Source: Microthrixaceae bacterium | GTDB lineage: Bacteria; Actinomycetota; Acidimicrobiia; Acidimicrobiales; DATDAH01 | Reading direction: 5' to 3' | Length of the DNA stretch: 64,000 bases | Assembly (NCBI GenBank): GCA_020637195.1 | Contig: JACJWK010000015.1 | Span: 6,532-70,531 of the forward strand | Part shown: piece by piece, positions 1 through 64,000 of the stretch | Layout of the letters: each line of letters begins with the position of its first letter | How positions within the stretch are numbered: the stretch's first letter is position 1 | Made by a program: the position numbers and the translations under genes | The notes under the pieces: model-generated | The model's database searches: none | The model's input: the letters and a program-made list of their open reading frames with translations, nothing else | Told to the model about the DNA's origin: nothing

Positions 1-1028
1 TGGAGGGCGCGCGGGCCAAGGTGGCCGACTTCATCGGCGCCCCCTCACCCACCGAGGTGGTCTTCACCAAGAACTTCACCGAGGCCTTCAACCTGCTGGC
101 CCGCTCGTGGGGCGGGGCCAACCTCGGGCCCGGCGACGCCGTCGTGCTGTCGCACATGGAGCACCACTCCAACATCGTCCCCTGGCAGATCCTCGCCGCC
201 GAGAAGGGCTTCGAGCTGCGCTGGCTGCCCGTCGACGCCGAGGGCCAGCTCGAGCTCGGCGACCTCGACCGGCTCCTCGACGGCGCCAAGCTGCTCGCGG
301 TGACGGCCATGTCCAACGTGCTCGGCACCCTCACCCCGGTGCGCCACCTGGCCGACGCCGCCCACGCCGCCGGCGCGCTGCTCGCGGTCGACGCCTGCCA
401 GTACGTGCCCCACGTGCCCACCGACGTCGGCGAGCTCGGCGCCGACTTCCTGGCCTTCTCCGGCCACAAGATGTGCGGGCCCACCGGCATCGGCGCCCTG
501 TGGGGCCGGGCCGAGCTGCTCGAGGCCATGCCGCCGTTCCTCGGCGGCGGCGAGATGATCCGCGACGTCCGCCTCGACGGCTTCACGCCCAACGAGCTGC
601 CGTGGAAGTTCGAGGCGGGCACGCCGCCCATCGCCGAGACGATCGGCCTCGGCGCCGCCGTCGACTACCTCGAGGCCCTCGGGATGGACGCCGTGCGCGA
701 GCACGAGGTCTCGCTCACCGCCTACGCCCTGCGCACCCTCCACGAGCGCTTCGGCGACCGCCTCACCGTGCACGGCCCGGCCGAGCCGGCGGCCCGTGGC
801 GGCGTCCTGTCGATGGCCCTCGCCGACCTGCATCCCCACGACGTGGCCCAGGTGCTCGACCAGGAGGCCGTGTGCGTCCGCGCCGGGCACCACTGCGCCA
901 AGCCGCTCATGCGGGTGCTGGGCGTGGGCGCCACCGCCCGCGCGTCGTTGTACGTTTACAACGACGAGCGCGACGTGGACGCGCTGGCCGACGCCCTCGA
1001 CTCGGCGTTGGCGTTCTTCGCGCTGTAA
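1..1028 (+). CDS. sufS: Cysteine desulfurase SufS, 5'-truncated by the window edge (frame starts at nt 3)
   Basis: The ORF stays open to the left edge. Class-V aminotransferase/SufS-like sequence (HMEHHSNIVPWQ, FSGHKMCGPTGIGALWGR, RAGHHCAKPL), followed directly by sufU. Confidence 0.9.
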   Translation, partial: EGARAKVADFIGAPSPTEVVFTKNFTEAFNLLARSWGGANLGPGDAVVLSHMEHHSNIVPWQILAAEKGFELRWLPVDAEGQLELGDLDRLLDGAKLLAVTAMSNVLGTLTPVRHLADAAHAAGALLAVDACQYVPHVPTDVGELGADFLAFSGHKMCGPTGIGALWGRAELLEAMPPFLGGGEMIRDVRLDGFTPNELPWKFEAGTPPIAETIGLGAAVDYLEALGMDAVREHEVSLTAYALRTLHERFGDRLTVHGPAEPAARGGVLSMALADLHPHDVAQVLDQEAVCVRAGHHCAKPLMRVLGVGATARASLYVYNDERDVDALADALDSALAFFAL

Positions 1029-1031
1029 GGC

Positions 1032-1553
1032 GTGCTCCAGGACAAGGGAGAGCCTGTGCCCGGTCTCGAAGACCTGTATCGAGAGATCATCCTCGACCAC
1101 TACCGCAACCCCCGGAACCGCGGCGAGCTCGAGAGCCCGCCGGCCCACCGCGTCGAGGGCTTCAACCCGCTGTGCGGCGACGAGATCGTGGTCTACCTCC
1201 GCCTCGACGACGACGGCCGGGTGGACGACATCAAGATCGGCGGCCAGGGCTGCTCCATCAGCCAGTCCTCGGCGTCGATGATGTCGGCCGCGGTGAAGGG
1301 CAAGACCCTCGACGAGGTCCAGGACCTCACCCGGGCCTTCAAGGCGATGATGTCGATCCACGAGCAGGAGATCGGGGGCGAGGGCGACGAGGCCGACGGC
1401 GACGACGGCGAGGCCGAGGCCGCCGCGTCGGGCGACGTCCGCCTGGGCGACCTCGAGGCGCTGCGCGGCGTCGTGAAGTTCCCCGTGCGCATCAAGTGCG
1501 CCACCCTCTCGTGGAACACCCTGGCCCAGGGCATCGAGGAAGCCACGGCCTAG
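1032..1553 (+). CDS. sufU: SufU/IscU-like Fe-S cluster scaffold / sulfur acceptor
   Basis: DHYRNPRNRG, NPLCGDEI, GQGCSISQSSASMM and KCATLSWN motifs. GTG start lies 4 nt after the sufS stop. Confidence 0.88.
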   Translation: MLQDKGEPVPGLEDLYREIILDHYRNPRNRGELESPPAHRVEGFNPLCGDEIVVYLRLDDDGRVDDIKIGGQGCSISQSSASMMSAAVKGKTLDEVQDLTRAFKAMMSIHEQEIGGEGDEADGDDGEAEAAASGDVRLGDLEALRGVVKFPVRIKCATLSWNTLAQGIEEATA

Positions 1554-1572
1554 GCCGGCGGGCGGGCGGCGC

Positions 1573-2559
1573 TCAGCGCCCGGCGCCCCCGGTGAGCTCG
1601 GTGTCGAGCTCGGGCACCGTGACGGTGGCGGTGCCGGCCTTGGTCACCGCCACCGCCGCCGCCGCCGAGGAGACCTGAACCGCGGCCTCGGGCGTGAACC
1701 CGCCCGCGAGGGCGAGCGCGAGCGCGCCCACGACGGTGTCACCCGCCCCGGTGACGTCGTACACCGTTCGGGCGCGCGCCGGGGCGTGGAAGGGCTCGGA
1801 GCCGCGGGCCACGAGGACCATCCCGAGCGGGCCGAGCGTCACGAGCAGGGCGGCCCCACCCAGCCCGTCGAGCAACGACCGGGCGGCGCCGACGGCGACG
1901 TCGACCGTGGGACAGGGATACCCCACCGCCCGCTCGAGCTCGGCGGTGTTGGGCGTGACCACCGTCGCGCCGCGGTAGGCGGAAAGGTCCGGGCGCTTCG
2001 GGTCGACGACGACGGGCTTGTCCGCGGCCGCCTCGACGACCACCTGGACGAGCTCGTCGTCGACGACGCCCTTGTCGTAGTCGGAGATCACCACGGCGTC
2101 CGCCTGCTCGGCCGCCCGTCGGGCCGCCCGCACCAGGTCGCGTCGGACGCCGCCGCTCAGGGTGCGTGGCGCCTCGTGGTCGATGCGCACGATCTGTTGG
2201 CCACGGGCGACGACGCGCGTCTTCACGGTCGTGTCCCGCCCGGGGTCGACGACGAGGCGGCTCGCGTCGATGCCTGCGGCATCGGCCAGATCGCGCACCG
2301 AGGACCCCGCCCCGTCGTCCCCGACGCAACCGACGATCGTGGCCCCGCCGCCGAGCGCGGCGATGCTCGCGGCGGCGTTGGCGGCCCCGCCCGGCATCGC
2401 CGATCGGCGCCGTGCCTCGAGGATCGGCACCGGTGCCTCGGCCGAGATCCGGCGGACGTCACCATGGACGTACTCGTCCAACATGACGTCGCCGACGACG
2501 GCCACGGTGACCTGGGTGAAGACCGAGAGGTCGGGAAGCGGGTCGGAGCGAGCAGTCAC
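1573..2559 (-). CDS. hldA: D-glycero-beta-D-manno-heptose-7-phosphate kinase (RfaE domain I / PfkB family), stand-alone
   Basis: PfkB-family signature DVTGAGDT; N-terminal VVGDVMLDEY..ISAEAPVP is typical of RfaE domain I. I place the start at GTG 2559, 8 nt after the gmhB stop. The track ORF extends to 2676 but overlaps gmhB. Confidence 0.8.
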   Translation of the reverse strand: MTARSDPLPDLSVFTQVTVAVVGDVMLDEYVHGDVRRISAEAPVPILEARRRSAMPGGAANAAASIAALGGGATIVGCVGDDGAGSSVRDLADAAGIDASRLVVDPGRDTTVKTRVVARGQQIVRIDHEAPRTLSGGVRRDLVRAARRAAEQADAVVISDYDKGVVDDELVQVVVEAAADKPVVVDPKRPDLSAYRGATVVTPNTAELERAVGYPCPTVDVAVGAARSLLDGLGGAALLVTLGPLGMVLVARGSEPFHAPARARTVYDVTGAGDTVVGALALALAGGFTPEAAVQVSSAAAAVAVTKAGTATVTVPELDTELTGGAGR

Positions 2560-2566
2560 GGCGGCC

Positions 2567-3091
2567 TCATCCTCGCGCTCTGAGCCAGGCCGCCACGTCG
2601 CTCCAACGCTCGAACGACGCGTCCGCGGACGGATGGGCGACCGGCCCGTAGGACACGGTGGCGCACCCGGCGGCACGTCCGGCGCCCACGTCGCTCTCCT
2701 TGTCCCCGACCATCACCGAGTGGCGCAGCTCCAGACCCAAGGTCTGCGCCGCTTGGCGGAGCAGCCCCGTGCGTGGCTTGCGGCACGCGCACCCCTCGTC
2801 GGGGCGGTGGAAGCAGAAGAAGGCTCCATCGAGGCCGACGCCGACCGCCGCGAGGCGCCGCTCGACCTCGGCCTGGACCGCGGCGGCCTCGTCGGGACGG
2901 ATCAGGCCCCGACCGACGCCCGACTGGTTGCCGACGAGCACGAGCCGGTACCCGAGGTCCGATCGAAGCGCACCCAGGCACTCGACCTCGGGGCGCAACC
3001 GCACGAGCGCCGGATCCCGGGGGTAGCCGATGTCATCGATCACCGTGCCGTCGCGATCGAGCAGCAGCGCCCGCGGTCGCGGGTCCGTCAC
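2567..3091 (-). CDS. gmhB: D-glycero-D-manno-heptose-1,7-bisphosphate phosphatase (HAD family)
   Basis: HAD motif LLLDRDGTV, Zn-finger-like CFHRPDEGCACRKP and MVGDKESD. GTGA start/stop overlap with the upstream gene. Confidence 0.85.
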   Translation of the reverse strand: MTDPRPRALLLDRDGTVIDDIGYPRDPALVRLRPEVECLGALRSDLGYRLVLVGNQSGVGRGLIRPDEAAAVQAEVERRLAAVGVGLDGAFFCFHRPDEGCACRKPRTGLLRQAAQTLGLELRHSVMVGDKESDVGAGRAAGCATVSYGPVAHPSADASFERWSDVAAWLRARG

Positions 3092-4221
3092 GACCCCTCG
3101 ACACCGAGCCGGGCCAGGGCCGCGGTCGTGGAGCGCCCGGGGACCAGCGGGAGGAACTCGACCCGGCCGCCGTAGGACCGGACGACGTCGGCCTCGGGGA
3201 CCGCCGCGCCGTGCGGCGGGGCGTAGTCGGCACCCTTGCAGTGCACGTCGGGTCGCAGCTCGGAGAGCACCTCGACCGGCGTCGCTTCCTCGAACACGTG
3301 GACGACGTCGACCGCTTCCAGGGCGGACAGCACGGCGACCCGGTCCTCGACCGGGAACACGGGCCGATCGGGGCCCTTCGACGCCCGGACCGTCGAGTCG
3401 GCGTTGACGCCGACGATCAGCACGTCACCCAACCGCCGTGCGGCCTGGAGGAACGTGACGTGGCCGACGTGCAACACGTCGAACACCCCGTTGGTCCACA
3501 CGACCGTGCGCCCGAGGCGCCCGAGGCGCGCCCGCTCGGCCAGCAGCTCGGGCCGCGCCAGGACCGCGGCCGGGGCCCCCGCAGGCCGCGGCGACCGCGC
3601 GGCGGCGCGGTCCTCGCCGTCCCGGCCGGCCGCCGTGACGGCCGCGTCGACCGCCTCGCACAGGAGGTGCCCGATCGTGAGGTGGACCTCCTGGATGCGG
3701 GCCGTCTCGGTCGACGGCACCACGACGGCGTGATCGCAACGGGCGGCCAGCTCTCCTCCCCCGGCGCCCGTCAGCCCGACGACGGTGATGCCGAGTGCAC
3801 GGGCGGCGGCGACCCCCTCGAGCACGTTCGGTGACGCGCCGCTGGTGCTCAGCGCCAAGGCGACGTCCCCCGGCCGGCCCAGCGCGGTGAGCTGGCGGGC
3901 GAAGACCTGGTCGAAGCCGAAGTCGTTGGCGATGGCGGTCAGTGCCGAGGTGTCGACCGTCAACGCGATCGCCCGCAGGCCCGGCCGATCCCGCTCGTAG
4001 CGACCCACGAGCTCGGACGCGATGTGCTGCGCGTCGGCCGCGCTCCCGCCGTTGCCGAAGACGAACAGCGTGCCGCCGCCGGCAACGGCGTCGACGACCA
4101 CGCGCGCCGCGGTCGAGACGGCGGCGCCCTCGGTGTCGAGCAGCACCCGCCGAAGGCTCGCACCGTCCCGGAGGCCCCGGGCCACCAACGCGGCGACGGC
4201 GTCGTCGGCCGGCGCACCCAT
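3088..4221 (-). CDS. gmhA-hldC: Fusion protein: phosphoheptose isomerase (SIS, GmhA-like; about nt 4221-3645) plus heptose-1-phosphate adenylyltransferase (RfaE domain II/HldC-like cytidylyltransferase fold; about nt 3516-3088)
   Basis: N-terminal half has GNGGSAADAQHIASELVGR..STSGASPNV..TARIQEVHL (GmhA-like). C-terminal half has NGVFDVLHVGHVTFLQ (HxGH nucleotidyltransferase motif)..VNADSTV..HCKGADY. ATG 4221 lies 5 nt after the GT9 stop. Confidence 0.8.
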   Translation of the reverse strand: MGAPADDAVAALVARGLRDGASLRRVLLDTEGAAVSTAARVVVDAVAGGGTLFVFGNGGSAADAQHIASELVGRYERDRPGLRAIALTVDTSALTAIANDFGFDQVFARQLTALGRPGDVALALSTSGASPNVLEGVAAARALGITVVGLTGAGGGELAARCDHAVVVPSTETARIQEVHLTIGHLLCEAVDAAVTAAGRDGEDRAAARSPRPAGAPAAVLARPELLAERARLGRLGRTVVWTNGVFDVLHVGHVTFLQAARRLGDVLIVGVNADSTVRASKGPDRPVFPVEDRVAVLSALEAVDVVHVFEEATPVEVLSELRPDVHCKGADYAPPHGAAVPEADVVRSYGGRVEFLPLVPGRSTTAALARLGVEGS

Positions 4222-4226
4222 GTCGC

Positions 4227-5471
4227 TCACGGACGGCCGTCGACCGGGGCGCCGGCGGCGAGCGAGCGCACCTCGCGGCACCGTTCGAGCACGTCGGCGA
4301 CCGACACCGACTTGGCCACGGTGTTGTCGAGGTCCTCGACGGGCCGGCCGGCGACGACGTCCTTGCCGTTGTAGACGGTGAACAGGGGCAGCGAGTACAG
4401 CGCCGGCGCGACCGACGCGCTCCGACTCGCTCGTGGGCCGTACACCACAGGGGTATCGGCGAAGAACAGACCGACCACCGGCGCGTCGACGAGACCGGCG
4501 AGGTGCATCGGGCCGCTGTCATTGCTCACGACGAGCGACGCCGCCGCGAAGAGGGCGAGGAGCTCGCGGAGGGAGAGCTCGCCCGCGACGCTCACCATCC
4601 GAGGGTCGTCGGCGGGATCCACGATGCTGGACACGTACGCGGCCTCGCCGCCCGTGCCGATGAACACGACCCGGCAGTCGGGGTCGTCGTCGAGCAGGCG
4701 GACCGCGAGCTCTCGGTAGCGGGCCGGAGGCCACTTCCGGATCTCGGGAGCGAGGTCCGGGGAGGTGTTGGGGTTGACCACCACGAGTCGCCGTCCGTCG
4801 ATGCCGCGATCGGCGAGGACCTCCTGCACCCGATCGTGGGCGTCGCGGGGGACCACGGTGCGCTCGTCGCCGTATCGGCGCCGGAAGGCATCGAAGTCGA
4901 GGTAGTAGAGATCGCCCGTGCTGAGGAGGTACACGAGCGAGAGGAAGATGTCGCGGGTGTGGAAGTAGTGGTTGTACGACCCGGGTACGTCGAGCAGTCG
5001 CCGGCGCCAAGGCTCCTGCACGAGGTAGAAGCCCGCCTTCCGGGGGATGCCCGCCAGGGCGGCGAGCACGAGGGGGAACTTGGCGAAGAACTCGAGGTCG
5101 ATCACGAGGTCGATGCCGAGACGGCGCAGGCCACGCGCGACGGAGAGGGTCGACGACACGAACGCACGGGGGCTCGAGGGATCGATGAACCAGCTGCGGT
5201 CGGTCAGGCCGAGGAGCTCGAGGATCTCCCGGTTCGATCGGAACGTCACGAAGTGGAGCTCGGCGTCCGGATAGGCGTCACGCAGCGCCCGGAGCGCGGG
5301 CGCCGAGACCACGATCGACCCGAGGCCGAAGAACTTCATCACGACGATCCGCTCGACCGTGGAGCGCCTCCGCCGCAAGGGACGGGTGACCACCCACCCC
5401 AGCGCGATGATCGAGCAGATCAGGTTGCCGACGTGGTTGTCGATCCATCGCATCACGCGGACGTCGAACAC
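4227..5471 (-). CDS. Glycosyltransferase family 9 (heptosyltransferase-like)
   Basis: GT9-like layout: RIVVMKFFGLGSIVVSAPALRALR.., KWPPARYRELA.., SLVVSNDSGPMHLAGLVDAPVVGLF. The start could be GTG 5471 or ATG 5453. Confidence 0.75.
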   Translation of the reverse strand: MFDVRVMRWIDNHVGNLICSIIALGWVVTRPLRRRRSTVERIVVMKFFGLGSIVVSAPALRALRDAYPDAELHFVTFRSNREILELLGLTDRSWFIDPSSPRAFVSSTLSVARGLRRLGIDLVIDLEFFAKFPLVLAALAGIPRKAGFYLVQEPWRRRLLDVPGSYNHYFHTRDIFLSLVYLLSTGDLYYLDFDAFRRRYGDERTVVPRDAHDRVQEVLADRGIDGRRLVVVNPNTSPDLAPEIRKWPPARYRELAVRLLDDDPDCRVVFIGTGGEAAYVSSIVDPADDPRMVSVAGELSLRELLALFAAASLVVSNDSGPMHLAGLVDAPVVGLFFADTPVVYGPRASRSASVAPALYSLPLFTVYNGKDVVAGRPVEDLDNTVAKSVSVADVLERCREVRSLAAGAPVDGRP

Positions 5472-5604
5472 GGGATCGGCACAGTATCAGTCGACGCCCG
5501 GCGGTCCCCTCCCGCCGTTGCCCGACCTCGGGCCGCTCCCACCGGCCCACGGGTGCCCGGTAGGCTGCTCGGCCGGGTCGGGGCAGCGGCGAGGTGACCA
5601 GCAC

Positions 5605-7629
5605 GTGACGGCAGTGGACAGCAGCAGCGACGCCTCGGCGCCTGCCCGCCTCGGTGGGCGTGGATGCCGTCTCGGCGATCTCTCCCCCCGCGATCGTCGG
5701 ATCGGCATCGCGCTCGCCGCGCTGGTCGCGGCTCCGTTCGTGATCGCGGCCCTGCAGGCGATCGCCGACGGTTGGTTCCCGACCGGCGACAACGGGACGA
5801 TGTTGACCGTCGCCCGGCAGGTGTTCACCACCAACACCCCCCTGACCGGCGAGGTGGCCTCGGGCACACGCTACGGCGCCCACCCGTTCCACCCGGGACC
5901 GCTCGTCTACTACTTCCTCGCACCGTTCGTGGAGGTGTTCGGCGGACCCAACGGCCTGCTCCTGGGTGCCGCCTTCGTCTCCTCGACGGCGATGGTGCTC
6001 ATCGGCTACAGCGCCCTGCGCACGGCCGGGCGTGGCGCCGCGATCTGGGCCTGGGTCGTCGCCGGCGCGATGTGCTGGTCGCTCGGTGGCACCGCGTTCT
6101 TGTACCCACCGTTCAAGACGACCCTGTCGCTCGTGGTCATCCTCTTGTTCCTGTTCCTCTGCGCTGCGCTCCTCAGCGGCCAGAGCGGGCTGCTTCCCCT
6201 GTGGGTCGTGGTGGCGTCGTTCCCGGCCGCCGCGACCATGCGCTACGCCCTCCCGGTGCTGGCGGTCGCCGGGTCGACGCTGTTGGTCCTGGGCGCGCGG
6301 CGGTGGCATCGCACGGCGCGGGTCGACGAGCGACGCTCCTGGCGGGTGCGTCTCGCCGAGTCGGTGGCGCTCGACGGGCGCGAGCGACGGTCGGTGCTGC
6401 TCGCGGTGCTCGCGGGCCTCGTGTGTTGGTGGGCGCCGATCTACGAGGCCGTCACCAACGGAGGAGGCAACGTCCGAGAGCTCTACCGGGCCTCACGCGT
6501 GGCCGCCGGCGAGGTCGACGGGCTGTCCCAGGCGCTCGGCGAGCAGGCGAAGGCGATGCTGTTCGATCCGGTGATGTCCGCGGCGGCGTTCCACACCCCC
6601 TCCACGTGGTACCTCGTCGGGTCGGCCGTGGTCCTCGGCGCCACCGCGTTCCTTGCGGTGCGGCTCCGTCACCGGATCGACCGGGGCACGGCTGCCTGCC
6701 TCGCGGTCGCGACGTTGGCGCTGGTCTTCATGCTGATCTCGCTGGCCACGACCCCGTCCGACGAGGGGTTCGGGATCTTCCGGACCCTCGCCTCCTCCCC
6801 CGTCGCCGCCTTCGTGTGGTTCGCCGCGGGTCTGGTCCTGGCGCTCGGGCTGCGCTCCCGGATCCCGGCACTCGACCGGCGCGCCCTGCCCGCCCTCGTC
6901 GGCGCGCTGGTCGTCGTCCTCGTGCTCACGGCGGTCCCGGGACCGATCGACGCGGACACCGAGCAGTACCCGTGGGCCTCGACCGCCACGCGCCAGCTCG
7001 TCGACGCCTCCGTTCCCGACCTCGGCGCCGACGGGCAGTGGCAGTCCTGGGTGATCGGTGGGCGCACGATCGACACCGTGTTCATCGGGTACAAGGCGGG
7101 GCTCGAGGCTGCCGGCGTGTACACGGGGATCGATGCCAGAGCACCAGGGCTGCGGACCGATCTCGACGCCCCGTCCGGGCCGGTGGCGGGGTCGCTCCTG
7201 CTCCAGGCCGACGCCGTCCGGCCGCCGGGCGGCGCGTGGCGCCGGATCGCCCACTACGAGCCCGAGGGTCGGGACCCGACGGCGGCGACGGAGAGCGCCG
7301 AGCGCCTCGCCGAGTTCGCCCGGGAGACGAACCCCCGACCGCTGGCCGCCTTCGAGGCCACGTTGCCCCGGTTGCTCTGTCCGGAGCTGGCGGCGTCGGG
7401 GTTCCAGGGCGAGTGCCCCGAGGTGGAGCAGGTGCTGGCGTCCGACAACCCCGTGGCCGAGTTGGACCCCGCGGTGATCGCGCTCGCCTACCTCGTGCAG
7501 TTCGGCGACGACACCCAGTTCCCGATCATGGACGGTCCCCGACCACCCGAGGACGTCCTCGAGGCGGCGGCCGAGAGTTGGGACGACGTGCCGATCAGCG
7601 TCTACATCCTGGACGCCGACGGCGGCTGA
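5605..7629 (+). CDS. Large polytopic membrane protein (at least 10 predicted TM helices plus about 250-aa C-terminal soluble domain); possible GT-C-type glycosyltransferase/polymerase
   Basis: Long hydrophobic N-terminal two-thirds and a hydrophilic C-terminal third. Divergent from the GT9 gene. Start is uncertain: GTG 5605 chosen, because the track ORF start 5359 overlaps the GT9 gene. Confidence 0.55.
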   Translation: MTAVDSSSDASAPARLGGRGCRLGDLSPRDRRIGIALAALVAAPFVIAALQAIADGWFPTGDNGTMLTVARQVFTTNTPLTGEVASGTRYGAHPFHPGPLVYYFLAPFVEVFGGPNGLLLGAAFVSSTAMVLIGYSALRTAGRGAAIWAWVVAGAMCWSLGGTAFLYPPFKTTLSLVVILLFLFLCAALLSGQSGLLPLWVVVASFPAAATMRYALPVLAVAGSTLLVLGARRWHRTARVDERRSWRVRLAESVALDGRERRSVLLAVLAGLVCWWAPIYEAVTNGGGNVRELYRASRVAAGEVDGLSQALGEQAKAMLFDPVMSAAAFHTPSTWYLVGSAVVLGATAFLAVRLRHRIDRGTAACLAVATLALVFMLISLATTPSDEGFGIFRTLASSPVAAFVWFAAGLVLALGLRSRIPALDRRALPALVGALVVVLVLTAVPGPIDADTEQYPWASTATRQLVDASVPDLGADGQWQSWVIGGRTIDTVFIGYKAGLEAAGVYTGIDARAPGLRTDLDAPSGPVAGSLLLQADAVRPPGGAWRRIAHYEPEGRDPTAATESAERLAEFARETNPRPLAAFEATLPRLLCPELAASGFQGECPEVEQVLASDNPVAELDPAVIALAYLVQFGDDTQFPIMDGPRPPEDVLEAAAESWDDVPISVYILDADGG

Positions 7630-7667
7630 GGGCGCGGACGGAGGCGCTCCCCACGCGCCCCCGGTCG

Positions 7668-8480
7668 TCAGGCCAGGGGGTCGGCGAAGGGGTCCGCGAA
7701 CGGGTCGGCCGCCACGCCGGCGGCGGGCTCGCCGTCGACGGACTCGTCCACCCCGAAGCGGGCGTAGCCCTCGGCCTCGAGGGCCTGGGCCAGCTCCGGG
7801 CCACCGGACTCGCGGATGCGGCCCTGCACGAGGATGTGCACCTGGTCGCTCTTCAGCTCGTGGAGCAGCCGGCTGTAGTGGGTGATGGCCAGGACGCCGA
7901 GCCCCCACTCGGTGGTGGCCTCCTCGACCCGCCGGCTCACGCGACGCAGCGCGTCCACGTCGAGGCCGGAATCCAGCTCGTCGAGGATGGCGATGGCGGG
8001 GCGCAGCACGCCGAGCTGGAGGGTCTCGTTGCGCTTCTGCTCGCCGCCGGAGAGGTCCACGTTGAGCTGACGGGCGAGGAACCGCTCGTCGAAGCCGATG
8101 CGCTCGGCCTCGGCGACCATGCGGTCGCGCACGTCGGCCAGGTCGCGTCCGGCGGCCCGGAACGACTCGGCGAACAGGTCCTCGAGCGACACGCCGGGCA
8201 CCTCGACGGGGTACTGCATGGCCAGGAACAGCCCGGCCTGCGCCCGCTCCCATGGTTCGAGGGCGAGCAGGTCCGTGCCGTCGAGCGTGACCGCGCCGCC
8301 GGTGACGCGGTAGCCGGGCCGGCCCATGAGCACGTGGGACAGCGTCGACTTCCCCGACCCGTTCGGGCCCATCACGGCGTGGACCTCGCCGCTGCGCACC
8401 ACCAGGTCGACGCCTCGGAGGATCTCGCGACCCTCGACCTCGGCCCGCAGGCCCTCGATCACCAGCTCGTGCGACGCCAC
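7668..8480 (-). CDS. sufC: Fe-S cluster assembly ATPase SufC
   Basis: Walker A GPNGSGKST, signature LSGGEQKR, Walker B ILDELDSGLD. GTG 8480 is preceded by GAAGGAGG. An alternative GTG 8510 overlaps the Rieske stop as GTGA. The 558-aa track ORF is a fused shadow extension. Confidence 0.9.
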   Translation of the reverse strand: MASHELVIEGLRAEVEGREILRGVDLVVRSGEVHAVMGPNGSGKSTLSHVLMGRPGYRVTGGAVTLDGTDLLALEPWERAQAGLFLAMQYPVEVPGVSLEDLFAESFRAAGRDLADVRDRMVAEAERIGFDERFLARQLNVDLSGGEQKRNETLQLGVLRPAIAILDELDSGLDVDALRRVSRRVEEATTEWGLGVLAITHYSRLLHELKSDQVHILVQGRIRESGGPELAQALEAEGYARFGVDESVDGEPAAGVAADPFADPFADPLA

Positions 8481-8506
8481 CGCGCCTCCTTCGCTCTGCG
8501 CCGCGC

Positions 8507-8827
8507 TCACGGCAGCGTCACCCAGACGTCGCCGTCCACGACCTCGACGTCGTAGACCGGCGTGGCCTTCGTGGCCGGGAGCGCCGACGGCGCGCCGGTC
8601 TCGAGGGAGAACGCGCTCCCGTGCTTCCAGCACTCGATCTGGCGCTCGTCGGCCAGCACCTCGCCCTCGCTGAGCGAGATGTCCTGGTGGGTGCACCGGT
8701 CGCCCACCACGTACACGTCGTCGTCGATGCGCACGACCGCGAGGCGGCGGTCCGCCACGTCGACGCGCCGGGCGGTCCCCGGCTCGAGCTCGGCGAGGGC
8801 GCAGAGGCGCTCCCGGGCGCCGCTCAT
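8507..8827 (-). CDS. Rieske [2Fe-2S] ferredoxin-like protein of the suf operon
   Basis: CTHQDISL..CWKHGSAF (CxH..CxxH). The position between sufD and sufC is the usual one in actinobacterial suf operons, from my recollection of Streptomyces. Confidence 0.85.
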   Translation of the reverse strand: MSGARERLCALAELEPGTARRVDVADRRLAVVRIDDDVYVVGDRCTHQDISLSEGEVLADERQIECWKHGSAFSLETGAPSALPATKATPVYDVEVVDGDVWVTLP

Positions 8828-10089
8828 GGCTGCTGCTCCAGCTTGTCGGCGATGCGGCGACGCAGCTCGGCGACGACCCCCGGGGCCGGCAGCTGCCCGA
8901 GCACCTCGTCGAAGAAGCCCGCCACCACGAGGCGCTCCGCCGCCGCGGGCGGCACGCCCCGGCTCTCGAGGTAGAAGCGCTGGAGCTCGTCGATGGGCCC
9001 GACCGTCGAGGCGTGGCTACACCGCACGTCGTTGTTCTCGATCTCGAGGTTGGGGACCGACTCGGCCCACGCGTCCTCGGACAGCTTGATGTTGCGGTTG
9101 GTCTGGAAGGCGTTGGTGCCGCGCGCGTCCGGGCGCACCCGGATGAGGCCCGTGTAGACCGAGCGCGACCGACCCCCGACCGCCCCCTTGAACAGGAGGT
9201 TGCTGGTGGTGTCGGCGGCGACGTGGTCCTGGAAGGTGCGGAAGTCGAGGGTCTGGTCGCCGTCGCCGAAGTAGACCGCCAGCAGGTCGCCGGACGCGCC
9301 GCGGCCGGTGAGGGCGCAGTCGGTGCGCAGGCGGGCGTAGTCACCGCCGAACGCGGCGGTGGCGGAGACGAGGCGCGCCTGGCCGGCCACGCGGGAGGCC
9401 TGCGTGCCGATCTGCCACACCCGGGGCCCGAGGTCCTGCACCGCGAGGTAGGTGAGGCGGGCCGACGCCCCGACGTCGAGCTCGACCACGGGGACGGTCA
9501 GCGCGGCGACGTCCTCGGAGGCGGCGAGGTCCACGAGGGCGACCTCGCTGTTCTCCCCCGCCCGCACGGCCAGGCGGGGCAGGGACAGGCCTCCCTCCGC
9601 CGCCGTGTGGTGGACCACGACGATCGGGCGGTCCAGCGCGGTCCCCCGCGGCACGTCGAGCACCGCCGGCGCCGGGGCGCCGGCGTCGTTGAGGGCACCG
9701 AAGTAGTCGTCGCGAGCGCCGAACACGGCGCCGAGCACGGCTTCGCCGCCGGCGACGTCGGCGGCGGCGCCGAGCACCACGCCCGCGGCCGCCGCCTGCT
9801 CGTCGAGCTCGACGTGGGCCAGGTGGCCGTCGACCACGACCGCCAGCCCGGCGCGCTCGCCGACCACCCGGTCGGCGCGACGGCGGGCCCCCTCGACGAC
9901 GTCGCTGCCGGGCGAGCCGGGGACGGGCCGGTACGCGGCGAGGTCCAGCTCGCCGATGCGGCTGTAGCGCCAGACCTCCTCGTCGGTGGAGGGGACCTCG
10001 GCGGCGGCGAGACGCTCACCGGATGCGGTGCGGCGGGCCTCGAGCCAGCCGGGACCGGGGGGCAGGGTCACGGTGTCGACGGGGTTCAT
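8824..10089 (-). CDS. sufD: Fe-S cluster assembly protein SufD
   Basis: SufB/SufD-family C-terminal beta-helix region (TFQDHVAADTTSNLLFKGAV..RSVYTGLIRV..NRNIKLSEDAWAESVPNLEI). 4-nt overlap with the downstream Rieske gene. Confidence 0.88.
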   Translation of the reverse strand: MNPVDTVTLPPGPGWLEARRTASGERLAAAEVPSTDEEVWRYSRIGELDLAAYRPVPGSPGSDVVEGARRRADRVVGERAGLAVVVDGHLAHVELDEQAAAAGVVLGAAADVAGGEAVLGAVFGARDDYFGALNDAGAPAPAVLDVPRGTALDRPIVVVHHTAAEGGLSLPRLAVRAGENSEVALVDLAASEDVAALTVPVVELDVGASARLTYLAVQDLGPRVWQIGTQASRVAGQARLVSATAAFGGDYARLRTDCALTGRGASGDLLAVYFGDGDQTLDFRTFQDHVAADTTSNLLFKGAVGGRSRSVYTGLIRVRPDARGTNAFQTNRNIKLSEDAWAESVPNLEIENNDVRCSHASTVGPIDELQRFYLESRGVPPAAAERLVVAGFFDEVLGQLPAPGVVAELRRRIADKLEQQP

Positions 10090-10255
10090 GGCGGGTTCGG
10101 CGCAGCCTCAGGATCGGGGGAGCGGTTCGCGACGAGGGGCCCACCCGGGCGGGCCCCACGCCCTGCGATCCTACCGGCGCACCAGCGCGCGGACCTGGTC
10201 CGGGGCCGGCATCGGTCGATCGTGCCCCTGACCGGTGCCGCCGCCGGGGGGCGAC

Positions 10256-10615
10256 CTACTTGCGCTTCTTCTTGTTCTTCTTGCGGCGGAAGCGGCCCTT
10301 GCGCCCGCGCTCGTCCTCGAGCTCGGCCATGACCCGCGGCCCGGCCTGGTTGATGATGTCCTCGGCTTCGTCCAGCAGCGCGGCCACGGCGCCGTCGTCG
10401 GCGTCGAGGCTGGCGGGCTCGGCGGGCGACGGTGGCGTGACGAGCGTGCCGTGGTGCCAGCCGACGTCGGCCAGCCGGCGCGTGTACTTGGGGCAGTCCT
10501 CGGGGCACCGCCACGGCGCCTCGGGTGCGAGGTCGAGGTCGCACTTGCGCACCGTCTCGCCGTTCGCGTACGAGCGGCTCTCGTAGTACTTGCAGTCCTC
10601 GCGCATCGGCATCAC
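10256..10615 (-). CDS. Small Cys4 protein with a poly-Lys/Arg tail, unknown function
   Basis: 119 aa. Cys at 8, 25, 37 and 41 (C-x16-C-x11-C-x3-C). Acidic middle region and C-terminal RFRRKKNKKKRK. Codon usage looks coding. Confidence 0.6.
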   Translation of the reverse strand: MMPMREDCKYYESRSYANGETVRKCDLDLAPEAPWRCPEDCPKYTRRLADVGWHHGTLVTPPSPAEPASLDADDGAVAALLDEAEDIINQAGPRVMAELEDERGRKGRFRRKKNKKKRK

Positions 10616-10694
10616 CCCATCTTGCCAGCCGCGAGCGCCGGTCCACCCGCACCACGTCCGCCGGCCCTCGCGCCGGTTCCGCGGAGCGGGGTGC

Positions 10695-11657
10695 TCAGGC
10701 GCTGCTGCCGGCGGCCGAGCGCACGCCCACGCGCCGGCCCGGGCCCGTCTCGGTGACCGTCACCCGGATCTCGTCGTCGACCACCTCGAGGTGGTGCCAC
10801 TCGGTGTCGGCCTCGGGGTGGGTGGCGGTGAGGTCCAGCTCGGCGAGGGGTCGCAGCTCGCGCCCGTGCCACGGGCAGCGCTGGCACCCGTCGGCGACGG
10901 GGACGTCGTCGAGCTCGGCCCCCTCGTGGGGGCAGACGCGGCTGAAGGCGAGGACCCGGTCGCCGTCGCGCCGCAGGAGCAGGCCCAGATGGTCGCTGCG
11001 CCCCACCAGCACGGGGGCGCCGCCCGACAGCCCGGCCAGCGGGACCGCGGGGAGGGTCGGCGCCTCGAGCGGTGGGTCGGGGAACTCGAGGTTGTTGGCG
11101 GCCACGGAGATCGTGGCGCGGATGTCGCGTGGTGCGCCGTCACCGCGGAAGGTGTAGCCCCAGGAGCGGAGGCGGCCGCGCCGCTCGCGCAGGGGCGTGT
11201 CCTCGGACATGAGGGTGCGGTGGTTGATCTGGAGCAGCCGGCGGATGACGGGCCAGAGCAGCATCCAGAACCGGGTGCTGGCCACGGTGTAGGTGGTGAC
11301 GGCGCGGGTGCGGGTCTCGGTGACGGGGATGAACTGGTGGCGGGTGACCATCGTCCATGCCAGGGCGGTGACGAAGTGGGCCTGCTCGTTCGGGCCGGTG
11401 TCGTAGTGCACCAGGATCAGCGGGAACGGCATCCCCAGGACGGTCTGGTAGCTGATCGACGCCTGGAGGTCCTTCTCGATGACGCACACCACGTCGGAGA
11501 TGCGGCTGTGGACGAAGTTGCGGTGCACGACGTCCTTGTTGTTCCAGTCGACGTCGCCGGGCTGGTACTCGCCCTCGGTGGTGCACTGCACCGAGCGGTG
11601 CACCATGCCGAACGACTCGAGGCGCTCGACGATGGCGTCATGGCTGAGCTTGACCAC
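10695..11657 (-). CDS. Rieske-domain protein, paralogue A: N-terminal about 215-aa domain with D-x2-H-x4-H, C-terminal Rieske [2Fe-2S] domain
   Basis: KDVVHRNFVH (D42, H45, H50). CPH(242-244)-x16-CPWH(261-264). GTG start at 11657. Confidence 0.8.
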   Translation of the reverse strand: MVKLSHDAIVERLESFGMVHRSVQCTTEGEYQPGDVDWNNKDVVHRNFVHSRISDVVCVIEKDLQASISYQTVLGMPFPLILVHYDTGPNEQAHFVTALAWTMVTRHQFIPVTETRTRAVTTYTVASTRFWMLLWPVIRRLLQINHRTLMSEDTPLRERRGRLRSWGYTFRGDGAPRDIRATISVAANNLEFPDPPLEAPTLPAVPLAGLSGGAPVLVGRSDHLGLLLRRDGDRVLAFSRVCPHEGAELDDVPVADGCQRCPWHGRELRPLAELDLTATHPEADTEWHHLEVVDDEIRVTVTETGPGRRVGVRSAAGSSA

Positions 11658-11665
11658 GGGAGGGC

Positions 11666-11671
11666 AGGTTA
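11666..11671 (-). promoter_or_regulatory. Candidate -10 element TAACCT (TANNNT) 8 nt upstream of the paralogue A GTG; suggests a leaderless or very short leader transcript
   Basis: Same spacing and same type of hexamer as upstream of paralogue B (TAGTCT at 16728-16733). The flanking sequence GCG(C/T)TA is also conserved. Confidence 0.4.
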
Positions 11672-11718
11672 GCGCCGACCCCCGGTCCCCTCCCGAAGGC
11701 CCCGGTGCCGCCGGCGGC

Positions 11719-13341
11719 TCAGGCCGCCGAGGGCTCGAAGTCCCGCTGGGCGGCGCCGGTGCCGCCCGACCCGAGCCCCTTGCGCCGCTGCCGCAGCAGG
11801 GCGTCGAGCTGGGTGGCCTCCTCGGACTTGCCCCGCCACGCCCGGAAGTACGCGAGCATCCGCTTGGGCCGCAGCACGTTCGCCACGCCGTAGAAGGCCA
11901 TCAGCATCGTGAGCTGGGCGATGCGCAGCTTCCGCGTGCTCATCACGGGGTTGTAGCTCTGGTGCTTGCCCGACGACCACGACAGCGCGGTGTACGGGTA
12001 CTCCTCGGTGACCTCGAGGGTGCCGGCCTCCACGAGCGCCTTGAAGTCCTTGCTGCCCGGGTAGGGCCCGAAGATCATCACCGCGGCGTCGTTGGCGCCG
12101 GCGCGCGCGGCCCGGAGCATGAAGCGGAACGACTTCAACAGGTCGGGCCAGCGCTCCTGGGGGTGGCCGATGATGATGTTGATCTTGGTGACGAGCCCGA
12201 TCTGCTTGGCCGCCCGCAGCGAGTTCAAGATGGTGTCGAGGCTGACCCGCTTGTCGTAGATGTCGAGCATGCGCTCGCCCCCGGCCTCGGGGGCGTAGGT
12301 GATGTTGCGACAGCCCGTGTCCCAGAGGCGTTGGAGCACCTCGGCGTCGAGGGCCTCGGCCCGGGTGCCGACCGGGAGCTGCCAGATGAGACCGGGCGCC
12401 TTGGCCTCGAGGGCGTCGCAGAAGCGCAGCGTCCACTGGCGCTTGGTGATGGCGGTGAGGTCGGCGAAGTTGACGTTGCGGACGCCGTAGCGCTCGACGT
12501 ACCCCGCGATCTCCTCGGCGACCTCCTCGGGCTCGCGCACGACGTAGCGCGTGGTCCACATCTGGGGCGACGAGCAGAACGAGCACTTGTACGGGCACCC
12601 GCGGGTGGCCAGCACCGGCATCGAGCGGCCGCGGTTGACGCCGAACGAGTCGGCGAAGCGGAAGTACTGGTCGAGGGGGAACAGGTCCCACGCCGGACGG
12701 GGCACGTCGGGCAGCGCCTTCGTGTTGATGCGGGTGGCGAGGCCGCCGTCGCAGGCCTCGCCGCCGTTGCGCAGGACGAGCCCCTCGAAGCCACCGTCGA
12801 GCGGGATCCCGCGCGCCACCCGGTCGGCGAGCTCGACCACGGTGCGCTCGCCCTCGCCGAGCACGCAGGCGTCGATGGCGTCGGTCTGCTCGAACATCCA
12901 CTTCCAGTAGCCGGTGGCGTTCTCGCCGCCGCACACGATGAGCACGTCGGGGAAGCGGTCCCGGACGGCCTCGGCGATCTCGCGCACGTGCGGCCACTCG
13001 TGCAGGAACATGTGGGTGATCCCGACCATCTTCGTGTCGGGGTGCAGGCGGTCGACGATCTCCGCCACGGAGATGCCGCACTGGCGCAGCGTGCCGATCG
13101 GGCTGGGGCGGTCGACGATCTGGTCGATGCCCTCCCCCGCCGAGTCGACGACGTCCACGGTGTGGCCGGCGTCGCGGAGCACCGCGGCGATGTAGGCCAG
13201 GCCGATGGGCGGCACCGGCCCGTACCACGAGAAGCTCTTGGGGAACACGATCGTGTTCGGGCGGATGAGAGCCACCCGGGTGGACGCGTCCCCCGTGGGG
13301 CGGCGCGTGGGCGCCGCCAGCGTCACTGCATCGCTCACCAT
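11719..13341 (-). CDS. B12-binding (class B) radical SAM enzyme
   Basis: N-terminal Rossmann-like B12-binding region (VALIRPN..PPIGLAYIAAVLRDAGH..VGITHMF..VCGGENAT). Radical SAM cluster motif CPYKCSFC. 540 aa. Confidence 0.85.
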   Translation of the reverse strand: MVSDAVTLAAPTRRPTGDASTRVALIRPNTIVFPKSFSWYGPVPPIGLAYIAAVLRDAGHTVDVVDSAGEGIDQIVDRPSPIGTLRQCGISVAEIVDRLHPDTKMVGITHMFLHEWPHVREIAEAVRDRFPDVLIVCGGENATGYWKWMFEQTDAIDACVLGEGERTVVELADRVARGIPLDGGFEGLVLRNGGEACDGGLATRINTKALPDVPRPAWDLFPLDQYFRFADSFGVNRGRSMPVLATRGCPYKCSFCSSPQMWTTRYVVREPEEVAEEIAGYVERYGVRNVNFADLTAITKRQWTLRFCDALEAKAPGLIWQLPVGTRAEALDAEVLQRLWDTGCRNITYAPEAGGERMLDIYDKRVSLDTILNSLRAAKQIGLVTKINIIIGHPQERWPDLLKSFRFMLRAARAGANDAAVMIFGPYPGSKDFKALVEAGTLEVTEEYPYTALSWSSGKHQSYNPVMSTRKLRIAQLTMLMAFYGVANVLRPKRMLAYFRAWRGKSEEATQLDALLRQRRKGLGSGGTGAAQRDFEPSAA

Positions 13342-13430
13342 GGGTCGAGGCTAGTTGGGCGAACGGCCCTTCGTCCATGGGTCGCGCCGGTGAGCGGTCC
13401 CCGGGGCGCCTCGGACCGTCGTCGGCCCGC

Positions 13431-15098
13431 TCAGTCCGCCGGCGCGGCGACCGGCACGGTCACCGGCGGCGAACCCCGGCCCTCGGCCTGGGCGGTCAGC
13501 TCGGGTCCCAGCGAGTCCCACATCGCCTGCGCGATCACCTGGGCCCCGGCCTCGTCCGTGTGCACCACGTCGTAGAACGGCGACGGGTCGCCCCCGAACA
13601 CGTCCGAGAGGTCGATCACGCCCTCGGGCAGGCGCTCGAGCACCTCGGGCGGCCAGCCGGCGGCCCTCGGCTGCCAGAAGAAGCGCACGGGGACGTCGTA
13701 GTCGTCGGCGAGGTCCTCGACCAGCCCCTTCGCCCGCCCGTAGATGTCGAGGGCGGCGTCGGTCTGCTCCTCGGGGGTTCCCACCTCGGCGTCGTCGAGG
13801 CCGGGCAGGCCCACCTCGCGGCCCCGGAAGGTGTCCCACAGCCGCCACGCGCCGCTGGCCCGTCGGTACGAGTCGGCCAACTCGCCGAGGCCGTCGAGGC
13901 CGCCCGGCTCGGACGCCCGCAGCTCGCGGAAGTCGGTGATCAGGCCGTTCAGCACCACCGCCGAGTGGTGGGTGGGCTCCTCGTCGAAGTCGGTCATCTG
14001 GACGTCGAACTCGTTGAACCCGTCGAAGAAGACCACCATGTCGTAGTCCTCGCCCGACGCGAGGAGCCGCTCCATCAGCAGGTACTCCTGCCAGGCCACC
14101 CAGGCCGGGAAGCCGTAGTTGTGGACCTCGACGGGGACGCCGTTCTCCTCGGCGATGCGGGCGAAGGCCGAGGGGATCGTGTGCTCGTCGCGCTGGCCGA
14201 CGCCGAACATCACCGAGCCGCCCATGAAGGCGATCTTCAGCGGCTCGACCCCCGGCGGCACCTCCGGCTCGTACGACACCCGCTCGCTGTTGGTGACGTT
14301 GACCGTCGGGCTCGAGAACTCGTTGTCGCCCCGGATCAGGTACGGGATGTAGTCGTTGGTCTGGAGCTCGAAGGCGGCCATGTCCCGGCCGTGCTGCTGG
14401 GCCCACGGCGACTCGTTCATGGGTGGGTTCGACATGTCGCGCTGGAGCGACTGCTCGATCTGGGCGACGAGGTCGCCCCGGTCGACCGGGGGCAGCACGC
14501 CCGTGGCGGTGAACAGGGCGCCCACCGCCAGGTCGACGACGACGAGGACCGCCACCACCGCCAGGGCCACCACCACCTTGGGGGCCTTGGCCCCCGGGGC
14601 CCGCGTGGGCTCGGAGCCGAACGTGCGCTTCGGTGGCCCCTCGGGAGCCATGGCCACCTTGGGGATCCAGCCGTCGCCCGCCAGGCCGCGGGGGCGACCG
14701 AGGGGGGTCGTGCGGAACAGCCACTGGATCGCGGCCAGCGGCAGGAACACCAGCACGAACATGAACCCGAGCAGCACGAACCGCAGCAGATGGCCGACCC
14801 CGCGCCCGAAGGCCTCCAACGCCCGGAGGAAGGCGCGATCGAACCCCGGCGACAGCGCCCGCCCCGCCGTGAGGAGCAGCACCACCACGACGAGGACGGC
14901 GGCGGCCTCGGTGCGCCCGCGGGCGAGGAGGAGGGCGGCCACGGCGCCCGCGATGACGAGGGGGAGCAGCAGCGACAGCCCTCGGTGGGGACCCGCCGCC
15001 TTCGGCTCGGGGGATTCGGCGCCCCAGGTCGGCAGGATCACCTCGGAGCGCTCGTAGCCGTCGCGGGCCACGGTCCGGTCCTCCAGCGAGGTGCTCAC
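13431..15098 (-). CDS. Membrane-anchored SGNH/GDSL-like hydrolase or acyltransferase, paralogue 1
   Basis: About 4 N-terminal TM helices. SGNH-like blocks are FMGGSVMFG (block I), FFDGFNEF (block III) and DVVHTDE (block V). GTG 15098 overlaps the stop of the upstream GT-C gene as GTGA. The track ORF to 15551 is over-extended. Confidence 0.7.
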   Translation of the reverse strand: MSTSLEDRTVARDGYERSEVILPTWGAESPEPKAAGPHRGLSLLLPLVIAGAVAALLLARGRTEAAAVLVVVVLLLTAGRALSPGFDRAFLRALEAFGRGVGHLLRFVLLGFMFVLVFLPLAAIQWLFRTTPLGRPRGLAGDGWIPKVAMAPEGPPKRTFGSEPTRAPGAKAPKVVVALAVVAVLVVVDLAVGALFTATGVLPPVDRGDLVAQIEQSLQRDMSNPPMNESPWAQQHGRDMAAFELQTNDYIPYLIRGDNEFSSPTVNVTNSERVSYEPEVPPGVEPLKIAFMGGSVMFGVGQRDEHTIPSAFARIAEENGVPVEVHNYGFPAWVAWQEYLLMERLLASGEDYDMVVFFDGFNEFDVQMTDFDEEPTHHSAVVLNGLITDFRELRASEPGGLDGLGELADSYRRASGAWRLWDTFRGREVGLPGLDDAEVGTPEEQTDAALDIYGRAKGLVEDLADDYDVPVRFFWQPRAAGWPPEVLERLPEGVIDLSDVFGGDPSPFYDVVHTDEAGAQVIAQAMWDSLGPELTAQAEGRGSPPVTVPVAAPAD

Positions 15099-16537
15099 GA
15101 CGCGGTCTCCTCGGTCGTCTCCGGCCCGGCGGCCGTCACGGGTGGCTCCTCGTCGGCCTCGAGCCGGTCGCGGCAGAGGAAGCCGGCGGCCAGCACGGCC
15201 ACGAAGGGCAGGACGGGGAAGCGGTAGTGCGGCTGGGCCACCGCGCCCACGATGGCCAGGGTGAACAGCACCGGGGGCACCCAGATGGTCGGGGCGCGCC
15301 GGCAGGCGGGCACGAAGGCGAGGCCGGCGAGGGCGAGCGCGCCGACCACCCACAGCCAGACGTTGGCCAGCGTGCCCAGCGGGTCCATCCAGCCGCCGGC
15401 CCAGGTGGCCGACTGGTAGTTGCGGGCGGCCTCGACCACGCGCCCCTCGTCGCTCCAGGTCTCCCACACCTTGGCCACGGTGAGCCGCGCCTCCTGGGCG
15501 GGGTGCGACGCCGCCCAGGCCACGGCGTCCGAGACGCGGTCCTGGTACCACGCCACCTCATCGACCTCGGCGTCGCCCACGCCCTCGGGCACCTCACGGC
15601 CCCGCACGAGGTAGGGCTCGGGGTCGTCGTAGGGGGACCCGCGGAAGCACTCGACCTGGAGGCTCGGGTTCGCGAGGCTCTCGCTCCAGTCGGCGGAGAT
15701 GTCGTCGTTGTGGCCGAAGCACAGCGCCGACGCGTTGCTCGTCGAGCCCGGGCTCCAGATCCCGACCTGGACCCCGTTGCGGATGGTCCAGGGCACGAGC
15801 AGCACCGCCGCACCCGCGAGGACCAGGCCCGTGGCACGCAGCGCGGGCCGCCACGACGCCGACCACGACCCGCGGCGCACCCGCAGGGCCAGGACGGGCG
15901 CGGCCAACCCGATGATGCCCGGGGCCCGGAAGAGGACCCCCAGCCCCACCAGCAGGCCGGCGAGCAGCCAGTTCCGGTCGGGGACGTCGCGCGTGCGCGA
16001 GCCGGCCAGGAGGTAGGCGCCGAGCAGCACGGGTGTGAAGGCGGTCTCGGTGTGGGCCGTCGAGGTGTAGAAGATCAGGCTGGGCCACAGCGCCACGAGC
16101 CAGGCCGCGGTGACCCGGGCACGCGTGCCGATCCAGCGCTCGGCGAGCAGGGCCGTGAACCAGATCGTGAGGGTGCCGGCGACCACGTTGACCAGCGACG
16201 CCGCGAAGGCGGGGCTCAACAGCCCGGTCTCGTCGGCGAACCAGACGAACGGGGCGAGGATGAAGGGGTAGCCGGGCGACCAGTAGGCACTCGGCCCGCC
16301 GGTGCCACCGAAGGTCGGCAGGTCGCCGCCGGTGAGGTCCAGCGCGATGCGCAGGTACTCCGACGGGTCGGTGGGGAACTCGGGCGTGCGGGTGGCCCAG
16401 ACGACCCACAGCAGCCGCAGCCCGGCGCCCACGAGCACGGCGGCGAGCAGCGCCCGACGGCCGTCGCTCCCGCCGACCCGAGCGCCTCCGCCGCGCCCGG
16501 CCCGCGCGGGGGCCGCCGACGGGTCGGCAGTCGTCAT
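15095..16537 (-). CDS. GT-C family glycosyltransferase (ArnT/PMT_2-like, polyprenyl-phosphate-sugar dependent type)
   Basis: Multi-TM protein with N-terminal GLRLLWVVWATRTPEFPTDPSEYLRIA..YWSPGYPFILAP typical of the dolichyl/undecaprenyl-P-sugar transferase family. ATG 16537. Confidence 0.7.
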   Translation of the reverse strand: MTTADPSAAPARAGRGGGARVGGSDGRRALLAAVLVGAGLRLLWVVWATRTPEFPTDPSEYLRIALDLTGGDLPTFGGTGGPSAYWSPGYPFILAPFVWFADETGLLSPAFAASLVNVVAGTLTIWFTALLAERWIGTRARVTAAWLVALWPSLIFYTSTAHTETAFTPVLLGAYLLAGSRTRDVPDRNWLLAGLLVGLGVLFRAPGIIGLAAPVLALRVRRGSWSASWRPALRATGLVLAGAAVLLVPWTIRNGVQVGIWSPGSTSNASALCFGHNDDISADWSESLANPSLQVECFRGSPYDDPEPYLVRGREVPEGVGDAEVDEVAWYQDRVSDAVAWAASHPAQEARLTVAKVWETWSDEGRVVEAARNYQSATWAGGWMDPLGTLANVWLWVVGALALAGLAFVPACRRAPTIWVPPVLFTLAIVGAVAQPHYRFPVLPFVAVLAAGFLCRDRLEADEEPPVTAAGPETTEETAS

Positions 16538-16727
16538 CGGTGCAGCCCCCGGGCGGCGCCCACGAGGGCCCGGTGGCCGACGGCGGGGTTCACGATGTGC
16601 AGCGTGCCCTTCCTCGCGGGGTTGGGACCAGGCCCTCGGTCGGCGGCCGAGCATAGTGGTCGCCCCCGACCGGCAGCCCGCGGGCCGACCCGTCGCAGGG
16701 CCGGCGGACCGGGGACGGCCGTCGCGT

Positions 16728-16733
16728 TAGTCT
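16728..16733 (+). promoter_or_regulatory. Candidate -10 element TAGTCT 8 nt upstream of the paralogue B GTG
   Basis: TANNNT hexamer with spacing identical to paralogue A. Confidence 0.4.
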
Positions 16734-16741
16734 CGACCGCC

Positions 16742-17710
16742 GTGGTCAAGCTGAGCGCAGACGCCATCGTCGAGCGCCTCGAGGAGTTCGGCATGGTGCA
16801 CCGCACCCTGTCGATGCAGACCGAGGGCGAGTACCTGCCCACGGACGTGGACTGGAACAACAAGGACGTCCCCCACCTGAACGAGGTGCACAGCCTCGTC
16901 GACGACATCACGTGCGTCGTCGAGCGCAACATGCAGGCCTCGATCAGCCTCCAGAAGGTGGTCGGGATCACCAACCCGCTGATCCTCGTCCACTACGACG
17001 CCGAGACCAACCACCAGACCCACTTCGTCACGCTGCTGGCGTGGACGATGGTGACCGACCACGAGTTCATCGCCCTCTCCCCCACCCGCACGCGCGCGGT
17101 CACCACGTACACGGTGTGCTCGAGCCGGTTCTGGATGTTGTTCTGGCCTCTCATCCGGGCGCTGTTGCGCCGCAACTACCGCCAGCTCATGTCCGAGGAC
17201 GTGCCGCTGCGCGAGCGCCGGGGCCTGCTGCGCTCCTGGGGCTACACCTTCCGGGGCGACGGTGAGCTGCGCGACATCCGGGCGTCGCTGAACGTCCACG
17301 CCAACAACGTCTTCGCACCCGACCCCCCGGCCGCCGACCCCCCCGTCTTCGCCCCGGTCCCCGTCGACGACCTGCGTCCCGACCGCCCCACCTTCGTCGG
17401 CCGCAGCGACCACCTCGGGCTCCTCCTGCGCCGGGAGGGCCGCCGGGTCTCGGCGTTCGCCCGCATGTGCCCCCACGAGGGCGCCGAGCTCGACAACGTC
17501 GCGGTGGCCCACGATTGCCAGACGTGCCCCTGGCACGGCCGCGAGCTCGAGCCGCTCGCCGTGCTCGACCTCGACGCCGACCGCCCGGCCGCCGACACGC
17601 CCTGGCACCACCTCGAGGTCGTCGACGGCAAGCTCGAGGTGGTGGTGACCGACGCCGGCGACGCCAAGCGCCGGCCCGCGCCCGCCGGCGAGCACGCCGC
17701 GCGACCCTGA
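16742..17710 (+). CDS. Rieske-domain protein, paralogue B (same permuted architecture as 10695-11657)
   Basis: About 65% aa identity to paralogue A by eye along the full length. KDVPHLNEVH; CPHEGAELDNVAVAHDCQTCPWHG. GTG 16742 is in frame with track ORF 15227-17710. Confidence 0.8.
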   Translation: MVKLSADAIVERLEEFGMVHRTLSMQTEGEYLPTDVDWNNKDVPHLNEVHSLVDDITCVVERNMQASISLQKVVGITNPLILVHYDAETNHQTHFVTLLAWTMVTDHEFIALSPTRTRAVTTYTVCSSRFWMLFWPLIRALLRRNYRQLMSEDVPLRERRGLLRSWGYTFRGDGELRDIRASLNVHANNVFAPDPPAADPPVFAPVPVDDLRPDRPTFVGRSDHLGLLLRREGRRVSAFARMCPHEGAELDNVAVAHDCQTCPWHGRELEPLAVLDLDADRPAADTPWHHLEVVDGKLEVVVTDAGDAKRRPAPAGEHAARP

Positions 17711-17746
17711 GGCGCCCGGTCGGCGCGTCGCCGCCCCGACCCGGCG

Positions 17747-19150
17747 TCAGCCGACCGAGCCCTCCATCTGCAGCTCGATCAGGCGGGACCACTCGACCGC
17801 GTACTCCATGGGGAGGGTGCGGGTGACGGGCTCGATGAAGCCGTTCACCACCATGCCCATGGCCTGCTCCTCGGAGAGGCCCCGGCTCATCAGGTAGAAG
17901 AGCTGCTCGTCGGCCACCTTGGACACGGTGGCCTCGTGGCCGATGCGGGCGTCGCGGGCCCCCACCTCCATGTAGGGGAAGGTGTCGGAGATGGAGTCCT
18001 CGTCGAGGATGAGGGCGTCGCACTGGACGTGGCTGACGCAGCCGGGGGCGTCGTCCTCGACCCGGACGAGCCCGCGGTAGCTGGTGCGGCCGCCGTCCTT
18101 GGAGATCGACTTGGAGACGATCTTCGACGTCGTCTCGGGGGCGGCGTGCACCATCTTGGCGCCGGCGTCCTGGTGCTGGCCCTCGCCGGCGTACGCCACC
18201 GAGAGCACCTCACCCGAGGCCTTGGGACCCACCATGTAGACCGCGGGGTACTTCATGGTGAGGCGGGACCCGATGTTGCCGTCGATCCACTCCATGTGGC
18301 CTTCGGCCTCGACCCGCGCCCGCTTGGTGACCAGGTTGAACACGTTGCTCGACCAGTTCTGGATGGTCGTGTAGGTGACCCGGGCCGAGGGCTTGACCAC
18401 GATCTCCACGACGGCGGAGTGCAGGGAGTCGCTGGTGTAGACCGGCGCCGAGCAGCCCTCGATGTAGTGCACCTGGGAGCCCTCGTCGGCGATGATCAGC
18501 GTCCGCTCGAACTGGCCCATGTTCTCGGCGTTGATGCGGAAGTAGGCCTGGAGCGGCATCTCCACCGACACGCCCGGGGGCACGTAGATGAAGCTGCCGC
18601 CGCTCCACACCGCGGTGTTGAGGGCGGCGAACTTGTTGTCGTTCTTGGGGATGACCGTGCCGAAGTAGGCCTTGACGATCTCGGGGTGCTCGCGCAGGGC
18701 CGTGTCCATGTCGGTGAAGATCACGCCCTGGGCCTCGAGGTCCTCGCGGTTGCGGTGGTAGACGACCTCGCTCTCGTACTGCGCCGTGACGCCGGCGAGG
18801 TACTTGCGCTCGGCCTCGGGGATGCCCAGCTTCTCGTAGGTGGACTTCACCGAGTCGGGCAGCTCGTCCCAGGCGTCGACCTGCTTGTCGGTGGGCTTGA
18901 TGTAGTAGTAGATGTCGTCGAAGTAGATCTCCGACATGTCGCCACCCCAGTTGGGCATGGGTCGGCGCTCGAAGTGCTGGAGCGACTTCAGGCGGTTGTC
19001 CCGCATCCAGTCGGGCTCGCCCTTCATCCACGACATCTCCTGCACGATGTCGCGCGAGAGGCCCTTCTTGGGCTTGAAGACGTAGTCCTCCTCGTCGCTC
19101 CAGCCCAACTTGTAGCGCCCGAGGTCGAGGTCGAGCTCGCTGGTGGCCAT
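17747..19150 (-). CDS. sufB: Fe-S cluster assembly protein SufB
   Basis: Highly conserved SufB sequence ([56 protein letters not shown]). ATG 19150. The 1072-aa track ORF is an upstream shadow extension. Confidence 0.95.
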
Positions 19151-19220
19151 CGCTGCCGCTCCTGTGGTCGGGGGGTGGACCCGCCCGGTCGGGGTGCCCG
19201 TCGGCGCCGTCCGGGTCCGG

Positions 19221-19250
19221 TAATTACTCCTACGCCGATAGTAACAAATC
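19221..19250. promoter_or_regulatory. AT-rich island in the sufB / GGDEF-EAL divergent intergenic region, with weak inverted repeat TTACT-N11-AGTAA; candidate promoter/operator
   Basis: taattactcctacgccgatagtaacaaatc is conspicuously AT-rich against the GC background. No sufR gene is present in the window. Confidence 0.3.
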
Positions 19251-19339
19251 CCTCCGGCCGCGCCTCCTTCAGGCACCACGCGACCTGCCGATAGTGCCCG
19301 GAGGGCGCGCCGCGCCCCGGGCAGCGTGCGATCGAGGCG

Positions 19340-22204
19340 ATGGGCACACCGACGACGAGCGACGTGGAGGCCGGAACGGCCGAGGGCGCCCCTGCGCCGC
19401 CGGCCTTCGAGGACGCGCCGGTGGGCCTGGTGCTCGCCGATCCCTCGGGTCGGGTCCTCGCCGCGAACGCGAAGTGGCGTGAGATCACGGGGTTCTCGGG
19501 CGTCCTGCCCGTGGCCGACCACGAGGCGCTGGCGCTGTTGCACCCCGAGGACCAGCCGATGGTGCGCGACGCCTGGGACGAGGCCTGCGCCCTCGGCCGG
19601 GAGCTGGAGGTCCGGGCCCGGGTCGTGCACCGCGACGGCGCCGTGCGCTGGGTGGACACCCGCGCGACGCCCGTGCTCGACCGGGACCGGACCGTCATGG
19701 GGTTCGCGGCCTCCGTGCTCGACCTCACCCACGTGCTCGACGACCGGGGCCGCCTGCCCGACGACGGTGGCCTCGCCCCCGAGGTCGTCGAGGCGCTCCC
19801 CCAGGGGGTGATGGTCTACGACCCGACCGGCGCCATCACCGCCTGCAACGCCGCCGCCCACGACCTGCTCGGCGTGTCCCGGGACGACCTGCTCGCGCGG
19901 CGGGTGCCGTGGGCCACCTGGGACCCGGTCGACGGCGAGGGCCTGCCCCTCGCCCCCGACGGGCTGCCCGCCGCCCGGGCGCTGCGGGGCGAGCCGTCGG
20001 TGAGCGCCGTGGTCGGGTTCACCCCGCCGGGCCGCAGCCGCGTGTGGGTGGACGTGTCCGCCCGCCGCCTCGACCGGGGCGCGGACCTGCCCGCCGGCAC
20101 GGTGGTGGTCACCTTCGTGGACATCTCGCTGCGCAAGCGCACCGAGGAGGACCTGCGCGACAGCGAGGCACACCTCCGGTCGCTGTCCGAGTCCGTCCCC
20201 GTCGGCGTGTTCCGCTGCAGCCTCGAAGGGCGCCTGACCTACGTCAACCCCCGCTGGACCGAGCTCACCGGGGTCGGCGGCACGGACATCTTCCGCCTGC
20301 ACGCCTACGACCTCATCCACCCCGAGGACCGGGAGGCCACCCTCGCCGCCTGGGAGGCGACCCTGCCCCAGGGCGTGCGCTACGACGGCCAGTTCCGCAT
20401 CGTCGACGCCGACGGCGAGCCCCGCTGGGTGCAGTGCCGGCTGAGCGTGGTGCGGGACAAGTTCGGCACCCCGACGGGCACGATCGGGTCGTTCGAGGAC
20501 GTGAGCGCCCTCGTCGACGCCCGCGAGCAGAACGCCCGCCTGGCCACGATCGTGGAGTCGACGACCGACCTCGTCGTCATGATCGACGAGGAGACCGGCG
20601 CGGTCCTGTACGTGAACGGCGCCGCCCGCGACCTGCTCGGCATCGCCGACGACGACCTCGGCGACCTCGGTCTGCGCGACCTGCTCACCGACGAGTCCGA
20701 GGGCCTCTACATCGAAGACGTCCGCCCCGTGCTGCTCCGGGGCGACACCTGGAGCGGCGAGCTGGTCATGCGCACGTCGAGCGGCGAGGACCGCCACGTC
20801 TGGCAGACGGTGGCGGGCGAGTTCGACAGCACCGGCGTGCTCGTGCGGGTGGCGATCATGGGCCGCGACGTCACCGAGCGGCGCCAGGCCGAGAGCGTCC
20901 TGGCCCACCAGGCGACCCACGACCCCCTCACCGGTCTGCCGAACCGCTCGCTGCTGCTCAACCACCTCGAGCTGGCCCTCGCCCGGTCCCAGCGCGACCG
21001 CTCACGGGTCGGCCTGCTCTTCTTGGACCTCGACCGCTTCAAGTCGGTCAACGACAACCGCGGTCACGACGTCGGCGACGAGCTGCTCCGCCAGGTGTCG
21101 CAACGGATCTCGGGCGTGCTGCGCCCGTCCGACACCGTCGCCCGGCTGGGCGGCGACGAGTTCGTCGTCCTGTTCGACGAGGTCGACGACCCCGACGACG
21201 CGGTGGCCGCCGCCCGACGGGTGTGCGACGCCATCGAGGACGACCCGTTCGGGATCGCCAGCCTCGAGCTGGTGATGACCACGAGCGCCGGGCTGGCGGT
21301 GTCCGCGCCCGGCGACGACCCCGAGACGCTCATCCGCAACGCCGACGAGGCCATGTACCGGGCCAAGGAGAAGGGCCGGGCCTGCCTCGAGGTCTACGAC
21401 GAGGCGATGCGGCTTCGCACGACCAACCGCCGCATGCTCGCCGAGCAGCTGAGCACCGCGATCGCCGACGGTGACATCGAGGTGCACTACCAGCCCCAGG
21501 TGAACCTGCGCACCGGCGCGGTGGTCAGCGTCGAGGCCCTGGCCCGGTGGAACCACCCGGGCCGCGGGCGGCTCGACCCCGACGAGTTCATCCAGCTCGC
21601 CGAGGACACCGGCCTCATCGTCGGCCTCGGCCTCAGCGTGTTGCACCGGGCCTGCGTCGACGCCGCGCGCTGGCACGACCAGCTCGGGCCCCAGGCGCCC
21701 CGGGTGGCCGTCAACCTCTCGTTGCGCCAGCTCGCCCAGAGCAACCTGCCCGAGCTGCTCGCCGAGATGATCGCCAAGCTCGGCGTCGACCCCCAGCTCC
21801 TGTGCCTCGAGGTGCCCGAGTCGGTGCTCGTCGGCGACGTCGACACCGCGATCGCGTCGCTCGAGGCCCTCAGCGAGGTCGGCGTGTCGCTGGCCATCGA
21901 CAACTTCGGCAAGGGCTCGGCCTCGCTGCTCAACCTGCAACGGCTGCCGGTGGACACGCTGAAGGTGGACCGCTCGTTCGTCGACGGGCTCGGCCCCGAC
22001 CCCGAGGACTCGGCCATCGCCGCCGCGATCATCGGACTGGCCCACAACCTCAACCTCGAGGTGATCGCGGAGGGCGTCGAGCTCGTCGAGCAGCTCGCCG
22101 AGCTCCGGGCCCTCGGGTGCGACGGCGGCCAGGGCTACCTGTTCGCGAAGCCCATGGACGCCGACGCCGTCCGCCCCTACTTCGGCCACGTCTTCGCGGT
22201 CTGA
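19340..22204 (+). CDS. Multi-PAS GGDEF-EAL c-di-GMP signalling protein
   Basis: Several PAS-like repeats; GGDEF ([11 protein letters not shown]); EAL domain ([35 protein letters not shown]). Confidence 0.9.
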
Positions 22205-22269
22205 GCCCAGCCGCCGCGGGGCTCCGGTTCACCGCCCGGACCGGCCCTCGACCTGCCAGACTGCGCCCG

Positions 22270-23901
22270 GTGACTGCCCCGGAGCGGCCGGTGGGACCCA
22301 TCTCATCCTGGGGGGAGACGGGCGAGATCGGCGCGGGCCCGCCGTCGGGCCCGCCCTGGTGGCTGGCCCCGCTGGTCGGCCTCACCGTGGTCGGCCTGCT
22401 CCTCTGGACCGGCCACGCCGAGGGCGCCCTGCTGCTCCTCGCGCTCGTCACGGCCCTGACCCTCGCCCGCCTCGTGTCGCCATCGTTCGACCGTCGCCTG
22501 TCGTGGCTGCTCGGGCGGGTCGCCCACGGGGCGGGGCGCCTGCTGGCGTGGCTGCTGCTCGGCGGCGTCACGGTCCTCGTGGTGGTGCCCGTCTGGGTCG
22601 TCACGAGGCTCGGCCGCTACGACCCCCTCGACATCGGCGCCGCCGACGCGGGCCGGTGGGACGACGGCGGTCGGCGCTGGTGGCACCGGCGGCCGGACCA
22701 GCCGTTCACCAGGGAGGCTCGCCGTCCGGGGCGGCGGCGGCTCCACGCGGCCGGCCTGGTGCTGGTCCCGCTGGGCGCGCTGCTCCTCCTCGCCCTCCCC
22801 GCCCGCCACTTCGTCGCCGACCTGCGGGCGCCGTCGTCGGGGCCGGCGCCCGTCCCCTCCGCCGACGGCGGCGACCAGCCGGTCGCCGCCCCCGACACCC
22901 CGTGGGAGGTGACCGGCACGGGCCCGCAGCGCGACGGCGATCCCCTGCTGGCCCAGACGGACGAGTGGGCCGCCGAGGCCCTGGCCGGCCGGGTCCAGGT
23001 CACCGAGTACGACCCCACCAACATCCTGCGCATCCGCGACGCACACACCGAGTACTTCAACTACGAGGACCGCGTGCGCCGGAGCTGGGAGCCCCCCACC
23101 GACGACCCGGGGCTCGATGTCTGGTTCTTCGGCTCCTCGATGCTGCTCGGGCCCTCCGTCATCCGCGACGACCACACGGTGGCGTCCGAGGTGGCGCGGG
23201 CGGCCTGGGAGCAGGGCGGCATCCCCGTGCGGGCGTCGAACTTCGCGATCGGTGGCTACGAGACCTGGCAGCAGACCGTGCTGATGGCGCAGATGCTGAC
23301 CGAGCGGCCCGCCCCCGACCTCGTCGTGTTCTACGGCGGGTACAACGACCTGCACAACTACATCACCCCGGGGGCGCCGACCGAGGTGTCGAACACCTGG
23401 GCGGGGGACTTCGAGCGCGCGCTGGAGGACTCGGGCGCCACGCTCCAGGTCCCGGCCGAGGACTCGGTCGCCCGCACCACCGGCTGGGACCCCGCCAACG
23501 CCGCCGCGGTCTACGACCGGGGCATCGAGGTCGCCCAGGACCTGCTCCGCGCCCGCGGGATCCCGTTCGCCAACTTCCTCCAGCCGTGCCTCTGGACCCG
23601 CGAGGCCGAGGCGGAGCGCGCCACGCTGGCACAGATCGGCACCGACGAGGAGTACCGGGCGTCCTTCGGTGCGGTCTACGACGCCGCCCGGGCCGCCATC
23701 ACCGTGCCCGTCGTGGACCTCTCGGACGTGCTCGACGACCTGGCGGGGATCGTCTACTGGGACGAGGTGCACCACAACGAGGCCGGTACGGCCGCCGCCG
23801 GCCAGGCGGTCGAGCGCCACCTGCGCCCGCAGCTCCAGGCGCTGTGGGCCGACGGGAATGGAGGGGGCCCGACGACCGCATCCACCACGCCGTCGGCGTG
23901 A
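22270..23901 (+). CDS. Membrane-anchored SGNH/GDSL-like protein, paralogue 2
   Basis: Same architecture as 13431-15098. The TM region shares SP(S/G)FDR. SGNH blocks are FFGSSMLLG, FYGGYNDL and DEVHHNE. Start is uncertain (GTG 22270 or 22291). Confidence 0.65.
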   Translation: MTAPERPVGPISSWGETGEIGAGPPSGPPWWLAPLVGLTVVGLLLWTGHAEGALLLLALVTALTLARLVSPSFDRRLSWLLGRVAHGAGRLLAWLLLGGVTVLVVVPVWVVTRLGRYDPLDIGAADAGRWDDGGRRWWHRRPDQPFTREARRPGRRRLHAAGLVLVPLGALLLLALPARHFVADLRAPSSGPAPVPSADGGDQPVAAPDTPWEVTGTGPQRDGDPLLAQTDEWAAEALAGRVQVTEYDPTNILRIRDAHTEYFNYEDRVRRSWEPPTDDPGLDVWFFGSSMLLGPSVIRDDHTVASEVARAAWEQGGIPVRASNFAIGGYETWQQTVLMAQMLTERPAPDLVVFYGGYNDLHNYITPGAPTEVSNTWAGDFERALEDSGATLQVPAEDSVARTTGWDPANAAAVYDRGIEVAQDLLRARGIPFANFLQPCLWTREAEAERATLAQIGTDEEYRASFGAVYDAARAAITVPVVDLSDVLDDLAGIVYWDEVHHNEAGTAAAGQAVERHLRPQLQALWADGNGGGPTTASTTPSA

Positions 23902-23920
23902 CGGTCGCAGCGGCCCCGGC

Positions 23921-25711
23921 TCAGCCGTCGGTCGTGACGGCCCCGCGCGACCAGGTGTCGAACAGGGCGGCGTAGCGGCCCTCGTCGGCGACCAGGGCGT
24001 CGTGGGTGCCGAGCTCGGCGAGGCCGCCCGCGTCGACGACGCCGACCCGATCGGCCCGCTCGGCCGTGGAGAGCCGGTGGGCGATGACGATGACCGTGCG
24101 ACCGGCCATGAGCCGGTCCATGGCGCCCTCGACCAGGGCCTCGGTGCCCGGGTCGAGGCTGGAGGTGGCCTCGTCGAGCACCAGGACGGCGGGGTCCGCC
24201 AGCGCGGCGCGGGCCAGCGACACGAGCTGCTTCTCGCCCGCGGACAGGCGCGAGCCCCGCTCGCGCACCTCGGTGTCCAGGCCGTCGGCCAGGGCGGCGA
24301 AGCGCTCGCGCGCCCCGATCACCTCGAGGGCGGCGTCGACGTCGTCATCGGTGGCGCCCCGCCGGCCGATGCGCACGTTGTCGCGGATGGAACCCGCGAA
24401 CAAGAAGCCCTCCTGGGGCACGACGACGATGCGCTCGCGCAGCGACCCGAGGGTGGCGTCGCGCAGGTCGGTGCCCCCGAAGCGGACCTCGCCGTCCACC
24501 GGGTCGTACAGGCGGGCGCACAGCTTCGCCAGGGTGGACTTGCCCGCTCCCGTGGGCCCCACCAGCGCGAGGCGCTCCCCCGCCGCGATCGTCAGGTCCA
24601 CGTCGCGCAGCACCCGGGGGCCGTCGCCGTACGCGAACGACACGCCGCGGACCTCGAGGTCGCCGCGGGCGGGCAGGTCGACCGCGCCGGGGCGCTCCCG
24701 GACCTCGACGGGCTCGTCGAGCACCCCGAACACCTTCTGCAGCCCGGCGCCGGCGGACTGGACCGTGTTGAAGAGCTGGCTCAGCTGCTGCACCGGTTCG
24801 AACAGGTTCGAGAGGGTGAGCACGAAGAACGTCACCGTGCCGATCGTCACCACGTCCCGGCTGACGAGCCAACCCCCCACCCCGACGACGGCCGCCGTGG
24901 TGCCGATGCCGGCGAGCTCGATGATGGGCAGGTACCACGCCTGCACCTTCACCGAGCGCATGTGCGCGTCGTAGAGCACCTGGTTGCGCTCGGCGAACCG
25001 GCGGGTCTCGGTGGACTCCCGGCCGAAGGCCTGGATCACCCGCACCCCGGCGATGGACTCCTGGAGGTTCGACAGCGTGCCGCCGATCTGGTCGCGCACG
25101 ACGAGGTAGGCCTCGTTGGAGTCGCGCTGGAACTTGATGCTGGCCAGGACCACGAAGGGCAGCGCGATCAGGCACACCAACGCGAGCTGCCAGGAGACGA
25201 CGACGAGCACGACCACCGAGACGACCAGCAGGAGGATGTTGCTGACGAACTGGAGCAGGCCCATCTGCACCAGCTCGGCCATCGAGTCGACGTCCGAGGT
25301 CATGCGCGACACGATCACCCCGGCCTTCTCCCGGTCGTAGAAGGGCATCGACAGGCGCTGGAGCTTGTCGAAGACGCGGAGGCGCAGGTCCCGCAGGAAC
25401 GACTCCCCCACCTGGCTGATCACCCGCACCTGCGCCCGGAACACGACGTAGGCCACCGCCGCGACCACCACGTAGGCCGCCACCGCGGCGTTCAGGGCAC
25501 CGGCGTCGCCGGCCGAGATCCCGTGGTCGATGCCGTAGCGCACGAGCAGCGGCCCCGCGAGCGTGGTCGAGGTCCACAGGACCAGCAGCACGACGCCGAG
25601 GGCCACGCGACGCCGGTACGGCCCGAGCATCCGTCCCGAGCGGCGCAGGACCCGCCGCGCCGCCTCGGCGTCCAGCTTGTCGGCCTCGTCCACCCCGACC
25701 TCGCGGATCAC
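23921..25711 (-). CDS. ABC transporter, fused permease/ATPase (exporter type), subunit 2
   Basis: 6-TM exporter domain plus GPTGAGKST, LSAGEKQL and LVLDEATSSLD. GTGA overlap with the upstream subunit. The 1296-aa track ORF fuses unrelated frames. Confidence 0.88.
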   Translation of the reverse strand: MIREVGVDEADKLDAEAARRVLRRSGRMLGPYRRRVALGVVLLVLWTSTTLAGPLLVRYGIDHGISAGDAGALNAAVAAYVVVAAVAYVVFRAQVRVISQVGESFLRDLRLRVFDKLQRLSMPFYDREKAGVIVSRMTSDVDSMAELVQMGLLQFVSNILLLVVSVVVLVVVSWQLALVCLIALPFVVLASIKFQRDSNEAYLVVRDQIGGTLSNLQESIAGVRVIQAFGRESTETRRFAERNQVLYDAHMRSVKVQAWYLPIIELAGIGTTAAVVGVGGWLVSRDVVTIGTVTFFVLTLSNLFEPVQQLSQLFNTVQSAGAGLQKVFGVLDEPVEVRERPGAVDLPARGDLEVRGVSFAYGDGPRVLRDVDLTIAAGERLALVGPTGAGKSTLAKLCARLYDPVDGEVRFGGTDLRDATLGSLRERIVVVPQEGFLFAGSIRDNVRIGRRGATDDDVDAALEVIGARERFAALADGLDTEVRERGSRLSAGEKQLVSLARAALADPAVLVLDEATSSLDPGTEALVEGAMDRLMAGRTVIVIAHRLSTAERADRVGVVDAGGLAELGTHDALVADEGRYAALFDTWSRGAVTTDG

Positions 25712-27534
25712 GACGCGGCGCTCCCGGCCCCCGTGGGGGCGCTCGATGCCGTGGCGGCGGCCCGGTGCCCGTTGCCGCTCGTCGCGTCGTCGTGGCCGGC
25801 GGCGAGGATCTCGCGGTACCGGTCGCTGCCGGCGAGCAGCTCCTCGTGGGTGCCCTCGGCCACCACGCGACCGCCGTCGAGCACGACCACGCGGTCGGCC
25901 AGGGCGATGGTCGCGGGGCGGTGGGCGATGACGAGCGTGGTCCGTCCCGACATCACCTCTCGCATGGCGTCGCGGATCTCGTGCTCCTTCGTCGGGTCGA
26001 CCGAGGAGGTGGCGTCGTCGAGGATGAGCACCCGGGGATCCGCCAGGATCGCCCGGGCGATCGCGATGCGCTGGCGCTGGCCGCCCGACAGCGAGAAGCC
26101 CCGCTCGCCGATCTCGGTGGCGTAGCCCTCGGGCAGCCGCTCGATGAACTCGTGGGCGCCGGCGAGGCGCGCGGCGCGCTCGATCTCGGCCACCGAGGCG
26201 TCGGGGTCGGCGAACGCGATGTTGCCGGCCACGCTCTCGCTGAACAGGAACGTGTCCTCGAACACGATGCCGACCGCCCGTCGCAGCGAACGCAGGGCGA
26301 GGGTGGTGACGTCGACGCCGTCGATGCGGATGCGGCCCTCGTCCACGTCGTAGAAGCGCGGGAGGAGGCGGGCGATGGTGGTCTTGCCCGAGCCGGTGGC
26401 GCCGACCACCGCCACGGACTGGCCCGCCGGCACCACGAGGTCGAAGTCGTCCAGCACGGCGGGCCCACCCGGCGCGTAGGAGAAGCGCACGCCCTCGAAG
26501 CGGATCTCGCCGACCGGGGCGTCGCCGTCCGGCCGGGGCGGGAGGCCGGCGCCGGAGGGATGGTCGACGATGACCGGGGTGGTGTCGAGGATCTCGTGCA
26601 CCCGCTCGGCGGAGGCCACCGACCGCTGCCACTGGGCCACGATCATCCCGAGCATCCGCAGCGGCCAGATGAGCAGGACGACGTAGACGTTGAAGGCCAC
26701 GAGCGCGCCGAGGCTCAGCTCGCCGTCGAGGACGAGGTGGCCCCCGTAGCCGAGCACCGCGATCAGACCGAGGTTGGGGAGCAGGTCGAGCGCCGGCAGG
26801 TACGTGGCCCGGATCCGGGCGGCGGCCATGGACTCGTCGTAGACGTCGTCGGCCTCGGCCGCGAGCCGGGCGGCCTGCACCGGCTCGGCGCCGAAGCCCT
26901 TGACCACCCGCACCCCCGAGACCGTCTCCTCCACCACGCTCGCGAGCTGCGCCGACTCCCGCTGGATGCCCATGACCGGGCCCTGGAGGCGGGTCGAGAA
27001 GCGCTTGGCCAAGACGTTGACGACGGGGAGCCCGGCGAGCGCGAGCACCGCGAGCACCGGGTTGAGGACGAGCAGGATGGCGGTGACCGCGACCACGGTG
27101 AGGACGTTCGACATCGTGAGCGGGATGAGCACGACGAGCTGCTGGATCTGCTGGAGGTCGGTGTTGGCCCGGCTCATCAGCTCGCCGGTCTGCGACTCGT
27201 CGTGGAACGCGAAGTGCAGGCGCTGGAGGTGCGCGTACAGGCGGTCCCGGAGGTCGGTCTCGGCCCATCGGCTCTCGCGGAAGGCGAGGTAGCGGCGCAT
27301 GCCCGTGAAGGCCGCGGCGACGAGGCCCAGGGCGAAGATCACCGCGGTCCACCGGGCCAGCGCGGCGCCGTCGTAGGGATCGATGCCCCGGTCGATGGCC
27401 ACCGCCACGGCCAGCGGCACCGCGACCTTGGCCAGGGTCCAGGCGAGCCCGACGCCGACCCCCGCGGCCACCCCCCGCCACTGACGGCGCAGCAGCGAGC
27501 GGATCAGGCCCGAGCCCGGGGACTGCGCCGCCAC
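25708..27534 (-). CDS. ABC transporter, fused permease/ATPase (exporter type), subunit 1
   Basis: GATGSGKTT, LSGGQRQR, LILDDATSSVD; N-terminal TM domain. Confidence 0.88.
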   Translation of the reverse strand: MAAQSPGSGLIRSLLRRQWRGVAAGVGVGLAWTLAKVAVPLAVAVAIDRGIDPYDGAALARWTAVIFALGLVAAAFTGMRRYLAFRESRWAETDLRDRLYAHLQRLHFAFHDESQTGELMSRANTDLQQIQQLVVLIPLTMSNVLTVVAVTAILLVLNPVLAVLALAGLPVVNVLAKRFSTRLQGPVMGIQRESAQLASVVEETVSGVRVVKGFGAEPVQAARLAAEADDVYDESMAAARIRATYLPALDLLPNLGLIAVLGYGGHLVLDGELSLGALVAFNVYVVLLIWPLRMLGMIVAQWQRSVASAERVHEILDTTPVIVDHPSGAGLPPRPDGDAPVGEIRFEGVRFSYAPGGPAVLDDFDLVVPAGQSVAVVGATGSGKTTIARLLPRFYDVDEGRIRIDGVDVTTLALRSLRRAVGIVFEDTFLFSESVAGNIAFADPDASVAEIERAARLAGAHEFIERLPEGYATEIGERGFSLSGGQRQRIAIARAILADPRVLILDDATSSVDPTKEHEIRDAMREVMSGRTTLVIAHRPATIALADRVVVLDGGRVVAEGTHEELLAGSDRYREILAAGHDDATSGNGHRAAATASSAPTGAGSAAS

Positions 27535-27623
27535 CGGCTACGGCCGCGTGGCGACACGGGCGCGCAGCGCCGTGCCGTCGTCGCGGGGAGCCGGGGTCAC
27601 GCTGCCAGGCTAGGGCCCGGCGG

Positions 27624-28145
27624 TCACGGTGGAACCAGCCTTTGCTCGGCCCGGTAGCGAGCGGCCCGCTCGACGTAGAGCTGCACGGCGGCGTCGAACT
27701 CGCCCTGGGGCACGGCGTCGAGCCGGAGCGCGGCGGGGACGCCCAGGGCCATCGCCCGCGCCGGCACCTCGGTGCCGTTCGGCACGACCGCGTTGGCCCC
27801 GACGAGGGCACCGCTGCGCACGACCACCCGGTGCAGGACCACCGAGCCCGATCCGATCAGGCACCGGTCCTCGACGACGCAGCCCTCGAGGTGGGCGTTG
27901 TGCCCGACCACGCACTCCGCCCCGATCACCGTGTCGTGCTCGGCGGTGGCGTGGACGATGGTGCCGTCCTGCACGGACGTGCGGGCACCGATGCGGATGG
28001 CCCCGTCGTCGCCGCGCAGCACCGCGGTGGGCCAGACCGAGGCGTGGGCGTCGACGCGCACCCGGCCGATCACGACGGCGTCGGGGTGCACGTAGGCGTC
28101 GGGATGGATCTCGGGCTCGACCGCGCCGAGCGCGTAGACGGGCAC
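27624..28145 (-). CDS. Gamma-carbonic-anhydrase-like / hexapeptide-repeat (LbH) protein
   Basis: Left-handed beta-helix repeats with conserved His pattern (SVWPTAVLRGD..IGARTSVQDGTIVH..VGHNAHLEGC). Confidence 0.8.
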   Translation of the reverse strand: MPVYALGAVEPEIHPDAYVHPDAVVIGRVRVDAHASVWPTAVLRGDDGAIRIGARTSVQDGTIVHATAEHDTVIGAECVVGHNAHLEGCVVEDRCLIGSGSVVLHRVVVRSGALVGANAVVPNGTEVPARAMALGVPAALRLDAVPQGEFDAAVQLYVERAARYRAEQRLVPP

Positions 28146-28152
28146 CCGCGGG

Positions 28153-28656
28153 TCAGGCGTCGAAGCGCCCGTAGCCGCCCCGGTAGAAGATGAGGGGCAG
28201 GCCCTCGTTGGCGGCGTCGAGCTCGAGGACGCGCCCGATGACGACGAAGTGGTCGCCCTCGTCGTGGACCCGCTCGATCGAGCAGTCGATCCAGCCCAGC
28301 ACGTCGGCGAGGACCGGCGACCCCGAGACGCCGTCGCGGTAGCCGATCCCCGCGAACTTGTCGTCGCTCTTGCTGGCCATCACCCGGCAGAGGTCCTCCT
28401 GCTCGGACGAGAGGATGTTGGCGCAGAAGCTGCCCGACGCCTCGATGAGCGGCCAGCTCGACGACGTCTTCTGGGGGCAGAACAGCACCAGAGGAGGGTC
28501 GAGCGAGACCGACGAGAAGGACCCGATGGCCATGCCCACGGGCTTGCCCTCGCTCGTGCCGGTGATGACCGTGACCCCCGTGGGGAAGTGGCCCAGGACG
28601 TTGCGGTAGTGGGCGGCGTCGATGCCCCCCGTGTCCGAGCTGGTCGGGTTGGTCAC
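28153..28656 (-). CDS. Flavin reductase-like (NAD(P)H:FMN oxidoreductase domain) protein
   Basis: FPTGVTVITG..PVGMAIGSFSSVSLDPPLVLFC..GDHFVVIGRV. Confidence 0.8.
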   Translation of the reverse strand: MTNPTSSDTGGIDAAHYRNVLGHFPTGVTVITGTSEGKPVGMAIGSFSSVSLDPPLVLFCPQKTSSSWPLIEASGSFCANILSSEQEDLCRVMASKSDDKFAGIGYRDGVSGSPVLADVLGWIDCSIERVHDEGDHFVVIGRVLELDAANEGLPLIFYRGGYGRFDA

Positions 28657-28687
28657 GCTGGCTCCTCTCGGTGGTCGGCGCCCGACC

Positions 28688-29539
28688 TTACCGAGGAACG
28701 GTCACGGGCGACCCCAGCGAGACGGTGAGCCCCTCGTGCGCGCAGAGGACCTCGTCGAGCGACGCCGCGGCCTCGAGCGACCGGGCGTAGGCCAGCAGGC
28801 GGTCGAGCTCGTCGTCGTGGTGCGTCGGGTCGTGGTGGAACAGCACGAGGCGACGAGCGCCCACCTCGGCGGCCACGTGCACGGCGTAGTCGATCGTGCA
28901 GTGCCCCCAGTGGGGCTTCTCGGCGAACTCCGCCTGCGTGAACTGCGCGTCGTGGATCAACAGGTCGACCCCCTCGCACAGCTCGGCGACCGAGTCGGCG
29001 ATCGCGAAGCCGCCGTCACGGGGCTGCTGGTGGTCGCTGACGTAGGCCACGCTGCGGCCGTCCCACTCGATGCGGTAGCCGAGGGTGCGCCCGACGTGGG
29101 GCACCTCCCGGGCCCGGACCTTGGCGTCGCCCACCGCGAAGTCGGCCTCGGTGACGTCGTGGAACGCGACCTCGCCGGCGAGGTCGGCCACGCCCACCGG
29201 GAAGTACGGCTGGCGCATGAACGTGGCGAAGGCGCCCTCGAGGTCGAGGCCCGGCTCCGACGGCCCGTAGACCTCGAGGCGCGCACCCGCACGATGCAGC
29301 GGGGTGAAGAACGGCAGCCCCTGCACGTGGTCCCAGTGGAGGTGGGTGATGAGCGCGGCGCCCCGGAAGGGCTCGTCGCTCGGGAGCGCCTCGCCCCAGA
29401 AGCGCAGCCCCGTGCCCAGGTCGAGCACGATGGGCTCGCTGCCGGGGCTCTCCAGCACGACGCACGCGGTGTTGCCCCCGTAGCGGTGGTTGTCCGCACA
29501 CGGACAGGGGGTCGAGCCCCGAACCCCGTAGAACGTCAC
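28688..29539 (-). CDS. MBL-fold metallo-hydrolase
   Basis: THLHWDHVQGLPFF (HxHxDH). Start is uncertain (GTG 29539 chosen). Confidence 0.75.
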   Translation of the reverse strand: MTFYGVRGSTPCPCADNHRYGGNTACVVLESPGSEPIVLDLGTGLRFWGEALPSDEPFRGAALITHLHWDHVQGLPFFTPLHRAGARLEVYGPSEPGLDLEGAFATFMRQPYFPVGVADLAGEVAFHDVTEADFAVGDAKVRAREVPHVGRTLGYRIEWDGRSVAYVSDHQQPRDGGFAIADSVAELCEGVDLLIHDAQFTQAEFAEKPHWGHCTIDYAVHVAAEVGARRLVLFHHDPTHHDDELDRLLAYARSLEAAASLDEVLCAHEGLTVSLGSPVTVPR

Positions 29540-29632
29540 GTTGAGCAGCGGTCTCCCCCCTTCGTCCTCCTCCCCAGAGACTACCGAAGCGCGCCGATCG
29601 GTGGGGCGCAGCGCCCGTGCCATGCTCGGAGC

Positions 29633-30499
29633 GTGGAATCGCGCAGCCTCACCGTCCGCGGCGTCGAGCTCACCTTCCTGGAGGTGGGCGAGGGCCCGCT
29701 CGCCCTCTGCCTCCACGGCTTCCCGGACACCGCCCACACGTGGCGTCACCTCGGCCCCCGGCTCGCCGAGGCCGGTTTCCACGCCGTGGCCCCGTTCAAC
29801 CGCGGCTACGCCCCGTCGGCCGTGCCCGCCGACGGCCTCCACCAGACCGGCGCCCTCGCCGCCGACGCGAACGCGCTGCACGAGGCGTTGGGCGGAAACG
29901 ACCGCGCGGTGCTCGTCGGCCACGACTGGGGCGCCCTCGCCGCGTACGGCGCCGCCGGCAGCGGGCCCGACCGCTGGGCCCGGGTGGTGGGCATGGCCGT
30001 GCCGCCGACGAGCGCGACCGGCCTCTCGCTCCTGTCCTACGAGCAGGTGCGGCGCTTCTGGTACGCGTACTTCTTCCTGCACCCCCTCGCCGAGATGATC
30101 GTGGCCCGAGACGACCTCGCCTTCGTCGAGGGGCTCTGGCGCGACTGGTCGCCGGGCTACGACGCCTCCGAGGACCTCGGTCCCGTCAAGCGGGCGCTGT
30201 CCGGGCCCGCCAACCTCACCGCGGCGCTGGGGACCTACCGCGCCACCTTCGGCGGCGGCGAGCAGTCGCCCGGCCTGGCCGACGAGCAGGCCGCCTGCGG
30301 CGAGGTCCCGCCCCAGCCCACCCTGTACCTGCACGGCGACCAGGACGGCTGCGTGGGCGTGGACGTGGCCCGCGCCGCGGCGCCGGCGTTCGACCGGGAG
30401 GGCTGCGCCTTCGCGGTGGTGCCCGGGACCGGCCACTTCCTGCACCTCGAGGCGCCCGGCGCGGTGAACGACCGGATCGTGGCGTTCCTCACCGGCTGA
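29633..30499 (+). CDS. Alpha/beta hydrolase (epoxide-hydrolase-like)
   Basis: LCLHGFPDTAHTW and nucleophile elbow VGHDWGA. GTG 29633 is in frame with track ORF 28622-30499. Confidence 0.75.
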   Translation: MESRSLTVRGVELTFLEVGEGPLALCLHGFPDTAHTWRHLGPRLAEAGFHAVAPFNRGYAPSAVPADGLHQTGALAADANALHEALGGNDRAVLVGHDWGALAAYGAAGSGPDRWARVVGMAVPPTSATGLSLLSYEQVRRFWYAYFFLHPLAEMIVARDDLAFVEGLWRDWSPGYDASEDLGPVKRALSGPANLTAALGTYRATFGGGEQSPGLADEQAACGEVPPQPTLYLHGDQDGCVGVDVARAAAPAFDREGCAFAVVPGTGHFLHLEAPGAVNDRIVAFLTG

Positions 30500-30594
30500 G
30501 GCCTCGCCCACGGACGCGGCGGCGCCCACCGACGCGGCGGCGCCCCACCCCGGAACGAGGCAGGGCGCCCGTCGCCGGGCGCCGACCGGAGCCC

Positions 30595-31554
30595 TCAGCC
30601 CGCGGTGGTCGTGGTGGACCCGCCGACGGTCGTGGTGGTCGAGCCGCCGCCGGCGGTCGTCGTGGTCGACGACCCGCCCGCGGTGGTCGTGGTGGTGTCG
30701 CCGCCGGCGTCGCCGCCGTCGGCCCCCGCGCCCGAACCCCCGTCGGCGCCGACGAAGGCCTCCTCGGGGACCCGGTCGTCGACCGGCAGGAAGGCCACCG
30801 GCACCTGGTCCTCGTCGAGGAAGCCGCGCAGCACCGCCTGATGGCGGGCCTCGACCCCCCCGATGCCCATGATCGCCTGGCGCAGCGTCGTGGTGGAGAG
30901 CTCGCCGGCCGCCCAGGCGTAGGTCTCGGCGGCGGCGGTCTCGAGGTCGAGGGCCAGCCGCACCACGCTGTCCTCGTCGGTGAGGCCGTCGAGCGCCGGG
31001 GTGACGACGTTGTCCTGGAGGAAGGTGTTGGCCTCCTCGAACGGCGTGCCGCCGGCGTCGGTGGTCGCCTGCTGGAGCGCCCCGGCGTGGTCGTCGTGCT
31101 GGTCTCGGAAGAGCACGGCCGCCTGGGCGACGTCGGGGTTCGTGACGAGCCCCGAGTCGATGGCGGTCTGGTAGGTGCTCACCGCCAGGATCTCGAGCGA
31201 CGTGGCCGTGCGCAGGAGGTCGAGGTCGAACTCGACGTCGGCGGGGTCGGCCGTGGTCGTGGTCGCGTCGGCGGGCAGGCCGCTCTCGGCGACGTCGGTC
31301 TCGCCGTCGTCGCTGCACGCGGCCAGGACCGCGGCGCCGAGCACGGTGGCCCCGCCGATCTTCAGGAACCCCCGGCGGGAGGGCACGCCGAGGAGGTGGG
31401 CCTTGGCCGCCGCCGAGGTGCCGGGCCCGCCCGACGACCGGCGGTCGGCGGCGAAGAGGCGGGCCAGCGCGTCCCGCCAGGGACCCAGCGCGGCGGCCTG
31501 GTCGGCCCGGCTCGCCCGGAGCTGGCGGCGGACCTCGTCTCGTGAGTAGTTCAT
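30595..31554 (-). CDS. Ferritin-like-domain lipoprotein with Tat-type signal and Thr/Gly-rich C-terminal tail
   Basis: SRRGFLKIGGATVLGAAVLAAC (RR motif plus lipobox). Ferritin-like helices (LEILAVSTYQTAI..FRDQHDDHAGAL..ETAAAETY..VEARHQAVL). The Tat motif sits about 60 aa from ATG 31554, so the true start may be an internal GTG. Confidence 0.65.
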   Translation of the reverse strand: MNYSRDEVRRQLRASRADQAAALGPWRDALARLFAADRRSSGGPGTSAAAKAHLLGVPSRRGFLKIGGATVLGAAVLAACSDDGETDVAESGLPADATTTTADPADVEFDLDLLRTATSLEILAVSTYQTAIDSGLVTNPDVAQAAVLFRDQHDDHAGALQQATTDAGGTPFEEANTFLQDNVVTPALDGLTDEDSVVRLALDLETAAAETYAWAAGELSTTTLRQAIMGIGGVEARHQAVLRGFLDEDQVPVAFLPVDDRVPEEAFVGADGGSGAGADGGDAGGDTTTTTAGGSSTTTTAGGGSTTTTVGGSTTTTAG

Positions 31555-31583
31555 CGCGTCGCGTTCCTCTCGTCTCGGGCGCT

Positions 31584-32339
31584 TCAGCCGTTCACCGGGT
31601 ACTCGCGGGGGCTGAGGGCGCCCTCCTGGCCCTGGAAGGTGGGCACGTACTCCTCGAGGTCCTGGCCGAGCGCCTGCCCGAGCACGACCGCGTGCTGGGA
31701 CTCGATGGGCAGCACCGTGGCCGCGGCGAGCGCGGCGTCGCGGTCCTGCAGGACGCCGAGGCTGAAGTAGTAGGTCGCCGCGGCCCCGTTCTCGAGGTCC
31801 TGGGCGATCTGGAGGAGGGCGTCCTGGTCGGCTGCCTCGCCGATCTGGGGGGCGAAGACGTCGAGCACCGCCTGGTTCGCCTCGCCGGTGGCCGCGTCGC
31901 TCGCCACGGCCCCGAACGCGTCGGCGTGCTCGGAGTGGTGCCGGCGGAAGATCTCGGCGACGTCGACGACGCCGCCGTCGAGCAGGCCCGTGTCGATGGC
32001 GGCCGAGTAGGCCTCGACGGCGGCCAGCTCGACGCTCTCGGCGAAGGCGGCGAGATCGCCGTCCGACAGGGTCTCCTGGGCCCACGCCGCCGGCATGAGG
32101 CGGGCCATGGGGACGAGCGTCGATCCCAGGGTGAGGACCGCGCCCCCGAGCCCCGCGTCACGAAGGAAGCGACGCCGGCTGCGGGCCAGCACGCGGCTCG
32201 TCTCCCCGAAGTGCACCTCGCGGAGGTCCTCGTGGACCGTGGCCATGGCCTCGCGGTGCTGGTCGTCGACATCGTCGGCGAGCTGCCGCAACGCTCGAGT
32301 CGTGATCTCCACGGACGCTCCTTGGTTCGGGTCGTTCAT
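31584..32339 (-). CDS. Ferritin-like-domain protein with Tat-type signal
   Basis: SRRRFLRDAGLGG..AAWAQ; VELAAVEAYSAAI..FRRHHSEHADAF..ENGAAATY..IESQHAVVL. Alternative start at ATG 32246. Confidence 0.65.
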   Translation of the reverse strand: MNDPNQGASVEITTRALRQLADDVDDQHREAMATVHEDLREVHFGETSRVLARSRRRFLRDAGLGGAVLTLGSTLVPMARLMPAAWAQETLSDGDLAAFAESVELAAVEAYSAAIDTGLLDGGVVDVAEIFRRHHSEHADAFGAVASDAATGEANQAVLDVFAPQIGEAADQDALLQIAQDLENGAAATYYFSLGVLQDRDAALAAATVLPIESQHAVVLGQALGQDLEEYVPTFQGQEGALSPREYPVNG

Positions 32340-32436
32340 CGGTCGTGCCGGGAGGATCTTGTCGCCCCACGACCCCTCGACGCCAACGGGCCGCCGGCGG
32401 GGCGCACCCACCGACGGCCCGTTGCGGGACGCTCGC

Positions 32437-32889
32437 TCAGCTGCTGACGCTGACCGTGCCCGTCATCGAGGCGTGGATGTTGCAGTGGTAGGTGAACTCG
32501 CCGGCCTCGTCGAAGGTCTGCTCGAAGGTGTCGCCGCTCGACAGGTTGCCCGAGTCGAACGAGTCGTCGTCGGCGGTGACGGTGTGCGTCGTGCCGTCCT
32601 CGTTGGTCCACGTGACGCTGTCGCCCACGGTGATCGAGATCGGGTCGGGCTCGAACGCGAAGTTCTGGATCACCGGTGCGGTCGACTCCGCCGGGGTGTC
32701 CGAGGCGTCCGCCGCGGTGGTGTCGGTGGAGCCTCCACCCGAGTAGTCGGTGCCGCTCTCGGCCGCCGTCGTGTCGCTGGCGCCCTCCGAGTCGGAGTCG
32801 TCGTCGCTGCCGCAGGCGGCGAGGCCCAGCACGAGCAGGCCCGCGGCCGCCAGCGCCACCAGGCGCCGAGTGATCGATCGGTGTGGCAT
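32437..32889 (-). CDS. Cupredoxin (plastocyanin/amicyanin-like) lipoprotein
   Basis: Lipobox LGLAAC. Type-1 copper ligands are HTVT..YHCNIHASMTG (H, C, H, M). ATG 32889. Confidence 0.8.
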   Translation of the reverse strand: MPHRSITRRLVALAAAGLLVLGLAACGSDDDSDSEGASDTTAAESGTDYSGGGSTDTTAADASDTPAESTAPVIQNFAFEPDPISITVGDSVTWTNEDGTTHTVTADDDSFDSGNLSSGDTFEQTFDEAGEFTYHCNIHASMTGTVSVSS

Positions 32890-33032
32890 GGAGGTTCCCC
32901 CCGTTGGTTGGTCGGACCGAGTCGTCCTCCGAGATTGTGACGCACCAGGGCGCCCGACGCGGGCCGTCCGGGCGGGCGGGGTCGCCGCCGAGGGGCCCGC
33001 ACCCCCGCGTCGAGGCCCGTTCGAGGCCCCGC

Positions 33033-33908
33033 TCAGGCGAGCGAGCCGACCACGAGCGGCGCCGAGGTGGGCTGGTCGGCCCCGCCTCGCGCCTCGGTGG
33101 TGATGGCGAGCGCGGCGGTCGGGGCCTCCACCTGGAACGCCTCCACGCCGGGGTCGTGGCCGAGCACGCCGAGCGACACCGCCCGCCCACCGTCGAGGCC
33201 CCAGAGCTGATAGGTCGACCCCGGGCCCGCGTCCGGGAGGGTGCCCCCGAGCAGGTAGCCGTCGCCGTCGGCGGTCACCACGGCCCGCAGCACCAGGCCG
33301 TCGTCGCCGGGCCGGTCGCCACTCCCGGGCGGCGCCAGGCGCACCACCCGCGAGCCCGGGTCGGCGAGCGCGTCCGCCACCGAGCCCGGGACTCCGGCCT
33401 CGTCGACCTGGGCCGCCAGGTCGTCGATCCGCGCCTGTTGGTCCCGGATGGTCAGCACACCCACCGCACCGGCCACGAGCAGGCACGCCGCGGCGACGGC
33501 CGCCACCGCCACGGTGGGCCGCGACCAGCGACGGCCGCGACGGGCGTCACCGAGGGGGATCACCGGGGCCGGCGCGTCCGGCGCGGGACGAGGGCCCGCG
33601 CCGTCGTGACCGTCGAGGGTCGCCAGGACGGCGACCGGGTCCGACGGGACCGGGGCACCGCCCTCGTCGCCGTCGATCGCCTCGGCGATGCGGTCCCACA
33701 GGCCCGCCGGGGCGGCGGCACCCGCGTTGCCGAGCAGCGCCGCCACCGCCCGGTGCTCCTCCACCTCGGCCCGGCACTGCGGGCACGCGCGGAGGTGGCG
33801 CTCGACCGCCGCGGCCTCGCCGGGCTCGACCGCGTCGAGGGCGTAGGCGCCGAGGAGCTCGCGGAGCTCGTCGTGGTGGGTCGGTTCCAAGGGGGTGTGG
33901 TCGCTCAT
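33033..33908 (-). CDS. Anti-sigma factor (zf-HC2 N-terminus, one TM, RskA-like extracytoplasmic domain)
   Basis: HLRACPQCRAEVEEH (H-x3-C-x2-C); central TM VAVAAVAAACLLVAGAVGVL. ATGA overlap with the sigma factor stop. Confidence 0.8.
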   Translation of the reverse strand: MSDHTPLEPTHHDELRELLGAYALDAVEPGEAAAVERHLRACPQCRAEVEEHRAVAALLGNAGAAAPAGLWDRIAEAIDGDEGGAPVPSDPVAVLATLDGHDGAGPRPAPDAPAPVIPLGDARRGRRWSRPTVAVAAVAAACLLVAGAVGVLTIRDQQARIDDLAAQVDEAGVPGSVADALADPGSRVVRLAPPGSGDRPGDDGLVLRAVVTADGDGYLLGGTLPDAGPGSTYQLWGLDGGRAVSLGVLGHDPGVEAFQVEAPTAALAITTEARGGADQPTSAPLVVGSLA

Positions 33909-34483
33909 GTCGGTGCTCCGATGCCCAGTGCGTCGAGCGCGCCCCGTAGCTGTGAGAGGCCGCTGCGGATGCGGCTCTTCACGGTGCCTTCGGGCGCCCC
34001 CAGGATGCCCGCCACCTCCCGGTAGGTGTAGCCGCCGAAGTACGCCAGCACGATGGCCGAGCGCTGCTCCTCCGGGAGCTCGCCGAGGGCCCCTCCCAGC
34101 CGCTCGGAGACCTCGAGGTCCCACACCTCGCGCTCGAGGTCGTAGCCGGCGTCGACCGCCCGCCGAGCGTCGCGCTCCTCGCGGCGGCGGCGGGACTCCT
34201 CGGAGCGGATGACGTCGACCGCCCGGCCGTGGGCCTGGGCGAGGAGGAACGACCGCAGCGAGCCGCGGTCCGGGTCGTAGCGGTCGGGCTGGCGCCACAG
34301 GCGCAGGAAGACCTCCTGGGCCACCTCCTCCGCCGCGGCGTCCTCCCGCAGCAGCCGGCGAGCCAGGCCGTGGACCGCCCCGCCGTGGCGGCGGAACACC
34401 TCGGCCAGGGCCGCCTGCTCGTACCGCGCCACCGCGAAGACGAGGGCGGCGTCGCCGAGATCGGCGAGGTCGGTGCGGGCCAT
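33905..34483 (-). CDS. ECF-type RNA polymerase sigma factor
   Basis: Region 2 (AQEVFLRLWR..YDP) and region 4 (AIVLAYFGGYTYREVAGILGAPEGTVKSRI). Confidence 0.88.
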   Translation of the reverse strand: MARTDLADLGDAALVFAVARYEQAALAEVFRRHGGAVHGLARRLLREDAAAEEVAQEVFLRLWRQPDRYDPDRGSLRSFLLAQAHGRAVDVIRSEESRRRREERDARRAVDAGYDLEREVWDLEVSERLGGALGELPEEQRSAIVLAYFGGYTYREVAGILGAPEGTVKSRIRSGLSQLRGALDALGIGAPT

Positions 34484-34543
34484 CACCCCGTCTTCGGTGC
34501 CGCTCCCTCCCCCGGATGGGCCCATTCGGAGATTTCTGCCCCG

Positions 34544-35422
34544 TCAGCGGTGGAGCGAGAACCGGTCGTTGTGGGCCACCACCAGCCCGTCCGCCACGAG
34601 GCCCGCCGCGACCCGCTCGGCCCGGTCGTGCTCGCCGGGCCACCCCATGGTCGGCGCCAACGCCGACCGGGGAACGTCCCCCTGGCGCAGTGCGTCGACC
34701 AGTCGGCCACGACCCTGGCGGTCCGAGCCCTCGAAGCGCGACTGCCCCCCGCTCACGCCGGCCGAGCCGCGCGCCGGGTCGGGCGCCGGGCGGCCCGCCT
34801 CGAACCACGCGCACCCCACCGCCACGGGGCACTCCTCGCAACGCGGCGACCGCGGCGTGCAGCGGCCCGCGCCCAGGTCGAGCATGCCCTGGTTCCAGGC
34901 CCACGCCGCCCCCTCGGGCAGCCAGGCGTCCGCCGCCGCCTGCGCCTCGGTCGCGGTGAGCCGGCGCCCCGCCCGGCGCGCCAGCACCCGCGCCACGTTC
35001 GTGTCGACCACCGCCGCGTCGTGCTCGAAGGCGAAGGCCAGCACGGCGCGGGCGGTGTACGGGCCCACGCCGGGCAGCGCCAGCAGGGCCGGCAGGGAGT
35101 CCGGCACCGCGCCGGCGTGGCGCTCGACGACGACGGTCGCGGCCCGGTGCAGCTGCACCGCCCGGCGGTTGTAGCCGAGGCCGGCCCACTCGGTGACGAC
35201 GTCCCCGGGCGCCGCGGTGGCGCAGGCCGCCGGCGTCGGGAACCGGTCGAGGAAGGCGTGGTACCTCGGGACGACGCGCGCCACCTGGGTCTGTTGCAGC
35301 ATCGCCTCGCTGACGAGCACCGCCCAGGGGTCGCGCGTCCGCCGCCAGGGCAGGTCGCGGTGGGAGTCGGCCGACCACCGCAGCACCCCCGCCTGCTCGG
35401 GGGTCAGGCCGTCGAGCGACAC
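34544..35422 (-). CDS. mutY: A/G-specific adenine glycosylase (MutY-like, HhH-GPD plus Fe-S cluster loop)
   Basis: LPWRRTRDPWAVLVSEAMLQQTQV; GLGYNRRA; LPGVGPYTA; CTPRSPRCEECPVAVGC. GTG 35422 overlaps the upstream pseudogene end by 19 nt. Confidence 0.8.
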   Translation of the reverse strand: MSLDGLTPEQAGVLRWSADSHRDLPWRRTRDPWAVLVSEAMLQQTQVARVVPRYHAFLDRFPTPAACATAAPGDVVTEWAGLGYNRRAVQLHRAATVVVERHAGAVPDSLPALLALPGVGPYTARAVLAFAFEHDAAVVDTNVARVLARRAGRRLTATEAQAAADAWLPEGAAWAWNQGMLDLGAGRCTPRSPRCEECPVAVGCAWFEAGRPAPDPARGSAGVSGGQSRFEGSDRQGRGRLVDALRQGDVPRSALAPTMGWPGEHDRAERVAAGLVADGLVVAHNDRFSLHR

Positions 35423-36202
35423 CGGTGGACCACCGTCTCGTGCGGGAAGCCGAAGCGCGGCCGTCCGGCCAGCTGCGGGTGGGTAGCGGCGAGGTCCCGC
35501 ACCCGGTCGAGCGCAGCCGCCCGGGCGGCGTCGGGCAGCGCGGACACGAAGCTGGTCGACGCCGCCCGGCGCACCAGCAGCTCGGGGTCGACCGGCTGCT
35601 CCCAGCGCACGACCGAGCGCTCGACCGGCGACCACCCGCCCGTCGCGGCCAGCAGCGCCGCCCAGTCGACCCCCTCGTCGTAGGGCTTGCCCGTCGCGCG
35701 GAACTCGGCGCTCGCCGGGTCGCCGGCGGCCGCCTCGACGAGCAGCTCGCCGAAGCGCCGGACCCAGTCGACCGACTCGTCCCGCACGTTCCACACGAGC
35801 GCGAGGCCCCCGCCCGGGCGCAGGCAGCGGTGGAGCTCGGCGAGCGCGACCGGGGCGTCGAACCAGTGGAACGCCTGCGCGACCACGGCGGCGTCCACCG
35901 AGGCGTCGGGCAGGGGCAGGGCCTCGGCGGTTCCCTCCAGCACCTCGGCCCCGGGCACTCGCTCGGCGAGCTCGCTCCGCATGGCCGCCACCGGCTCGAC
36001 GGCCACGACCTCGGCGCCGGACGGGACGAGGAGCCGGGTGAGCTTGCCGGTGCCGGCGGCCAGGTCGAGACCGGCGGCCGGGGCCCAGGCCGAGGGCGTC
36101 GACCAGCAGGGCGACGACCTCGGGCGGGTAGCCGGGCCGGGCGGCCTCGTAGTCGTCGGCGCCCCGCTGGAAGCCGCGGGCGGCGGCGTCGCGGACCGTC
36201 AT
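35404..36202 (-). pseudogene. Class I SAM-dependent methyltransferase, interrupted by a frameshift near nt 36065-36080
   Basis: ATG 36202 opens MTVRDAAARGFQRGADDYEAARPGYPPEVVALLVDALGLGPG in one frame. The SAM motif LDLAAGTGKLTRLLVPSGAEVVAVEP and the rest (track ORF 35404-36006) continue in the +1 frame. Confidence 0.7.
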
Positions 36203-36963
36203 CGGTCGCCCTCGTCGGCCGCGGCGACGACGGCATCGGCCCACCGCCGGTAGCCGGCGTCGCTGGGGTGGTAGTCGTCGGCCGCGAACAACCGCCCCGG
36301 GTCGCGCCGGAAGGCCGGACCGGTCTCGCCCGCGATGTCCACGTAAGGGTGACCGCCCGCCGACGCCAGGTCGTGGATCACGGCGTCGAGCGTGCCACCC
36401 CGCACACCGGCGAGGAAGCGCAGCGGCTGGGCCAGCCGGGGCGGTGAGCCGAGGTCGGGCACGCCGAGCAGCACGACGCGAGCGTCCGGGGGGAGCGCGT
36501 CGAGCACCGCCTGGTACCGACGCCGGAAGTCGCCCGACCGGGTGAGGTGGACCGCGTCGTTCGCGCCGACGCTGACGTAGACGGTGTCGGTCCCGGCCGG
36601 CACCGCGCCGACCTGGTCGTCGAGGACGTCGCCGACGCGGGCCCCCGACTCGGCCAGCACCGTGAGGCGCACGGGATGGTCGGCCGCGGCCGCGACCTGT
36701 CTCGGCAGGGAGCCCTCCGCCGAGGAGGCGCCCACCCCGGCGGCGGTCGAGTCCCCGAGCCACACCACCGGCTCGGTCGCGCCGGCGCGGCCGGCGCCCA
36801 CCAACCCGTCGAGGTCGAGCGGTTCGCGGTCCTCGAGGTCCGGGCCGCGGCGAGCCAGCAGCACCTCGACCACGAGGAGCCCGAGGGTGCCGACGACCAG
36901 CGCGGCGGCCACCACCCCGACGCGACGGACGAGCCGCCCCGCCCGACGCGACGGCGCGACCAC
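36199..36963 (-). CDS. SGNH/GDSL hydrolase with N-terminal TM anchor
   Basis: VVWLGDSTAAGVG (block I), VSVGANDA (block III), DDYHPS (block V). GTG 36963 chosen, 15 nt after the MaoC stop. The track start 37044 overlaps the MaoC gene. Confidence 0.75.
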   Translation of the reverse strand: MVAPSRRAGRLVRRVGVVAAALVVGTLGLLVVEVLLARRGPDLEDREPLDLDGLVGAGRAGATEPVVWLGDSTAAGVGASSAEGSLPRQVAAAADHPVRLTVLAESGARVGDVLDDQVGAVPAGTDTVYVSVGANDAVHLTRSGDFRRRYQAVLDALPPDARVVLLGVPDLGSPPRLAQPLRFLAGVRGGTLDAVIHDLASAGGHPYVDIAGETGPAFRRDPGRLFAADDYHPSDAGYRRWADAVVAAADEGDR

Positions 36964-36977
36964 GGGGCGGCGCAGGC

Positions 36978-37496
36978 TCAGCCCTCGTCCCAGATGGTCT
37001 CGTCGTACGGGCGCTGGCGGGGCGGCGCGGCGTCGCGCTTCCACACCATGACCTTGCGGCGGAAGTAGCAGACCTCCTCACCGCGCTGGTTGATGCCCTT
37101 GGTCTCGACGGTGACGACGCCCCGGTCGTCCTTCGAGCTGGACTCCCGCTTGTCGAGCACCTTCGTCTCGGCGTAGATGGTGTCGCCGTGGAACGTGGGC
37201 CGGCGGTGGGTGAGCGACTCGATCTCGAGGTTGGCGATGGCCGACCCGCTCACGTCGGGGACGCTCATGCCGAGCACGAGCGAGTACACGAGGTTGCCCA
37301 CCACCACGTTCTTCTTGTGCACGGTCTCGTTCTCGGCGAACCACTCGTTGGTGTGCAGCGGATGGTGGTTCATCGTGATCATGCAGAAGAGGTGGTCGTC
37401 GTACTCGGTGATGGTCTTGCCCGGCCAGTGGCGGTAGACGTCGCCGACCTCGAAGTCCTCGAGGTAGCGGCCGAAGGGGCGGTCGTAGGTGGTCAC
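36978..37496 (-). CDS. mch: MaoC-family dehydratase (mesaconyl-CoA hydratase-like)
   Basis: Hot-dog fold sequence (YRHWPGKTITEYDDHLFCMITMNHHPLHTN..). Neighbourhood contains mcd-like and mcl-like genes. Confidence 0.7.
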   Translation of the reverse strand: MTTYDRPFGRYLEDFEVGDVYRHWPGKTITEYDDHLFCMITMNHHPLHTNEWFAENETVHKKNVVVGNLVYSLVLGMSVPDVSGSAIANLEIESLTHRRPTFHGDTIYAETKVLDKRESSSKDDRGVVTVETKGINQRGEEVCYFRRKVMVWKRDAAPPRQRPYDETIWDEG

Positions 37497-37656
37497 GGGA
37501 GGCCTTTCTCGCGGTCGCGTTCCCCCTCGTTGTAGTCGGGCCGGTCCGGCGGCGGCGAGTGCAGGCCGGGCGCCCGGCGGCGGCGTCGGGACCGGGCGGG
37601 AGCACGCGACGGCCTGGGATGGTCGCCGGAGGCTACTGATCGGTAACTTGCGGGTC

Positions 37657-39276
37657 ATGAGCGATGTGACCGCCCCCGACCTCGACGCCGCCGCCGGCGC
37701 CGTCGACCTCGCCCGCGGCGTCGTGGCCGCCGCCACCGCCCGCCTCGCCGAGGTGGGCCTCGACGACCACCAGGCGCTCGCCTACGACCTCGCCCACGCG
37801 GCGTCGGCCGTCGAGATGGGGAGTGGCCTGCTCGGCTACGGCGCCCGGGGCGACACCGAGGGCCGCATCGCCTGCGCCTTCGTGGCGGACGCGGTGGCCG
37901 ACCTCGCCGCCAAGGTGTTCGGCCGCGAGGGCGACTGGGGCGTCGAGGCGGGTGCGCTCGACGGCGCCCGGGCCTTCGTGGCCGCCTACCGCGACCCCGC
38001 CTTCCTGGCGGCGCTGGCCGACGACGAGGGTCCCCGCCACCTCGACGCCGACTTCGAGCTGGTGCAGGACACGTTCCGCCGGTTCGCCGAGGACAAGATC
38101 CGGCCCGCCGCCGAGCACGTGCACCGCACGAACGCCGACGTGCCCGAGGACATCATCTCGGGCCTCGCCGAGATGGGCGGCTTCGGCCTGTCCGTCCCCG
38201 AGGAGTACGGCGGCTTCGCCGGCGGCGGCGAGAGCGACTACCTCGGCATGGTGGTGGCCACCGAGGAGCTCTCCCGGGGGTCGCTCGGCATCGGTGGCTC
38301 GCTGATCACCCGTCCCGAGATCCTCACCCGCGCCCTCGTCAAGGGTGGCACCGAGGCCCAGAAGCAGGAGTGGCTGCCCAAGCTGGCGACCGCCGAGGTC
38401 ATGGCCGCCGTCGCGGTGACCGAGCCCGACTACGGCTCCGACGTGGCCGGCATCAAGGTCACCGCCACGCCCACCGAGGGCGGCTGGCTCGTGAACGGCG
38501 TCAAGACCTGGTGCACGTTCGGGGCGCGGGCCGATGCCCTCATGCTCCTGGCCCGCACCGACCCCGACCGCTCGAAGACCCACCGGGGCCTGTCGATGTT
38601 CGTCGTGCCCAAGCCACGCGGCGAGGGCCACGGGTTCGAGTTCACCCAGGAGGTCGGCGCCGACGGCGGCGCACCCGGCGGCGGGAAGATGGAGGGCCGC
38701 GCCATCGACACCATCGGCTACCGGGGCATGCACTCCTACGAGATCGCCCTCGAGGACTGGTTCGTCGCCGCCGACAACCAGGTGGGGGGCGAGGAGGGGC
38801 TCGGGAAGGGCTTCTACTACCAGATGGAGGGCTTCGAGAACGGGCGCCTCCAGACCGCGGCCCGGGCCGTCGGCGTGATGCAGGCCGCCTACGAGGAGGC
38901 CCGCCAGTACGCCCTCGACCGCCAGGTCTTCGGCCAGCCCATCGCCGACTACCAGCTCACCAAGGTGAAGCTGGCCCGCATGGCCGTGCTCATCCAGGCC
39001 AGCCGCCAGTACTCCTACGAGGTGGCCCGGATGATGGCCAACGGCGAGGGCGCCCTCGAGGCCTCGATGGTGAAGGCCTACGTGTGCCGGGCCGCCGAGT
39101 GGGTCACCCGCGAGGCCATGCAGATCCACGGCGGCTTCGGCTACGCCGAGGAGTACCCGGTCAGCCGCTACTTCGTCGACGCCCGCGTGCTGTCGATCTT
39201 CGAGGGCGCCGACGAGACCCTGTGCCTGAAGGTCATCGCGAGGCGCCTCCTCGACCGCCAGAAGGCCGCCGCCTGA
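37657..39276 (+). CDS. mcd: Acyl-CoA dehydrogenase with about 170-aa N-terminal extension ((2S)-methylsuccinyl-CoA dehydrogenase-like)
   Basis: ACAD core (AVTEPDYGSDVAGIKVTA..GVKTWCT..QIHGGFGYAEEYPVSRYFVDARV). Length and extension match my recollection of Mcd. The family is certain; the substrate is inferred. Confidence 0.7.
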   Translation: MSDVTAPDLDAAAGAVDLARGVVAAATARLAEVGLDDHQALAYDLAHAASAVEMGSGLLGYGARGDTEGRIACAFVADAVADLAAKVFGREGDWGVEAGALDGARAFVAAYRDPAFLAALADDEGPRHLDADFELVQDTFRRFAEDKIRPAAEHVHRTNADVPEDIISGLAEMGGFGLSVPEEYGGFAGGGESDYLGMVVATEELSRGSLGIGGSLITRPEILTRALVKGGTEAQKQEWLPKLATAEVMAAVAVTEPDYGSDVAGIKVTATPTEGGWLVNGVKTWCTFGARADALMLLARTDPDRSKTHRGLSMFVVPKPRGEGHGFEFTQEVGADGGAPGGGKMEGRAIDTIGYRGMHSYEIALEDWFVAADNQVGGEEGLGKGFYYQMEGFENGRLQTAARAVGVMQAAYEEARQYALDRQVFGQPIADYQLTKVKLARMAVLIQASRQYSYEVARMMANGEGALEASMVKAYVCRAAEWVTREAMQIHGGFGYAEEYPVSRYFVDARVLSIFEGADETLCLKVIARRLLDRQKAAA

Positions 39277-39307
39277 CCCTCGGTCGGCGCCGGCGGACCC
39301 CGAACCC

Positions 39308-39352
39308 CGTTCTCGAGGCAATGGCCCCCGGTTTCCGGGGGCTATTGCCTCG
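39308..39352. repeat. 45-bp direct repeat copy 1, containing an 18-bp-stem/3-nt-loop hairpin (39314-39352)
   Basis: cgttctCGAGGCAATGGCCCCCGGtttCCGGGGGCTATTGCCTCG. Identical to 40346-40390. The stem has 17 Watson-Crick pairs plus one G.U. Confidence 0.95.
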
Positions 39353-39403
39353 AGTTAGTTCTGCCCTCTTGACGTTTCATGCTGTTTCAGCGTTTCTAGG
39401 TGC

Positions 39404-40342
39404 ATGGCAAACGGAATCGACCTCGCCATCAGCGTCCTGGCGGCCCGTCAACTCAGCGTGTTCGCCCGGGCCCAGGCCCTCGCTCTCGGCGCCGACGACA
39501 AGCTGATCGCACGGCGCCTCAGTAGCGGTCGGTGGATCCGGGTCGCTCCCGGGGTGTACGGCTTCCCTGGCGTGCCCGAGTCGTTCGATCGGAGCGTGTG
39601 GATCGCGCTGCTCGGCACGAGCCCGCTGGCCGTCGTCTCGTTCCAGACTGCTGCGGCCTACCACCACTACGCCGGGTTCCCGGAGGGCCGCATCGTGCTG
39701 ACGGTCCCACACGGCGGGCACCACCGCATCGAGGGCGCCTTCGTCCATCAGATCAGCGACGTGCTCCCCCACCACCTCACGATCGTCAGGGGCATGCCGT
39801 GCACCACACCCGAGCGCACGGCCGTCGATCTTGCGGCGGTCTGTAGCTTCCCTCGGCTCTTCGAGAGCCTGGACGACGCCCGGGTCAAGGGTCGCGTCGA
39901 CGTCTCCGGCATCGGCGTCGTGCTGCGCGACGTCGCCAGGCGGGGCAAGCCCGGCATCGCCAAGATGGCCCGGGTGCTGGACAAGCTCGAGCCGGGCAAG
40001 GTCCCGTCGCAGAGCGTCCTGGAGCGCAAGCTCCACGAGCTGCTCGAGAAGGGCGGCGAGCCGCCGCTGGTGCGGCAGTACCCACACCCGGGACGGGCCC
40101 TGCCCGCGGCCTGCGTCGACGGCGCCTACGTCGAGGCCAAGATGATCGTCGAGGTCGACGGCCGGCGCTGGCACACCCGCATCGCCGACCTCAAACGGGA
40201 CCACGACCGCGACAACGAGGCCGGCCGGGCTGGCTGGTTCACGCTGCGCCTGCTCTACGAGGACGTCGTCGGCGACGCCGAGGGCCAGTGCGCCCTCATC
40301 AGGGAGACCCGTCTGATGCGCCTCGCACAACTCGCCGCGTGA
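39404..40342 (+). CDS. AbiEi_4-like wHTH N-terminal domain plus DUF559 (Vsr-like PD-(D/E)xK endonuclease fold) C-terminal domain protein
   Basis: N-terminal LIARRLSSGRWIRVAPGVYGF. C-terminal SVLERKLHELL..ACVDGAYVEAKMIVEVDGRRWH..DHDRDNEAGRAGWFTLRL. Confidence 0.8.
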   Translation: MANGIDLAISVLAARQLSVFARAQALALGADDKLIARRLSSGRWIRVAPGVYGFPGVPESFDRSVWIALLGTSPLAVVSFQTAAAYHHYAGFPEGRIVLTVPHGGHHRIEGAFVHQISDVLPHHLTIVRGMPCTTPERTAVDLAAVCSFPRLFESLDDARVKGRVDVSGIGVVLRDVARRGKPGIAKMARVLDKLEPGKVPSQSVLERKLHELLEKGGEPPLVRQYPHPGRALPAACVDGAYVEAKMIVEVDGRRWHTRIADLKRDHDRDNEAGRAGWFTLRLLYEDVVGDAEGQCALIRETRLMRLAQLAA

Positions 40343-40345
40343 GCG

Positions 40346-40390
40346 CGTTCTCGAGGCAATGGCCCCCGGTTTCCGGGGGCTATTGCCTCG
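40346..40390. repeat. 45-bp direct repeat copy 2 (hairpin 40352-40390), 10 nt downstream of the mcl stop
   Basis: Identical to 39308-39352. Confidence 0.95.
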
Positions 40391-40399
40391 GGTTCGTCG

Positions 40400-41344
40400 T
40401 CAGCTCGCCGGGGTGCGGGTGAAGCCGGCGCGCTCGCCGCGGGCGACCACCTTCAGCGCCACCTTGCGGCTGGCCTCGTCGATCATCTCGTCGCCCATCA
40501 TCACCGCGCCCTTGCGGTCGCCGGTGGTGGTGGCCTCCTCGTAGGCGTCGAGCACGGCCCAGGCGTGGTCGAACTGCTCCTGGTTCGGGCCGAACACCTC
40601 GTTGAGGATGGTCACCTGGTCGGGGTGCAGCGCCCACTTGCCGTCGTAGCCGAGGATCTGGGTGCGGGTGCAGTAGTCGCGGAAGCCCTCGGGGTCGCGC
40701 ACCTTCACGTACGGCCCGTCGATGACCTGGAGGCCGTTGGCCCGGCCCGCCATCAAGATCTTCATGAACGGGTAGTGGAAGTAGTCACCGGGGTACTCGG
40801 GGATCTGGAGGCCGCCCTGCAGCGACGGCATCTCCATCGAGGCCGAGAAGTCGACCGGTCCGAGGATGATGGTCTCGGTGCGGGGGGAGGCGGCGCAGAT
40901 CTCCTCGACGTTGATGAGGCCCTGGGCGGTCTCGATCTGGGCCTCGATGCCGATGTGGCCGATCGGCAGGCCCGCCTTCTTCTCGACCTGGGTGAGGAGC
41001 AGGTCCATGGCCACCACCTCGGCCGCGGTCTGCACCTTGGGGAGCATGACCTCCTCGAGGCGCTCGCCGGCGTTGCCCACCACCTCGATGACGTCGTAGG
41101 CGGTCCACTCGGTGTCCCAGGCGTTCACCCGGACGCAGAGCACCTTCTCGCCCCAGTCCTGGTTCTTGATGGCGTCGACCACCTTGGCCCGGGCGGCCTC
41201 CTTCTCGAGGGGCGAGACCGAGTCCTCGAGGTCGAGGAAGATCATGTCGGCGGGGATGCCGGGACCCTTGCCCAGCATCTTCTCGCTGGATCCGGGGATC
41301 GACAGGCAGGAGCGGCGGGGCAGGTTGCGCGTGCGTTCGGACAT
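40400..41344 (-). CDS. mcl: HpcH/CitE-like aldolase-lyase (L-malyl-CoA/beta-methylmalyl-CoA lyase-like)
   Basis: RRSCLSIPGSSEKML..DMIFLDLEDSV..IEAQIETAQGL..GPVDFSASM..YDGKWALHPDQV. Length 314 aa. Confidence 0.75.
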   Translation of the reverse strand: MSERTRNLPRRSCLSIPGSSEKMLGKGPGIPADMIFLDLEDSVSPLEKEAARAKVVDAIKNQDWGEKVLCVRVNAWDTEWTAYDVIEVVGNAGERLEEVMLPKVQTAAEVVAMDLLLTQVEKKAGLPIGHIGIEAQIETAQGLINVEEICAASPRTETIILGPVDFSASMEMPSLQGGLQIPEYPGDYFHYPFMKILMAGRANGLQVIDGPYVKVRDPEGFRDYCTRTQILGYDGKWALHPDQVTILNEVFGPNQEQFDHAWAVLDAYEEATTTGDRKGAVMMGDEMIDEASRKVALKVVARGERAGFTRTPAS

Positions 41345-41395
41345 GCGCCGATGCTACGTCCGGGTCTTCCGGGCGGGCCAAGCCCGCCCGGCTGC

Positions 41396-42598
41396 TCAGG
41401 CCTGCAGTTGCGCCGGCGTGAGCGGCTCGGAGAGCAGTCGCCCGAAGCGGGCGGGGTCGCCGCCCACCCACGCGCGGCACAGGGGCAGGCCCTCGACGTA
41501 GCAGCTGATGTAGGACCGCCACGTCGGGTCGGACAGGAACGAGACCGCCTTCTCGGCCCGGGCCCGGGGCAGCAGCGACCAGCGCTCGAGGTAGGCCACC
41601 GCCTCGTCGGGGTCGGCACCGTCCTCGTGCAACAGCAGCGCCGCGTTGCCCCGCACGGTGTCGAGGGACTGCGTGGCCACCGCCACCCGGGCCACCACCT
41701 CGGCGTCGTAGGGGACGGCGAGGGGGCGCAGGTGCTCGGCCACCACCGGCTCGGGCCGCTCCCCCACCAGCACCTCGAGCCCGAGGTCGGCGAGCCCCTC
41801 GGCCAGCAGGCACTGCGGCGTGCCCACGAGGAAGATGGTCTCCTCGAGGTGGCCCTGGCGGCGCACGAGCCCGACCTCCTTGCGGCTGTGCTCGGTGTGG
41901 TGGCCCGGGTAGGCCTCGTGGGCGACCAGGTGGGCCAGCGTCGGGCTGAGCACGGGCAGGTCGACGTTGATGGCCACCCGGCTGCGCAGCCCGCCCTCGT
42001 AGTAGTTGAAGCCCGACCACGGCCGGTCGCGCACCAGCTCGAACTCGACGTGCTCGCCCTCGGGCAGGCCGAACGCCTCGTCGGTGCGGGCGCGGAAGTC
42101 CTCGGCGAGCGAGGCGATGGCGTCGCCGAGGCGGTCGGGCGGCACCGCCTGCGCCTCGCGCCACGTGCCGTAGCGCTCGGCCAGCGGGCCGGAGCCGGGC
42201 AGGACCTCGTCGAGGGCCGCGTGGGCGGCGGCGAAGCGGTCCTCGGGCACGCGCCGGGGGCGCACGCCGTAGCAGGACTCGACCTCGTCCGAGTACCCGA
42301 TGGCGTCGCCGCGGAGCTTGGCCGCGGTCGTGACCAGACCGGCGCACTGGGCCCGCAGCCACCGACGCCGGCCGGCGTCCAGCCCGTCGAGGTCGCCGGG
42401 GCCGTCGAGGTCGGCCACCAGGCGCGACGCCTCGGCGACGAGCTCGCCGAGCGCGACCCGGGGCTCGGCCTCGACCCGCCGCGCCAGCGCCGGCGGTCCG
42501 TAGTAGGCGTCGACGAGCCCGTCGAGGTGGCGCCCGAGGCGCAGGCCGAGCAGCAGGTAGCGCTCGACGAGCGCGGAGCCGGCCGTCATCGGCCGCAT
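41396..42598 (-). CDS. DUF885-like putative metallopeptidase-fold protein
   Basis: HEAYPGHHTEH motif. ATG 42598 lies 3 nt from the upstream stop. Confidence 0.55.
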   Translation of the reverse strand: MRPMTAGSALVERYLLLGLRLGRHLDGLVDAYYGPPALARRVEAEPRVALGELVAEASRLVADLDGPGDLDGLDAGRRRWLRAQCAGLVTTAAKLRGDAIGYSDEVESCYGVRPRRVPEDRFAAAHAALDEVLPGSGPLAERYGTWREAQAVPPDRLGDAIASLAEDFRARTDEAFGLPEGEHVEFELVRDRPWSGFNYYEGGLRSRVAINVDLPVLSPTLAHLVAHEAYPGHHTEHSRKEVGLVRRQGHLEETIFLVGTPQCLLAEGLADLGLEVLVGERPEPVVAEHLRPLAVPYDAEVVARVAVATQSLDTVRGNAALLLHEDGADPDEAVAYLERWSLLPRARAEKAVSFLSDPTWRSYISCYVEGLPLCRAWVGGDPARFGRLLSEPLTPAQLQA

Positions 42599-42600
42599 GG

Positions 42601-43065
42601 TCAGTAGGTGCCGCCGAGCTTGTTGTGGTCCCACGACACCACCTTCTCGGCGGTGATGACCACGGCCGAGCGCTTGTGGGCGAGGCCCGCCGCCACCGCG
42701 TCGAGGTCGTCCGGGTTCTCCACGCCGAAGTAGCGGTCCACCACGGAGCGGGCCACCGGCATCACGACGTCCGGGTCCTCGGTGACCTCGGCGGTCCCGA
42801 CCAGTTCGACCCCGCGGAGGTGCTCGTACTCGTCACCGTCCTCGACCAGCACCGTGATCCGGTTGTCCCGGCGCAGGTTCTTGATCTTCTGCGACTTGGT
42901 GAACGTCTCGAACGCCGGCTTGCCGTCGATGAACCCGTACCACATGGCCACCAGGTGGATGTTGCCGTCGGGGCCGAAGGTGGCGATGTTCATGGTCTGG
43001 CGCTCGTGGAGGAACGCGTCGACCTCCTCATCGGTCATGCGGACGAGATCACGGCGGGAGGGCAT
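42601..43065 (-). CDS. Pyridoxamine 5'-phosphate oxidase-family (PPOX class, probably F420-dependent) protein
   Basis: Split-barrel FMN/F420-binding-like sequence (MNIATFGPDGNIHLVAMWY..KIKNLRRDNRITVLV). Confidence 0.7.
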   Translation of the reverse strand: MPSRRDLVRMTDEEVDAFLHERQTMNIATFGPDGNIHLVAMWYGFIDGKPAFETFTKSQKIKNLRRDNRITVLVEDGDEYEHLRGVELVGTAEVTEDPDVVMPVARSVVDRYFGVENPDDLDAVAAGLAHKRSAVVITAEKVVSWDHNKLGGTY

Positions 43066-43088
43066 GCGGCGATGCTACGGCCCGGCGG

Positions 43089-43919
43089 CTACAGCGAGAC
43101 GAAGAGCTCGGCCGCCACCGGGCAGTCGGTGCGGCGCAGGGCGTCGGCGACGGGCTGCGGGCCGGTCGGGCCCACCACCTGGTCGACCAGCGCGAGGGGG
43201 ACGAGCTCGTCGTCGGCCTCCCAGGGCTCGGCCGCCGCGTCGACCAGGCCGCTGAGCGCGTCCCACACCCGCTGGGGGACGAGCCGGCCGACGCCCGCGA
43301 CGAGCCAGACCGGGCGTCCGTCGTGGCGGGCCACCGCGGCCGCAGCACGGGAGCCCGCGACGCCGACGAAGGCGTCCGGGCCCACGGCCGAGGCCTCGAG
43401 CACCACGACGTCGGCTGCCGCCGCGGCGGCACCCAGGCCCTGGGTGGCCACGTCGACCGCCTCGACGTCGGCCGCGAGCAGGCGGCGCACGAGCCCCGAG
43501 CCCTCGCCCAGGACGTCGACGACGAGCGCCTCGACGTCCCCCCGGCGCGGGAGCGCCTCGCCCACCAGGTCGGGCCACCCCAGCACGCACGCGGTGGCGT
43601 CGTCGGGGAGGGCGTGGGCGAGCTCGACCGCGGTGCGGTCGGCGTCGATCTCGTCGGCCGCCCGCCACGCCTCGGGCATCGGGTCCCCGGCGGTGAGGAC
43701 CCGGCCGCACAGCCACCAGAGCGCGCCGCAGGCGGGATGGCGGTGCACGATCCGCCGGCAGGCCGTGACCATGCCGGCCGGGTCACCCCCGAAGGCACCG
43801 AGCGCGGATGCGGTCTCCTGGACCAGCAGCGACTGGTCGACACCGGACGCCCGGGCCACGTACCGGAGCCGCTCAATCGGGTGCACGGCGGCGAGGGTAC
43901 CGCCGCCGGTCGGCGCCAC
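43089..43919 (-). CDS. Conserved hypothetical protein, eIF-2B alpha/beta/delta-like fold suspected
   Basis: C-terminal half resembles the IF-2B family (VVVLEASAVGPDAFVGVAGSRAAAAVARHDGRPVWLVAG). Start is uncertain. Confidence 0.4.
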   Translation of the reverse strand: MAPTGGGTLAAVHPIERLRYVARASGVDQSLLVQETASALGAFGGDPAGMVTACRRIVHRHPACGALWWLCGRVLTAGDPMPEAWRAADEIDADRTAVELAHALPDDATACVLGWPDLVGEALPRRGDVEALVVDVLGEGSGLVRRLLAADVEAVDVATQGLGAAAAAADVVVLEASAVGPDAFVGVAGSRAAAAVARHDGRPVWLVAGVGRLVPQRVWDALSGLVDAAAEPWEADDELVPLALVDQVVGPTGPQPVADALRRTDCPVAAELFVSL

Positions 43920-43987
43920 GACGGGGCCGGGCGGCGGCGGCCCTGGAGTTCGTTCGGGCCCGGGCGGTCCGGCTAGTTTCTGCGACC

Positions 43988-44491
43988 GTGGCGACTGCTC
44001 CTCCTGCCGACCTCGAGCTCACCCCGCTGGACGGCGACGGCCGACCGCTGGCCGAGTGGCTCACCACGTTCCGCCTCGTCGCGGTCGTCGTCGACCCGTT
44101 CACGTGGGAGAGCTCCTGGCTGCTCGAGACCGCCGGGCGCATCCTGCGCACCTTCGCCGACGCCGACTGCCGCACCGCGTTCGTGGTCACGGGCAACGCC
44201 GACGAGGCCCGCCAGTTCCTCGGCCCGTGGACCGAGCGCATCCTCACCTTCACCGACCCCGACCGGGCCGCGGTGCGGGCGCTCGGCCTCGAGCAGCTCC
44301 CGGCGTTCGTCAACATCGCCCAGGACGGCACCCTGGCCGGCGTCGCCGAGGGCTGGCAGCCCGACGAGTGGCGGGCGGCCGCCCAGGACGCCGGCCGCGT
44401 GCTCGGCTGGAGCACCCCGGTGATCCCGGCCAACGGCGATCCCGGCCCCTTCGAGGGCTCCCCCGCCCTCGGCACCCCCGCCGACGCCTGA
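43988..44491 (+). CDS. Thioredoxin-fold-like hypothetical protein lacking the CxxC motif
   Basis: AhpC/TlpA-like layout with FTWESSW in place of WCxxC. GTG 43988 is in frame with track ORF 43808-44491. Confidence 0.4.
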   Translation: MATAPPADLELTPLDGDGRPLAEWLTTFRLVAVVVDPFTWESSWLLETAGRILRTFADADCRTAFVVTGNADEARQFLGPWTERILTFTDPDRAAVRALGLEQLPAFVNIAQDGTLAGVAEGWQPDEWRAAAQDAGRVLGWSTPVIPANGDPGPFEGSPALGTPADA

Positions 44492-44608
44492 ACCCCCTCG
44501 CGCCCCGGCCACGGTGCTGCCGCGCACGGAGCGCCGACCGCACGATGGCGACCGCGGCCTCGCGGAGCAGCGGCCGGGACGGCCGGCGGGCGCCGGCCGG
44601 GCGCCGCG

Positions 44609-46030
44609 CTACGAGCGCAGGCCCCCGCGGGTCATGGCCTCGACGTCGAGCACCCGGTCGAGCTCGTCCTCGCTCATCAGGCCCCGCTCCAGCACCACCT
44701 CGCGGATGGTGCGGTCCTCGGCCATCGACGCCTTGATCACGTCGGCCACCACCTCGTAGCCGAGAACCGGGTTCAGCGCCGTGCCGATGGCGGGGGACGA
44801 CTCGGCGTAGCGCCGGCACGCCTCGACGTCGGCCTCGATCCCGAGGACGCAGCGGTCCGCCAGCACCCGGGAGGCGGCGGCGAGGAGACGGATCGACTCG
44901 AGCAGGTTCCGGCCCATCACGGGCAGGTAGACGTTGAGCTCGAAGTTGCCCTGCGAGCCCGCGAAGGCCACCGCCGCGTCGTTGCCGATGACCTGCGCCG
45001 CCACCTGGGTGACGGCCTCGGGGATCACCGGGTTGACCTTGGCGGGCATGATCGACGAGCCCGGCTGGAGGTCGGGCAGGCGGATCTCGGCCAGGCCGGT
45101 GCGGGGCCCGCTGGCCATCCAGCGCAGGTCGTTGGCGATCTTGACGAGGGCCACGGCCAGGCGGCGGCAGTGTCCCGACGCCTCGACCAGCGCGTCGCGG
45201 GCGCCCTGCGCCGCGAAGTGGTCGCGCGCCTCGCTGAGGGGGAGGTCGGTCCGGTGGGCCAGGCCCTGCACGACCGACGAGGCGAACCCCCGCGGGGCGT
45301 TGATGCCCGTGCCCACCGCGGTCCCGCCGAGGGGCAGCTCGGCGACGGAGGCGACGCACGACCGGATGCGCTCCGAGGCGTCGTGGACCTGCGCGGCGTA
45401 GCCCCCGAACTCCTGGCCCAGCGTGACGGGCGTGGCGTCCATGAGGTGGGTGCGACCCGACTTGACGACGTCGGCGAACTCGAGCGCCTTGGCGTGCAGG
45501 GCCGCGTGCAGGTCGTCGAGCGCGGGCAGCAGGTCGGTGTGGAGCCCCGTCGCCGCCGCGAGGTGGATGGCCGACGGGAACACGTCGTTCGAGGACTGGG
45601 AGGCGTTGACGTGGTCGTTCGGGTGCACCGCACCCGGCTCGCCGAGGGCCTCGGACGCCAGGTTGGCCAGCACCTCGTTCATGTTCATGTTCGAGGACGT
45701 GCCGGACCCGGTCTGGAAGACGTCGACGGGGAACTGGTCGTCCCAGTCCCCGGCCGCGACCGCCTCGGCGGCCTCGGCGATGGCCCCGCCGATGCGGGCG
45801 TCGACCGCGGGCACGTCGTCCCGATCGGCGTTGACCCGGGCGGCCTCGGCCTTGAGCAGGGCCAGGGCGTGGATGAGCGCGGGCTCGAGCGTGGTGCCCG
45901 AGATGGGGAAGTTGGCGACCGCGCGCTGGGTCTGGGCGGCCCAGCGGGCGTCGGCGGGCACCCGGATCTCGCCCATCGAGTCGTGTTCGATCCGGAAGTC
46001 GGAGGCCGCGTCGGAGGTCATCTCGTCCAC
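44609..46030 (-). CDS. fumC: Class II fumarate hydratase
   Basis: [16 protein letters not shown] signature; full-length 473 aa. Confidence 0.95.
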
Positions 46031-46076
46031 CTACCCGACGCTACCGGCGCCCGCCCCCTCGGTCGCCGCCCACCGC

Positions 46077-46095
46077 CGGGTCCGGGGCCCGGACC
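46077..46095. terminator. GC hairpin (8-bp stem GGGTCCGG/CCGGACCC, 3-nt loop) downstream of the esterase gene
   Basis: Seen directly in the sequence. No obvious U-tract. The adjacent (GCCGAG)x4 microsatellite lies at 46112-46135. Confidence 0.3.
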
Positions 46096-46147
46096 CGGGC
46101 CGGGCGCCGCAGCCGAGGCCGAGGCCGAGGCCGAGCGGGGCCGGGGC

Positions 46148-47019
46148 TCAGTCCGTGCCCACGAGCGGGTGGGCCACGAAGAAGTCCCAGAACCCGTCGT
46201 TCCCGTCGGCCTGGCCCGCCACGGTCAGCGACCGCAGCGCCGACCCCTCGTCGCAGCCCTGGTAGTCGCCCTGGATGTCGCCGGGCGTCCCCGCGTCGTA
46301 GGGCACGAGGTCGGGCTCGGGATCGCAGCCGTAGCGCTGCGCCCACGGACCCAGGTCGGCGTCGAAGCCGGGGAGCACCACCACGGGGACCGGGCGCGCC
46401 TGCTCGCACGGGTCGGGGTCGGGGACCACGCCGACGAACCCGGCGGCCGCGATCCGGTCGGCGGCGTCGCAGGCGAGCCGGGCCGCCATCACCGACCCGT
46501 CGCCGCTGCCCACCGCGAACACGCGGTCGGGGTCGAGGCAGAACGTCCGGCCCGCCTGGTCCAGCACGGCCTCCACGAACGCGACGTCGGTCGACGCCTC
46601 GCCGGCGTCCCACGTGGGCGGGTCGCCGAGTCCCTGCGGGGTCACCAGCACGAAGCCGTGGGCGTCGGCCGACGTGCGCAGACCGCTGGCCTCGTCCTGT
46701 TGGGCCGCCGTGGCGCCGGTGTTGTGCAGGCTGACCACCACCGGCATGGCGACCCCCTCGTAGGAGGAGGGGACGTACCGGAGGTAGGTGCGGGTCACCC
46801 CGTCCACCTCGACGGCCTCCACCGTCGCTCCCGGCGCCACGTCGGCGCCCGCCACGCACGTGGGATCGAGGGCGGCCTCGAGGTCCTCGACCGTCGTGGT
46901 CGGCGGCGTGGTGGTGGTGACCGAGCGGGGGAGGTCGGCGGACCCGCAGGCGGCGGCGCCGAGTGCCAGCAGCGCCGTCGCCGTCGCTGCCGCGATCCAC
47001 CCCCACCGGCGGCGCCGGC

Positions 47020-47023
<4 letters not shown>
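46148..47023 (-). CDS. Secreted lipoprotein esterase (PHB-depolymerase/LpqC-like alpha/beta hydrolase)
   Basis: Signal plus lipobox LLALGAAAC. VVVSLHNTG..FAVGSGDGSVMA nucleophile region. GTGA overlap with the ABC-F stop. Confidence 0.6.
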
Positions 47024-48627
<1,604 letters not shown>

Positions 48628-48732
48628 CCCGCCATTGTGCGGTCTGCCGGGGCCGGTGCGGTGGGAAATAGACCACCGGTGCCCTCGTGTTGCCCACGAG
48701 GCCCCTCCCACCGACGACCCCAGGAGCCTCCC

Positions 48733-49119
48733 GTGCCCGTCGACCCCGACGTCAAGACCCTCGCCACCGGCCGCAACTTCGGCGCCCTCGCCTACCACCG
48801 CTCGGACGGCAGCATCGCCAACCACGTGATGTGGGTCGACGCCGACGACGACCACCTGCTCGTCAACACCGAGGTGCACCGCGGCAAGTTCACGGCCATG
48901 ACCAAGAACCCCGAGGTGACGATCACCATCTGGGACTCGGAGAACCCGTACCACTACGCCGAGGTGACCGGCCGGGTCGTCGACACGGACGACGGCGACG
49001 CCGCCCGCGCCCACATCGACGCCCTGTCCCAGCGCTACGAGGGCACGGACTACGCCAACCCCATCCAGAGCCGCCGCGTCATCGTCAAGATCGAACCGAC
49101 CCGCCAGCGCGTCCAGTAG
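48733..49119 (+). CDS. PPOX-class F420-dependent-like small oxidoreductase
   Basis: LATGRNFGALAYHRSDGSIANHVMWVD..KNPEVTITIWD. AGGAG lies 7 nt upstream of GTG 48733. Confidence 0.7.
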   Translation: MPVDPDVKTLATGRNFGALAYHRSDGSIANHVMWVDADDDHLLVNTEVHRGKFTAMTKNPEVTITIWDSENPYHYAEVTGRVVDTDDGDAARAHIDALSQRYEGTDYANPIQSRRVIVKIEPTRQRVQ

Positions 49120-49519
49120 CGGCGACGAGGGCTTCCTTCGACCGCTGGACCAGTTGGGCAGCGTCAGCGCCACTCTGGAAGCGCGGGGCGGTCACTGACC
49201 TGGCGAACGTCAATGGGTCATCCGCCGTGAAATCGGGCGCAGCTCGGATGGATGCGGGCTGGCGTCACCGATCCCGATGCCGTGGAACCGTTGATCGTCA
49301 GCCCCGAGGTCCGTCGGGAGGAATGACAGTGAATGCGGCTTGCCCTGGTTCGGCATCCGCCGGGACGGTCACGTCGAGCCTGAGACTGGTATCGTCATCA
49401 GCGCCGACTGACGGAGGCCGCCACCGTGCATCGGCAGCGACCCGGTGGATCGGACCGTGCCCCGGTCCATGAGCGCGGCGTTGTGACCCAGCCCTCGCCG
49501 GTGGTCTGCTCAGGTGGCT

Positions 49520-49873
49520 CGCAGGCCTGGAGCACCAGCAGCGCTTCGTCATGGTGCTCACGTCGAACGCCTCGATCACCTCGACGTGATCAGGGCTGAG
49601 GATCAACCTGGCCACGGCACGCCGTCGCCGCGTTGCCGACGCGCAGCCACAACACCTTCGGCGGCGGACCGCCGAGCGAACGCCAGCTGACGGAAGTCTG
49701 AGGAGTCCTTCGGGCGCGATCAGGTGGCCGTGCTCGCGAGGCGTACACCCAGGATCTCCTCGTCGGCACGCGCCGTCGAGTCCGAGGTCGCTGACGTGCT
49801 CGCTCTCGGGGAAGACGTCGCGCAGGTGCCGGACCAGGTGCCGCGACAGGTTCTGGTCGAGGAGAAGCTTCAC
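49520..49873 (-). pseudogene. DUF5615-like (PIN-like putative toxin) gene remnant with several frameshifts
   Basis: VKLLLDQNLSRHLVRHLRDVFPESEHVSDLGLDGA in one frame, then ADEEILGV, AREHGHLI, PPKVLWLRVGN and EHHDEALLVLQA spread over all three frames. Confidence 0.6.
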
Positions 49874-50097
49874 GCGGTGGCGAGACGACGTTCCCGGAGG
49901 GCCGCGAACTCGGTGGCCTCCGATTTCCGAGGGCTGGCTCTGGGCCCGTGAGCTCGTGAGTCGTGGACGATCTCGTCGGTGGTCATCCCGGAAGCGAGGT
50001 ACTCGAGGACGTCGTACACCGCGATCCGGGTCCCCACGAAGCACGGCTTGCCGCTGCGGATGCCGGGGCGGGTCTCGATCACCGTCGTGAGGTCCAT
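49870..50097 (-). CDS. DUF433-like small protein (putative antitoxin partner); the C-terminal half may be degraded
   Basis: RPGIRSGKPCFVGTRIAVYDVLEYLASGMTTDEIV matches the DUF433 core. The tail does not look like the family. 4-nt overlap with the DUF5615 remnant start. Confidence 0.5.
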   Translation of the reverse strand: MDLTTVIETRPGIRSGKPCFVGTRIAVYDVLEYLASGMTTDEIVHDSRAHGPRASPRKSEATEFAALRERRLATA

Positions 50098-50201
50098 CGA
50101 CCTCAACGGTACCGCCACCCCCCACTCCCGAACGCCCAGCGTTCGCCCCGACCGCGTCCGGATTTCGACGGGATGCGGACCAGGGCGGCACTGCTCGTCA
50201 G

Positions 50202-51736
50202 CTAGTTGACCTGGCGGTCGCGGCCCTCCCAGTAGGGGGCGCGGAGCTTGAACTTCTGGAGCTTGCCGGTCGCCGTGCGGGCGAGCTCGTCGCGGAACTC
50301 GACGCTCGTCGGGCACTTGATAGTGGGCAGGCGCTCGCGGCAGTGGTCGATGAGGTCCTGCTCGGTCACGTCGCCTGTCACGACCACGAGGGCCTTGACC
50401 GTCTCGCCCCACTTCTCGTCGGGGACGCCGATGACGCCACCTCGCCGACCGCCGGGTGGGAGAACAGCGCGTCCTCGACCTCGATGGACGAGACGTTCTC
50501 GCCGCCGGAGATGATCACGTCCTTCTTGCGGTCCGGAGATGGTGAGGTAGCTGTCGTCGATGGTGCCGCCGTCGCGCCGGTGTGGAACCAGCCGTCGACG
50601 ATGGCGTCGGCGGTCGCCTCAGGCTGCTCCCAGTAGCCCTCGAGCACCATGTTCCCGCGGGCCAGCACCTCACCCTGGCCGTCGACCCGGACCTTCACGC
50701 CGACGACGGGGGCGCCGGCCCGGCTGAGCAGCTGCGCCCGCTCGTCGCTGGGCAGGTCGTCCCACTCCTCGCGCCCCCGGTTCATGGTCAGCACCGGGGC
50801 CGTCTCGGTGAGCCCGTAGATCTGGATGAACTCCCAGCCCAGCTCGGTCTCCACCCGCTCGATCGTGCGGGTCGGCGGCGGGGCCCCGGCCACGACGATG
50901 CGCGTGGTGCCGGCGCCGGGGATGGGACCGTCCCAGTCGGCGGCCGCGTCCAACACCGCGGCCACGACCGCCGGCGCGGCGCACAGCAGGGTGACGCCCT
51001 GGGCCTCGATGCGCCGCAGGATCTCGGCGCCGTCGATCTTGCGCAGCACGACCTGGCGCACGCCCATGCCCGACACCGCGTAGGGCATGCCCCAGCCGTT
51101 GCAGTGGAACATCGGGAGGGTGTGGAGGTACACGTCGCGGTCGTTCACGCCGGCGTGCCAGCCGAAGCCCATGGCGTTGATCCACAGGTTGCGGTGGGTC
51201 ATCTGCACGCCCTTGGGGCGCGCCGTGGTGCCGCTCGTGTAGTTGATGGTGGCGGTGGCGTCCTCGTCGGGCTCCCACGGCTCGGGGTCGGCGTCGAGGT
51301 CCATGCCGAAGAGCTCGGCGTCGGTGTCGGCGCCGATCACCATGCGGCGGGGCGCGGCGACCGACGACAGCGCCTCGTCGAGCTCGGGGTCGACCAGCAG
51401 CAACGACGCCCCGCTGTGCTCGACGATGTAGGCGATCTCCGCCGGGCTGAGGCGGAAGTTGATGGGCACGAACACCCGGCCCCAGCCGCTCACCCCGAAG
51501 AACGAGATCAGCATGCGGGCGGCGTTCTGGGAGACCATCGCCACCCGCTCGCCCCGGCCGATGCCCAGGGCGTCGAGCGCGGCGGCCTGCCCCCGGGCCA
51601 GCTCGGCGATGCGGGCGTAGGTCAGCTCGCCGAGCGACGCCGCCGGCTGGTCGGGCTCGTCGACCACCCCGATGCGCTCGCCGTAGACGTTGGCGGCCCG
51701 GTCGAGGTAGTCGCGGACGGTGAGGTCGACCTTCAT
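50202..51736 (-). pseudogene. AMP-dependent acyl-CoA synthetase/ligase disrupted by indels
   Basis: YTSGTTARPKGV and YGLTETAP are present. After WFHTG, 14 codons are out of frame (the +1 frame reads DGGTIDDSYLTIS) and the reading frame is then restored. A 1-nt deletion near 50430 splits off the C-terminus (track ORF 50202-50387, ..ATGKLQKFKLR). Confidence 0.75.
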
Positions 51737-51875
51737 GGCGGGTCCTCCTGGGTTGCCGGATGAAGCGAGACCGAGCGATGACGCGCCGGTCCGCAGAACT
51801 CGTTCCGGGTACTCCCCGCTGTCGCCCACGACACGGGCGAGTACCCAGAAGGGGGCGTGGTGGCGGGTGCGTGGG

Positions 51876-52658
51876 TCATCGGGCGGTGAACCCGCCGTCG
51901 ACGGCGAGGACCTGGCCGGTGACGTACGTGCTGGCGTCGCCGGCGAGGAACAGCAACGCGCCGTCGAGCTCGTGCATCGCTCCGGGCCGGCGCATCGGCG
52001 TGTTGCGCTCGATCCAGCGCCGGCCGCCCTCGTCGTCGAGCATGGCCTCGGTGAGCTCGGACGCGAAGTAGCCGGGGGCGAGGGCGTTGACCCGCACGCC
52101 GGTGGTGGCCCACTGGCAGGCCAGCTCGCGGGTGAGGCCCACGACGGCGCTCTTGGCGGCGACGTAGCCGGCCTGGCTGTTCGGCGCCGCGGCGACGAGG
52201 CCGTGCACCGACGAGATGTTGACGATGCTGCCGGCGCCCGCGGGCACCATCCGAGCCGCGACGAGCCGGGTGAGCACGAACAGGGCGTTGAGGTCGACGT
52301 CGACCACTCGCCGGAACTCGGCCGGGTCCTCGTCCAGCGCCGGCTGCGGCCCGTCGCTGATGCCCGCGTTGTTCACGAGCACGTCGATGCGGCCGCCGGC
52401 CACCTCGTCGGCGGCGGTCACCAGCCGGGCGAGGTCGTCGTCCACCGCGACGTCACAGGCGACGGGGACGAAGCGCTCGAGCTCCCCGGCCAGCGCCTCC
52501 ATCCGGTCGAGGCGGCGGGCGCCCCCGACGACCGTGGCGCCGGCGGCGTGCAGCACCCGCGCGAACCGCTCGCCGAGGCCGCCCGACGCGCCGGTGACGA
52601 TCGCCACCCGTCCGTCGAGCCGCAGCAGGGCGTCGGGCGTCGGCTCCGTCTCGTCCAC
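51876..52658 (-). CDS. Short-chain dehydrogenase/reductase (SDR)
   Basis: TGASGGLG, NNAG, S..YVAAK catalytic pattern. GTG 52658. Confidence 0.85.
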   Translation of the reverse strand: MDETEPTPDALLRLDGRVAIVTGASGGLGERFARVLHAAGATVVGGARRLDRMEALAGELERFVPVACDVAVDDDLARLVTAADEVAGGRIDVLVNNAGISDGPQPALDEDPAEFRRVVDVDLNALFVLTRLVAARMVPAGAGSIVNISSVHGLVAAAPNSQAGYVAAKSAVVGLTRELACQWATTGVRVNALAPGYFASELTEAMLDDEGGRRWIERNTPMRRPGAMHELDGALLFLAGDASTYVTGQVLAVDGGFTAR

Positions 52659-52683
52659 GGGCGGAAGAGTAGTAATGGGGGCG

Positions 52684-53583
52684 ATGAAGGTGCGCGTGGG
52701 GTACGGGCTCGGCGCCCGCAGCTCGACCAACGACCAGCCGCGGTTCGCCACCATGGTCGACGAGCTCGAGCGCCTGGGCTTCGACTCGCTCTGGCTGAGC
52801 GAGCGCATCGCCGCCGACGGGCCCGACCCGGTCGTCGGGATGGCCTTCGCCGCGGCCCGCACCACCCGCCTCAAGGTCGGGATGAGCGTGATGGTGCTTC
52901 CCGGGCGCAACCCGGTGCTGGTCGCCAAGGCCCTGGCCAGCCTCGACCGCTTGTCCGACGGCCGCCTGCTGCCGGCGTTCGGCCTCGGCGTGGTGGATCC
53001 CGGCGAGCAGCAGGCCTTCGGCGTGGACCGCACCGAGCGCGCGGCCATCTTCGACGAGGCCCTGCCCCTGATCCGCCGCCTCTGGACCGAGGACGCGGTC
53101 GACCACGACGGCCCCCACTTCCACCTCGAGGGGGCGGTGGTGCGGCCCCGGCCCGTGCAGCACCCGCTGGACGTGTGGCTCGGCGGCCAGGCCCCCTCCG
53201 AGCTGCGCCGGGTCGGCCGCCTGGGCGACGGCTGGCTGCCCTCGTTCTGTGACGCCGAGGACGTGCGCCGCGGGAAGGCCGTGATCGAGGCCGCCGCCGA
53301 CGAGGCCGGGCGGGCCATCGACCCCGAGCACTTCGGGGCGCTCGTCGCCTACGCCGAGGGGGAGGTGCCCGACGGGCTGGCCCGGTTCATCGCCAGGCGC
53401 CGGCCGGACCTCGACGACCCCCGCCAGATCGTCCCGGCCAGCCTGCCGGCGCTCCGCGCCCGGCTCGAGGACCTGGTCGACGCGGGCGCCTCCAAGTTCG
53501 TGGTGCTGCCCCTCGCCGAGCCGGCCGACTGGGCCGACCACCTCGGCGCCGTGGCGGCGGCGGTGCTCCCCCTCCAGGGGTGA
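52684..53583 (+). CDS. LLM-class (luciferase-like) F420-dependent oxidoreductase
   Basis: MKVRVGYGLG..LGFDSLWLSER..VLPGRNPV. Alternative ATG at 52675. Confidence 0.75.
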   Translation: MKVRVGYGLGARSSTNDQPRFATMVDELERLGFDSLWLSERIAADGPDPVVGMAFAAARTTRLKVGMSVMVLPGRNPVLVAKALASLDRLSDGRLLPAFGLGVVDPGEQQAFGVDRTERAAIFDEALPLIRRLWTEDAVDHDGPHFHLEGAVVRPRPVQHPLDVWLGGQAPSELRRVGRLGDGWLPSFCDAEDVRRGKAVIEAAADEAGRAIDPEHFGALVAYAEGEVPDGLARFIARRRPDLDDPRQIVPASLPALRARLEDLVDAGASKFVVLPLAEPADWADHLGAVAAAVLPLQG

Positions 53584-53590
53584 GCGCCCG

Positions 53591-56329
53591 CTACCCCTCG
53601 ACGAAGTACATGTTCCACGCGAACGAGACGGTCCCGGAGGCGCCGTCCTTGCCGTCGACGGCGATGTGGAGGGGCACGCCGGCGTGTGCGTAGAAGTCGA
53701 ACCGGGTCTGCTGGCCACACGCCGCGACCTGGTCGATGAGGGGGTCGAGGTCGGCGTAGCCGGTCCCCCGGTACACCTGCACCAGGGTCGGGAAGCTGCT
53801 GCCGCACGTCCGCATCTCGACGAACCCGCTCGAGGTGGGCGTCCACCGGTACCAGACCGAGTGGGCCCCGCCCGAGGCGAAGTGCCCGGGCTCACCCGGC
53901 TCGCGGGTGGCCCCCACCGTCGTGCCGGTCACGGAGCCCACCAGCCCCTCGACCACCTGGGCGTCGGCGAAGTCGTCGTTCGCCGGGGGCGGGCGGCGGT
54001 TGGCGAAGGTGCACGTGACCTGCTCGCCGGGCTCGAGCACGACGGTGACGCGCCGCTCCGCCTGGTCGGCGAGCTCACCGGTGTCGCAGGAGAGCGCGAA
54101 CAGCTCCCACCCGGGAACCGCCGCCTGCTGCACGGTGTAGGTGCCGGGGGCCAGCCCGTCCGCCCGGACCCGACCCGGCGTCGGGGTGGCCGGGTCGTCG
54201 TCGAGCGGGACCGGTGCGCCGCAGGCACCCGAGCAGCCGGTGACCTCGAACACGGGTGGGCCGTCGGGCACCGTGTCCTGGACGATGGTGAGGCTCGCCG
54301 AGCGGCTCACCCAGGTGCACGTGACGTGGTCGACGGGCCCGATGGTCAACGTGACCGACCGGGCCGCCTCGTCGACGGTGGTGACGCCTCCGGTGCACGA
54401 CAGCGAGACCAGTGACCAGTTCGGCACGGCCGCCTGGTGGAGCGTGTACGTGCCCGGGGCCAGGCCGGCGGCCGTGACCGTGGCGGGCGTGGCGCTGTCG
54501 ACGTCGTCGTCGAGGGCGAACGGCGCCCCGCAGTCGCCGGAGCACCCCGTGTAGGCGAAGTCCTGCCCGGAGTCGGGCTCGGTGTCGTGCACGAGCGTGA
54601 TCGACGGGGAGCGCACCGTGAACGTGCAGGTGACGTGCTGGTTGGCGGCCAGCGTGATCACCACCTGCCGCTCGGCGAGGCTGACCGCGCCCCCGGCGTC
54701 GCAGACGATGGCGGTGAGGGTCCACCCCGGCACCGCCTCCTGGGAGATCGTGTACGTGCCGGGCGCCAGCTTGCTCATCGACCGGGTGGCGTCCGCCGAG
54801 CCGTCGGCGTCGTCGTCCATCACCCAGTCCCCGCAGTCGCCACCGCGACAGCCCGTGTAGCGGAAGTCCTGGCCCGAGTCGGCCACCGCGTCGTGGACGA
54901 GGGTGATGCCCGTGCCCAGGTCGGCCGTGTAGAGCAGGCGGTTGGGCGAGCCGGTGCCGGCGTCGGTGACCGTGCCCACCGTCGCGTCGGCCAGGAGCCG
55001 GGCGGCCACCTCGGCGGGCGTCGACGCCGGGCTCGACTCGAGCAGGAGCGCCGCTGCGCCCGCGACGTGCGGCGCCGCCATCGACGTGCCGTCGAGGGTC
55101 TCGGTGGCGGTGTCCGACGTGTACCAGGCGGAGCGGACGCCCGAGCCGGGGGCGAACAGGTCGAGGCACGAGCCCGTGTTGGAGTAGTCGCCGCGGGCGT
55201 CCGTGCGGGTGGTCGCCCCGACGGTGATGCCGGCGGCCACGCGACCCGGCGAGAAGCTGCACGCGTTCGCCGTGCTGTTGCCCGCCGACAGGACGTACGT
55301 GACGCCCGAGGCGATGGAGGCCTGGACCGCGGCGTCGACGCTCGACAGCACCCCGGTGAACCCGAGGCTGACGTTCGCCACCGTCGGGCCGTCGTGGGTG
55401 CTCGTGACGTAGTCGATGCCGGCCAGGAGGCCGTCCGCGGTGCCCCGGCCGTCGCAGCCGAGGACGCGCACCGCGATGATGCGCGCCTCCTTGGCCACGC
55501 CGGTGGTGGCCCCGGCGACGGTCCCCGCGGTGTGGGTGCCGTGGCCGTCGCAGTCGATGCCGTTGCGGCCGTCGCCCATGACGTCGAGCCCGACCGAGGC
55601 GCGCCCGCCGAACTCCTGGTGGGTGGGCCGGATGCCCGTGTCGAGGACGTACACGTCGACGCCGGCCCCGGTCGCCTCGTAGCGGTAGTTCCCGTCGAGG
55701 GGGAGGTCGCGCTGGTCGCTGCGGTCGAGGCCCCAGGGGGCGCCCGTCTGGGTGGTGTGCGCCTCGGTGACCAGGTTCGGCTCGACCGTGGCGACGCGCG
55801 GGTCGGCTCGCAGGGCGTCGACCGCGTCCGGCTCCAGCTCGGCGGCGAAGCCCCGCAGCGCGTGGCGGTACACGGCGAGCACGCGCCCCTCGCCGGCGGG
55901 CACGAGGTCGCCGGCGGTCGCCCGCACGGCGGCGGTCGCCGGCTGGTCGCGCAGCCGGACGATGTACTCCCCCGCGACGACGCCCGCGCCGTCGCCGCTC
56001 GACGACGCCGCCGCGGCGGCGTCCGAGCCCTCGGAGAGGTCCGGGAGGTCGCCGTCCGCCGAGGGAGGCGCCGGGGGCCCGGTGGTCGACGTGGTCGAGC
56101 CCGTCGCAGGCTCGGGCTCCTCGGTCGGGCCGCCCGTCGTCGCCGTCGTCGGGGCGTCGGCCGCGGGATCGCCGCCCGGCCCGGGGCCGGTGCCGTCCGG
56201 CTCCTCGGCACCGAGGCCCGGCGCCGCCAGCACGGCCACGAGTGCGGAGACGACCAGCGCCACGGCTCCTCGACGCACCCTCGGCACCTCGCCCGACCCC
56301 TCTCGTCGACGGCCCGTCGTGGGGCGCAC
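53591..56329 (-). CDS. Secreted subtilisin-like serine protease (S8) with I9 propeptide, three tandem approximately 101-aa beta-sandwich repeats and a C-terminal accessory domain
   Basis: Catalytic triad contexts VYVLDTGI, HGTHTAG, GTSMAAPHVAG. Repeats end in VTCTF/VTCTW. The start may be an internal GTG (56278/56287). Confidence 0.85.
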   Translation of the reverse strand: MRPTTGRRREGSGEVPRVRRGAVALVVSALVAVLAAPGLGAEEPDGTGPGPGGDPAADAPTTATTGGPTEEPEPATGSTTSTTGPPAPPSADGDLPDLSEGSDAAAAASSSGDGAGVVAGEYIVRLRDQPATAAVRATAGDLVPAGEGRVLAVYRHALRGFAAELEPDAVDALRADPRVATVEPNLVTEAHTTQTGAPWGLDRSDQRDLPLDGNYRYEATGAGVDVYVLDTGIRPTHQEFGGRASVGLDVMGDGRNGIDCDGHGTHTAGTVAGATTGVAKEARIIAVRVLGCDGRGTADGLLAGIDYVTSTHDGPTVANVSLGFTGVLSSVDAAVQASIASGVTYVLSAGNSTANACSFSPGRVAAGITVGATTRTDARGDYSNTGSCLDLFAPGSGVRSAWYTSDTATETLDGTSMAAPHVAGAAALLLESSPASTPAEVAARLLADATVGTVTDAGTGSPNRLLYTADLGTGITLVHDAVADSGQDFRYTGCRGGDCGDWVMDDDADGSADATRSMSKLAPGTYTISQEAVPGWTLTAIVCDAGGAVSLAERQVVITLAANQHVTCTFTVRSPSITLVHDTEPDSGQDFAYTGCSGDCGAPFALDDDVDSATPATVTAAGLAPGTYTLHQAAVPNWSLVSLSCTGGVTTVDEAARSVTLTIGPVDHVTCTWVSRSASLTIVQDTVPDGPPVFEVTGCSGACGAPVPLDDDPATPTPGRVRADGLAPGTYTVQQAAVPGWELFALSCDTGELADQAERRVTVVLEPGEQVTCTFANRRPPPANDDFADAQVVEGLVGSVTGTTVGATREPGEPGHFASGGAHSVWYRWTPTSSGFVEMRTCGSSFPTLVQVYRGTGYADLDPLIDQVAACGQQTRFDFYAHAGVPLHIAVDGKDGASGTVSFAWNMYFVEG
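54000..54908 (-). repeat. Three tandem coding repeats of about 303 bp inside the S8 protease gene
   Basis: ITLVHD..DFRYTGC..LAPGTYT..VPGW.L....C..VTCTF is repeated three times at the protein level. Confidence 0.8.
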
Positions 56330-56463
56330 CGCCCCGTCCGTCGCCGCCGATGCTAGCGATCCGCGGCGCCGCCGTTCCGATCCGACGGCGTCCGGCCCCG
56401 CCCCGGCCGGTCCCTACACTTCGGGGCGAGGCCGGCGACCGCGCCGGCGGGGAAGGCCGCACC

Positions 56464-57819
56464 GTGAAGTTCGGACTGTTCTACGAGCACCAGCTCCCCC
56501 GGCCCTGGGACGAGGACAGCGAGCTGCGGCTCGTCCAGGACGCCCTCGACCAGATCGAGCTCGCCGACCGCCTCGGCATCGAGTACTGCTGGGAGGTCGA
56601 GCACCACTTCCTCGAGGAGTACTCGCACTCGAGCGCCCCCGAGGTGTTCCTCGCGGCCGCCAGCCAGCGCACCACCGACATGCGCCTCGGCCACGGGATC
56701 ATCCAGACCGCGCCGGGCTACAACCACCCGGTCCGCACCGCCGAGCGCGTGGCCATGCTCGACCTGGTGTCGGGTGGCCGGGCCGAGTTCGGCTCGGGCG
56801 AGTCGTCCTCGGAGGCCGAGCTCGGCGGCTTCGGCATCGACCCCGTGGTCAAGCGCGACCAGTGGCTCGAGGGGCTCCAGGTGGCGATCCGGGCCATGAC
56901 CGAGACCCCCTTCACGGGCCACGAGGGTCGGTTCGTCCAGGTCCCGCCCCGCAACGTCGTGCCCAAGCCGGTGCAGAAGCCGCATCCGCCGCTGTGGGTG
57001 GCGTGCTCGCGGCGCGACACCATCCTGCTCGCGGCCGAGAAGGGCATCGGGGCGCTGGCCTTCGCGTTCATCGACCCCGAGGAGGCCCGCCACTGGGTGG
57101 ACGACTACACGTCGGTGATGGCCGAGCGCTGCGTCCCCGTGGGCCAGGCCGTCAACCACAACATCGCCTGCGTCACCCCGATGATGTGCGCGCCCTCCGA
57201 GGACGCGGCCATCGCGATGGGCCTCGAGGGCGGCAACTTCTTCGGCTACTCGCTCGCCCATTACTACGTGTTCGGCGACCACGTGCCCGGCCGAACGGAC
57301 GTGTGGCAGGAGTTCGTGGCCAAGCGCGACGAGATGGGCTACTCGCCCGAGGCCGCCCTCGCCGCCCAGAAGGAGGTGCTCGGCGCGCAGGTGGCCGCGG
57401 GCGACAGCAGCGGCCTGCGGGGCGCCGTGGGCACACCCGCGCAGATCCGCGAGTTCCTGCGGCGCTACGAGGAGGCGGGCGTCGACCAGGTGATCTTCGT
57501 CATGCAGGCGGGCCGCAACCGCCACGAGGACATCATGGCGAGCCTCGAGCTCTTCGCCGCCGAGGTGCTCCCCGAGTTCAAAGCGCGCGACGAGGCGGCG
57601 TCGCGGGCGAAGACCGAGCGCCTCGCCCCCGTCGTCGACGCGGCGATGGCCCGGCGGGTGGACGACGCGCCGCCGATGCCCGAGGGCTACGTCATGCGGG
57701 CGCTCCCGAAGGCCATGGTCGAGGCCGCCGACTCGGACGAGGGCCGGCAGTTCCTCGACGACCTGGCGGACCAGAGCGCGATCGGCGACCAGGACGGCAT
57801 GTCGAGCCTGTTGGGCTGA
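56464..57819 (+). CDS. LLM-class flavin-dependent oxidoreductase (luciferase-like monooxygenase)
   Basis: VKFGLFYEHQ..EYCWEVEHHF..HPPLWVA. Confidence 0.8.
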   Translation: MKFGLFYEHQLPRPWDEDSELRLVQDALDQIELADRLGIEYCWEVEHHFLEEYSHSSAPEVFLAAASQRTTDMRLGHGIIQTAPGYNHPVRTAERVAMLDLVSGGRAEFGSGESSSEAELGGFGIDPVVKRDQWLEGLQVAIRAMTETPFTGHEGRFVQVPPRNVVPKPVQKPHPPLWVACSRRDTILLAAEKGIGALAFAFIDPEEARHWVDDYTSVMAERCVPVGQAVNHNIACVTPMMCAPSEDAAIAMGLEGGNFFGYSLAHYYVFGDHVPGRTDVWQEFVAKRDEMGYSPEAALAAQKEVLGAQVAAGDSSGLRGAVGTPAQIREFLRRYEEAGVDQVIFVMQAGRNRHEDIMASLELFAAEVLPEFKARDEAASRAKTERLAPVVDAAMARRVDDAPPMPEGYVMRALPKAMVEAADSDEGRQFLDDLADQSAIGDQDGMSSLLG

Positions 57820-57856
57820 CCGCGACCCCGCCGGGGCTGGCCGTCGGCCGTCGGCG

Positions 57857-59323
57857 TCAGCCGCAGGACGTCAACGTGGCGAAGCCGTCGTCGGCAACGA
57901 CGTCGGCGCCGGACCGGGTCGACGCCCACTCGTCGAGCGCGTCGGCGATCTCGGTGGTGTCGGCGGCGGTGTCGCCCTCGAAGCGGACCCGCAGGCAGGT
58001 GCGGTCCTGCTCCTGCCACGCCACGTACTGGTCACCGCCCCAGCCGACCGCCGCGCGGGCCGCGGTCTGCTGGTCGACGCCCCCGTCGGTGAGCAGCACC
58101 AGCAGCAGGAACTGGCCGAACGTCCCCTGGTCGAAGACCTCGCCGTCGGCCGGGGGCTCGGCGACGTCGAGCGGCTGCTCGCCCGACAGGTACAGGTCCG
58201 GGTCGAGGACCTGCTCGCTCGACACCGGTGGGTCGCCGAAGGCCTGGTCGACCGCGGTCTCGCCGCCGTGGTCGACGATGGCGTCGATCAACGGCGGGCC
58301 CAGCTCGTAGGGCGCGCCGATGAGGGCGAGGAGGATCTCGGGGAACTGGCTGAAGTCGGCGCTGTCGCCGATGGCAGCCTCCTCCTCGTCGTAGGCGCGT
58401 CGCTCGTCGTCGGTGAACGTGGCCTGGTAGGCCTCCTCGACCGTCACCGCGTTGCCCTCGACGAGCGCGGAGAACGCGAACCCGGTCTCGTCGTCGGCGT
58501 CGTCGAGCTCGGGACGGGCCAGCTCGAAGTGCTGGTCGTCGAGGGCGTGGGTGAGCTCGTGCACGATCGTCGACCGGGCGTACGGCGTGGGCGACTCGCC
58601 CCGCACGACCAGCTCGTTCGTCTCGGGGTCGTAGAACCCGACGACGCCGGCGCTCAGCACCCCCTCGAGCTGGCTGACGAGGTCGTCGTCGCCGTCGAGG
58701 AACCCGAGGGCGCGGAAGACGTCCTCGGTCTCGCGCAGGTCCGCCTCGTCCTCGGCCTCGAAGTCGTCGAGCAGTCGCTGCTCGAACTCGTCGTCGCCGG
58801 CCAGCTCCACGTCGACCGGCTCGCGGAACTCGAGGCCCCGCTCCTGCTCGACGAACCCGCTCAGCTCGGCCACCGTGGCCTCGAGGTCGTCGTCGGTCGG
58901 GCCGCCGGCGGTGGTGGACGTGGTGGCGCCCGGCGCCTCGGTGGGCGCCGGGGACGCGGCCTCGTCGCCGTCGCGGGTGAGGAGCCAGGCCACTCCCATG
59001 GCCAGGGCCACGAGGGCGACCGCCGCGGGCACCGCGACGAGCGCCGCCACCTTCCGCGGCCCGCGGGAGGGCGCGGGCGGGGCGCCGGCCGCCGGAGGCG
59101 GGGCGCCGGGCAGGAACCCAGGCGGCCCGGGCGGCTCCGGGTGGCACCCGGCGGGACAGCATCCGGGCCGGTCACGAGGGCGCGAGGAGGACCGGCGGCC
59201 GGCGTCGGCACCCAGCCATGACGCCGGAGGGGTGTGGCGGCGGGCCGGCGGCGGGGAGGCGGTGGCGGGACCCGAGGACCCCGAGGGTGGGCCGGCGGCG
59301 TCGGGGCCGGGCTGGTCGCTCAC
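57857..59323 (-). CDS. Membrane-anchored putative zinc metallopeptidase (HExxH) with Pro-rich N-terminus
   Basis: HELTHALDDQH; single TM VAALVAVPAAVALVALAMGVAWLL. Start is uncertain. Confidence 0.55.
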   Translation of the reverse strand: MSDQPGPDAAGPPSGSSGPATASPPPARRHTPPASWLGADAGRRSSSRPRDRPGCCPAGCHPEPPGPPGFLPGAPPPAAGAPPAPSRGPRKVAALVAVPAAVALVALAMGVAWLLTRDGDEAASPAPTEAPGATTSTTAGGPTDDDLEATVAELSGFVEQERGLEFREPVDVELAGDDEFEQRLLDDFEAEDEADLRETEDVFRALGFLDGDDDLVSQLEGVLSAGVVGFYDPETNELVVRGESPTPYARSTIVHELTHALDDQHFELARPELDDADDETGFAFSALVEGNAVTVEEAYQATFTDDERRAYDEEEAAIGDSADFSQFPEILLALIGAPYELGPPLIDAIVDHGGETAVDQAFGDPPVSSEQVLDPDLYLSGEQPLDVAEPPADGEVFDQGTFGQFLLLVLLTDGGVDQQTAARAAVGWGGDQYVAWQEQDRTCLRVRFEGDTAADTTEIADALDEWASTRSGADVVADDGFATLTSCG

Positions 59324-59394
59324 CGGGGGAACGGTACCGGGTGGCCGATCGGCTCCCGTCGCGCCCGGCCGCGGCCGACCGGGGGCCGACGACC

Positions 59395-60846
59395 TCAGGC
59401 GGGCGAGGCGTCCGGCGCCGCGCGGGCCGCCGCCGGCGGCGGATAGGTGGCCCGCAGCTCCTCGAGCGCCGCCTCCATGCCGTCGAGGATCCCGCGGAGG
59501 TCGGGGAGCACGTCCCGGCACGCGATCGCGCTCACGTGCACCTGGTCCAGGTAGCTCCACGCCGTGACGTTGAGCCCGATGTTCTCGAGGACCGGTCCCA
59601 CCGAGTAGATGGCCTCGAGGCGAGCCCCCGCGATGTACAGCGGGTCGCGCGGGCCGGGGACGTTGGACACGACCACGTTGATGGGAGGCCGGTGCCGGTC
59701 GGCGAGGCGCAGCCGCGAGTACTGGCGGGCCAGGAAGGAGTAGGGCCGTGGCGGCGTGAACTCCACCCAGTCCGCCAGCATGTCCACCCCGAGCAGGTTG
59801 TGGACCTCCTTGGCCGCCGCCGTCACCTCGTGCACGGCGGCGAGGCGCTCGGCGGGGTCGTCGAGGTGGGTCGGCAGCGCGGTGAACAGGTTGGACACCT
59901 TGTTGCCCCCGAGGCGACGCACCTCCTCGGGCCGGTCGGTCGACACGGGCACCCCCGCCACGAGCGGGGTGACGGGCAGCTCGTCGCGCGCCACCAGGTA
60001 CGACCGCAGGGCCCCGGCCACCAGGGTGAGCAGCACGTCGTTGACGGTGGCACCGGCGGCGGCCTTGACCGCGCGGATCTCGTCGAGGGGCAGCGTGGTG
60101 GTGGCGAAGGACCGGCGCGCGGTGAGCGCGGTGGAGAACGAGACGTTGGGGGTGTCCAGCACGGGCACGGGAGGGGACACCTCGGCGGTGCGTCGGCGCC
60201 GCCCCACCGCGAGCAGGCTGCGCAGGGTGCGACGCACCAACGCCGGGATGCGCCCGAGACCGGCGAGCACCTCCACGACGGCAGCCCACAGCAGGCGCCA
60301 CCGCGACGGCAGGGGCTCGCCCGTCCAGGCGCGCCCGCCGTCCGGGTCCACGGGGGGCTCGGGCGGGTCGGGCTCGAGGTCCATCACGTTGGCCAGCAGC
60401 TCCGCGGCGGCCACGCCGTCGGCGAGCGAGTGGTGCAGCTTCGCCACGAACCCGATGTGACCGTCGGGCATGCCCTCGAGCACGACGATCTCCCAGAGCG
60501 GCCGGTCCCGGGGCAACGGCGTCGAGGCGACGGCGGCGATGGCACGATCCATCTCGCGGCGGCCGGCGGGGGCGTCGAGCACGACCCGCCGGATGTGGCG
60601 GTCGAGCTCGAAGTCGGGGTCGTCCACCCACACCGGGTGGTGGAGACCGAAGGGCACCTCGACGACGCGGCGGCGGAACGGCGGGAGCAGGTGCAGGCGC
60701 TCGCCGAGGACCTCACGGAAGCGCTCGAAGGTGTAGCCCCCCGGCACCGTGGCGGGGTCGATCACCGCGGCCTTGATCGTGTGCATGTGGATGGTGGGCG
60801 TCTCCATGTAGAGGAAGCCCGCGTCCATCCCGGTCATGCGCTCCAT
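59395..60846 (-). CDS. Wax ester synthase/diacylglycerol acyltransferase (WS/DGAT)
   Basis: HHSLADG active-site motif; N-terminal MDAGFLYMET; C-terminal NVPGP. 483 aa. Confidence 0.88.
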   Translation of the reverse strand: MERMTGMDAGFLYMETPTIHMHTIKAAVIDPATVPGGYTFERFREVLGERLHLLPPFRRRVVEVPFGLHHPVWVDDPDFELDRHIRRVVLDAPAGRREMDRAIAAVASTPLPRDRPLWEIVVLEGMPDGHIGFVAKLHHSLADGVAAAELLANVMDLEPDPPEPPVDPDGGRAWTGEPLPSRWRLLWAAVVEVLAGLGRIPALVRRTLRSLLAVGRRRRTAEVSPPVPVLDTPNVSFSTALTARRSFATTTLPLDEIRAVKAAAGATVNDVLLTLVAGALRSYLVARDELPVTPLVAGVPVSTDRPEEVRRLGGNKVSNLFTALPTHLDDPAERLAAVHEVTAAAKEVHNLLGVDMLADWVEFTPPRPYSFLARQYSRLRLADRHRPPINVVVSNVPGPRDPLYIAGARLEAIYSVGPVLENIGLNVTAWSYLDQVHVSAIACRDVLPDLRGILDGMEAALEELRATYPPPAAARAAPDASPA

Positions 60847-60937
60847 CGGCCGCGATTGTGACACCGCGGCGCGGGCACCGCTCGGGGTGCGGGGGCCGCC
60901 GGCGTGGAGGGCGGGACGCGCGCGAGAAGATGGGGCC

Positions 60938-61732
60938 ATGCGAGGGATCGACGAGCGGGTGGTGGTGGTCACCGGGGCGGCATCGGGGATCGGCCGGGCC
61001 ACGGTGGAGCGGCTGATCAACGAGGGGGCCCGGGTGGTGGGTGCCGACGTGGGCGCCGGCGGCGATCCCGACGTGCCCGGCGAGCAGTACCTCGACGTGC
61101 CCACCGACGTCACCGACGAGGCCGCGGTCGCGGCACTCGTGCGGGCCGCGGTCAGCGCCTTCGGCCGGGTCGACGGGGTGGTGAACGCGGCCGGCGTGGC
61201 CGGCGGCGGCCCCGTCCACCTCGTGGACGACACCGAGTGGCGCCGGGTCGTCGACGTCAACCTCCGGGGCACGTTCCTCGTGGCCAAGCACGTCGCCGCG
61301 GCGATGCTCGACCAGGCGCCCCGGCCCGGTGGCGAGCGGGGCTCGATCGTCACCATCGCCAGCGTCGAGGGCCTCGAGGGCACCGCCGGCGGCAGTGCCT
61401 ACAACGCCTCGAAGGGCGGGGTGGTGCTGCTCACCAAGAACCTGGCCATCGACTACGGGCGCCAGGGCGTCCGCGCCAACGCGGTCTGCCCGGGCTTCAT
61501 CGACACCCCGCTCTACCAGTCCGTGGTGGGCATGCCGGGGATGGAGGCGGTCGCCGAGGCGACGATCCACGAGCACAAGCTGCGCCGCCTCGGGCGTGCC
61601 GACGAGGTGGCGGCGCTGTGCACCTACCTGCTCTCGGACGACGCCTCGTTCGTCAGCGGGCAGGCCATCGCGGTCGACGGCGGCTACACGGCGGGACGCG
61701 ACCACGGTGTGACGGAGCTGATGGGCCTGTAG
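60938..61732 (+). CDS. SDR-family oxidoreductase
   Basis: VTGAASGIG, NAAG, S..YNASK. Confidence 0.85.
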   Translation: MRGIDERVVVVTGAASGIGRATVERLINEGARVVGADVGAGGDPDVPGEQYLDVPTDVTDEAAVAALVRAAVSAFGRVDGVVNAAGVAGGGPVHLVDDTEWRRVVDVNLRGTFLVAKHVAAAMLDQAPRPGGERGSIVTIASVEGLEGTAGGSAYNASKGGVVLLTKNLAIDYGRQGVRANAVCPGFIDTPLYQSVVGMPGMEAVAEATIHEHKLRRLGRADEVAALCTYLLSDDASFVSGQAIAVDGGYTAGRDHGVTELMGL

Positions 61733-61766
61733 CCGCCCGGGAATGCCGAGGGCCCTCCCGGCGTTG

Positions 61767-61786
61767 TTACTTGCATAAGCAAGTAA
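61767..61786. promoter_or_regulatory. Perfect 8-bp inverted repeat TTACTTGC-ATAA-GCAAGTAA, 17 nt upstream of the pirin ATG; candidate operator
   Basis: Seen directly. It lies in an AT-rich 35-nt island between the SDR stop (61732) and the GAGGA RBS. Confidence 0.45.
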
Positions 61787-61802
61787 TTGAGAGGACGAGG
61801 CC

Positions 61803-62522
61803 ATGAGCGTTTCCGCCCCCACCATCGACGTCCACCGGGCCGACACCCGCCCGCGCACCCGCATCGACTGGCTCGACAGCCGCCACAGCTTCAGCTTCGG
61901 GCGCCACTACGACCCCACCAACGTCGGCCACGGGCTGCTGCTCGTGTCCAACGACGACCGGGTCCGGGCCGGCACCGGCTTCACCACGCACCCCCACCAG
62001 GACATGGAGATCGTCACCTGGGTGCTCTCGGGCCGCCTCGAGCACAAGGACTCCGAGGGCAACCACGGCGAGATCTACCCCGGCCTCGCGCAGCGGATGA
62101 GCGCCGGCACGGGCATCTGGCACTCGGAGATGAACCCCTCGCCGACCGAGGACGTGCACTTCGTGCAGATGTGGGTGCTGCCCGACACCGAGCGCGTCCA
62201 CCCCGGCTACGAGCAGCGCGACATCAACGCCGAGCTCGACGGGGGCGGGCTCTGGCCCATCGCCTCGGGCCAGGGCCACGACGCCGCCGTCTCGATCCGC
62301 CAGCGCGACGCCGTGCTCTGGGGAGGGCGGCTCGGCCCCGGCGAGCAGGTGGCGCTGCCCGACGGGCGCCACGCCCACCTCTTCGTCGCCGCCGGTTCGG
62401 CCGCGCTGGAGGCCGCCGGCGACCTGGCCGAGGGCGACGCCGCCCGCCTCACCGGCGCCGGCTCGCCCCGCCTCACCGCCGGCCCGTCCGGCGCCGAGGT
62501 GCTGGTCTGGGTCACCGCCTGA
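61803..62522 (+). CDS. Pirin-family protein (bicupin)
   Basis: SFSFGRHYDP..GFTTHPHQDMEIVTWVL..H.DS.GN. Confidence 0.88.
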   Translation: MSVSAPTIDVHRADTRPRTRIDWLDSRHSFSFGRHYDPTNVGHGLLLVSNDDRVRAGTGFTTHPHQDMEIVTWVLSGRLEHKDSEGNHGEIYPGLAQRMSAGTGIWHSEMNPSPTEDVHFVQMWVLPDTERVHPGYEQRDINAELDGGGLWPIASGQGHDAAVSIRQRDAVLWGGRLGPGEQVALPDGRHAHLFVAAGSAALEAAGDLAEGDAARLTGAGSPRLTAGPSGAEVLVWVTA

Positions 62523-62540
62523 GGCCCGTCACCCCGTTCC

Positions 62541-62579
62541 CGAGGCATCGGCGGTCGGATTCCGACCGCCGATGCCTCG
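62541..62579. terminator. Perfect 18-bp-stem/3-nt-loop hairpin after the pirin gene; same family as the 39314/40352 hairpins
   Basis: CGAGGCATCGGCGGTCGG-att-CCGACCGCCGATGCCTCG. The left flank accccgttcc matches accccgttct at 39304-39313. Confidence 0.6.
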
Positions 62580-62600
62580 ACGTCGCGGGATGATCGGGGG

Positions 62601-62939
62601 ATGAGCGACACCGAGCACGTCGTGGTGATGACGACCACCGACGATCCCGACGAGGCCGCGGCCCTGGCGCGGGCGCTGGTCGACGCGCGGCTGGCGGCGT
62701 GCGTGCAGGCGATGCCGATCACGTCGACCTACCGCTGGGAGGGCGCGGTCGAGACCGCCGACGAGCGCCTCCTGCTGGTCAAGACCCGGGCCGACCGGGT
62801 GGAGGAGGTGAAGGCCCACCTCGACGCGCACCACTCGTACGACACGCCCGAGTGCGTCGTCGTGCCGGTCACCGACGGGCTGCCCCCCTACCTGGGGTGG
62901 ATCGACGCCTCGGTGGGGCGCACCGCCACGCAGACGTAG
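62601..62939 (+). CDS. cutA: Divalent-cation tolerance protein CutA
   Basis: CutA1-like sequence (LAACVQAMPITSTYRWEGAVE..LLLVKT..HSYDTPE). Confidence 0.85.
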   Translation: MSDTEHVVVMTTTDDPDEAAALARALVDARLAACVQAMPITSTYRWEGAVETADERLLLVKTRADRVEEVKAHLDAHHSYDTPECVVVPVTDGLPPYLGWIDASVGRTATQT

Positions 62940-62971
62940 GCCGGCCGGCGCCGCCGACGACGGCCGCGGCG

Positions 62972-63057
62972 TGCCCGGGGCGGGGATCGAACCCGCACGG
63001 GGCCGGAGCCCCAGAGGGGTTTAAGCCCTCCGCGTCTGCCAGTTGCGCCACCCGGGC
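62972..63057 (-). tRNA. tRNA-Leu, anticodon UAA; class II with a long variable arm; CCA not encoded
   Basis: Manual fold: acceptor GCCCGGG/CCCGGGC, anticodon stem GAGGG/CCCTC with loop CTTAAAC, variable arm TGGGGCTCCGGCCCCGT, T-arm GCGGG-TTCGATC-CCCGC. Confidence 0.9.
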
Positions 63058-63074
63058 GGGCGGGCCAACGGTAC

Positions 63075-63383
63075 TCAGGCGGCCTGGAGGCCGCCGCCCT
63101 CCACCGCCGACCACATGGCGGTGCGGCACTGGTCGGCGGCGCCGCCGGACAGGGCGTTGGCCACCACGACGCCCTCGACCATGTCGGCCAGCACCGCCAC
63201 CCAGGGGCGCCCGCGCAGGCGCACCGACACGGTGGCCGCCCCGTCGGGCCGCCGGCGGATGGAGCGGTCGACGCCGACGAGCCGGGGCGGGCTGCGGAAC
63301 GCCGGCACCGCCAGCCCCCGCCGCCGGGCGGCGTGGGCCAGGCTGCGGGCGGCGGCGGCGAAGCGCAGGGACGTGGCCTCCAT
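63075..63383 (-). CDS. Small conserved hypothetical protein (102 aa)
   Basis: Only the C-terminal third of track ORF 63075-63995 has plausible coding composition (MEATSLRFAAAARSLAH..). The upstream part is Ser/Arg-rich antisense of the edge ORF. Confidence 0.4.
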   Translation of the reverse strand: MEATSLRFAAAARSLAHAARRRGLAVPAFRSPPRLVGVDRSIRRRPDGAATVSVRLRGRPWVAVLADMVEGVVVANALSGGAADQCRTAMWSAVEGGGLQAA

Positions 63384-64000
63384 CCCCGCCATCATCCCCA
63401 CCCCCAGTGACATCCTCGCCGGGCCGTACGATCCCGTCGTGGAGGAGGTGCCGCTCAACCCCGCCCAGGCCGACCTGCTGGCCCAGCTGCGCAGCGTCGA
63501 CGAGGACGACCGGGCCTTCGACGCCGAGCTGCGCGTCGAGCTCCGGGCCGAGCTCGAGGCCCGCCTCGCCCCGGTCGTCGCCTCGCTGCCCCGCACGCCC
63601 CTCTTCGTCAACAAGCACCTGTTGGGCCAGGTGCACGGCTGCGAGGTGCGCTTCGTCCACGAGGACGCCGAGCGGGGCTTCGCCTGGACCCCGGCGCTGG
63701 CCCGCGGCTCGGTGGCCCACAAGGCCATCGAGCTGTCGATGAACCTGCCGGGGCACCCCGCACCGCTCGTCCTCGTGGACGAGGCCGTCGAGCGCCTCCG
63801 CGAGAGCGACCGGAGCCTCGGCGAGTGGCTCCAGACCTGCTCGGAGGCCGACCGGGCCGAGCTGCGCGGCGAGGCCAACGACCAGGTGGCCAAGTTCCTC
63901 GAGTGCTGGCCGCCGCTCAAGCGGGCCTGGCGGCCCGTCCCCGAGTCCAAGGTGAGCGCCGACCTCTGCGGCGACGCCGTGCGCCTCTCCGGCAAGGTCG
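63373..64000 (+). CDS. PD-(D/E)xK nuclease-superfamily-like protein, 3'-truncated by the window edge. It is absent from the supplied ORF track because it has no stop in the window.
   Basis: Frame 1 reads ..DILAGPYDPVVEEVPLNPAQADLLAQLRS..NKHLLGQVHGCEVRFVHED..ARGSVAHKAIE.. with normal high-GC codon bias to the last base. Start is uncertain (GTG 63373, 63439 or 63448). Confidence 0.5.
   Translation, partial: MASIPAIIPTPSDILAGPYDPVVEEVPLNPAQADLLAQLRSVDEDDRAFDAELRVELRAELEARLAPVVASLPRTPLFVNKHLLGQVHGCEVRFVHEDAERGFAWTPALARGSVAHKAIELSMNLPGHPAPLVLVDEAVERLRESDRSLGEWLQTCSEADRAELRGEANDQVAKFLECWPPLKRAWRPVPESKVSADLCGDAVRLSGKV

What the first reader, a model, noticed from the sequence alone, without database searches (positions are those of the whole stretch)
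10256..17710. Six-gene Fe-S / radical / glycan-tailoring cassette wedged between sufD and sufB: candidate undescribed envelope-modification system
Six genes I cannot place in any characterised pathway lie between sufD (ends 10089) and sufB (starts 17747).
- Five run on the minus strand: a GT-C (ArnT/PMT_2-like) glycosyltransferase (15095-16537), a membrane-anchored SGNH protein coupled to it by a GTGA overlap (13431-15098), a B12-binding radical SAM enzyme with CPYKCSFC (11719-13341), a permuted Rieske protein (10695-11657) and a Cys4 mini-protein (10256-10615).
- The sixth is a second permuted Rieske paralogue, transcribed divergently (16742-17710).

GT-C plus an SGNH ectodomain points to extracytoplasmic modification of a polyprenol-linked glycan or lipid. 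A class B radical SAM enzyme and Rieske oxygenases suggest C-methylation or other radical chemistry plus hydroxylation.

Four of the six products need Fe-S clusters or Cys-ligated metal. That could explain why the cassette sits inside the Fe-S assembly operon.
Basis: partly seen in the sequence, partly recalled or inferred. Interest (0 to 1): 0.85.

Follow-up and report, generated by a model that had tools for sequence, protein, structure and literature searches.

The report
Envelope-glycan tailoring cassette splitting suf operon
Five uncharacterised genes, probably for decorating a cell-surface sugar polymer or glycolipid, have been inserted into the iron-sulfur-cluster assembly operon of one group of Acidimicrobiales bacteria, and two of them encode a Rieske oxygenase with its two domains in reverse order.

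Summary

The unit has five genes, not six. The Cys4 mini-protein is a native suf gene. It belongs to a family of at least 4810 clusters and sits between sufB and sufD in Acidimicrobiales genomes that lack the cassette.

The five genes are pRO2, GT-C, SGNH, a B12-type radical SAM enzyme (rSAM) and pRO1. They keep this order inside suf in five related Microthrixaceae/Acidimicrobiales MAGs. The same four families also cluster away from suf on unrelated contigs, among GT4, GT2, ABC2-exporter, 2OG-oxygenase and SPASM-rSAM genes. So this is a real functional module, and its position in suf is specific to one lineage.

The "permuted Rieske" proteins model confidently. They have an N-terminal SRPBCC domain whose best structural matches are Rieske-oxygenase catalytic domains, with invariant D-x2-H-x4-H plus Asp. 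A C-terminal Rieske domain follows. That is the reverse of the canonical order, and I found no description of it.

Best reading (about 0.45): a GT-C-based extracytoplasmic glycan-decoration system whose lipid-linked sugar is first tailored in the cytoplasm by the rSAM enzyme and the oxygenases. The substrate is unknown.

The Fe-S explanation for the location is weak. Non-Fe-S envelope genes have entered the same suf region too.

The parts
16742..17710 (+). pRO2: domain-order-inverted Rieske oxygenase paralogue (322 aa). It is divergent from the GT-C gene and convergent with sufB.
   Evidence: C-terminal Rieske domain, 33.3 bits. 65% identical to pRO1. Carries the invariant D-x2-H-x4-H, Asp and CxH...CxxH residues. 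The divergent GT-C|pRO pair also occurs away from suf in L014, L025, L026 and L029.
16538..16741 (.). 204-bp divergent intergenic region between the GT-C gene and pRO2; presumed to hold promoters for both directions.
   Evidence: Sequence read. No sigma-70-like or Rfam match, so the promoter role is inferred from geometry only.
15095..16537 (-). GT-C-type polytopic glycosyltransferase (480 aa, PMT_2-like).
   Evidence: PMT_2 30.4 bits against a 26.1 cut-off; weak GT87 match. Asp57 in the PTDPSEYLRIA segment after the first hydrophobic stretch, T163/E164 and two Cys in the large loop are invariant. 77% identical in relatives.
13431..15098 (-). Four-TM membrane protein with an acidic C-terminal SGNH-like domain (555 aa). 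Its start overlaps the GT-C stop (GTGA).
   Evidence: GTGA overlap. SGNH blocks I, III and V conserved. Lipase_GDSL_2 below cut-off. The loop before the last TM is K/R-rich, and the C-terminal domain has 64 D+E against 22 K+R, so it is predicted to lie outside the cell.
11719..13341 (-). B12-binding-domain radical SAM enzyme (540 aa, CX3CX2C = CPYKCSFC).
   Evidence: Pfam B12-binding plus Radical_SAM. All NCBIfam equivalogs are far below cut-off; the best are Sden_1168-type 140 bits, BchE 122, ApyD 118 and HpnR 100. Best solved relatives are AprD4 (1.5e-17) and TokK (2e-10). 85-91% identical in relatives, as conserved as SufC.
10695..11657 (-). pRO1: domain-order-inverted Rieske oxygenase (320 aa).
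   Evidence: AF2 model with pLDDT 89.6 and pTM 0.85. Top Foldseek PDB hits are Rieske oxygenases GxtA/SxtT (E 1.6e-6) and KshA, plus SRPBCC proteins. D35, W38, N39, D42, H45, H50, D153, C242, H244, C261 and H264 are invariant.
10256..10615 (-). cys4: small Cys4 protein. It is a native suf-operon gene that marks the downstream edge of the insertion, not part of the cassette.
   Evidence: At least 4810 homologous clusters. Lies between sufB and sufD in cassette-less L017 and L018. C8, C25, C37, C41 and H55 are invariant.
17747..19150 (-). sufB: upstream edge of the insertion (host operon).
   Evidence: TIGR01980, 708 bits.
7668..10089 (-). sufD (8824-10089), Rieske-type ferredoxin (8507-8827) and sufC (7668-8453). 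This is the host operon downstream of the insert, co-oriented with it.
   Evidence: The same order occurs in L017 and L018.

Best explanation
The insert is a five-gene accessory module that decorates an envelope glycoconjugate. It is a variant of the GT-C-based extracytoplasmic glycan-modification systems.

Proposed steps, all inferred:
1. In the cytoplasm, the B12-type radical SAM enzyme and the two inverted-order Rieske oxygenases tailor a sugar at unactivated carbons, by C-methylation or another radical step plus O2-dependent hydroxylation. The sugar is most likely carried on polyprenyl phosphate; it could instead be the nucleotide-sugar precursor.
2. The lipid-linked product is flipped across the membrane.
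3. The GT-C enzyme transfers it to an acceptor glycan on the outer face.
4. The SGNH ectodomain, translationally coupled to the GT-C, adds or removes an O-acyl group there.

The module entered the suf operon between sufB and cys4 in an ancestor of one Microthrixaceae/Acidimicrobiales clade. It may now be read through into cys4-sufD-Fd-sufC.

Shown: gene content, domains, conserved catalytic residues, co-occurrence of the four families, and where they sit. Inferred: substrate, order of steps, chemistry and co-transcription.
For: - The order of the five genes is conserved inside suf in five related genomes at 65-91% identity.
- The same families co-cluster away from suf.
  - L014+L021 is one ~20-kb cluster: B12-rSAM (57%), then GT4, GT4, a GT-C paralogue, SGNH (44%), GT-C (54%), and a divergent pRO (59%).
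  - L015 has pRO (47%), B12-rSAM and a GT-C homologue, with SGNH and GT4 genes nearby.
  - L012 has pRO divergent from a B12-rSAM, among GT4, Polysacc_deac, ABC2 exporter, Bac_transf and epimerase genes.
  - The P0069 contig has UbiA divergent from pRO, then epimerase and PIG-L, with GT2 and a B12-rSAM nearby.
  - L025, L026 and L029 have the divergent GT-C|pRO pair.
- Close rSAM homologues (56-67%) sit next to small GT2 enzymes. The best family matches for these GT2s are polyprenyl-phosphate sugar synthases (ArnC, AglJ, PpgS), though below threshold.
- The GT-C matches PMT_2 above cut-off and has an invariant first-loop Asp.
- The SGNH catalytic blocks are conserved and the domain is predicted to be outside the cell.
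- The GTGA overlap couples the GT-C and SGNH genes.
- pRO has an SRPBCC fold like Rieske-oxygenase catalytic domains plus invariant metal-ligand residues.
Against: - The cassette has no GT2 polyprenyl-phosphate sugar synthase and no flippase gene, and I could not search the rest of the genome.
- Nothing indicates the substrate.
- The rSAM enzyme is far from every characterised equivalog. It could be a methylase, a dehydratase (AprD4 is its best solved relative) or something else.
- The Rieske-oxygenase assignment of the pRO N-terminal domain rests on a predicted fold and a motif. Sequence and profile searches did not link it to known oxygenase catalytic domains.
- The extended clusters also hold an AMP-binding/PP-binding/TE protein, Asp_Arg_Hydrox, PhyH and SPASM-rSAM enzymes. 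These would fit a lipid or peptide substrate equally well.
- pRO homologues below 40% identity sit in unrelated contexts.
Confidence: 0.45

Rival explanations
1. Lipid tailoring rather than glycan tailoring. The rSAM enzyme and the pROs methylate and hydroxylate a membrane lipid or the polyprenyl carrier itself, as hopanoid or sterol methylases and oxidases do. The GT-C and SGNH proteins then glycosylate or acylate that lipid.
For: - The pRO N-terminal domain has the START/SRPBCC fold, typical of hydrophobic-ligand binders.
- Distant pRO homologues sit beside FA_desaturase plus SDR (L016), LPG_synthase_TM and UbiA.
- rSAM sub-threshold hits include HpnR (100 bits), HpnJ and a lipid-biosynthesis B12-rSAM family.
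- The extended clusters hold FA_hydroxylase, PhyH, Asp_Arg_Hydrox (the Pfam family that, from my own knowledge, includes the lipid A hydroxylase LpxO) and an AMP-binding/PP/TE protein.
Against: - No isoprenoid, hopanoid or fatty-acid synthesis genes lie in or near the cassette.
- The partners most consistently present are glycosyltransferases (GT-C, GT4, GT2) and exporters.
- All lipid-family rSAM scores are far below their cut-offs.
Confidence: 0.2
2. Protein or peptide modification. The PMT_2-type GT-C O-glycosylates a secreted protein or peptide whose residues are first C-methylated or hydroxylated by the rSAM enzyme and the pROs, in the manner of RiPP tailoring.
For: - PMT_2 is the protein-O-mannosyltransferase-like family.
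- The rSAM enzyme scores 118 bits against the RiPP enzyme ApyD and 67 bits against RiPP C-methyltransferases.
- The extended clusters are rich in SPASM-rSAM and Asp_Arg_Hydrox enzymes.
Against: - No precursor-peptide gene is evident in the cassette. The only small ORF, cys4, is a suf gene.
- Neighbouring genes in the extended clusters are classic polysaccharide machinery: Bac_transf, ABC2/ABC_tran, GT4 and Polysacc_deac.
- The RiPP-family scores are far below cut-off.
Confidence: 0.1
3. The position inside suf is functional. The cassette is co-expressed with SUF because its three Fe-S enzymes need clusters, or because the pROs take electrons from the Rieske-type ferredoxin encoded between sufD and sufC.
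For: - The position is retained in five related genomes and several metagenome contigs.
- In L005 and L023, which lack pRO2, sufB, GT-C, SGNH, rSAM, pRO1, cys4, sufD, Fd and sufC all face the same way, with a 199-bp sufB-GT-C gap.
- Gaps between cassette genes on the minus strand are 61-166 bp, and no terminator-like site falls in them; the single hit in the scanned region lies inside pRO2.
- The cassette encodes no ferredoxin or reductase, whereas the suf operon supplies an HcaC-like Rieske ferredoxin (88 bits).
Against: - Homologous modules lie away from suf in at least six other contexts, with no ferredoxin gene seen within 10 kb.
- Suf embedding is limited to pRO homologues of about 62% identity or more, so it could be inheritance from a single insertion.
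- The same suf region has also taken in non-Fe-S envelope genes: memb756, GT9 plus ADP-heptose genes, SGNH2 and ABC exporters.
Confidence: 0.15
4. The five genes are not a functional unit. They are merely neighbours inherited together within one narrow clade.
For: The suf-embedded arrangement is known only from closely related Acidimicrobiales/Microthrixaceae genomes, where synteny could reflect descent alone.
Against: - The four families recur together in different orders and orientations on unrelated contigs, at 26-59% identity.
- The GT-C and SGNH genes are translationally coupled.
- The rSAM enzyme is as conserved as SufC.
Confidence: 0.07

Closest known systems
Three-component extracytoplasmic glycan-decoration systems: GT2 polyprenyl-phosphate sugar synthase, flippase and GT-C transferase. 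Examples are ArnC/ArnE-F/ArnT, GtrB/GtrA/GtrC, and mycobacterial PpgS/Rv3779 (from my own knowledge of the literature).
   Same: A PMT_2/ArnT-like GT-C is the core membrane enzyme. Close rSAM homologues elsewhere sit next to small GT2 enzymes that resemble ArnC, AglJ and PpgS. The system is accessory and lineage-specific.
   Different: The cassette has no GT2 or flippase. It adds a B12-type radical SAM enzyme, two Rieske oxygenases and a coupled SGNH ectodomain, none of which belong to the described systems.
Rieske non-heme iron oxygenases (GxtA/SxtT, KshA, VanA/NDO-type alpha subunits).
   Same: A Rieske CxH...CxxH cluster domain. An SRPBCC catalytic-type fold, with GxtA/SxtT as top structural matches. 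An invariant D-x2-H-x4-H motif plus an Asp on the long helix, laid out as in the 2-His-1-carboxylate site with its bridging Asp.
   Different: The domain order is reversed: catalytic domain first, Rieske domain last. There is no detectable sequence or profile similarity of the N-terminal domain to known oxygenase catalytic families. The protein is compact at ~320 aa, and no dedicated reductase or ferredoxin gene is adjacent.
NamH, the mycobacterial UDP-N-acetylmuramic acid hydroxylase.
   Same: An actinobacterial enzyme with a C-terminal Rieske domain that hydroxylates a cell-wall sugar precursor (domain layout quoted from PMC10050696).
   Different: The N-terminal catalytic domain of NamH is a UlaG/metallo-beta-lactamase fold, not SRPBCC. 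No homology to pRO outside the Rieske domain.
Class B (cobalamin-dependent) radical SAM enzymes acting on sugars or lipids: GenK and Fom3-type C-methylases, TokK, HpnR, and the diol-dehydratase AprD4.
   Same: An N-terminal B12-binding domain plus a CX3CX2C radical SAM core. AprD4 and TokK are the nearest solved structures.
   Different: It is far below every equivalog cut-off (best 140 bits against 575). It forms its own large Acidimicrobiales-rich family, with at least 3857 clusters at E<1e-20. The reaction is unknown.
Membrane-anchored SGNH/GDSL O-acyl transferases and esterases of envelope polymers (OatA C-terminal domain, PatB/Ape, DltD-like; from my own knowledge).
   Same: Conserved Ser (block I), Asn (block III) and Asp-x-x-His (block V). 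The domain is membrane-tethered and predicted to lie outside the cell.
   Different: Very divergent: below the Pfam cut-off, with no PDB sequence match. It has its own conserved three-TM N-terminal module, shared with the paralogue at 21547-23901.
Actinobacterial suf operon (sufB-sufD-Rieske ferredoxin-sufC-sufS-sufU).
   Same: The flanking genes are a normal suf operon. The Acidimicrobiales form is sufB-cys4-sufD-Fd-sufC.
   Different: Here sufB is separated from cys4-sufD by 7 kb of unrelated genes. sufS and sufU are displaced by further envelope genes.

Membership tests
Rieske non-heme iron oxygenase (alpha subunit) | Rieske [2Fe-2S] domain with CxH...CxxH ligands | tested here: met
   PF00355 at 30.2 and 33.3 bits against a 20.3 cut-off. 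C242, H244, C261 and H264 are invariant in 26 sequences.
Rieske non-heme iron oxygenase (alpha subunit) | Catalytic domain of the SRPBCC/helix-grip fold | tested here: met
   AF2 model with pLDDT 89.6. Top Foldseek PDB hits are GxtA/SxtT (E 1.6e-6 to 1e-5) and KshA (1e-4), with other SRPBCC proteins. This is a predicted structure, not a solved one.
Rieske non-heme iron oxygenase (alpha subunit) | 2-His-1-carboxylate iron site with a bridging Asp (D-x2-H-x4-H, plus Asp on the long helix) | tested here: inconclusive
   D42-x2-H45-x4-H50 and D153 (on helix 135-165) are invariant down to 21% identity. I could not inspect the model coordinates, and metal binding cannot be tested with these tools.
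Rieske non-heme iron oxygenase (alpha subunit) | Domain order: Rieske N-terminal, catalytic domain C-terminal | tested here: not met
   The order is reversed. Among the 150 best of 372 family clusters, nearly all are ~300-320 aa with the catalytic-type domain at residues ~1-200.
Rieske non-heme iron oxygenase (alpha subunit) | Sequence-level membership of a known oxygenase catalytic-domain family | tested here: not met
   The N-terminal 200 aa give no Pfam or NCBIfam hit. A profile of the domain finds nothing in PDB sequences at E<=10. hhalign against E. coli HcaE gives probability 0.2%.
Class B (B12-dependent) radical SAM enzyme | CX3CX2C radical SAM core plus an N-terminal B12-binding domain | tested here: met
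   PF04055 65.1 bits and PF02310 63.3 bits. The CPYKCSFC motif is read in the translation.
Class B (B12-dependent) radical SAM enzyme | Membership of a characterised equivalog (HpnR, BchE, ApyD, AprD4, PhpK, and others) | tested here: not met
   All 23 NCBIfam hits are far below their cut-offs; the best is 139.6 bits against 575.
Class B (B12-dependent) radical SAM enzyme | Binds cobalamin and transfers methyl groups | not testable with these tools
   AprD4, the nearest solved relative, has a B12-like domain. From my own knowledge it acts as a dehydratase, not a methylase.
GT-C glycosyltransferase (PMT_2/ArnT-like) | Family HMM above the curated cut-off | tested here: met
   PF13231, 30.4 bits against 26.1.
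GT-C glycosyltransferase (PMT_2/ArnT-like) | Conserved acidic residue in the first extracytoplasmic loop | tested here: met
   D57 in PTDPSEYLRIA, directly after the first hydrophobic segment, is invariant in 8 homologues down to 34% identity. The loop's location is inferred from hydropathy only.
GT-C glycosyltransferase (PMT_2/ArnT-like) | Uses a polyprenyl-phosphate-linked sugar donor | not testable with these tools
   Inferred from family behaviour only.
SGNH/GDSL hydrolase-acyltransferase | Block I Ser, block III Asn, block V Asp-x-x-His | tested here: met
   FxGGS, DGFNE and DxVHTxE are conserved in 9 of 10 homologues. The L015 copy has Ser to Ala and His to Leu.
SGNH/GDSL hydrolase-acyltransferase | Family HMM above the curated cut-off | tested here: not met
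   Lipase_GDSL_2, 21.2 bits against 32.9. Four of 10 homologues match at E<=0.01. Only the paralogue at 22300-23901 passes a cut-off (Lipase_GDSL, 24.3 against 23.6).
Three-component GT-C glycan-decoration system | GT2 polyprenyl-phosphate sugar synthase and a small flippase encoded with the GT-C | tested here: not met
   Neither is in the cassette nor found among the ORFs I scanned across ~1-42.6 kb of the window; not every ORF in that span was scanned. GT2 enzymes resembling ArnC, AglJ and PpgS flank rSAM homologues in L011 and L013. The rest of the genome was not available.
suf operon (for the Cys4 gene) | Conserved position inside suf, independent of the cassette | tested here: met
   The order is sufB-cys4-sufD-Rieske Fd-sufC in L017 and L018, which have no cassette. 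The family has at least 4810 clusters, against 85 for pRO.

The most novel reading that the evidence does not exclude
The pRO proteins found a previously undescribed class of Rieske oxygenase with reversed domain order. This class works with a new subfamily of cobalamin-type radical SAM enzymes on polyprenyl-phosphate-linked sugars, making C-methylated and hydroxylated sugars that a GT-C/SGNH pair installs on the Acidimicrobiia envelope. In Microthrixaceae the module has become part of the suf transcription unit, and the suf Rieske ferredoxin feeds electrons to the oxygenases.
Probability: 0.15. Interest if true: 0.75.

Novelty: new variant of a known kind. Interest (0 to 1): 0.55.

Why it matters
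- The work defines an uncharacterised four-family gene module (GT-C, SGNH, B12-rSAM, inverted Rieske oxygenase) that recurs in Acidimicrobiia envelope clusters. Nothing is known about surface glycans or glycolipids in this group.
- From the MAG names, the close relatives are activated-sludge Microthrixaceae. From my own knowledge, cell-surface properties in that group matter for sludge bulking and foaming.
- The inverted-order Rieske oxygenase family has 372 clusters at 50% identity. It has no Pfam or NCBIfam model for its catalytic half, and I found no paper on it. It would extend the architectural range of a well-studied enzyme class.
- Radical-SAM tailoring coupled to a GT-C decoration pathway would be new chemistry for bacterial glycans.
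- The corrected operon map also exposes a very widespread, unnamed Cys4 protein as a regular member of the Acidimicrobiia suf operon.

Tried and rejected
- **pRO N-terminal domain, sequence level.** A profile search against PDB sequences gave no hit at E<=10. hhalign against E. coli HcaE gave probability 0.2%. The oxygenase link therefore rests on predicted fold and motif only.
- **First genome scan.** I repeated it with A2.
- **Cys4 structure.** The AF2 model was low-confidence (pLDDT 62), so I ran no fold search.
- **Promoters and terminators.** The scan of 7500-19500 found no promoter-like site and one terminator-like site, fewer than the 1.8 expected from shuffles. This is uninformative in a genome of this GC content.
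- **Rfam.** The scan of 1-30000 at E<=0.1 found nothing, and in particular no cobalamin riboswitch.
- **Insertion scars.** The repeat search at the cassette edges gave only short GC-rich matches.
- **PDB sequence searches.** The GT-C and SGNH proteins had no hit.
- **Literature.** Searches for a permuted or C-terminal-Rieske oxygenase, and for rSAM/Rieske/glycosyltransferase systems, found no relevant description except NamH.
- **Query error, corrected.** My first sufB query was translated one base out of frame. It still marked the locus, and I corrected it to 17747-19150.
- **Rejected idea.** I considered that the pROs act as electron donors to the rSAM enzyme. From my own knowledge, Rieske cluster potentials are too positive to reduce a radical SAM cluster.

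Full report
**1. Observation**

The six ORFs are where the finding says. Their GC3 of 0.89-0.98 marks them as real genes in this ~73% GC genome.

Pfam and NCBIfam give the following:
- Two 320-322-aa paralogues (65% identical) carry a Rieske domain only at the C-terminus. Nothing matches their first ~200 residues.
- A 540-aa protein has B12-binding plus Radical_SAM domains and the motif CPYKCSFC.
- A 480-aa protein matches PMT_2 (GT-C) above cut-off.
- A 555-aa membrane protein matches Lipase_GDSL_2 only below cut-off.
- A 119-aa Cys4 protein matches no family.

The GTGA overlap joining the GT-C stop and the SGNH start is real. sufD, the small Rieske ferredoxin, sufC and sufB (17747-19150, TIGR01980 708 bits) flank the block.

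**2. The unit has five genes, not six**

The Cys4 protein belongs to a very large and very conserved family. There are at least 4810 clusters, about 70% identity across Acidimicrobiales, and C8, C25, C37, C41 and H55 are invariant. By comparison the pRO family gave 85 clusters in the same kind of search.

In two Acidimicrobiales genomes without the cassette, the order is sufB-cys4-sufD-Rieske Fd-sufC, with cys4 starting at or within a few bases of the sufB stop (L017 and L018). So cys4 is an ancestral suf gene. The insert lies between sufB and cys4 and comprises pRO2 (+), then GT-C, SGNH, rSAM and pRO1 (all on the minus strand).

**3. Synteny inside suf**

A scan of species-representative genomes found five Acidimicrobiales/Microthrixaceae MAGs with the same arrangement. 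These are L001, L002, L004, L005, and L003 plus L006 from one MAG. Metagenome contigs L022, L023, L024, L027 and L028 repeat it.

Amino-acid identities to the window:

| Gene | Identity |
|---|---|
| rSAM | 85-91% |
| GT-C | 75-77% |
| SGNH | 66-74% |
| pRO1 | 65-83% |
| pRO2 | 66-84% |
| SufD | 71-75% |
| SufC | 86-90% |

Three variants occur:
- L001 and L002 carry an extra single-TM SGNH paralogue between pRO1 and cys4.
- L005 and L023 lack pRO2. There, sufB, GT-C, SGNH, rSAM, pRO1, cys4, sufD, Fd and sufC all face the same way.
- L028 reads pRO-SGNH-cys4-sufD.

**4. The same families cluster away from suf**

- **L014 and L021** are two views of one contig. It carries a ~20-kb cluster: ABC2, P450, PhyH, B12-rSAM (57% to the window's), an AMP-binding/PP/TE protein, PhyH x2, SPASM-rSAM, PhyH, GT4 x2, a GT-C paralogue (38%), SGNH (44%) and GT-C (54%), with a divergent pRO (59% to pRO2). 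No suf gene is present.
- **L015** has three SPASM-rSAM genes, then pRO (47%), B12-rSAM (26%) and a GT-C homologue (32%), with SGNH (31%), GT4 genes, Asp_Arg_Hydrox and an AMP-binding/PP/TE protein nearby.
- **L012** has pRO (44%) divergent from a B12-rSAM (28%), among GT4, Polysacc_deac_1, ABC2/ABC_tran, Bac_transf, epimerase, PhyH and PIG-L genes.
- **The P0069 contig** has UbiA divergent from pRO (34%), then epimerase and PIG-L, with GT2 and five rSAM genes including a B12-rSAM.
- **Short contigs L025, L026 and L029** show the divergent GT-C|pRO pair with no sufB downstream.

pRO homologues below about 40% identity sit in other contexts: methyltransferase, FA_desaturase/SDR, MOSC or LPG_synthase_TM.

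Every pRO homologue of 42% identity or more with readable flanks sits next to a GT-C, SGNH and/or B12-rSAM gene, and the 34%-identity P0069 contig also carries a B12-rSAM. The four families therefore form a recurrent module.

**5. What the pRO proteins are**

The AF2 model of pRO1 is confident (pLDDT 89.6, pTM 0.85). It shows an N-terminal helix-grip/SRPBCC domain ending in a long helix (residues 135-165), followed by a C-terminal Rieske domain.

In the Foldseek search of the PDB, 22 of the top 26 matches are the Rieske oxygenases GxtA and SxtT (E from 1.6e-6); the Zhui cyclase and TTHA0849 fill the rest. KshA also appears, and the remaining matches are generic SRPBCC proteins.

Across 26 sequences down to 21% identity, the invariant residues are D35, W38, N39, D42, H45, H50, D153, R157, R159, R164 and G167, plus the Rieske ligands C242, H244, C261 and H264. 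The pattern D42-x2-H45-x4-H50, with an Asp on the long helix, has the layout of the Rieske-oxygenase bridging Asp and 2-His-1-carboxylate site. For comparison, HcaE reads NWK...D-x2-H-x4-H.

Sequence methods do not connect the domain to known oxygenase catalytic families. An exhaustive profile search with the N-terminal domain finds 372 clusters at 50% identity. Nearly all of the best 150 are ~300-320 aa with the domain at the N-terminus, so the reversed order is the fixed architecture of this family.

I found no paper describing it. The nearest functional analogue with a C-terminal Rieske domain is NamH, which hydroxylates UDP-MurNAc but uses a UlaG-fold catalytic domain (PMC10050696).

I conclude, at about 0.7 confidence, that these are Rieske oxygenases with inverted domain order. 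Metal binding and activity are untested.

**6. The other components**

*rSAM.* This is the class B layout, but it falls far below every equivalog cut-off. The nearest solved relatives are AprD4 and TokK. It belongs to a large family rich in Acidimicrobiales, often with tandem paralogues. Its 56-67% homologues sit beside small GT2 enzymes whose best, sub-threshold matches are the polyprenyl-phosphate sugar synthases ArnC, AglJ and PpgS.

*GT-C.* It matches PMT_2. Asp57 directly after the first hydrophobic segment is invariant, and the large loop has two conserved Cys.

*SGNH.* The catalytic Ser, Asn and Asp-x-x-His blocks are conserved. The protein has four hydrophobic segments and a K/R-rich loop before the last one. 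Its C-terminal domain is very acidic (64 D+E against 22 K+R), which places it outside the cell by the positive-inside rule.

**7. Why it sits in suf**

The cassette-less layout (L017) is Flavin_Reduct, Hexapep, sufB, cys4, sufD, Fd, sufC, Pterin_4a, ABC, sufS, sufU. In the window the same backbone is interrupted three times:
- two ABC exporters, an SGNH paralogue and a PAS-GGDEF-EAL gene lie between Hexapep and sufB;
- the five-gene cassette lies between sufB and cys4;
- a 756-aa membrane protein, a GT9 heptosyltransferase and a full ADP-heptose pathway (GmhA/RfaE-II fusion, HAD, RfaE-I kinase) lie between sufC and sufU/sufS.

The heptose block is missing from the relatives. The region therefore behaves as a place where envelope genes accumulate, and most of those genes have no evident Fe-S need.

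Together with the copies of the module that lie away from suf, this makes the Fe-S-demand explanation weak. It is not excluded. Co-orientation, short gaps and the lack of a ferredoxin gene in the cassette leave room for read-through into sufD-sufC, or for use of the suf Rieske ferredoxin.

**8. Mechanism and novelty**

The best-supported model (about 0.45) is a GT-C-based extracytoplasmic decoration pathway. Its lipid-linked sugar is tailored in the cytoplasm by the rSAM enzyme and the two oxygenases, and then handled on the outer face by the GT-C/SGNH pair. The rivals are lipid tailoring (0.2), peptide or protein modification (0.1), and no functional unit at all (0.07). Functional coupling to SUF (0.15) is a separate question about location, so these figures are not meant to sum to 1.

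I found no homologue in a characterised pathway. I rate the finding a new variant of a known kind. It is of moderate interest because of the inverted Rieske oxygenase family and the recurrent rSAM/oxygenase/GT-C/SGNH module. It is less striking than first proposed, because one of the six genes was misassigned and the suf link is specific to one lineage.

Noticed in passing
window 10256-10615 (-); L017 6001-6372; L018 6001-6357: An unnamed, highly conserved small Cys4 protein is a regular member of the Acidimicrobiales suf operon, sitting between sufB and sufD. C8, C25, C37, C41 and H55 are invariant, and it has a basic C-terminal tail. The family has at least 4810 clusters and no Pfam or NCBIfam model. 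The AF2 model was low-confidence (pLDDT 62).
   Followed up: partly
window 1573-5471 (-): A complete ADP-heptose pathway plus a GT9 heptosyltransferase in an actinobacterium: RfaE-I kinase at 334 bits, a GmhA/RfaE-II fusion and a HAD phosphatase. The block lies between the 756-aa membrane protein and sufU/sufS, and is absent from the five closest relatives.
   Followed up: partly
window 5359-7629 (+): A 756-aa polytopic membrane protein with no Pfam or NCBIfam match. It is conserved (50-61% identity) directly beside sufC on the opposite strand in all related genomes. It may be another envelope enzyme.
   Followed up: no
window 21547-23901 (+): A second SGNH paralogue, 27% identical to the cassette copy. 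It shares the conserved N-terminal membrane module (SPxFDR...GRxxxxLL) and passes the Lipase_GDSL cut-off. It is followed by two ABC exporter genes (23921-27534).
   Followed up: partly
L001 11232-12269; L002 11075-12163; L022; L027: Some relatives carry an extra SGNH paralogue between pRO1 and cys4. Only the last-TM equivalent is seen in the aligned region, and it is 52-54% identical to the cassette SGNH. The cassette therefore varies in content within the clade.
   Followed up: no
L015 58-825: The SGNH homologue in this cluster away from suf has the catalytic Ser replaced by Ala and the block V His replaced by Leu. It is probably catalytically inactive.
   Followed up: no
P0326 (631 aa) and P0415 (618 aa): Two members of the pRO family are double-length. 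P0326 has two matched stretches of the N-terminal domain, which suggests a tandem fusion of two inverted Rieske oxygenases.
   Followed up: no
L013 11641-13203: A second rSAM paralogue lies directly downstream of the 67%-identical homologue. It matches in several reading frames, so it is either a frameshifted pseudogene or an assembly error.
   Followed up: no
window 8507-8827 (-): The suf operon encodes an HcaC-like Rieske-type ferredoxin between sufD and sufC. This is the kind of electron carrier that Rieske oxygenases normally use, and it lies three genes downstream of pRO1.
   Followed up: no
window 39404-40342 (+): A gene with AbiEi_4 antitoxin-like and DUF559 domains, unrelated to the finding.
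   Followed up: no

What the first reader, a model, noticed from the sequence alone, without database searches (positions are those of the whole stretch)
39308..40390. DUF559/AbiEi-like endonuclease gene inserted into a terminator hairpin, flanked by perfect 45-bp direct repeats
The 45-mer cgttctCGAGGCAATGGCCCCCGGtttCCGGGGGCTATTGCCTCG occurs at 39308-39352 and again at 40346-40390. Each copy folds into an 18-bp stem.
- Between the copies lie only a 51-nt AT-rich leader (39353-39403, with a TTGACG hexamer) and one gene, encoding a wHTH plus Vsr-like PD-(D/E)xK (DUF559) protein.
- Removing one repeat and the insert would leave a single hairpin between the convergent mcd and mcl genes, which is a plausible bidirectional terminator.
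- This looks like a site-specific insertion that duplicated or regenerated its palindromic target. It suggests that these multi-copy actinobacterial DUF559 genes behave as selfish, hairpin-targeting (homing-like) elements.
Basis: partly seen in the sequence, partly recalled or inferred. Interest (0 to 1): 0.7.

Follow-up and report, generated by a model that had tools for sequence, protein, structure and literature searches.

The report
Nuclease gene bracketed by cognate palindromes
A gene for a DNA-binding nuclease sits between two copies of a long DNA hairpin that also occurs scattered through related genomes, and relatives of the gene are almost always bracketed by their own matching hairpins, which suggests a REP/RAYT-like protein-repeat partnership built on a different enzyme.

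Summary
Window 39308-39359 and 40346-40397 are 50/52 identical (45 nt perfect). Each folds into a 20-bp hairpin, and together they bracket one gene (39404-40342). The gene encodes a complete AbiEi-like winged-helix module fused to a Vsr/EDxHD-type PD-(D/E)xK nuclease.

The repeats are not a duplicated local terminator. They are two units of a REP-like palindrome family: a 37-nt core, a conserved outer stem GAGGCAATRGC and a covarying inner stem. Solo copies of this family lie just downstream of genes in many Acidimicrobiales genomes.

Thirteen of fourteen family members examined are bracketed by their own palindrome pair. These members are 27-92% identical, lie in at least 8 genomic contexts, and include cultured Tsukamurella. 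Palindrome similarity tracks protein similarity (Mantel r = 0.67).

The module is missing from a strain whose flanks are 99% identical, and the empty site holds a different palindrome. The gene is an old resident here and is under purifying selection (dN/dS 0.12-0.37).

Best reading: a co-evolving nuclease-palindrome unit analogous to RAYT-REP, with a non-homologous enzyme. No activity has been tested. I found no description of this association in the searchable literature.

The parts
39308..39359 (+). Left palindrome unit (52 nt). The hairpin is 39312-39354: 20-bp stem, TTT loop, one G.U pair on the + strand. It starts 31 nt after the mcd stop codon.
   Evidence: Matches the family consensus cGTTCTC-GAGGCAATRGC-N6-loop-N6-GCYATTGCCTC-GAGTTCG.
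39360..39403 (+). AT-rich promoter-like leader. -35-like TTGACG at 39369-39374, an 18-nt spacer, a T-rich -10-like TTTCTA at 39393-39398, then 5 nt to the ATG. A leaderless transcript is likely (inferred).
   Evidence: 47% GC against 73.7% for the window. The block CTTGACrTTTcATG...T-rich hexamer...CATG is conserved in four modules whose proteins are 68-92% identical. It does not reach the sigma-70 consensus scan, so promoter function is an inference.
39404..40342 (+). Gene for a 312-aa protein. Residues ~1-200 form an AbiEi-like module (winged helix plus AbiEi C-terminal domain). Residues ~230-300 form a Vsr/EDxHD-type PD-(D/E)xK nuclease.
   Evidence: Pfam AbiEi_4 and DUF559. PADLOC AbiEi E = 5e-25. 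AlphaFold model pLDDT 92. Fold matches to 6y8q AbiEi (TM 0.67) and 3r3p I-Bth0305I nuclease domain (TM 0.68). Invariant D239, E250, D252, R254, W256, H257, D266, R269, D270. dN/dS 0.12-0.37.
40346..40397 (+). Right palindrome unit (52 nt). The hairpin is 40350-40392. It starts 3 nt after the nuclease gene's stop codon and ends 2 nt before the stop codon of convergent mcl.
37657..39276 (+). Left flanking host gene: acyl-CoA dehydrogenase (mcd-like, 539 aa). It is not part of the module, but it is the conserved left neighbour in relatives down to 48% protein identity.
   Evidence: Pfam. Gene calls on identical contigs. Synteny.
40400..41344 (-). Right flanking host gene: HpcH/HpaI-family malyl-CoA lyase-like (mcl, 314 aa), convergent with the module.
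   Evidence: Pfam.
62541..62579 (.). Solo palindrome of the same geometry (11+6+3+6+11 nt; CGAGGCATCGGC-GGTCGG-ATT-CCGACC-GCCGATGCCTCG). The outer stem is diverged. It lies 19 nt after a stop codon and has no nuclease gene nearby.
   Evidence: The profile search found no second family gene in the window.

Best explanation
The locus is a one-gene protein-palindrome unit. A nuclease with an AbiEi-type winged-helix DNA-binding module is bracketed by two copies of its own cognate palindrome.

**Shown**
- The pairing of gene and palindromes is a property of the whole protein family.
- Palindrome and protein co-diverge.
- The hairpin is maintained by compensatory changes.
- Palindromes of the window's type also exist as many solo copies just downstream of genes.
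- The unit is an old resident that can be present or absent between near-identical strains.

**Inferred**
- The winged-helix module, probably acting as a dimer, reads the sequence-conserved 11-bp outer arms (GAGGCAATRGC).
- The variable but always self-complementary inner stem is needed because the substrate is an extruded hairpin or cruciform.
- The Vsr-type domain nicks or cleaves there. Host repair or replication then copies, converts or relocates palindromes. This would keep the two flanking copies alike and seed solo copies.
- The upstream copy, which ends 14 nt before the -35-like hexamer, may also serve as an autoregulatory operator.

In effect this would be the RAYT-REP arrangement reinvented with a PD-(D/E)xK nuclease.
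For: Twelve pairs flank the gene 995-1102 nt apart (2273 nt in L008, which holds an extra gene), and one is a tandem pair upstream (the exception is).
2. Palindrome identity tracks protein identity: Mantel r = 0.67, with 5 of 10,000 permutations as high. Using one module per lineage gives r = 0.59, 160 of 10,000. Divergent types remain recognisably homologous. GGAGGAAATAACCCCCG matches GAGGCAATAGCCCCCGG at 14 of 17 positions with compensated arms, and L214 keeps the 11+6+3+6+11 geometry.
3. Structure is selected. Across 82 distinct units, 91% of cells are paired. There are 158 compensatory cells against 72 +/- 7 in shuffles (0 of 500 as high), and slid registers give about 37% pairing.
4. Solo copies exist. 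Only one of them has a family gene within its 8-kb chunk.
5. Solo copies favour gene 3' ends: 21 convergent, 20 tandem and 1 divergent, with a median of 40 nt from a stop codon.
6. A genome's solo subtype matches the subtype flanking its gene. In CAWDIO both are the 100-nt nested units.
7. The same two-tier pattern occurs in Tsukamurella tyrosinosolvens with an unrelated palindrome. There the flanking pair is in inverted orientation and solo copies lie elsewhere.
8. The protein has a complete AbiEi DNA-binding fold plus a Vsr/I-Bth0305I-like nuclease domain with invariant catalytic residues, and it is under purifying selection.
9. The flanking copies in each genome share the fast-evolving inner stem, while orthologous modules in other genomes differ. 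This indicates concerted evolution or turnover.
10. The unit meets several criteria that defined RAYT-REP units in PMC2817692: obligate flanking, compensatory mutations, congruent divergence, and a repeat immediately after the stop codon.
Against: - No binding or cleavage has been shown. Everything mechanistic is inference.
- Co-divergence of protein and palindrome could partly reflect shared host phylogeny.
- One family member (L149, 32% identity) has no evident pair.
- For one palindrome type (L208) no solo copy was seen among the held loci. These include about 200 kb of the same genome, but those chunks were selected for carrying the other palindrome type, so dispersal is not a constant feature.
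- The window's own 64 kb holds only the two flanks and one diverged solo copy.
- I could not census whole genomes, so I cannot show that palindrome abundance depends on the presence of the cognate gene.
- A PD-(D/E)xK nuclease has no intrinsic strand-transfer chemistry, unlike an HUH transposase, so repeat propagation would have to rely on host pathways.
- The flanking copies are direct repeats here, not inverted as at RAYT genes.
Confidence: 0.5

Rival explanations
1. Homing-type selfish gene. The palindromes form an independent host REP family. The nuclease recognises and cuts a solo palindrome. Repair copies the gene from a filled locus using the palindrome arms as homology, which regenerates a complete palindrome on each side.
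For: - The Vsr-like nuclease fold is shared with a proven homing endonuclease (PMC3239194).
- The module is present or absent between strains with 99% identical flanks.
- Each flank is exactly one complete family unit.
- Solo copies occupy the same kind of site as the module, namely the 3' ends of genes and often convergent pairs.
- Family members occupy many different intergenic sites.
Against: - The empty alleles do not contain the cognate palindrome, and homology breaks at the stop codons rather than at the repeats.
- Both flanking palindromes stay intact, so a homing enzyme would go on cutting its own locus.
- dS of the gene is at least that of the flanking genes, and the position downstream of mcd persists to 48% identity. 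This indicates ancient vertical residence rather than spread.
- No two near-identical copies were seen at different sites.
- The L208 palindrome type has no solo targets among the held loci, although the sample is biased.
Confidence: 0.25
2. A regulatory insulator for a stationary accessory gene. The gene would be a defence, addiction or repair nuclease related to AbiEi. The upstream palindrome is its autoregulatory operator, and both palindromes are bidirectional terminators that insulate it from the convergent host genes. Solo copies are ordinary REP-like terminators or further binding sites that the protein does not propagate.
For: - AbiEi proteins autoregulate through inverted repeats in their promoters (established knowledge of AbiE systems), and the protein has the full AbiEi fold.
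- The left palindrome ends 14 nt upstream of the -35-like hexamer.
- The left hairpin scores as terminator-like.
- Solo copies lie a median of 40 nt after stop codons.
- Long vertical residence and purifying selection fit a host-beneficial gene.
Against: - It does not explain why the downstream terminator must be the same sequence as the operator in 12 independent modules.
- It does not explain why the two copies evolve in concert.
- It does not explain why the inner stem must stay self-complementary if only duplex binding matters.
- There is no excess of G.U over A.C on the transcribed strand (21 against 16), so RNA-only selection is not evident.
- Ordinary terminators in this window are not 18-20-bp perfect hairpins.
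- There is no AbiEii partner gene.
Confidence: 0.17
3. An autonomous element with solo scars. The whole palindrome-gene-palindrome unit transposes by an unknown route and is later deleted by recombination between its direct repeats, leaving solo palindromes in the manner of solo LTRs.
For: - Direct repeats of about 50 nt lie about 1 kb apart.
- Solo copies occupy module-like sites.
- Many contexts are occupied.
Against: - The empty alleles at this site are not solo cognate palindromes.
- No recent transposition was seen, since members at different sites are at most 50% identical.
- Solo copies far outnumber modules and include tandem arrays.
Confidence: 0.06
4. Coincidence. An abundant REP-like element independently colonised both spacers next to an unrelated gene.
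For: The palindrome family is dispersed and prefers spacers at gene 3' ends.
Against: - Only three such hairpins occur in 64 kb, and two of them bracket this gene.
- The same bracketing occurs in 13 of 14 family members with lineage-specific palindromes that co-diverge with the protein.
Confidence: 0.02

Closest known systems
REP-RAYT units ('REPtrons'): REP-associated tyrosine transposase genes flanked by their cognate repetitive extragenic palindromes (PMC2817692, PMC3116915)
   Same: - A single gene is bracketed by two copies of a palindromic repeat.
- One repeat lies right after the stop codon.
- The repeats are also dispersed as extragenic copies near gene 3' ends.
- Palindromicity is kept by compensatory changes.
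- Protein and repeat co-diverge.
- Inheritance is mostly vertical and long-term.
- In some genomes the flanking repeats are not dispersed.
   Different: - The enzyme is unrelated: an AbiEi winged helix plus a Vsr-type PD-(D/E)xK nuclease, not an HUH/Y1 transposase.
- There is no GTAG/CGTC head on the repeats.
- The flanking copies are direct here (inverted in Tsukamurella), not obligately inverted.
- The hosts are Actinomycetota, not Proteobacteria.
- The copy numbers seen so far are tens per genome, not hundreds.
EDxHD / Vsr-like homing endonucleases (I-Bth0305I, PDB 3r3p; PMC3239194, PMC2677866)
   Same: - The nuclease domain has the same fold (TM 0.68) and a conserved Asp/His active site.
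- An N-terminal helix-turn-helix-type DNA-binding region is joined to a C-terminal nuclease.
- The known enzyme's target is pseudo-palindromic.
- The gene is present or absent at a fixed site.
   Different: - Those enzymes sit in group I introns or between split inteins in phage and marine genes, and they cut an intron-less allele.
- Here the gene is free-standing in bacterial chromosomes, bracketed by intact long hairpins.
- The empty allele lacks the palindrome.
- There is no sign of recent spread.
AbiEi antitoxin of type IV AbiE toxin-antitoxin / abortive-infection systems (PDB 6y8q)
   Same: - Residues ~1-200 reproduce the whole AbiEi fold (winged helix plus C-terminal domain).
- AbiEi binds inverted repeats at its own promoter.
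   Different: - There is no AbiEii nucleotidyltransferase partner gene.
- The AbiEi module is fused to a nuclease.
- The inverted repeat is a 20-bp-stem hairpin that is repeated after the gene and elsewhere in the genome.
Insertion sequences that target REPs (IS110/IS1111-type elements inserting into REP sequences). This is from my own knowledge and was not checked here.
   Same: A mobile gene is found inside or next to REP-type palindromes, with REP used as the target.
   Different: - Those elements encode DEDD transposases and do not regenerate a full palindrome on each side.
- No transposase is present here.

Membership tests
REP-RAYT unit | Gene flanked by two copies of its cognate palindromic repeat | tested here: met
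   True in the window and in 13 of 14 family members.
REP-RAYT unit | Enzyme is an HUH/Y1 (IS200/IS605-like) tyrosine transposase | tested here: not met
   Pfam, PADLOC and fold search give AbiEi plus Vsr-like PD-(D/E)xK. There is no Y1 transposase signal.
REP-RAYT unit | Flanking repeats in inverted orientation | tested here: not met
   The window copies are direct: the same G.U arm and the same asymmetric flanks. The Tsukamurella pair is inverted.
REP-RAYT unit | Repeats carry a GTAG/CGTC head | tested here: not met
   The unit consensus is cGTTCTC-GAGGCAATRGC..., with no GT(A/G)G head. The feature is as described in PMC2817692 and PMC3733652.
REP-RAYT unit | Same repeats dispersed through the genome in extragenic positions | tested here: met
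   At least 113 stretches were found, with about 25 in one MAG. They lie mostly within 150 nt after stop codons.
REP-RAYT unit | Protein and repeat phylogenies congruent | tested here: met
   Mantel r = 0.67 (5 of 10,000); one per lineage gives r = 0.59 (160 of 10,000). Confounding by host phylogeny is not excluded.
Homing endonuclease gene (EDxHD/Vsr-like) | Vsr-like catalytic domain with conserved active-site residues | tested here: met
   3r3p fold match. Invariant E250-x-D252-G-R-x-W256-H257, D266, D270.
Homing endonuclease gene (EDxHD/Vsr-like) | Presence/absence at one site among close relatives | tested here: met
   L008 is filled and L129 is empty, with flanks 99% identical at the nucleotide level.
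Homing endonuclease gene (EDxHD/Vsr-like) | Empty allele carries the recognition site, which the insertion disrupts | tested here: not met
   The empty alleles hold a different palindrome, which shares only the outer GTTCnnGAGGC arm. In the filled allele both cognate palindromes are intact.
Homing endonuclease gene (EDxHD/Vsr-like) | Site-specific double-strand cleavage of the target | not testable with these tools
   Needs purified protein.
AbiE type IV toxin-antitoxin system | AbiEi fold (winged helix plus C-terminal domain) | tested here: met
   6y8q E = 3e-5, TM 0.67. PADLOC AbiEi E = 5e-25.
AbiE type IV toxin-antitoxin system | Adjacent AbiEii nucleotidyltransferase toxin gene | tested here: not met
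   The neighbours are mcd and mcl. There is no such gene in any of the modules.
Vsr very-short-patch repair endonuclease | Single-domain protein of ~150 aa, usually paired with a Dcm-type cytosine methyltransferase gene | tested here: not met
   This is a 312-aa fusion protein with no methyltransferase neighbour.
Insertion sequence with target-site duplication | Transposase gene and short (2-14 bp) duplication of unique target DNA | tested here: not met
   No transposase domain was found. The 52-nt repeat is one unit of a dispersed family, not unique target DNA.

The most novel reading that the evidence does not exclude
AbiEi-DUF559 fusion proteins would be a second, evolutionarily independent class of repeat-associated enzymes. 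They currently have thousands of sequence clusters annotated as 'antitoxin domain' or 'DUF559' proteins. In this reading, PD-(D/E)xK nucleases recognise, maintain and disperse their own cognate hairpin repeats across Actinomycetota. That would explain the origin of REP-like palindromes in these genomes and assign a function to the family.
Probability: 0.35. Interest if true: 0.9.

Novelty: new variant of a known kind. Interest (0 to 1): 0.76.

Why it matters
REP elements and their RAYT enzymes are the only well-described case of a resident bacterial gene that co-evolves with a population of short palindromic repeats. They are essentially a proteobacterial story built on an HUH transposase.

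Here the same genomic signature appears in Actinomycetota around a completely different enzyme, a Vsr-type nuclease with an AbiEi DNA-binding module. The signature is a gene bracketed by cognate palindromes, compensatory evolution, co-divergence and dispersed solo copies.

If the link is functional, it has three consequences:
- It gives a concrete, testable function to a large family of 'DUF559 / AbiEi antitoxin domain' proteins: 368 clusters at E <= 1e-30 and more than 5,600 at E <= 1e-10.
- It explains where the long terminator-like palindromes of these genomes come from.
- It shows that repeat-enzyme partnerships evolved more than once.

The system is tractable, because a cultured strain (Tsukamurella tyrosinosolvens NCTC13231) carries it.

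There is also a practical point. These repeats break short-read assemblies, so the gene is often recovered as an isolated contig of about 1 kb.

Tried and rejected
- Rfam: nothing near any gathering score for the hairpins.
- Classical IS with target-site duplication: no transposase, and the repeat is a dispersed family unit.
- Integron cassette / attC: there is no integrase in any of the contexts examined, and the arms GTTCTC...GAGAAC do not fit the RYYYAAC/GTTRRRY attC consensus. I recalled that consensus from memory. Considered and dropped.
- AbiE toxin-antitoxin pair: no AbiEii gene.
- Vsr-Dcm repair pair: no methyltransferase gene.
- Simple deletion between the direct repeats as the origin of the empty allele: rejected, because L129 and L130 hold a different palindrome and homology breaks at the stop codons.
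- The empty-site palindrome as another dispersed repeat: no other copy in the window or in 207 loci.
- RNA-only function: there is no G.U over A.C bias on the sense strand (21 against 16). The sample is small, so this is weak evidence.
- Enrichment of extra tandem palindromes next to the gene compared with solo copies: a generic hairpin scan is too noisy in 70%+ GC DNA, so the result is inconclusive. Qualitatively, L010, L131, L014 and L210 carry an extra copy beside the gene, and the mcl-adjacent hairpin in L052 is followed by what looks like the start of another at the contig end.
- Within-species empty allele for the window's own lineage: the look-up by the exact Mcl protein returned only filled contigs.
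- Viral contigs: only partial nuclease-domain matches, not the same architecture.
- Sigma-70 consensus scan: no hit for the conserved leader block.
- NCBIfam: no model for the protein.
- Literature: no paper in the searchable library links DUF559 or AbiEi-DUF559 to palindromic repeats.
Full report
**1. The observation**

Window 39308-39359 and 40346-40397 are a 52-nt direct repeat, with 45 nt perfect and 50/52 identical overall. Identity ends sharply on both sides. The 39-nt core occurs exactly twice in 64 kb, and none of 100 shuffles gave a match.

Each copy folds into a 20-bp stem with a TTT loop. The energies are -45.5 and -50.5 kcal/mol (z = -7.4 and -10.1). One G.U pair makes the + strand hairpin stronger than the - strand one, which gives -39.1 kcal/mol.

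Between the copies lie a 51-nt leader of 47% GC (window 73.7%) with TTGACG at 39369, and one ORF at 39404-40342. The right copy starts 3 nt after the ORF's stop codon and ends 2 nt before the stop codon of convergent mcl. The neighbours are an mcd-like acyl-CoA dehydrogenase, a mesaconyl-CoA hydratase and an HpcH/HpaI lyase. A scan of the whole window finds only three near-perfect hairpins of 18 bp or more: the two flanks and a related solo copy at 62541-62579.

**2. The protein**

Pfam finds AbiEi_4 (residues 12-55) and DUF559 (237-299). PADLOC AbiEi models match residues 8-193 with E = 5e-25. NCBIfam has no model.

An AlphaFold model built on 26 homologues is confident (pLDDT 92). Residues ~1-200 match the whole AbiEi antitoxin structure (6y8q, E = 3e-5, TM 0.67). 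[quoted passage not shown] D239, E250, D252, R254, W256, H257, D266, R269 and D270 are invariant across homologues of 42-92% identity. This is the Vsr/EDxHD-type active-site pattern described in PMC3239194.

No AbiEii toxin gene and no methyltransferase gene is adjacent. The family is large: 368 clusters (50% identity) at E <= 1e-30 and 5,626 at E <= 1e-10, nearly all about 310 aa.

**3. The repeats are units of a dispersed palindrome family**

Diverged orthologues downstream of mcd (92%, 72% and 68% identity) are all bracketed by hairpins. These share the outer stem GAGGCAATRGC...GCYATTGCCTC but differ in the inner stem and loop.

Most are in Acidimicrobiales and Microthrixaceae MAGs, with many per genome, including about 25 stretches in one MAG. 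The core is almost always 37 nt (11+6+3+6+11).

Across 82 distinct units, 91% of stem cells pair. There are 158 compensatory cells against 72 +/- 7 in shuffles (0 of 500), and slid registers give about 37%. The outer stem was fixed by the search pattern, so it says nothing here. The signal comes from the inner stem and the flanking arms.

Only one of these stretches has a family gene within its 8-kb chunk, by tblastn and by profile search. The great majority are therefore solo copies.

Solo copies favour gene 3' ends. A crude gene finder gave 21 convergent, 20 tandem and 1 divergent. 52 of 82 lie within 150 nt downstream of a stop codon, with a median of 40 nt. G.U and A.C mismatches are equally common on the sense strand (21 against 16), so there is no sign of RNA-only selection. 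There is no Rfam match.

**4. Paired palindromes are a property of the protein family**

I looked up further homologues, chosen only for divergence and contig length. All those at 43-51% identity are bracketed by their own palindrome pair, in unrelated housekeeping neighbourhoods.

| Locus | Protein, identity to window | Palindrome | Arrangement |
|---|---|---|---|
| L209 | P0016, 51% | GACGCAAT...ATTGCGTC, a compensated change in the 'conserved' stem | pair, spacing 1040 |
| L210/L211 | P0019, 48%, again downstream of mch-mcd | GACGCAAT type | two tandem copies upstream |
| L208 | P0061, 46% | GGAGGAAATAaCCCCCG...; 14 of 17 positions identical to the window type, with compensated arms | pair, spacing 1026 |
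| L213 | P0079, 46% | GTTCTGAAGGCCGGGCC... | pair, spacing 1022 |
| L214 | P0087, 44% | GGATGCATACC-TGTCGG-ATT-..., the same 37-nt geometry | pair, spacing 1098 |
| L215 | P0113, 43% | CTCGACCTCTCCGCCGTCGG... | pair, spacing 1025 |
| L054 | about 50%; frameshifted in the assembly | 100-nt nested palindromes of the subtype that is also solo in that genome | pair, spacing 1102 |

A 27%-identical 'DUF559 domain-containing protein' of cultured Tsukamurella tyrosinosolvens NCTC13231 is flanked by 41-nt palindromes TGCGGTGGAT...ATCCACCGCA, 995 nt apart and in inverted orientation. Solo copies lie in other records of that strain. One sits 9 nt from both stop codons of a convergent gene pair.

One member (L149, 32% identity) shows no pair. 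The tally is 13 of 14.

Palindrome identity tracks protein identity: Mantel r = 0.67 (5 of 10,000), or r = 0.59 (160 of 10,000) with one module per lineage. The two copies within a module are 79-100% identical.

**5. History at this locus**

L008 (filled) and L129 (empty) have Mcd 99% and Mcl 100% identical. Their flanks are about 99% identical at the nucleotide level. Homology stops at the mcd stop codon and resumes 12 nt inside the mcl 3' end, so 2,364 nt in L008 correspond to 114 nt in L129.

L129 and L130 share an 'empty' allele with a different long palindrome, GGTTCGTGAGGCTGCGCTGC...GCAGCGaaGCCTCACGAACC. It shares only the outer GTTCnnGAGGC arm with the family and was not found elsewhere. 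The empty site is therefore not 'one copy of the repeat'. The two alleles look like alternative cassettes exchanged by recombination in the flanking genes.

More distant relatives lack the gene and have mcd-mcl spacers of 33 nt to 2.5 kb.

The nuclease gene is under purifying selection (dN/dS 0.12-0.37). Its dS is at least that of mcd and mcl in the same genome pairs, for example 0.79 against 0.23-0.33. Its position downstream of mcd persists to 48% identity. It is an old, mostly vertically inherited resident and not a recent invader.

Within each genome the flanking copies share the fast-evolving inner stem, while orthologous modules differ. This means concerted evolution or turnover of the pair. 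A promoter-like block, CTTGACrTTTcATG followed by a T-rich hexamer and then CATG, is conserved in four modules. It misses the sigma-70 consensus scan.

**6. Interpretation**

Chance flanking by an abundant repeat is excluded by the family-wide, lineage-specific pairing.

It captures the real gene-palindrome link and the presence/absence polymorphism, and it passed its own refutation tests. However, the flanks are family units that co-diverge with the protein, the empty allele lacks them, and the gene shows no recent spread.

The pattern meets most of the criteria that defined RAYT-REP units: obligate flanking, compensatory mutations, congruent divergence, a repeat immediately after the stop codon, and dispersed solo copies (PMC2817692). 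It fails those tied to the HUH enzyme, the GTAG head and the inverted orientation. I therefore file it as working like a RAYT-REP unit without being a member of that family.

The most likely mechanism is inferred, not shown. The AbiEi winged helix reads the conserved outer arms. The self-complementary inner stem is needed because the substrate is an extruded hairpin or cruciform. The Vsr-type domain nicks there, and host repair or replication copies or converts palindromes. The upstream copy may double as an operator.

Homing into solo palindromes, and a purely regulatory operator-and-terminator role, remain live rivals.

**7. Novelty**

Searches of the held literature found no paper connecting DUF559 or AbiEi-DUF559 proteins with palindromic repeats. 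Subscription-only literature was not searchable.

I rate this as a new variant of a known kind, a repeat-associated enzyme unit. It has a realistic chance of being a new, independent class once activity is tested.

Noticed in passing
window 62541-62579: A solo perfect 18-bp-stem hairpin, CGAGGCATCGGCGGTCGGATTCCGACCGCCGATGCCTCG. It has the same 11+6+3+6+11 geometry and the same ATT loop as the flanking palindromes, but a diverged outer stem. It lies 19 nt after a stop codon and ahead of a same-strand ORF. It is the only other long near-perfect hairpin in the window.
   Followed up: partly
L008 6940-8179: In the 92%-identical module an extra 1.24-kb segment lies between the nuclease gene and the right palindrome. 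It holds a 317-aa hydrophobic ORF on the opposite strand, with no hit in Pfam, NCBIfam or PADLOC, and a GGC-rich repeat tract at about 7959-8012. The junction after the nuclease stop codon (gattctcaag) resembles the start of a palindrome unit, as if the segment had been inserted into the right palindrome.
   Followed up: partly
L054 1293-1392 and 2395-2494; also L025, L031, L063, L078, L099, L106 (one MAG, CAWDIO) and loci of MAGs DASQUY, DASSDL, JBKPAA: A compound subtype. The 37-nt core is nested inside a second, outer palindrome (CAATAGGGGCCG...CGGCCCCTATTG), which gives units of about 100 nt. These occur both as solo copies and as the pair flanking that genome's family gene.
   Followed up: partly
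L129 4930-5050, L130 4930-5080 (empty mcd-mcl sites): The empty allele carries its own ~20-bp-stem palindrome, whose outer arm (GTTCgtGAGGC...GCCTCacGAAC) resembles the family's arm (GTTCtcGAGGC...GCCTCgaGAAC). It could be a very diverged family member or an unrelated terminator. No other copy was found in the held loci.
   Followed up: partly
Loci L133-L203 (relatives found with Mcl): The spacer between convergent mcd and mcl varies from 33 nt to about 2.5 kb among relatives, so it seems to be a hot spot for insertions of different content. What occupies the 0.7-2.5 kb spacers was not examined.
   Followed up: no
Contigs of P0001, P0002, P0004, P0005 (1044-1157 nt), L006, L007, and the end of L052: Many assemblies recover this gene as an isolated contig of about 1.05 kb, or end a contig exactly at the palindrome. 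The ~50-nt repeats break short-read assembly graphs, so the gene's context is often lost in metagenomes.
   Followed up: no
L149 2799-3911: A 32%-identical family member lies next to mcl on its 5' side in another lineage and has no evident paired palindromes. Its upstream region has several short inverted repeats and a 17-nt tandem repeat (3800-3942). It is the one exception to the pairing rule.
   Followed up: partly
L208 and L052 (same MAG, CAZWMT contig 9): One genome carries a family gene flanked by GGAGGAAAT-type palindromes. About 70 kb away on the same contig, mcl is followed by a GAGGCAAT-type hairpin at the contig end. This suggests at least two paralogues per genome, each with its own palindrome type.
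   Followed up: partly
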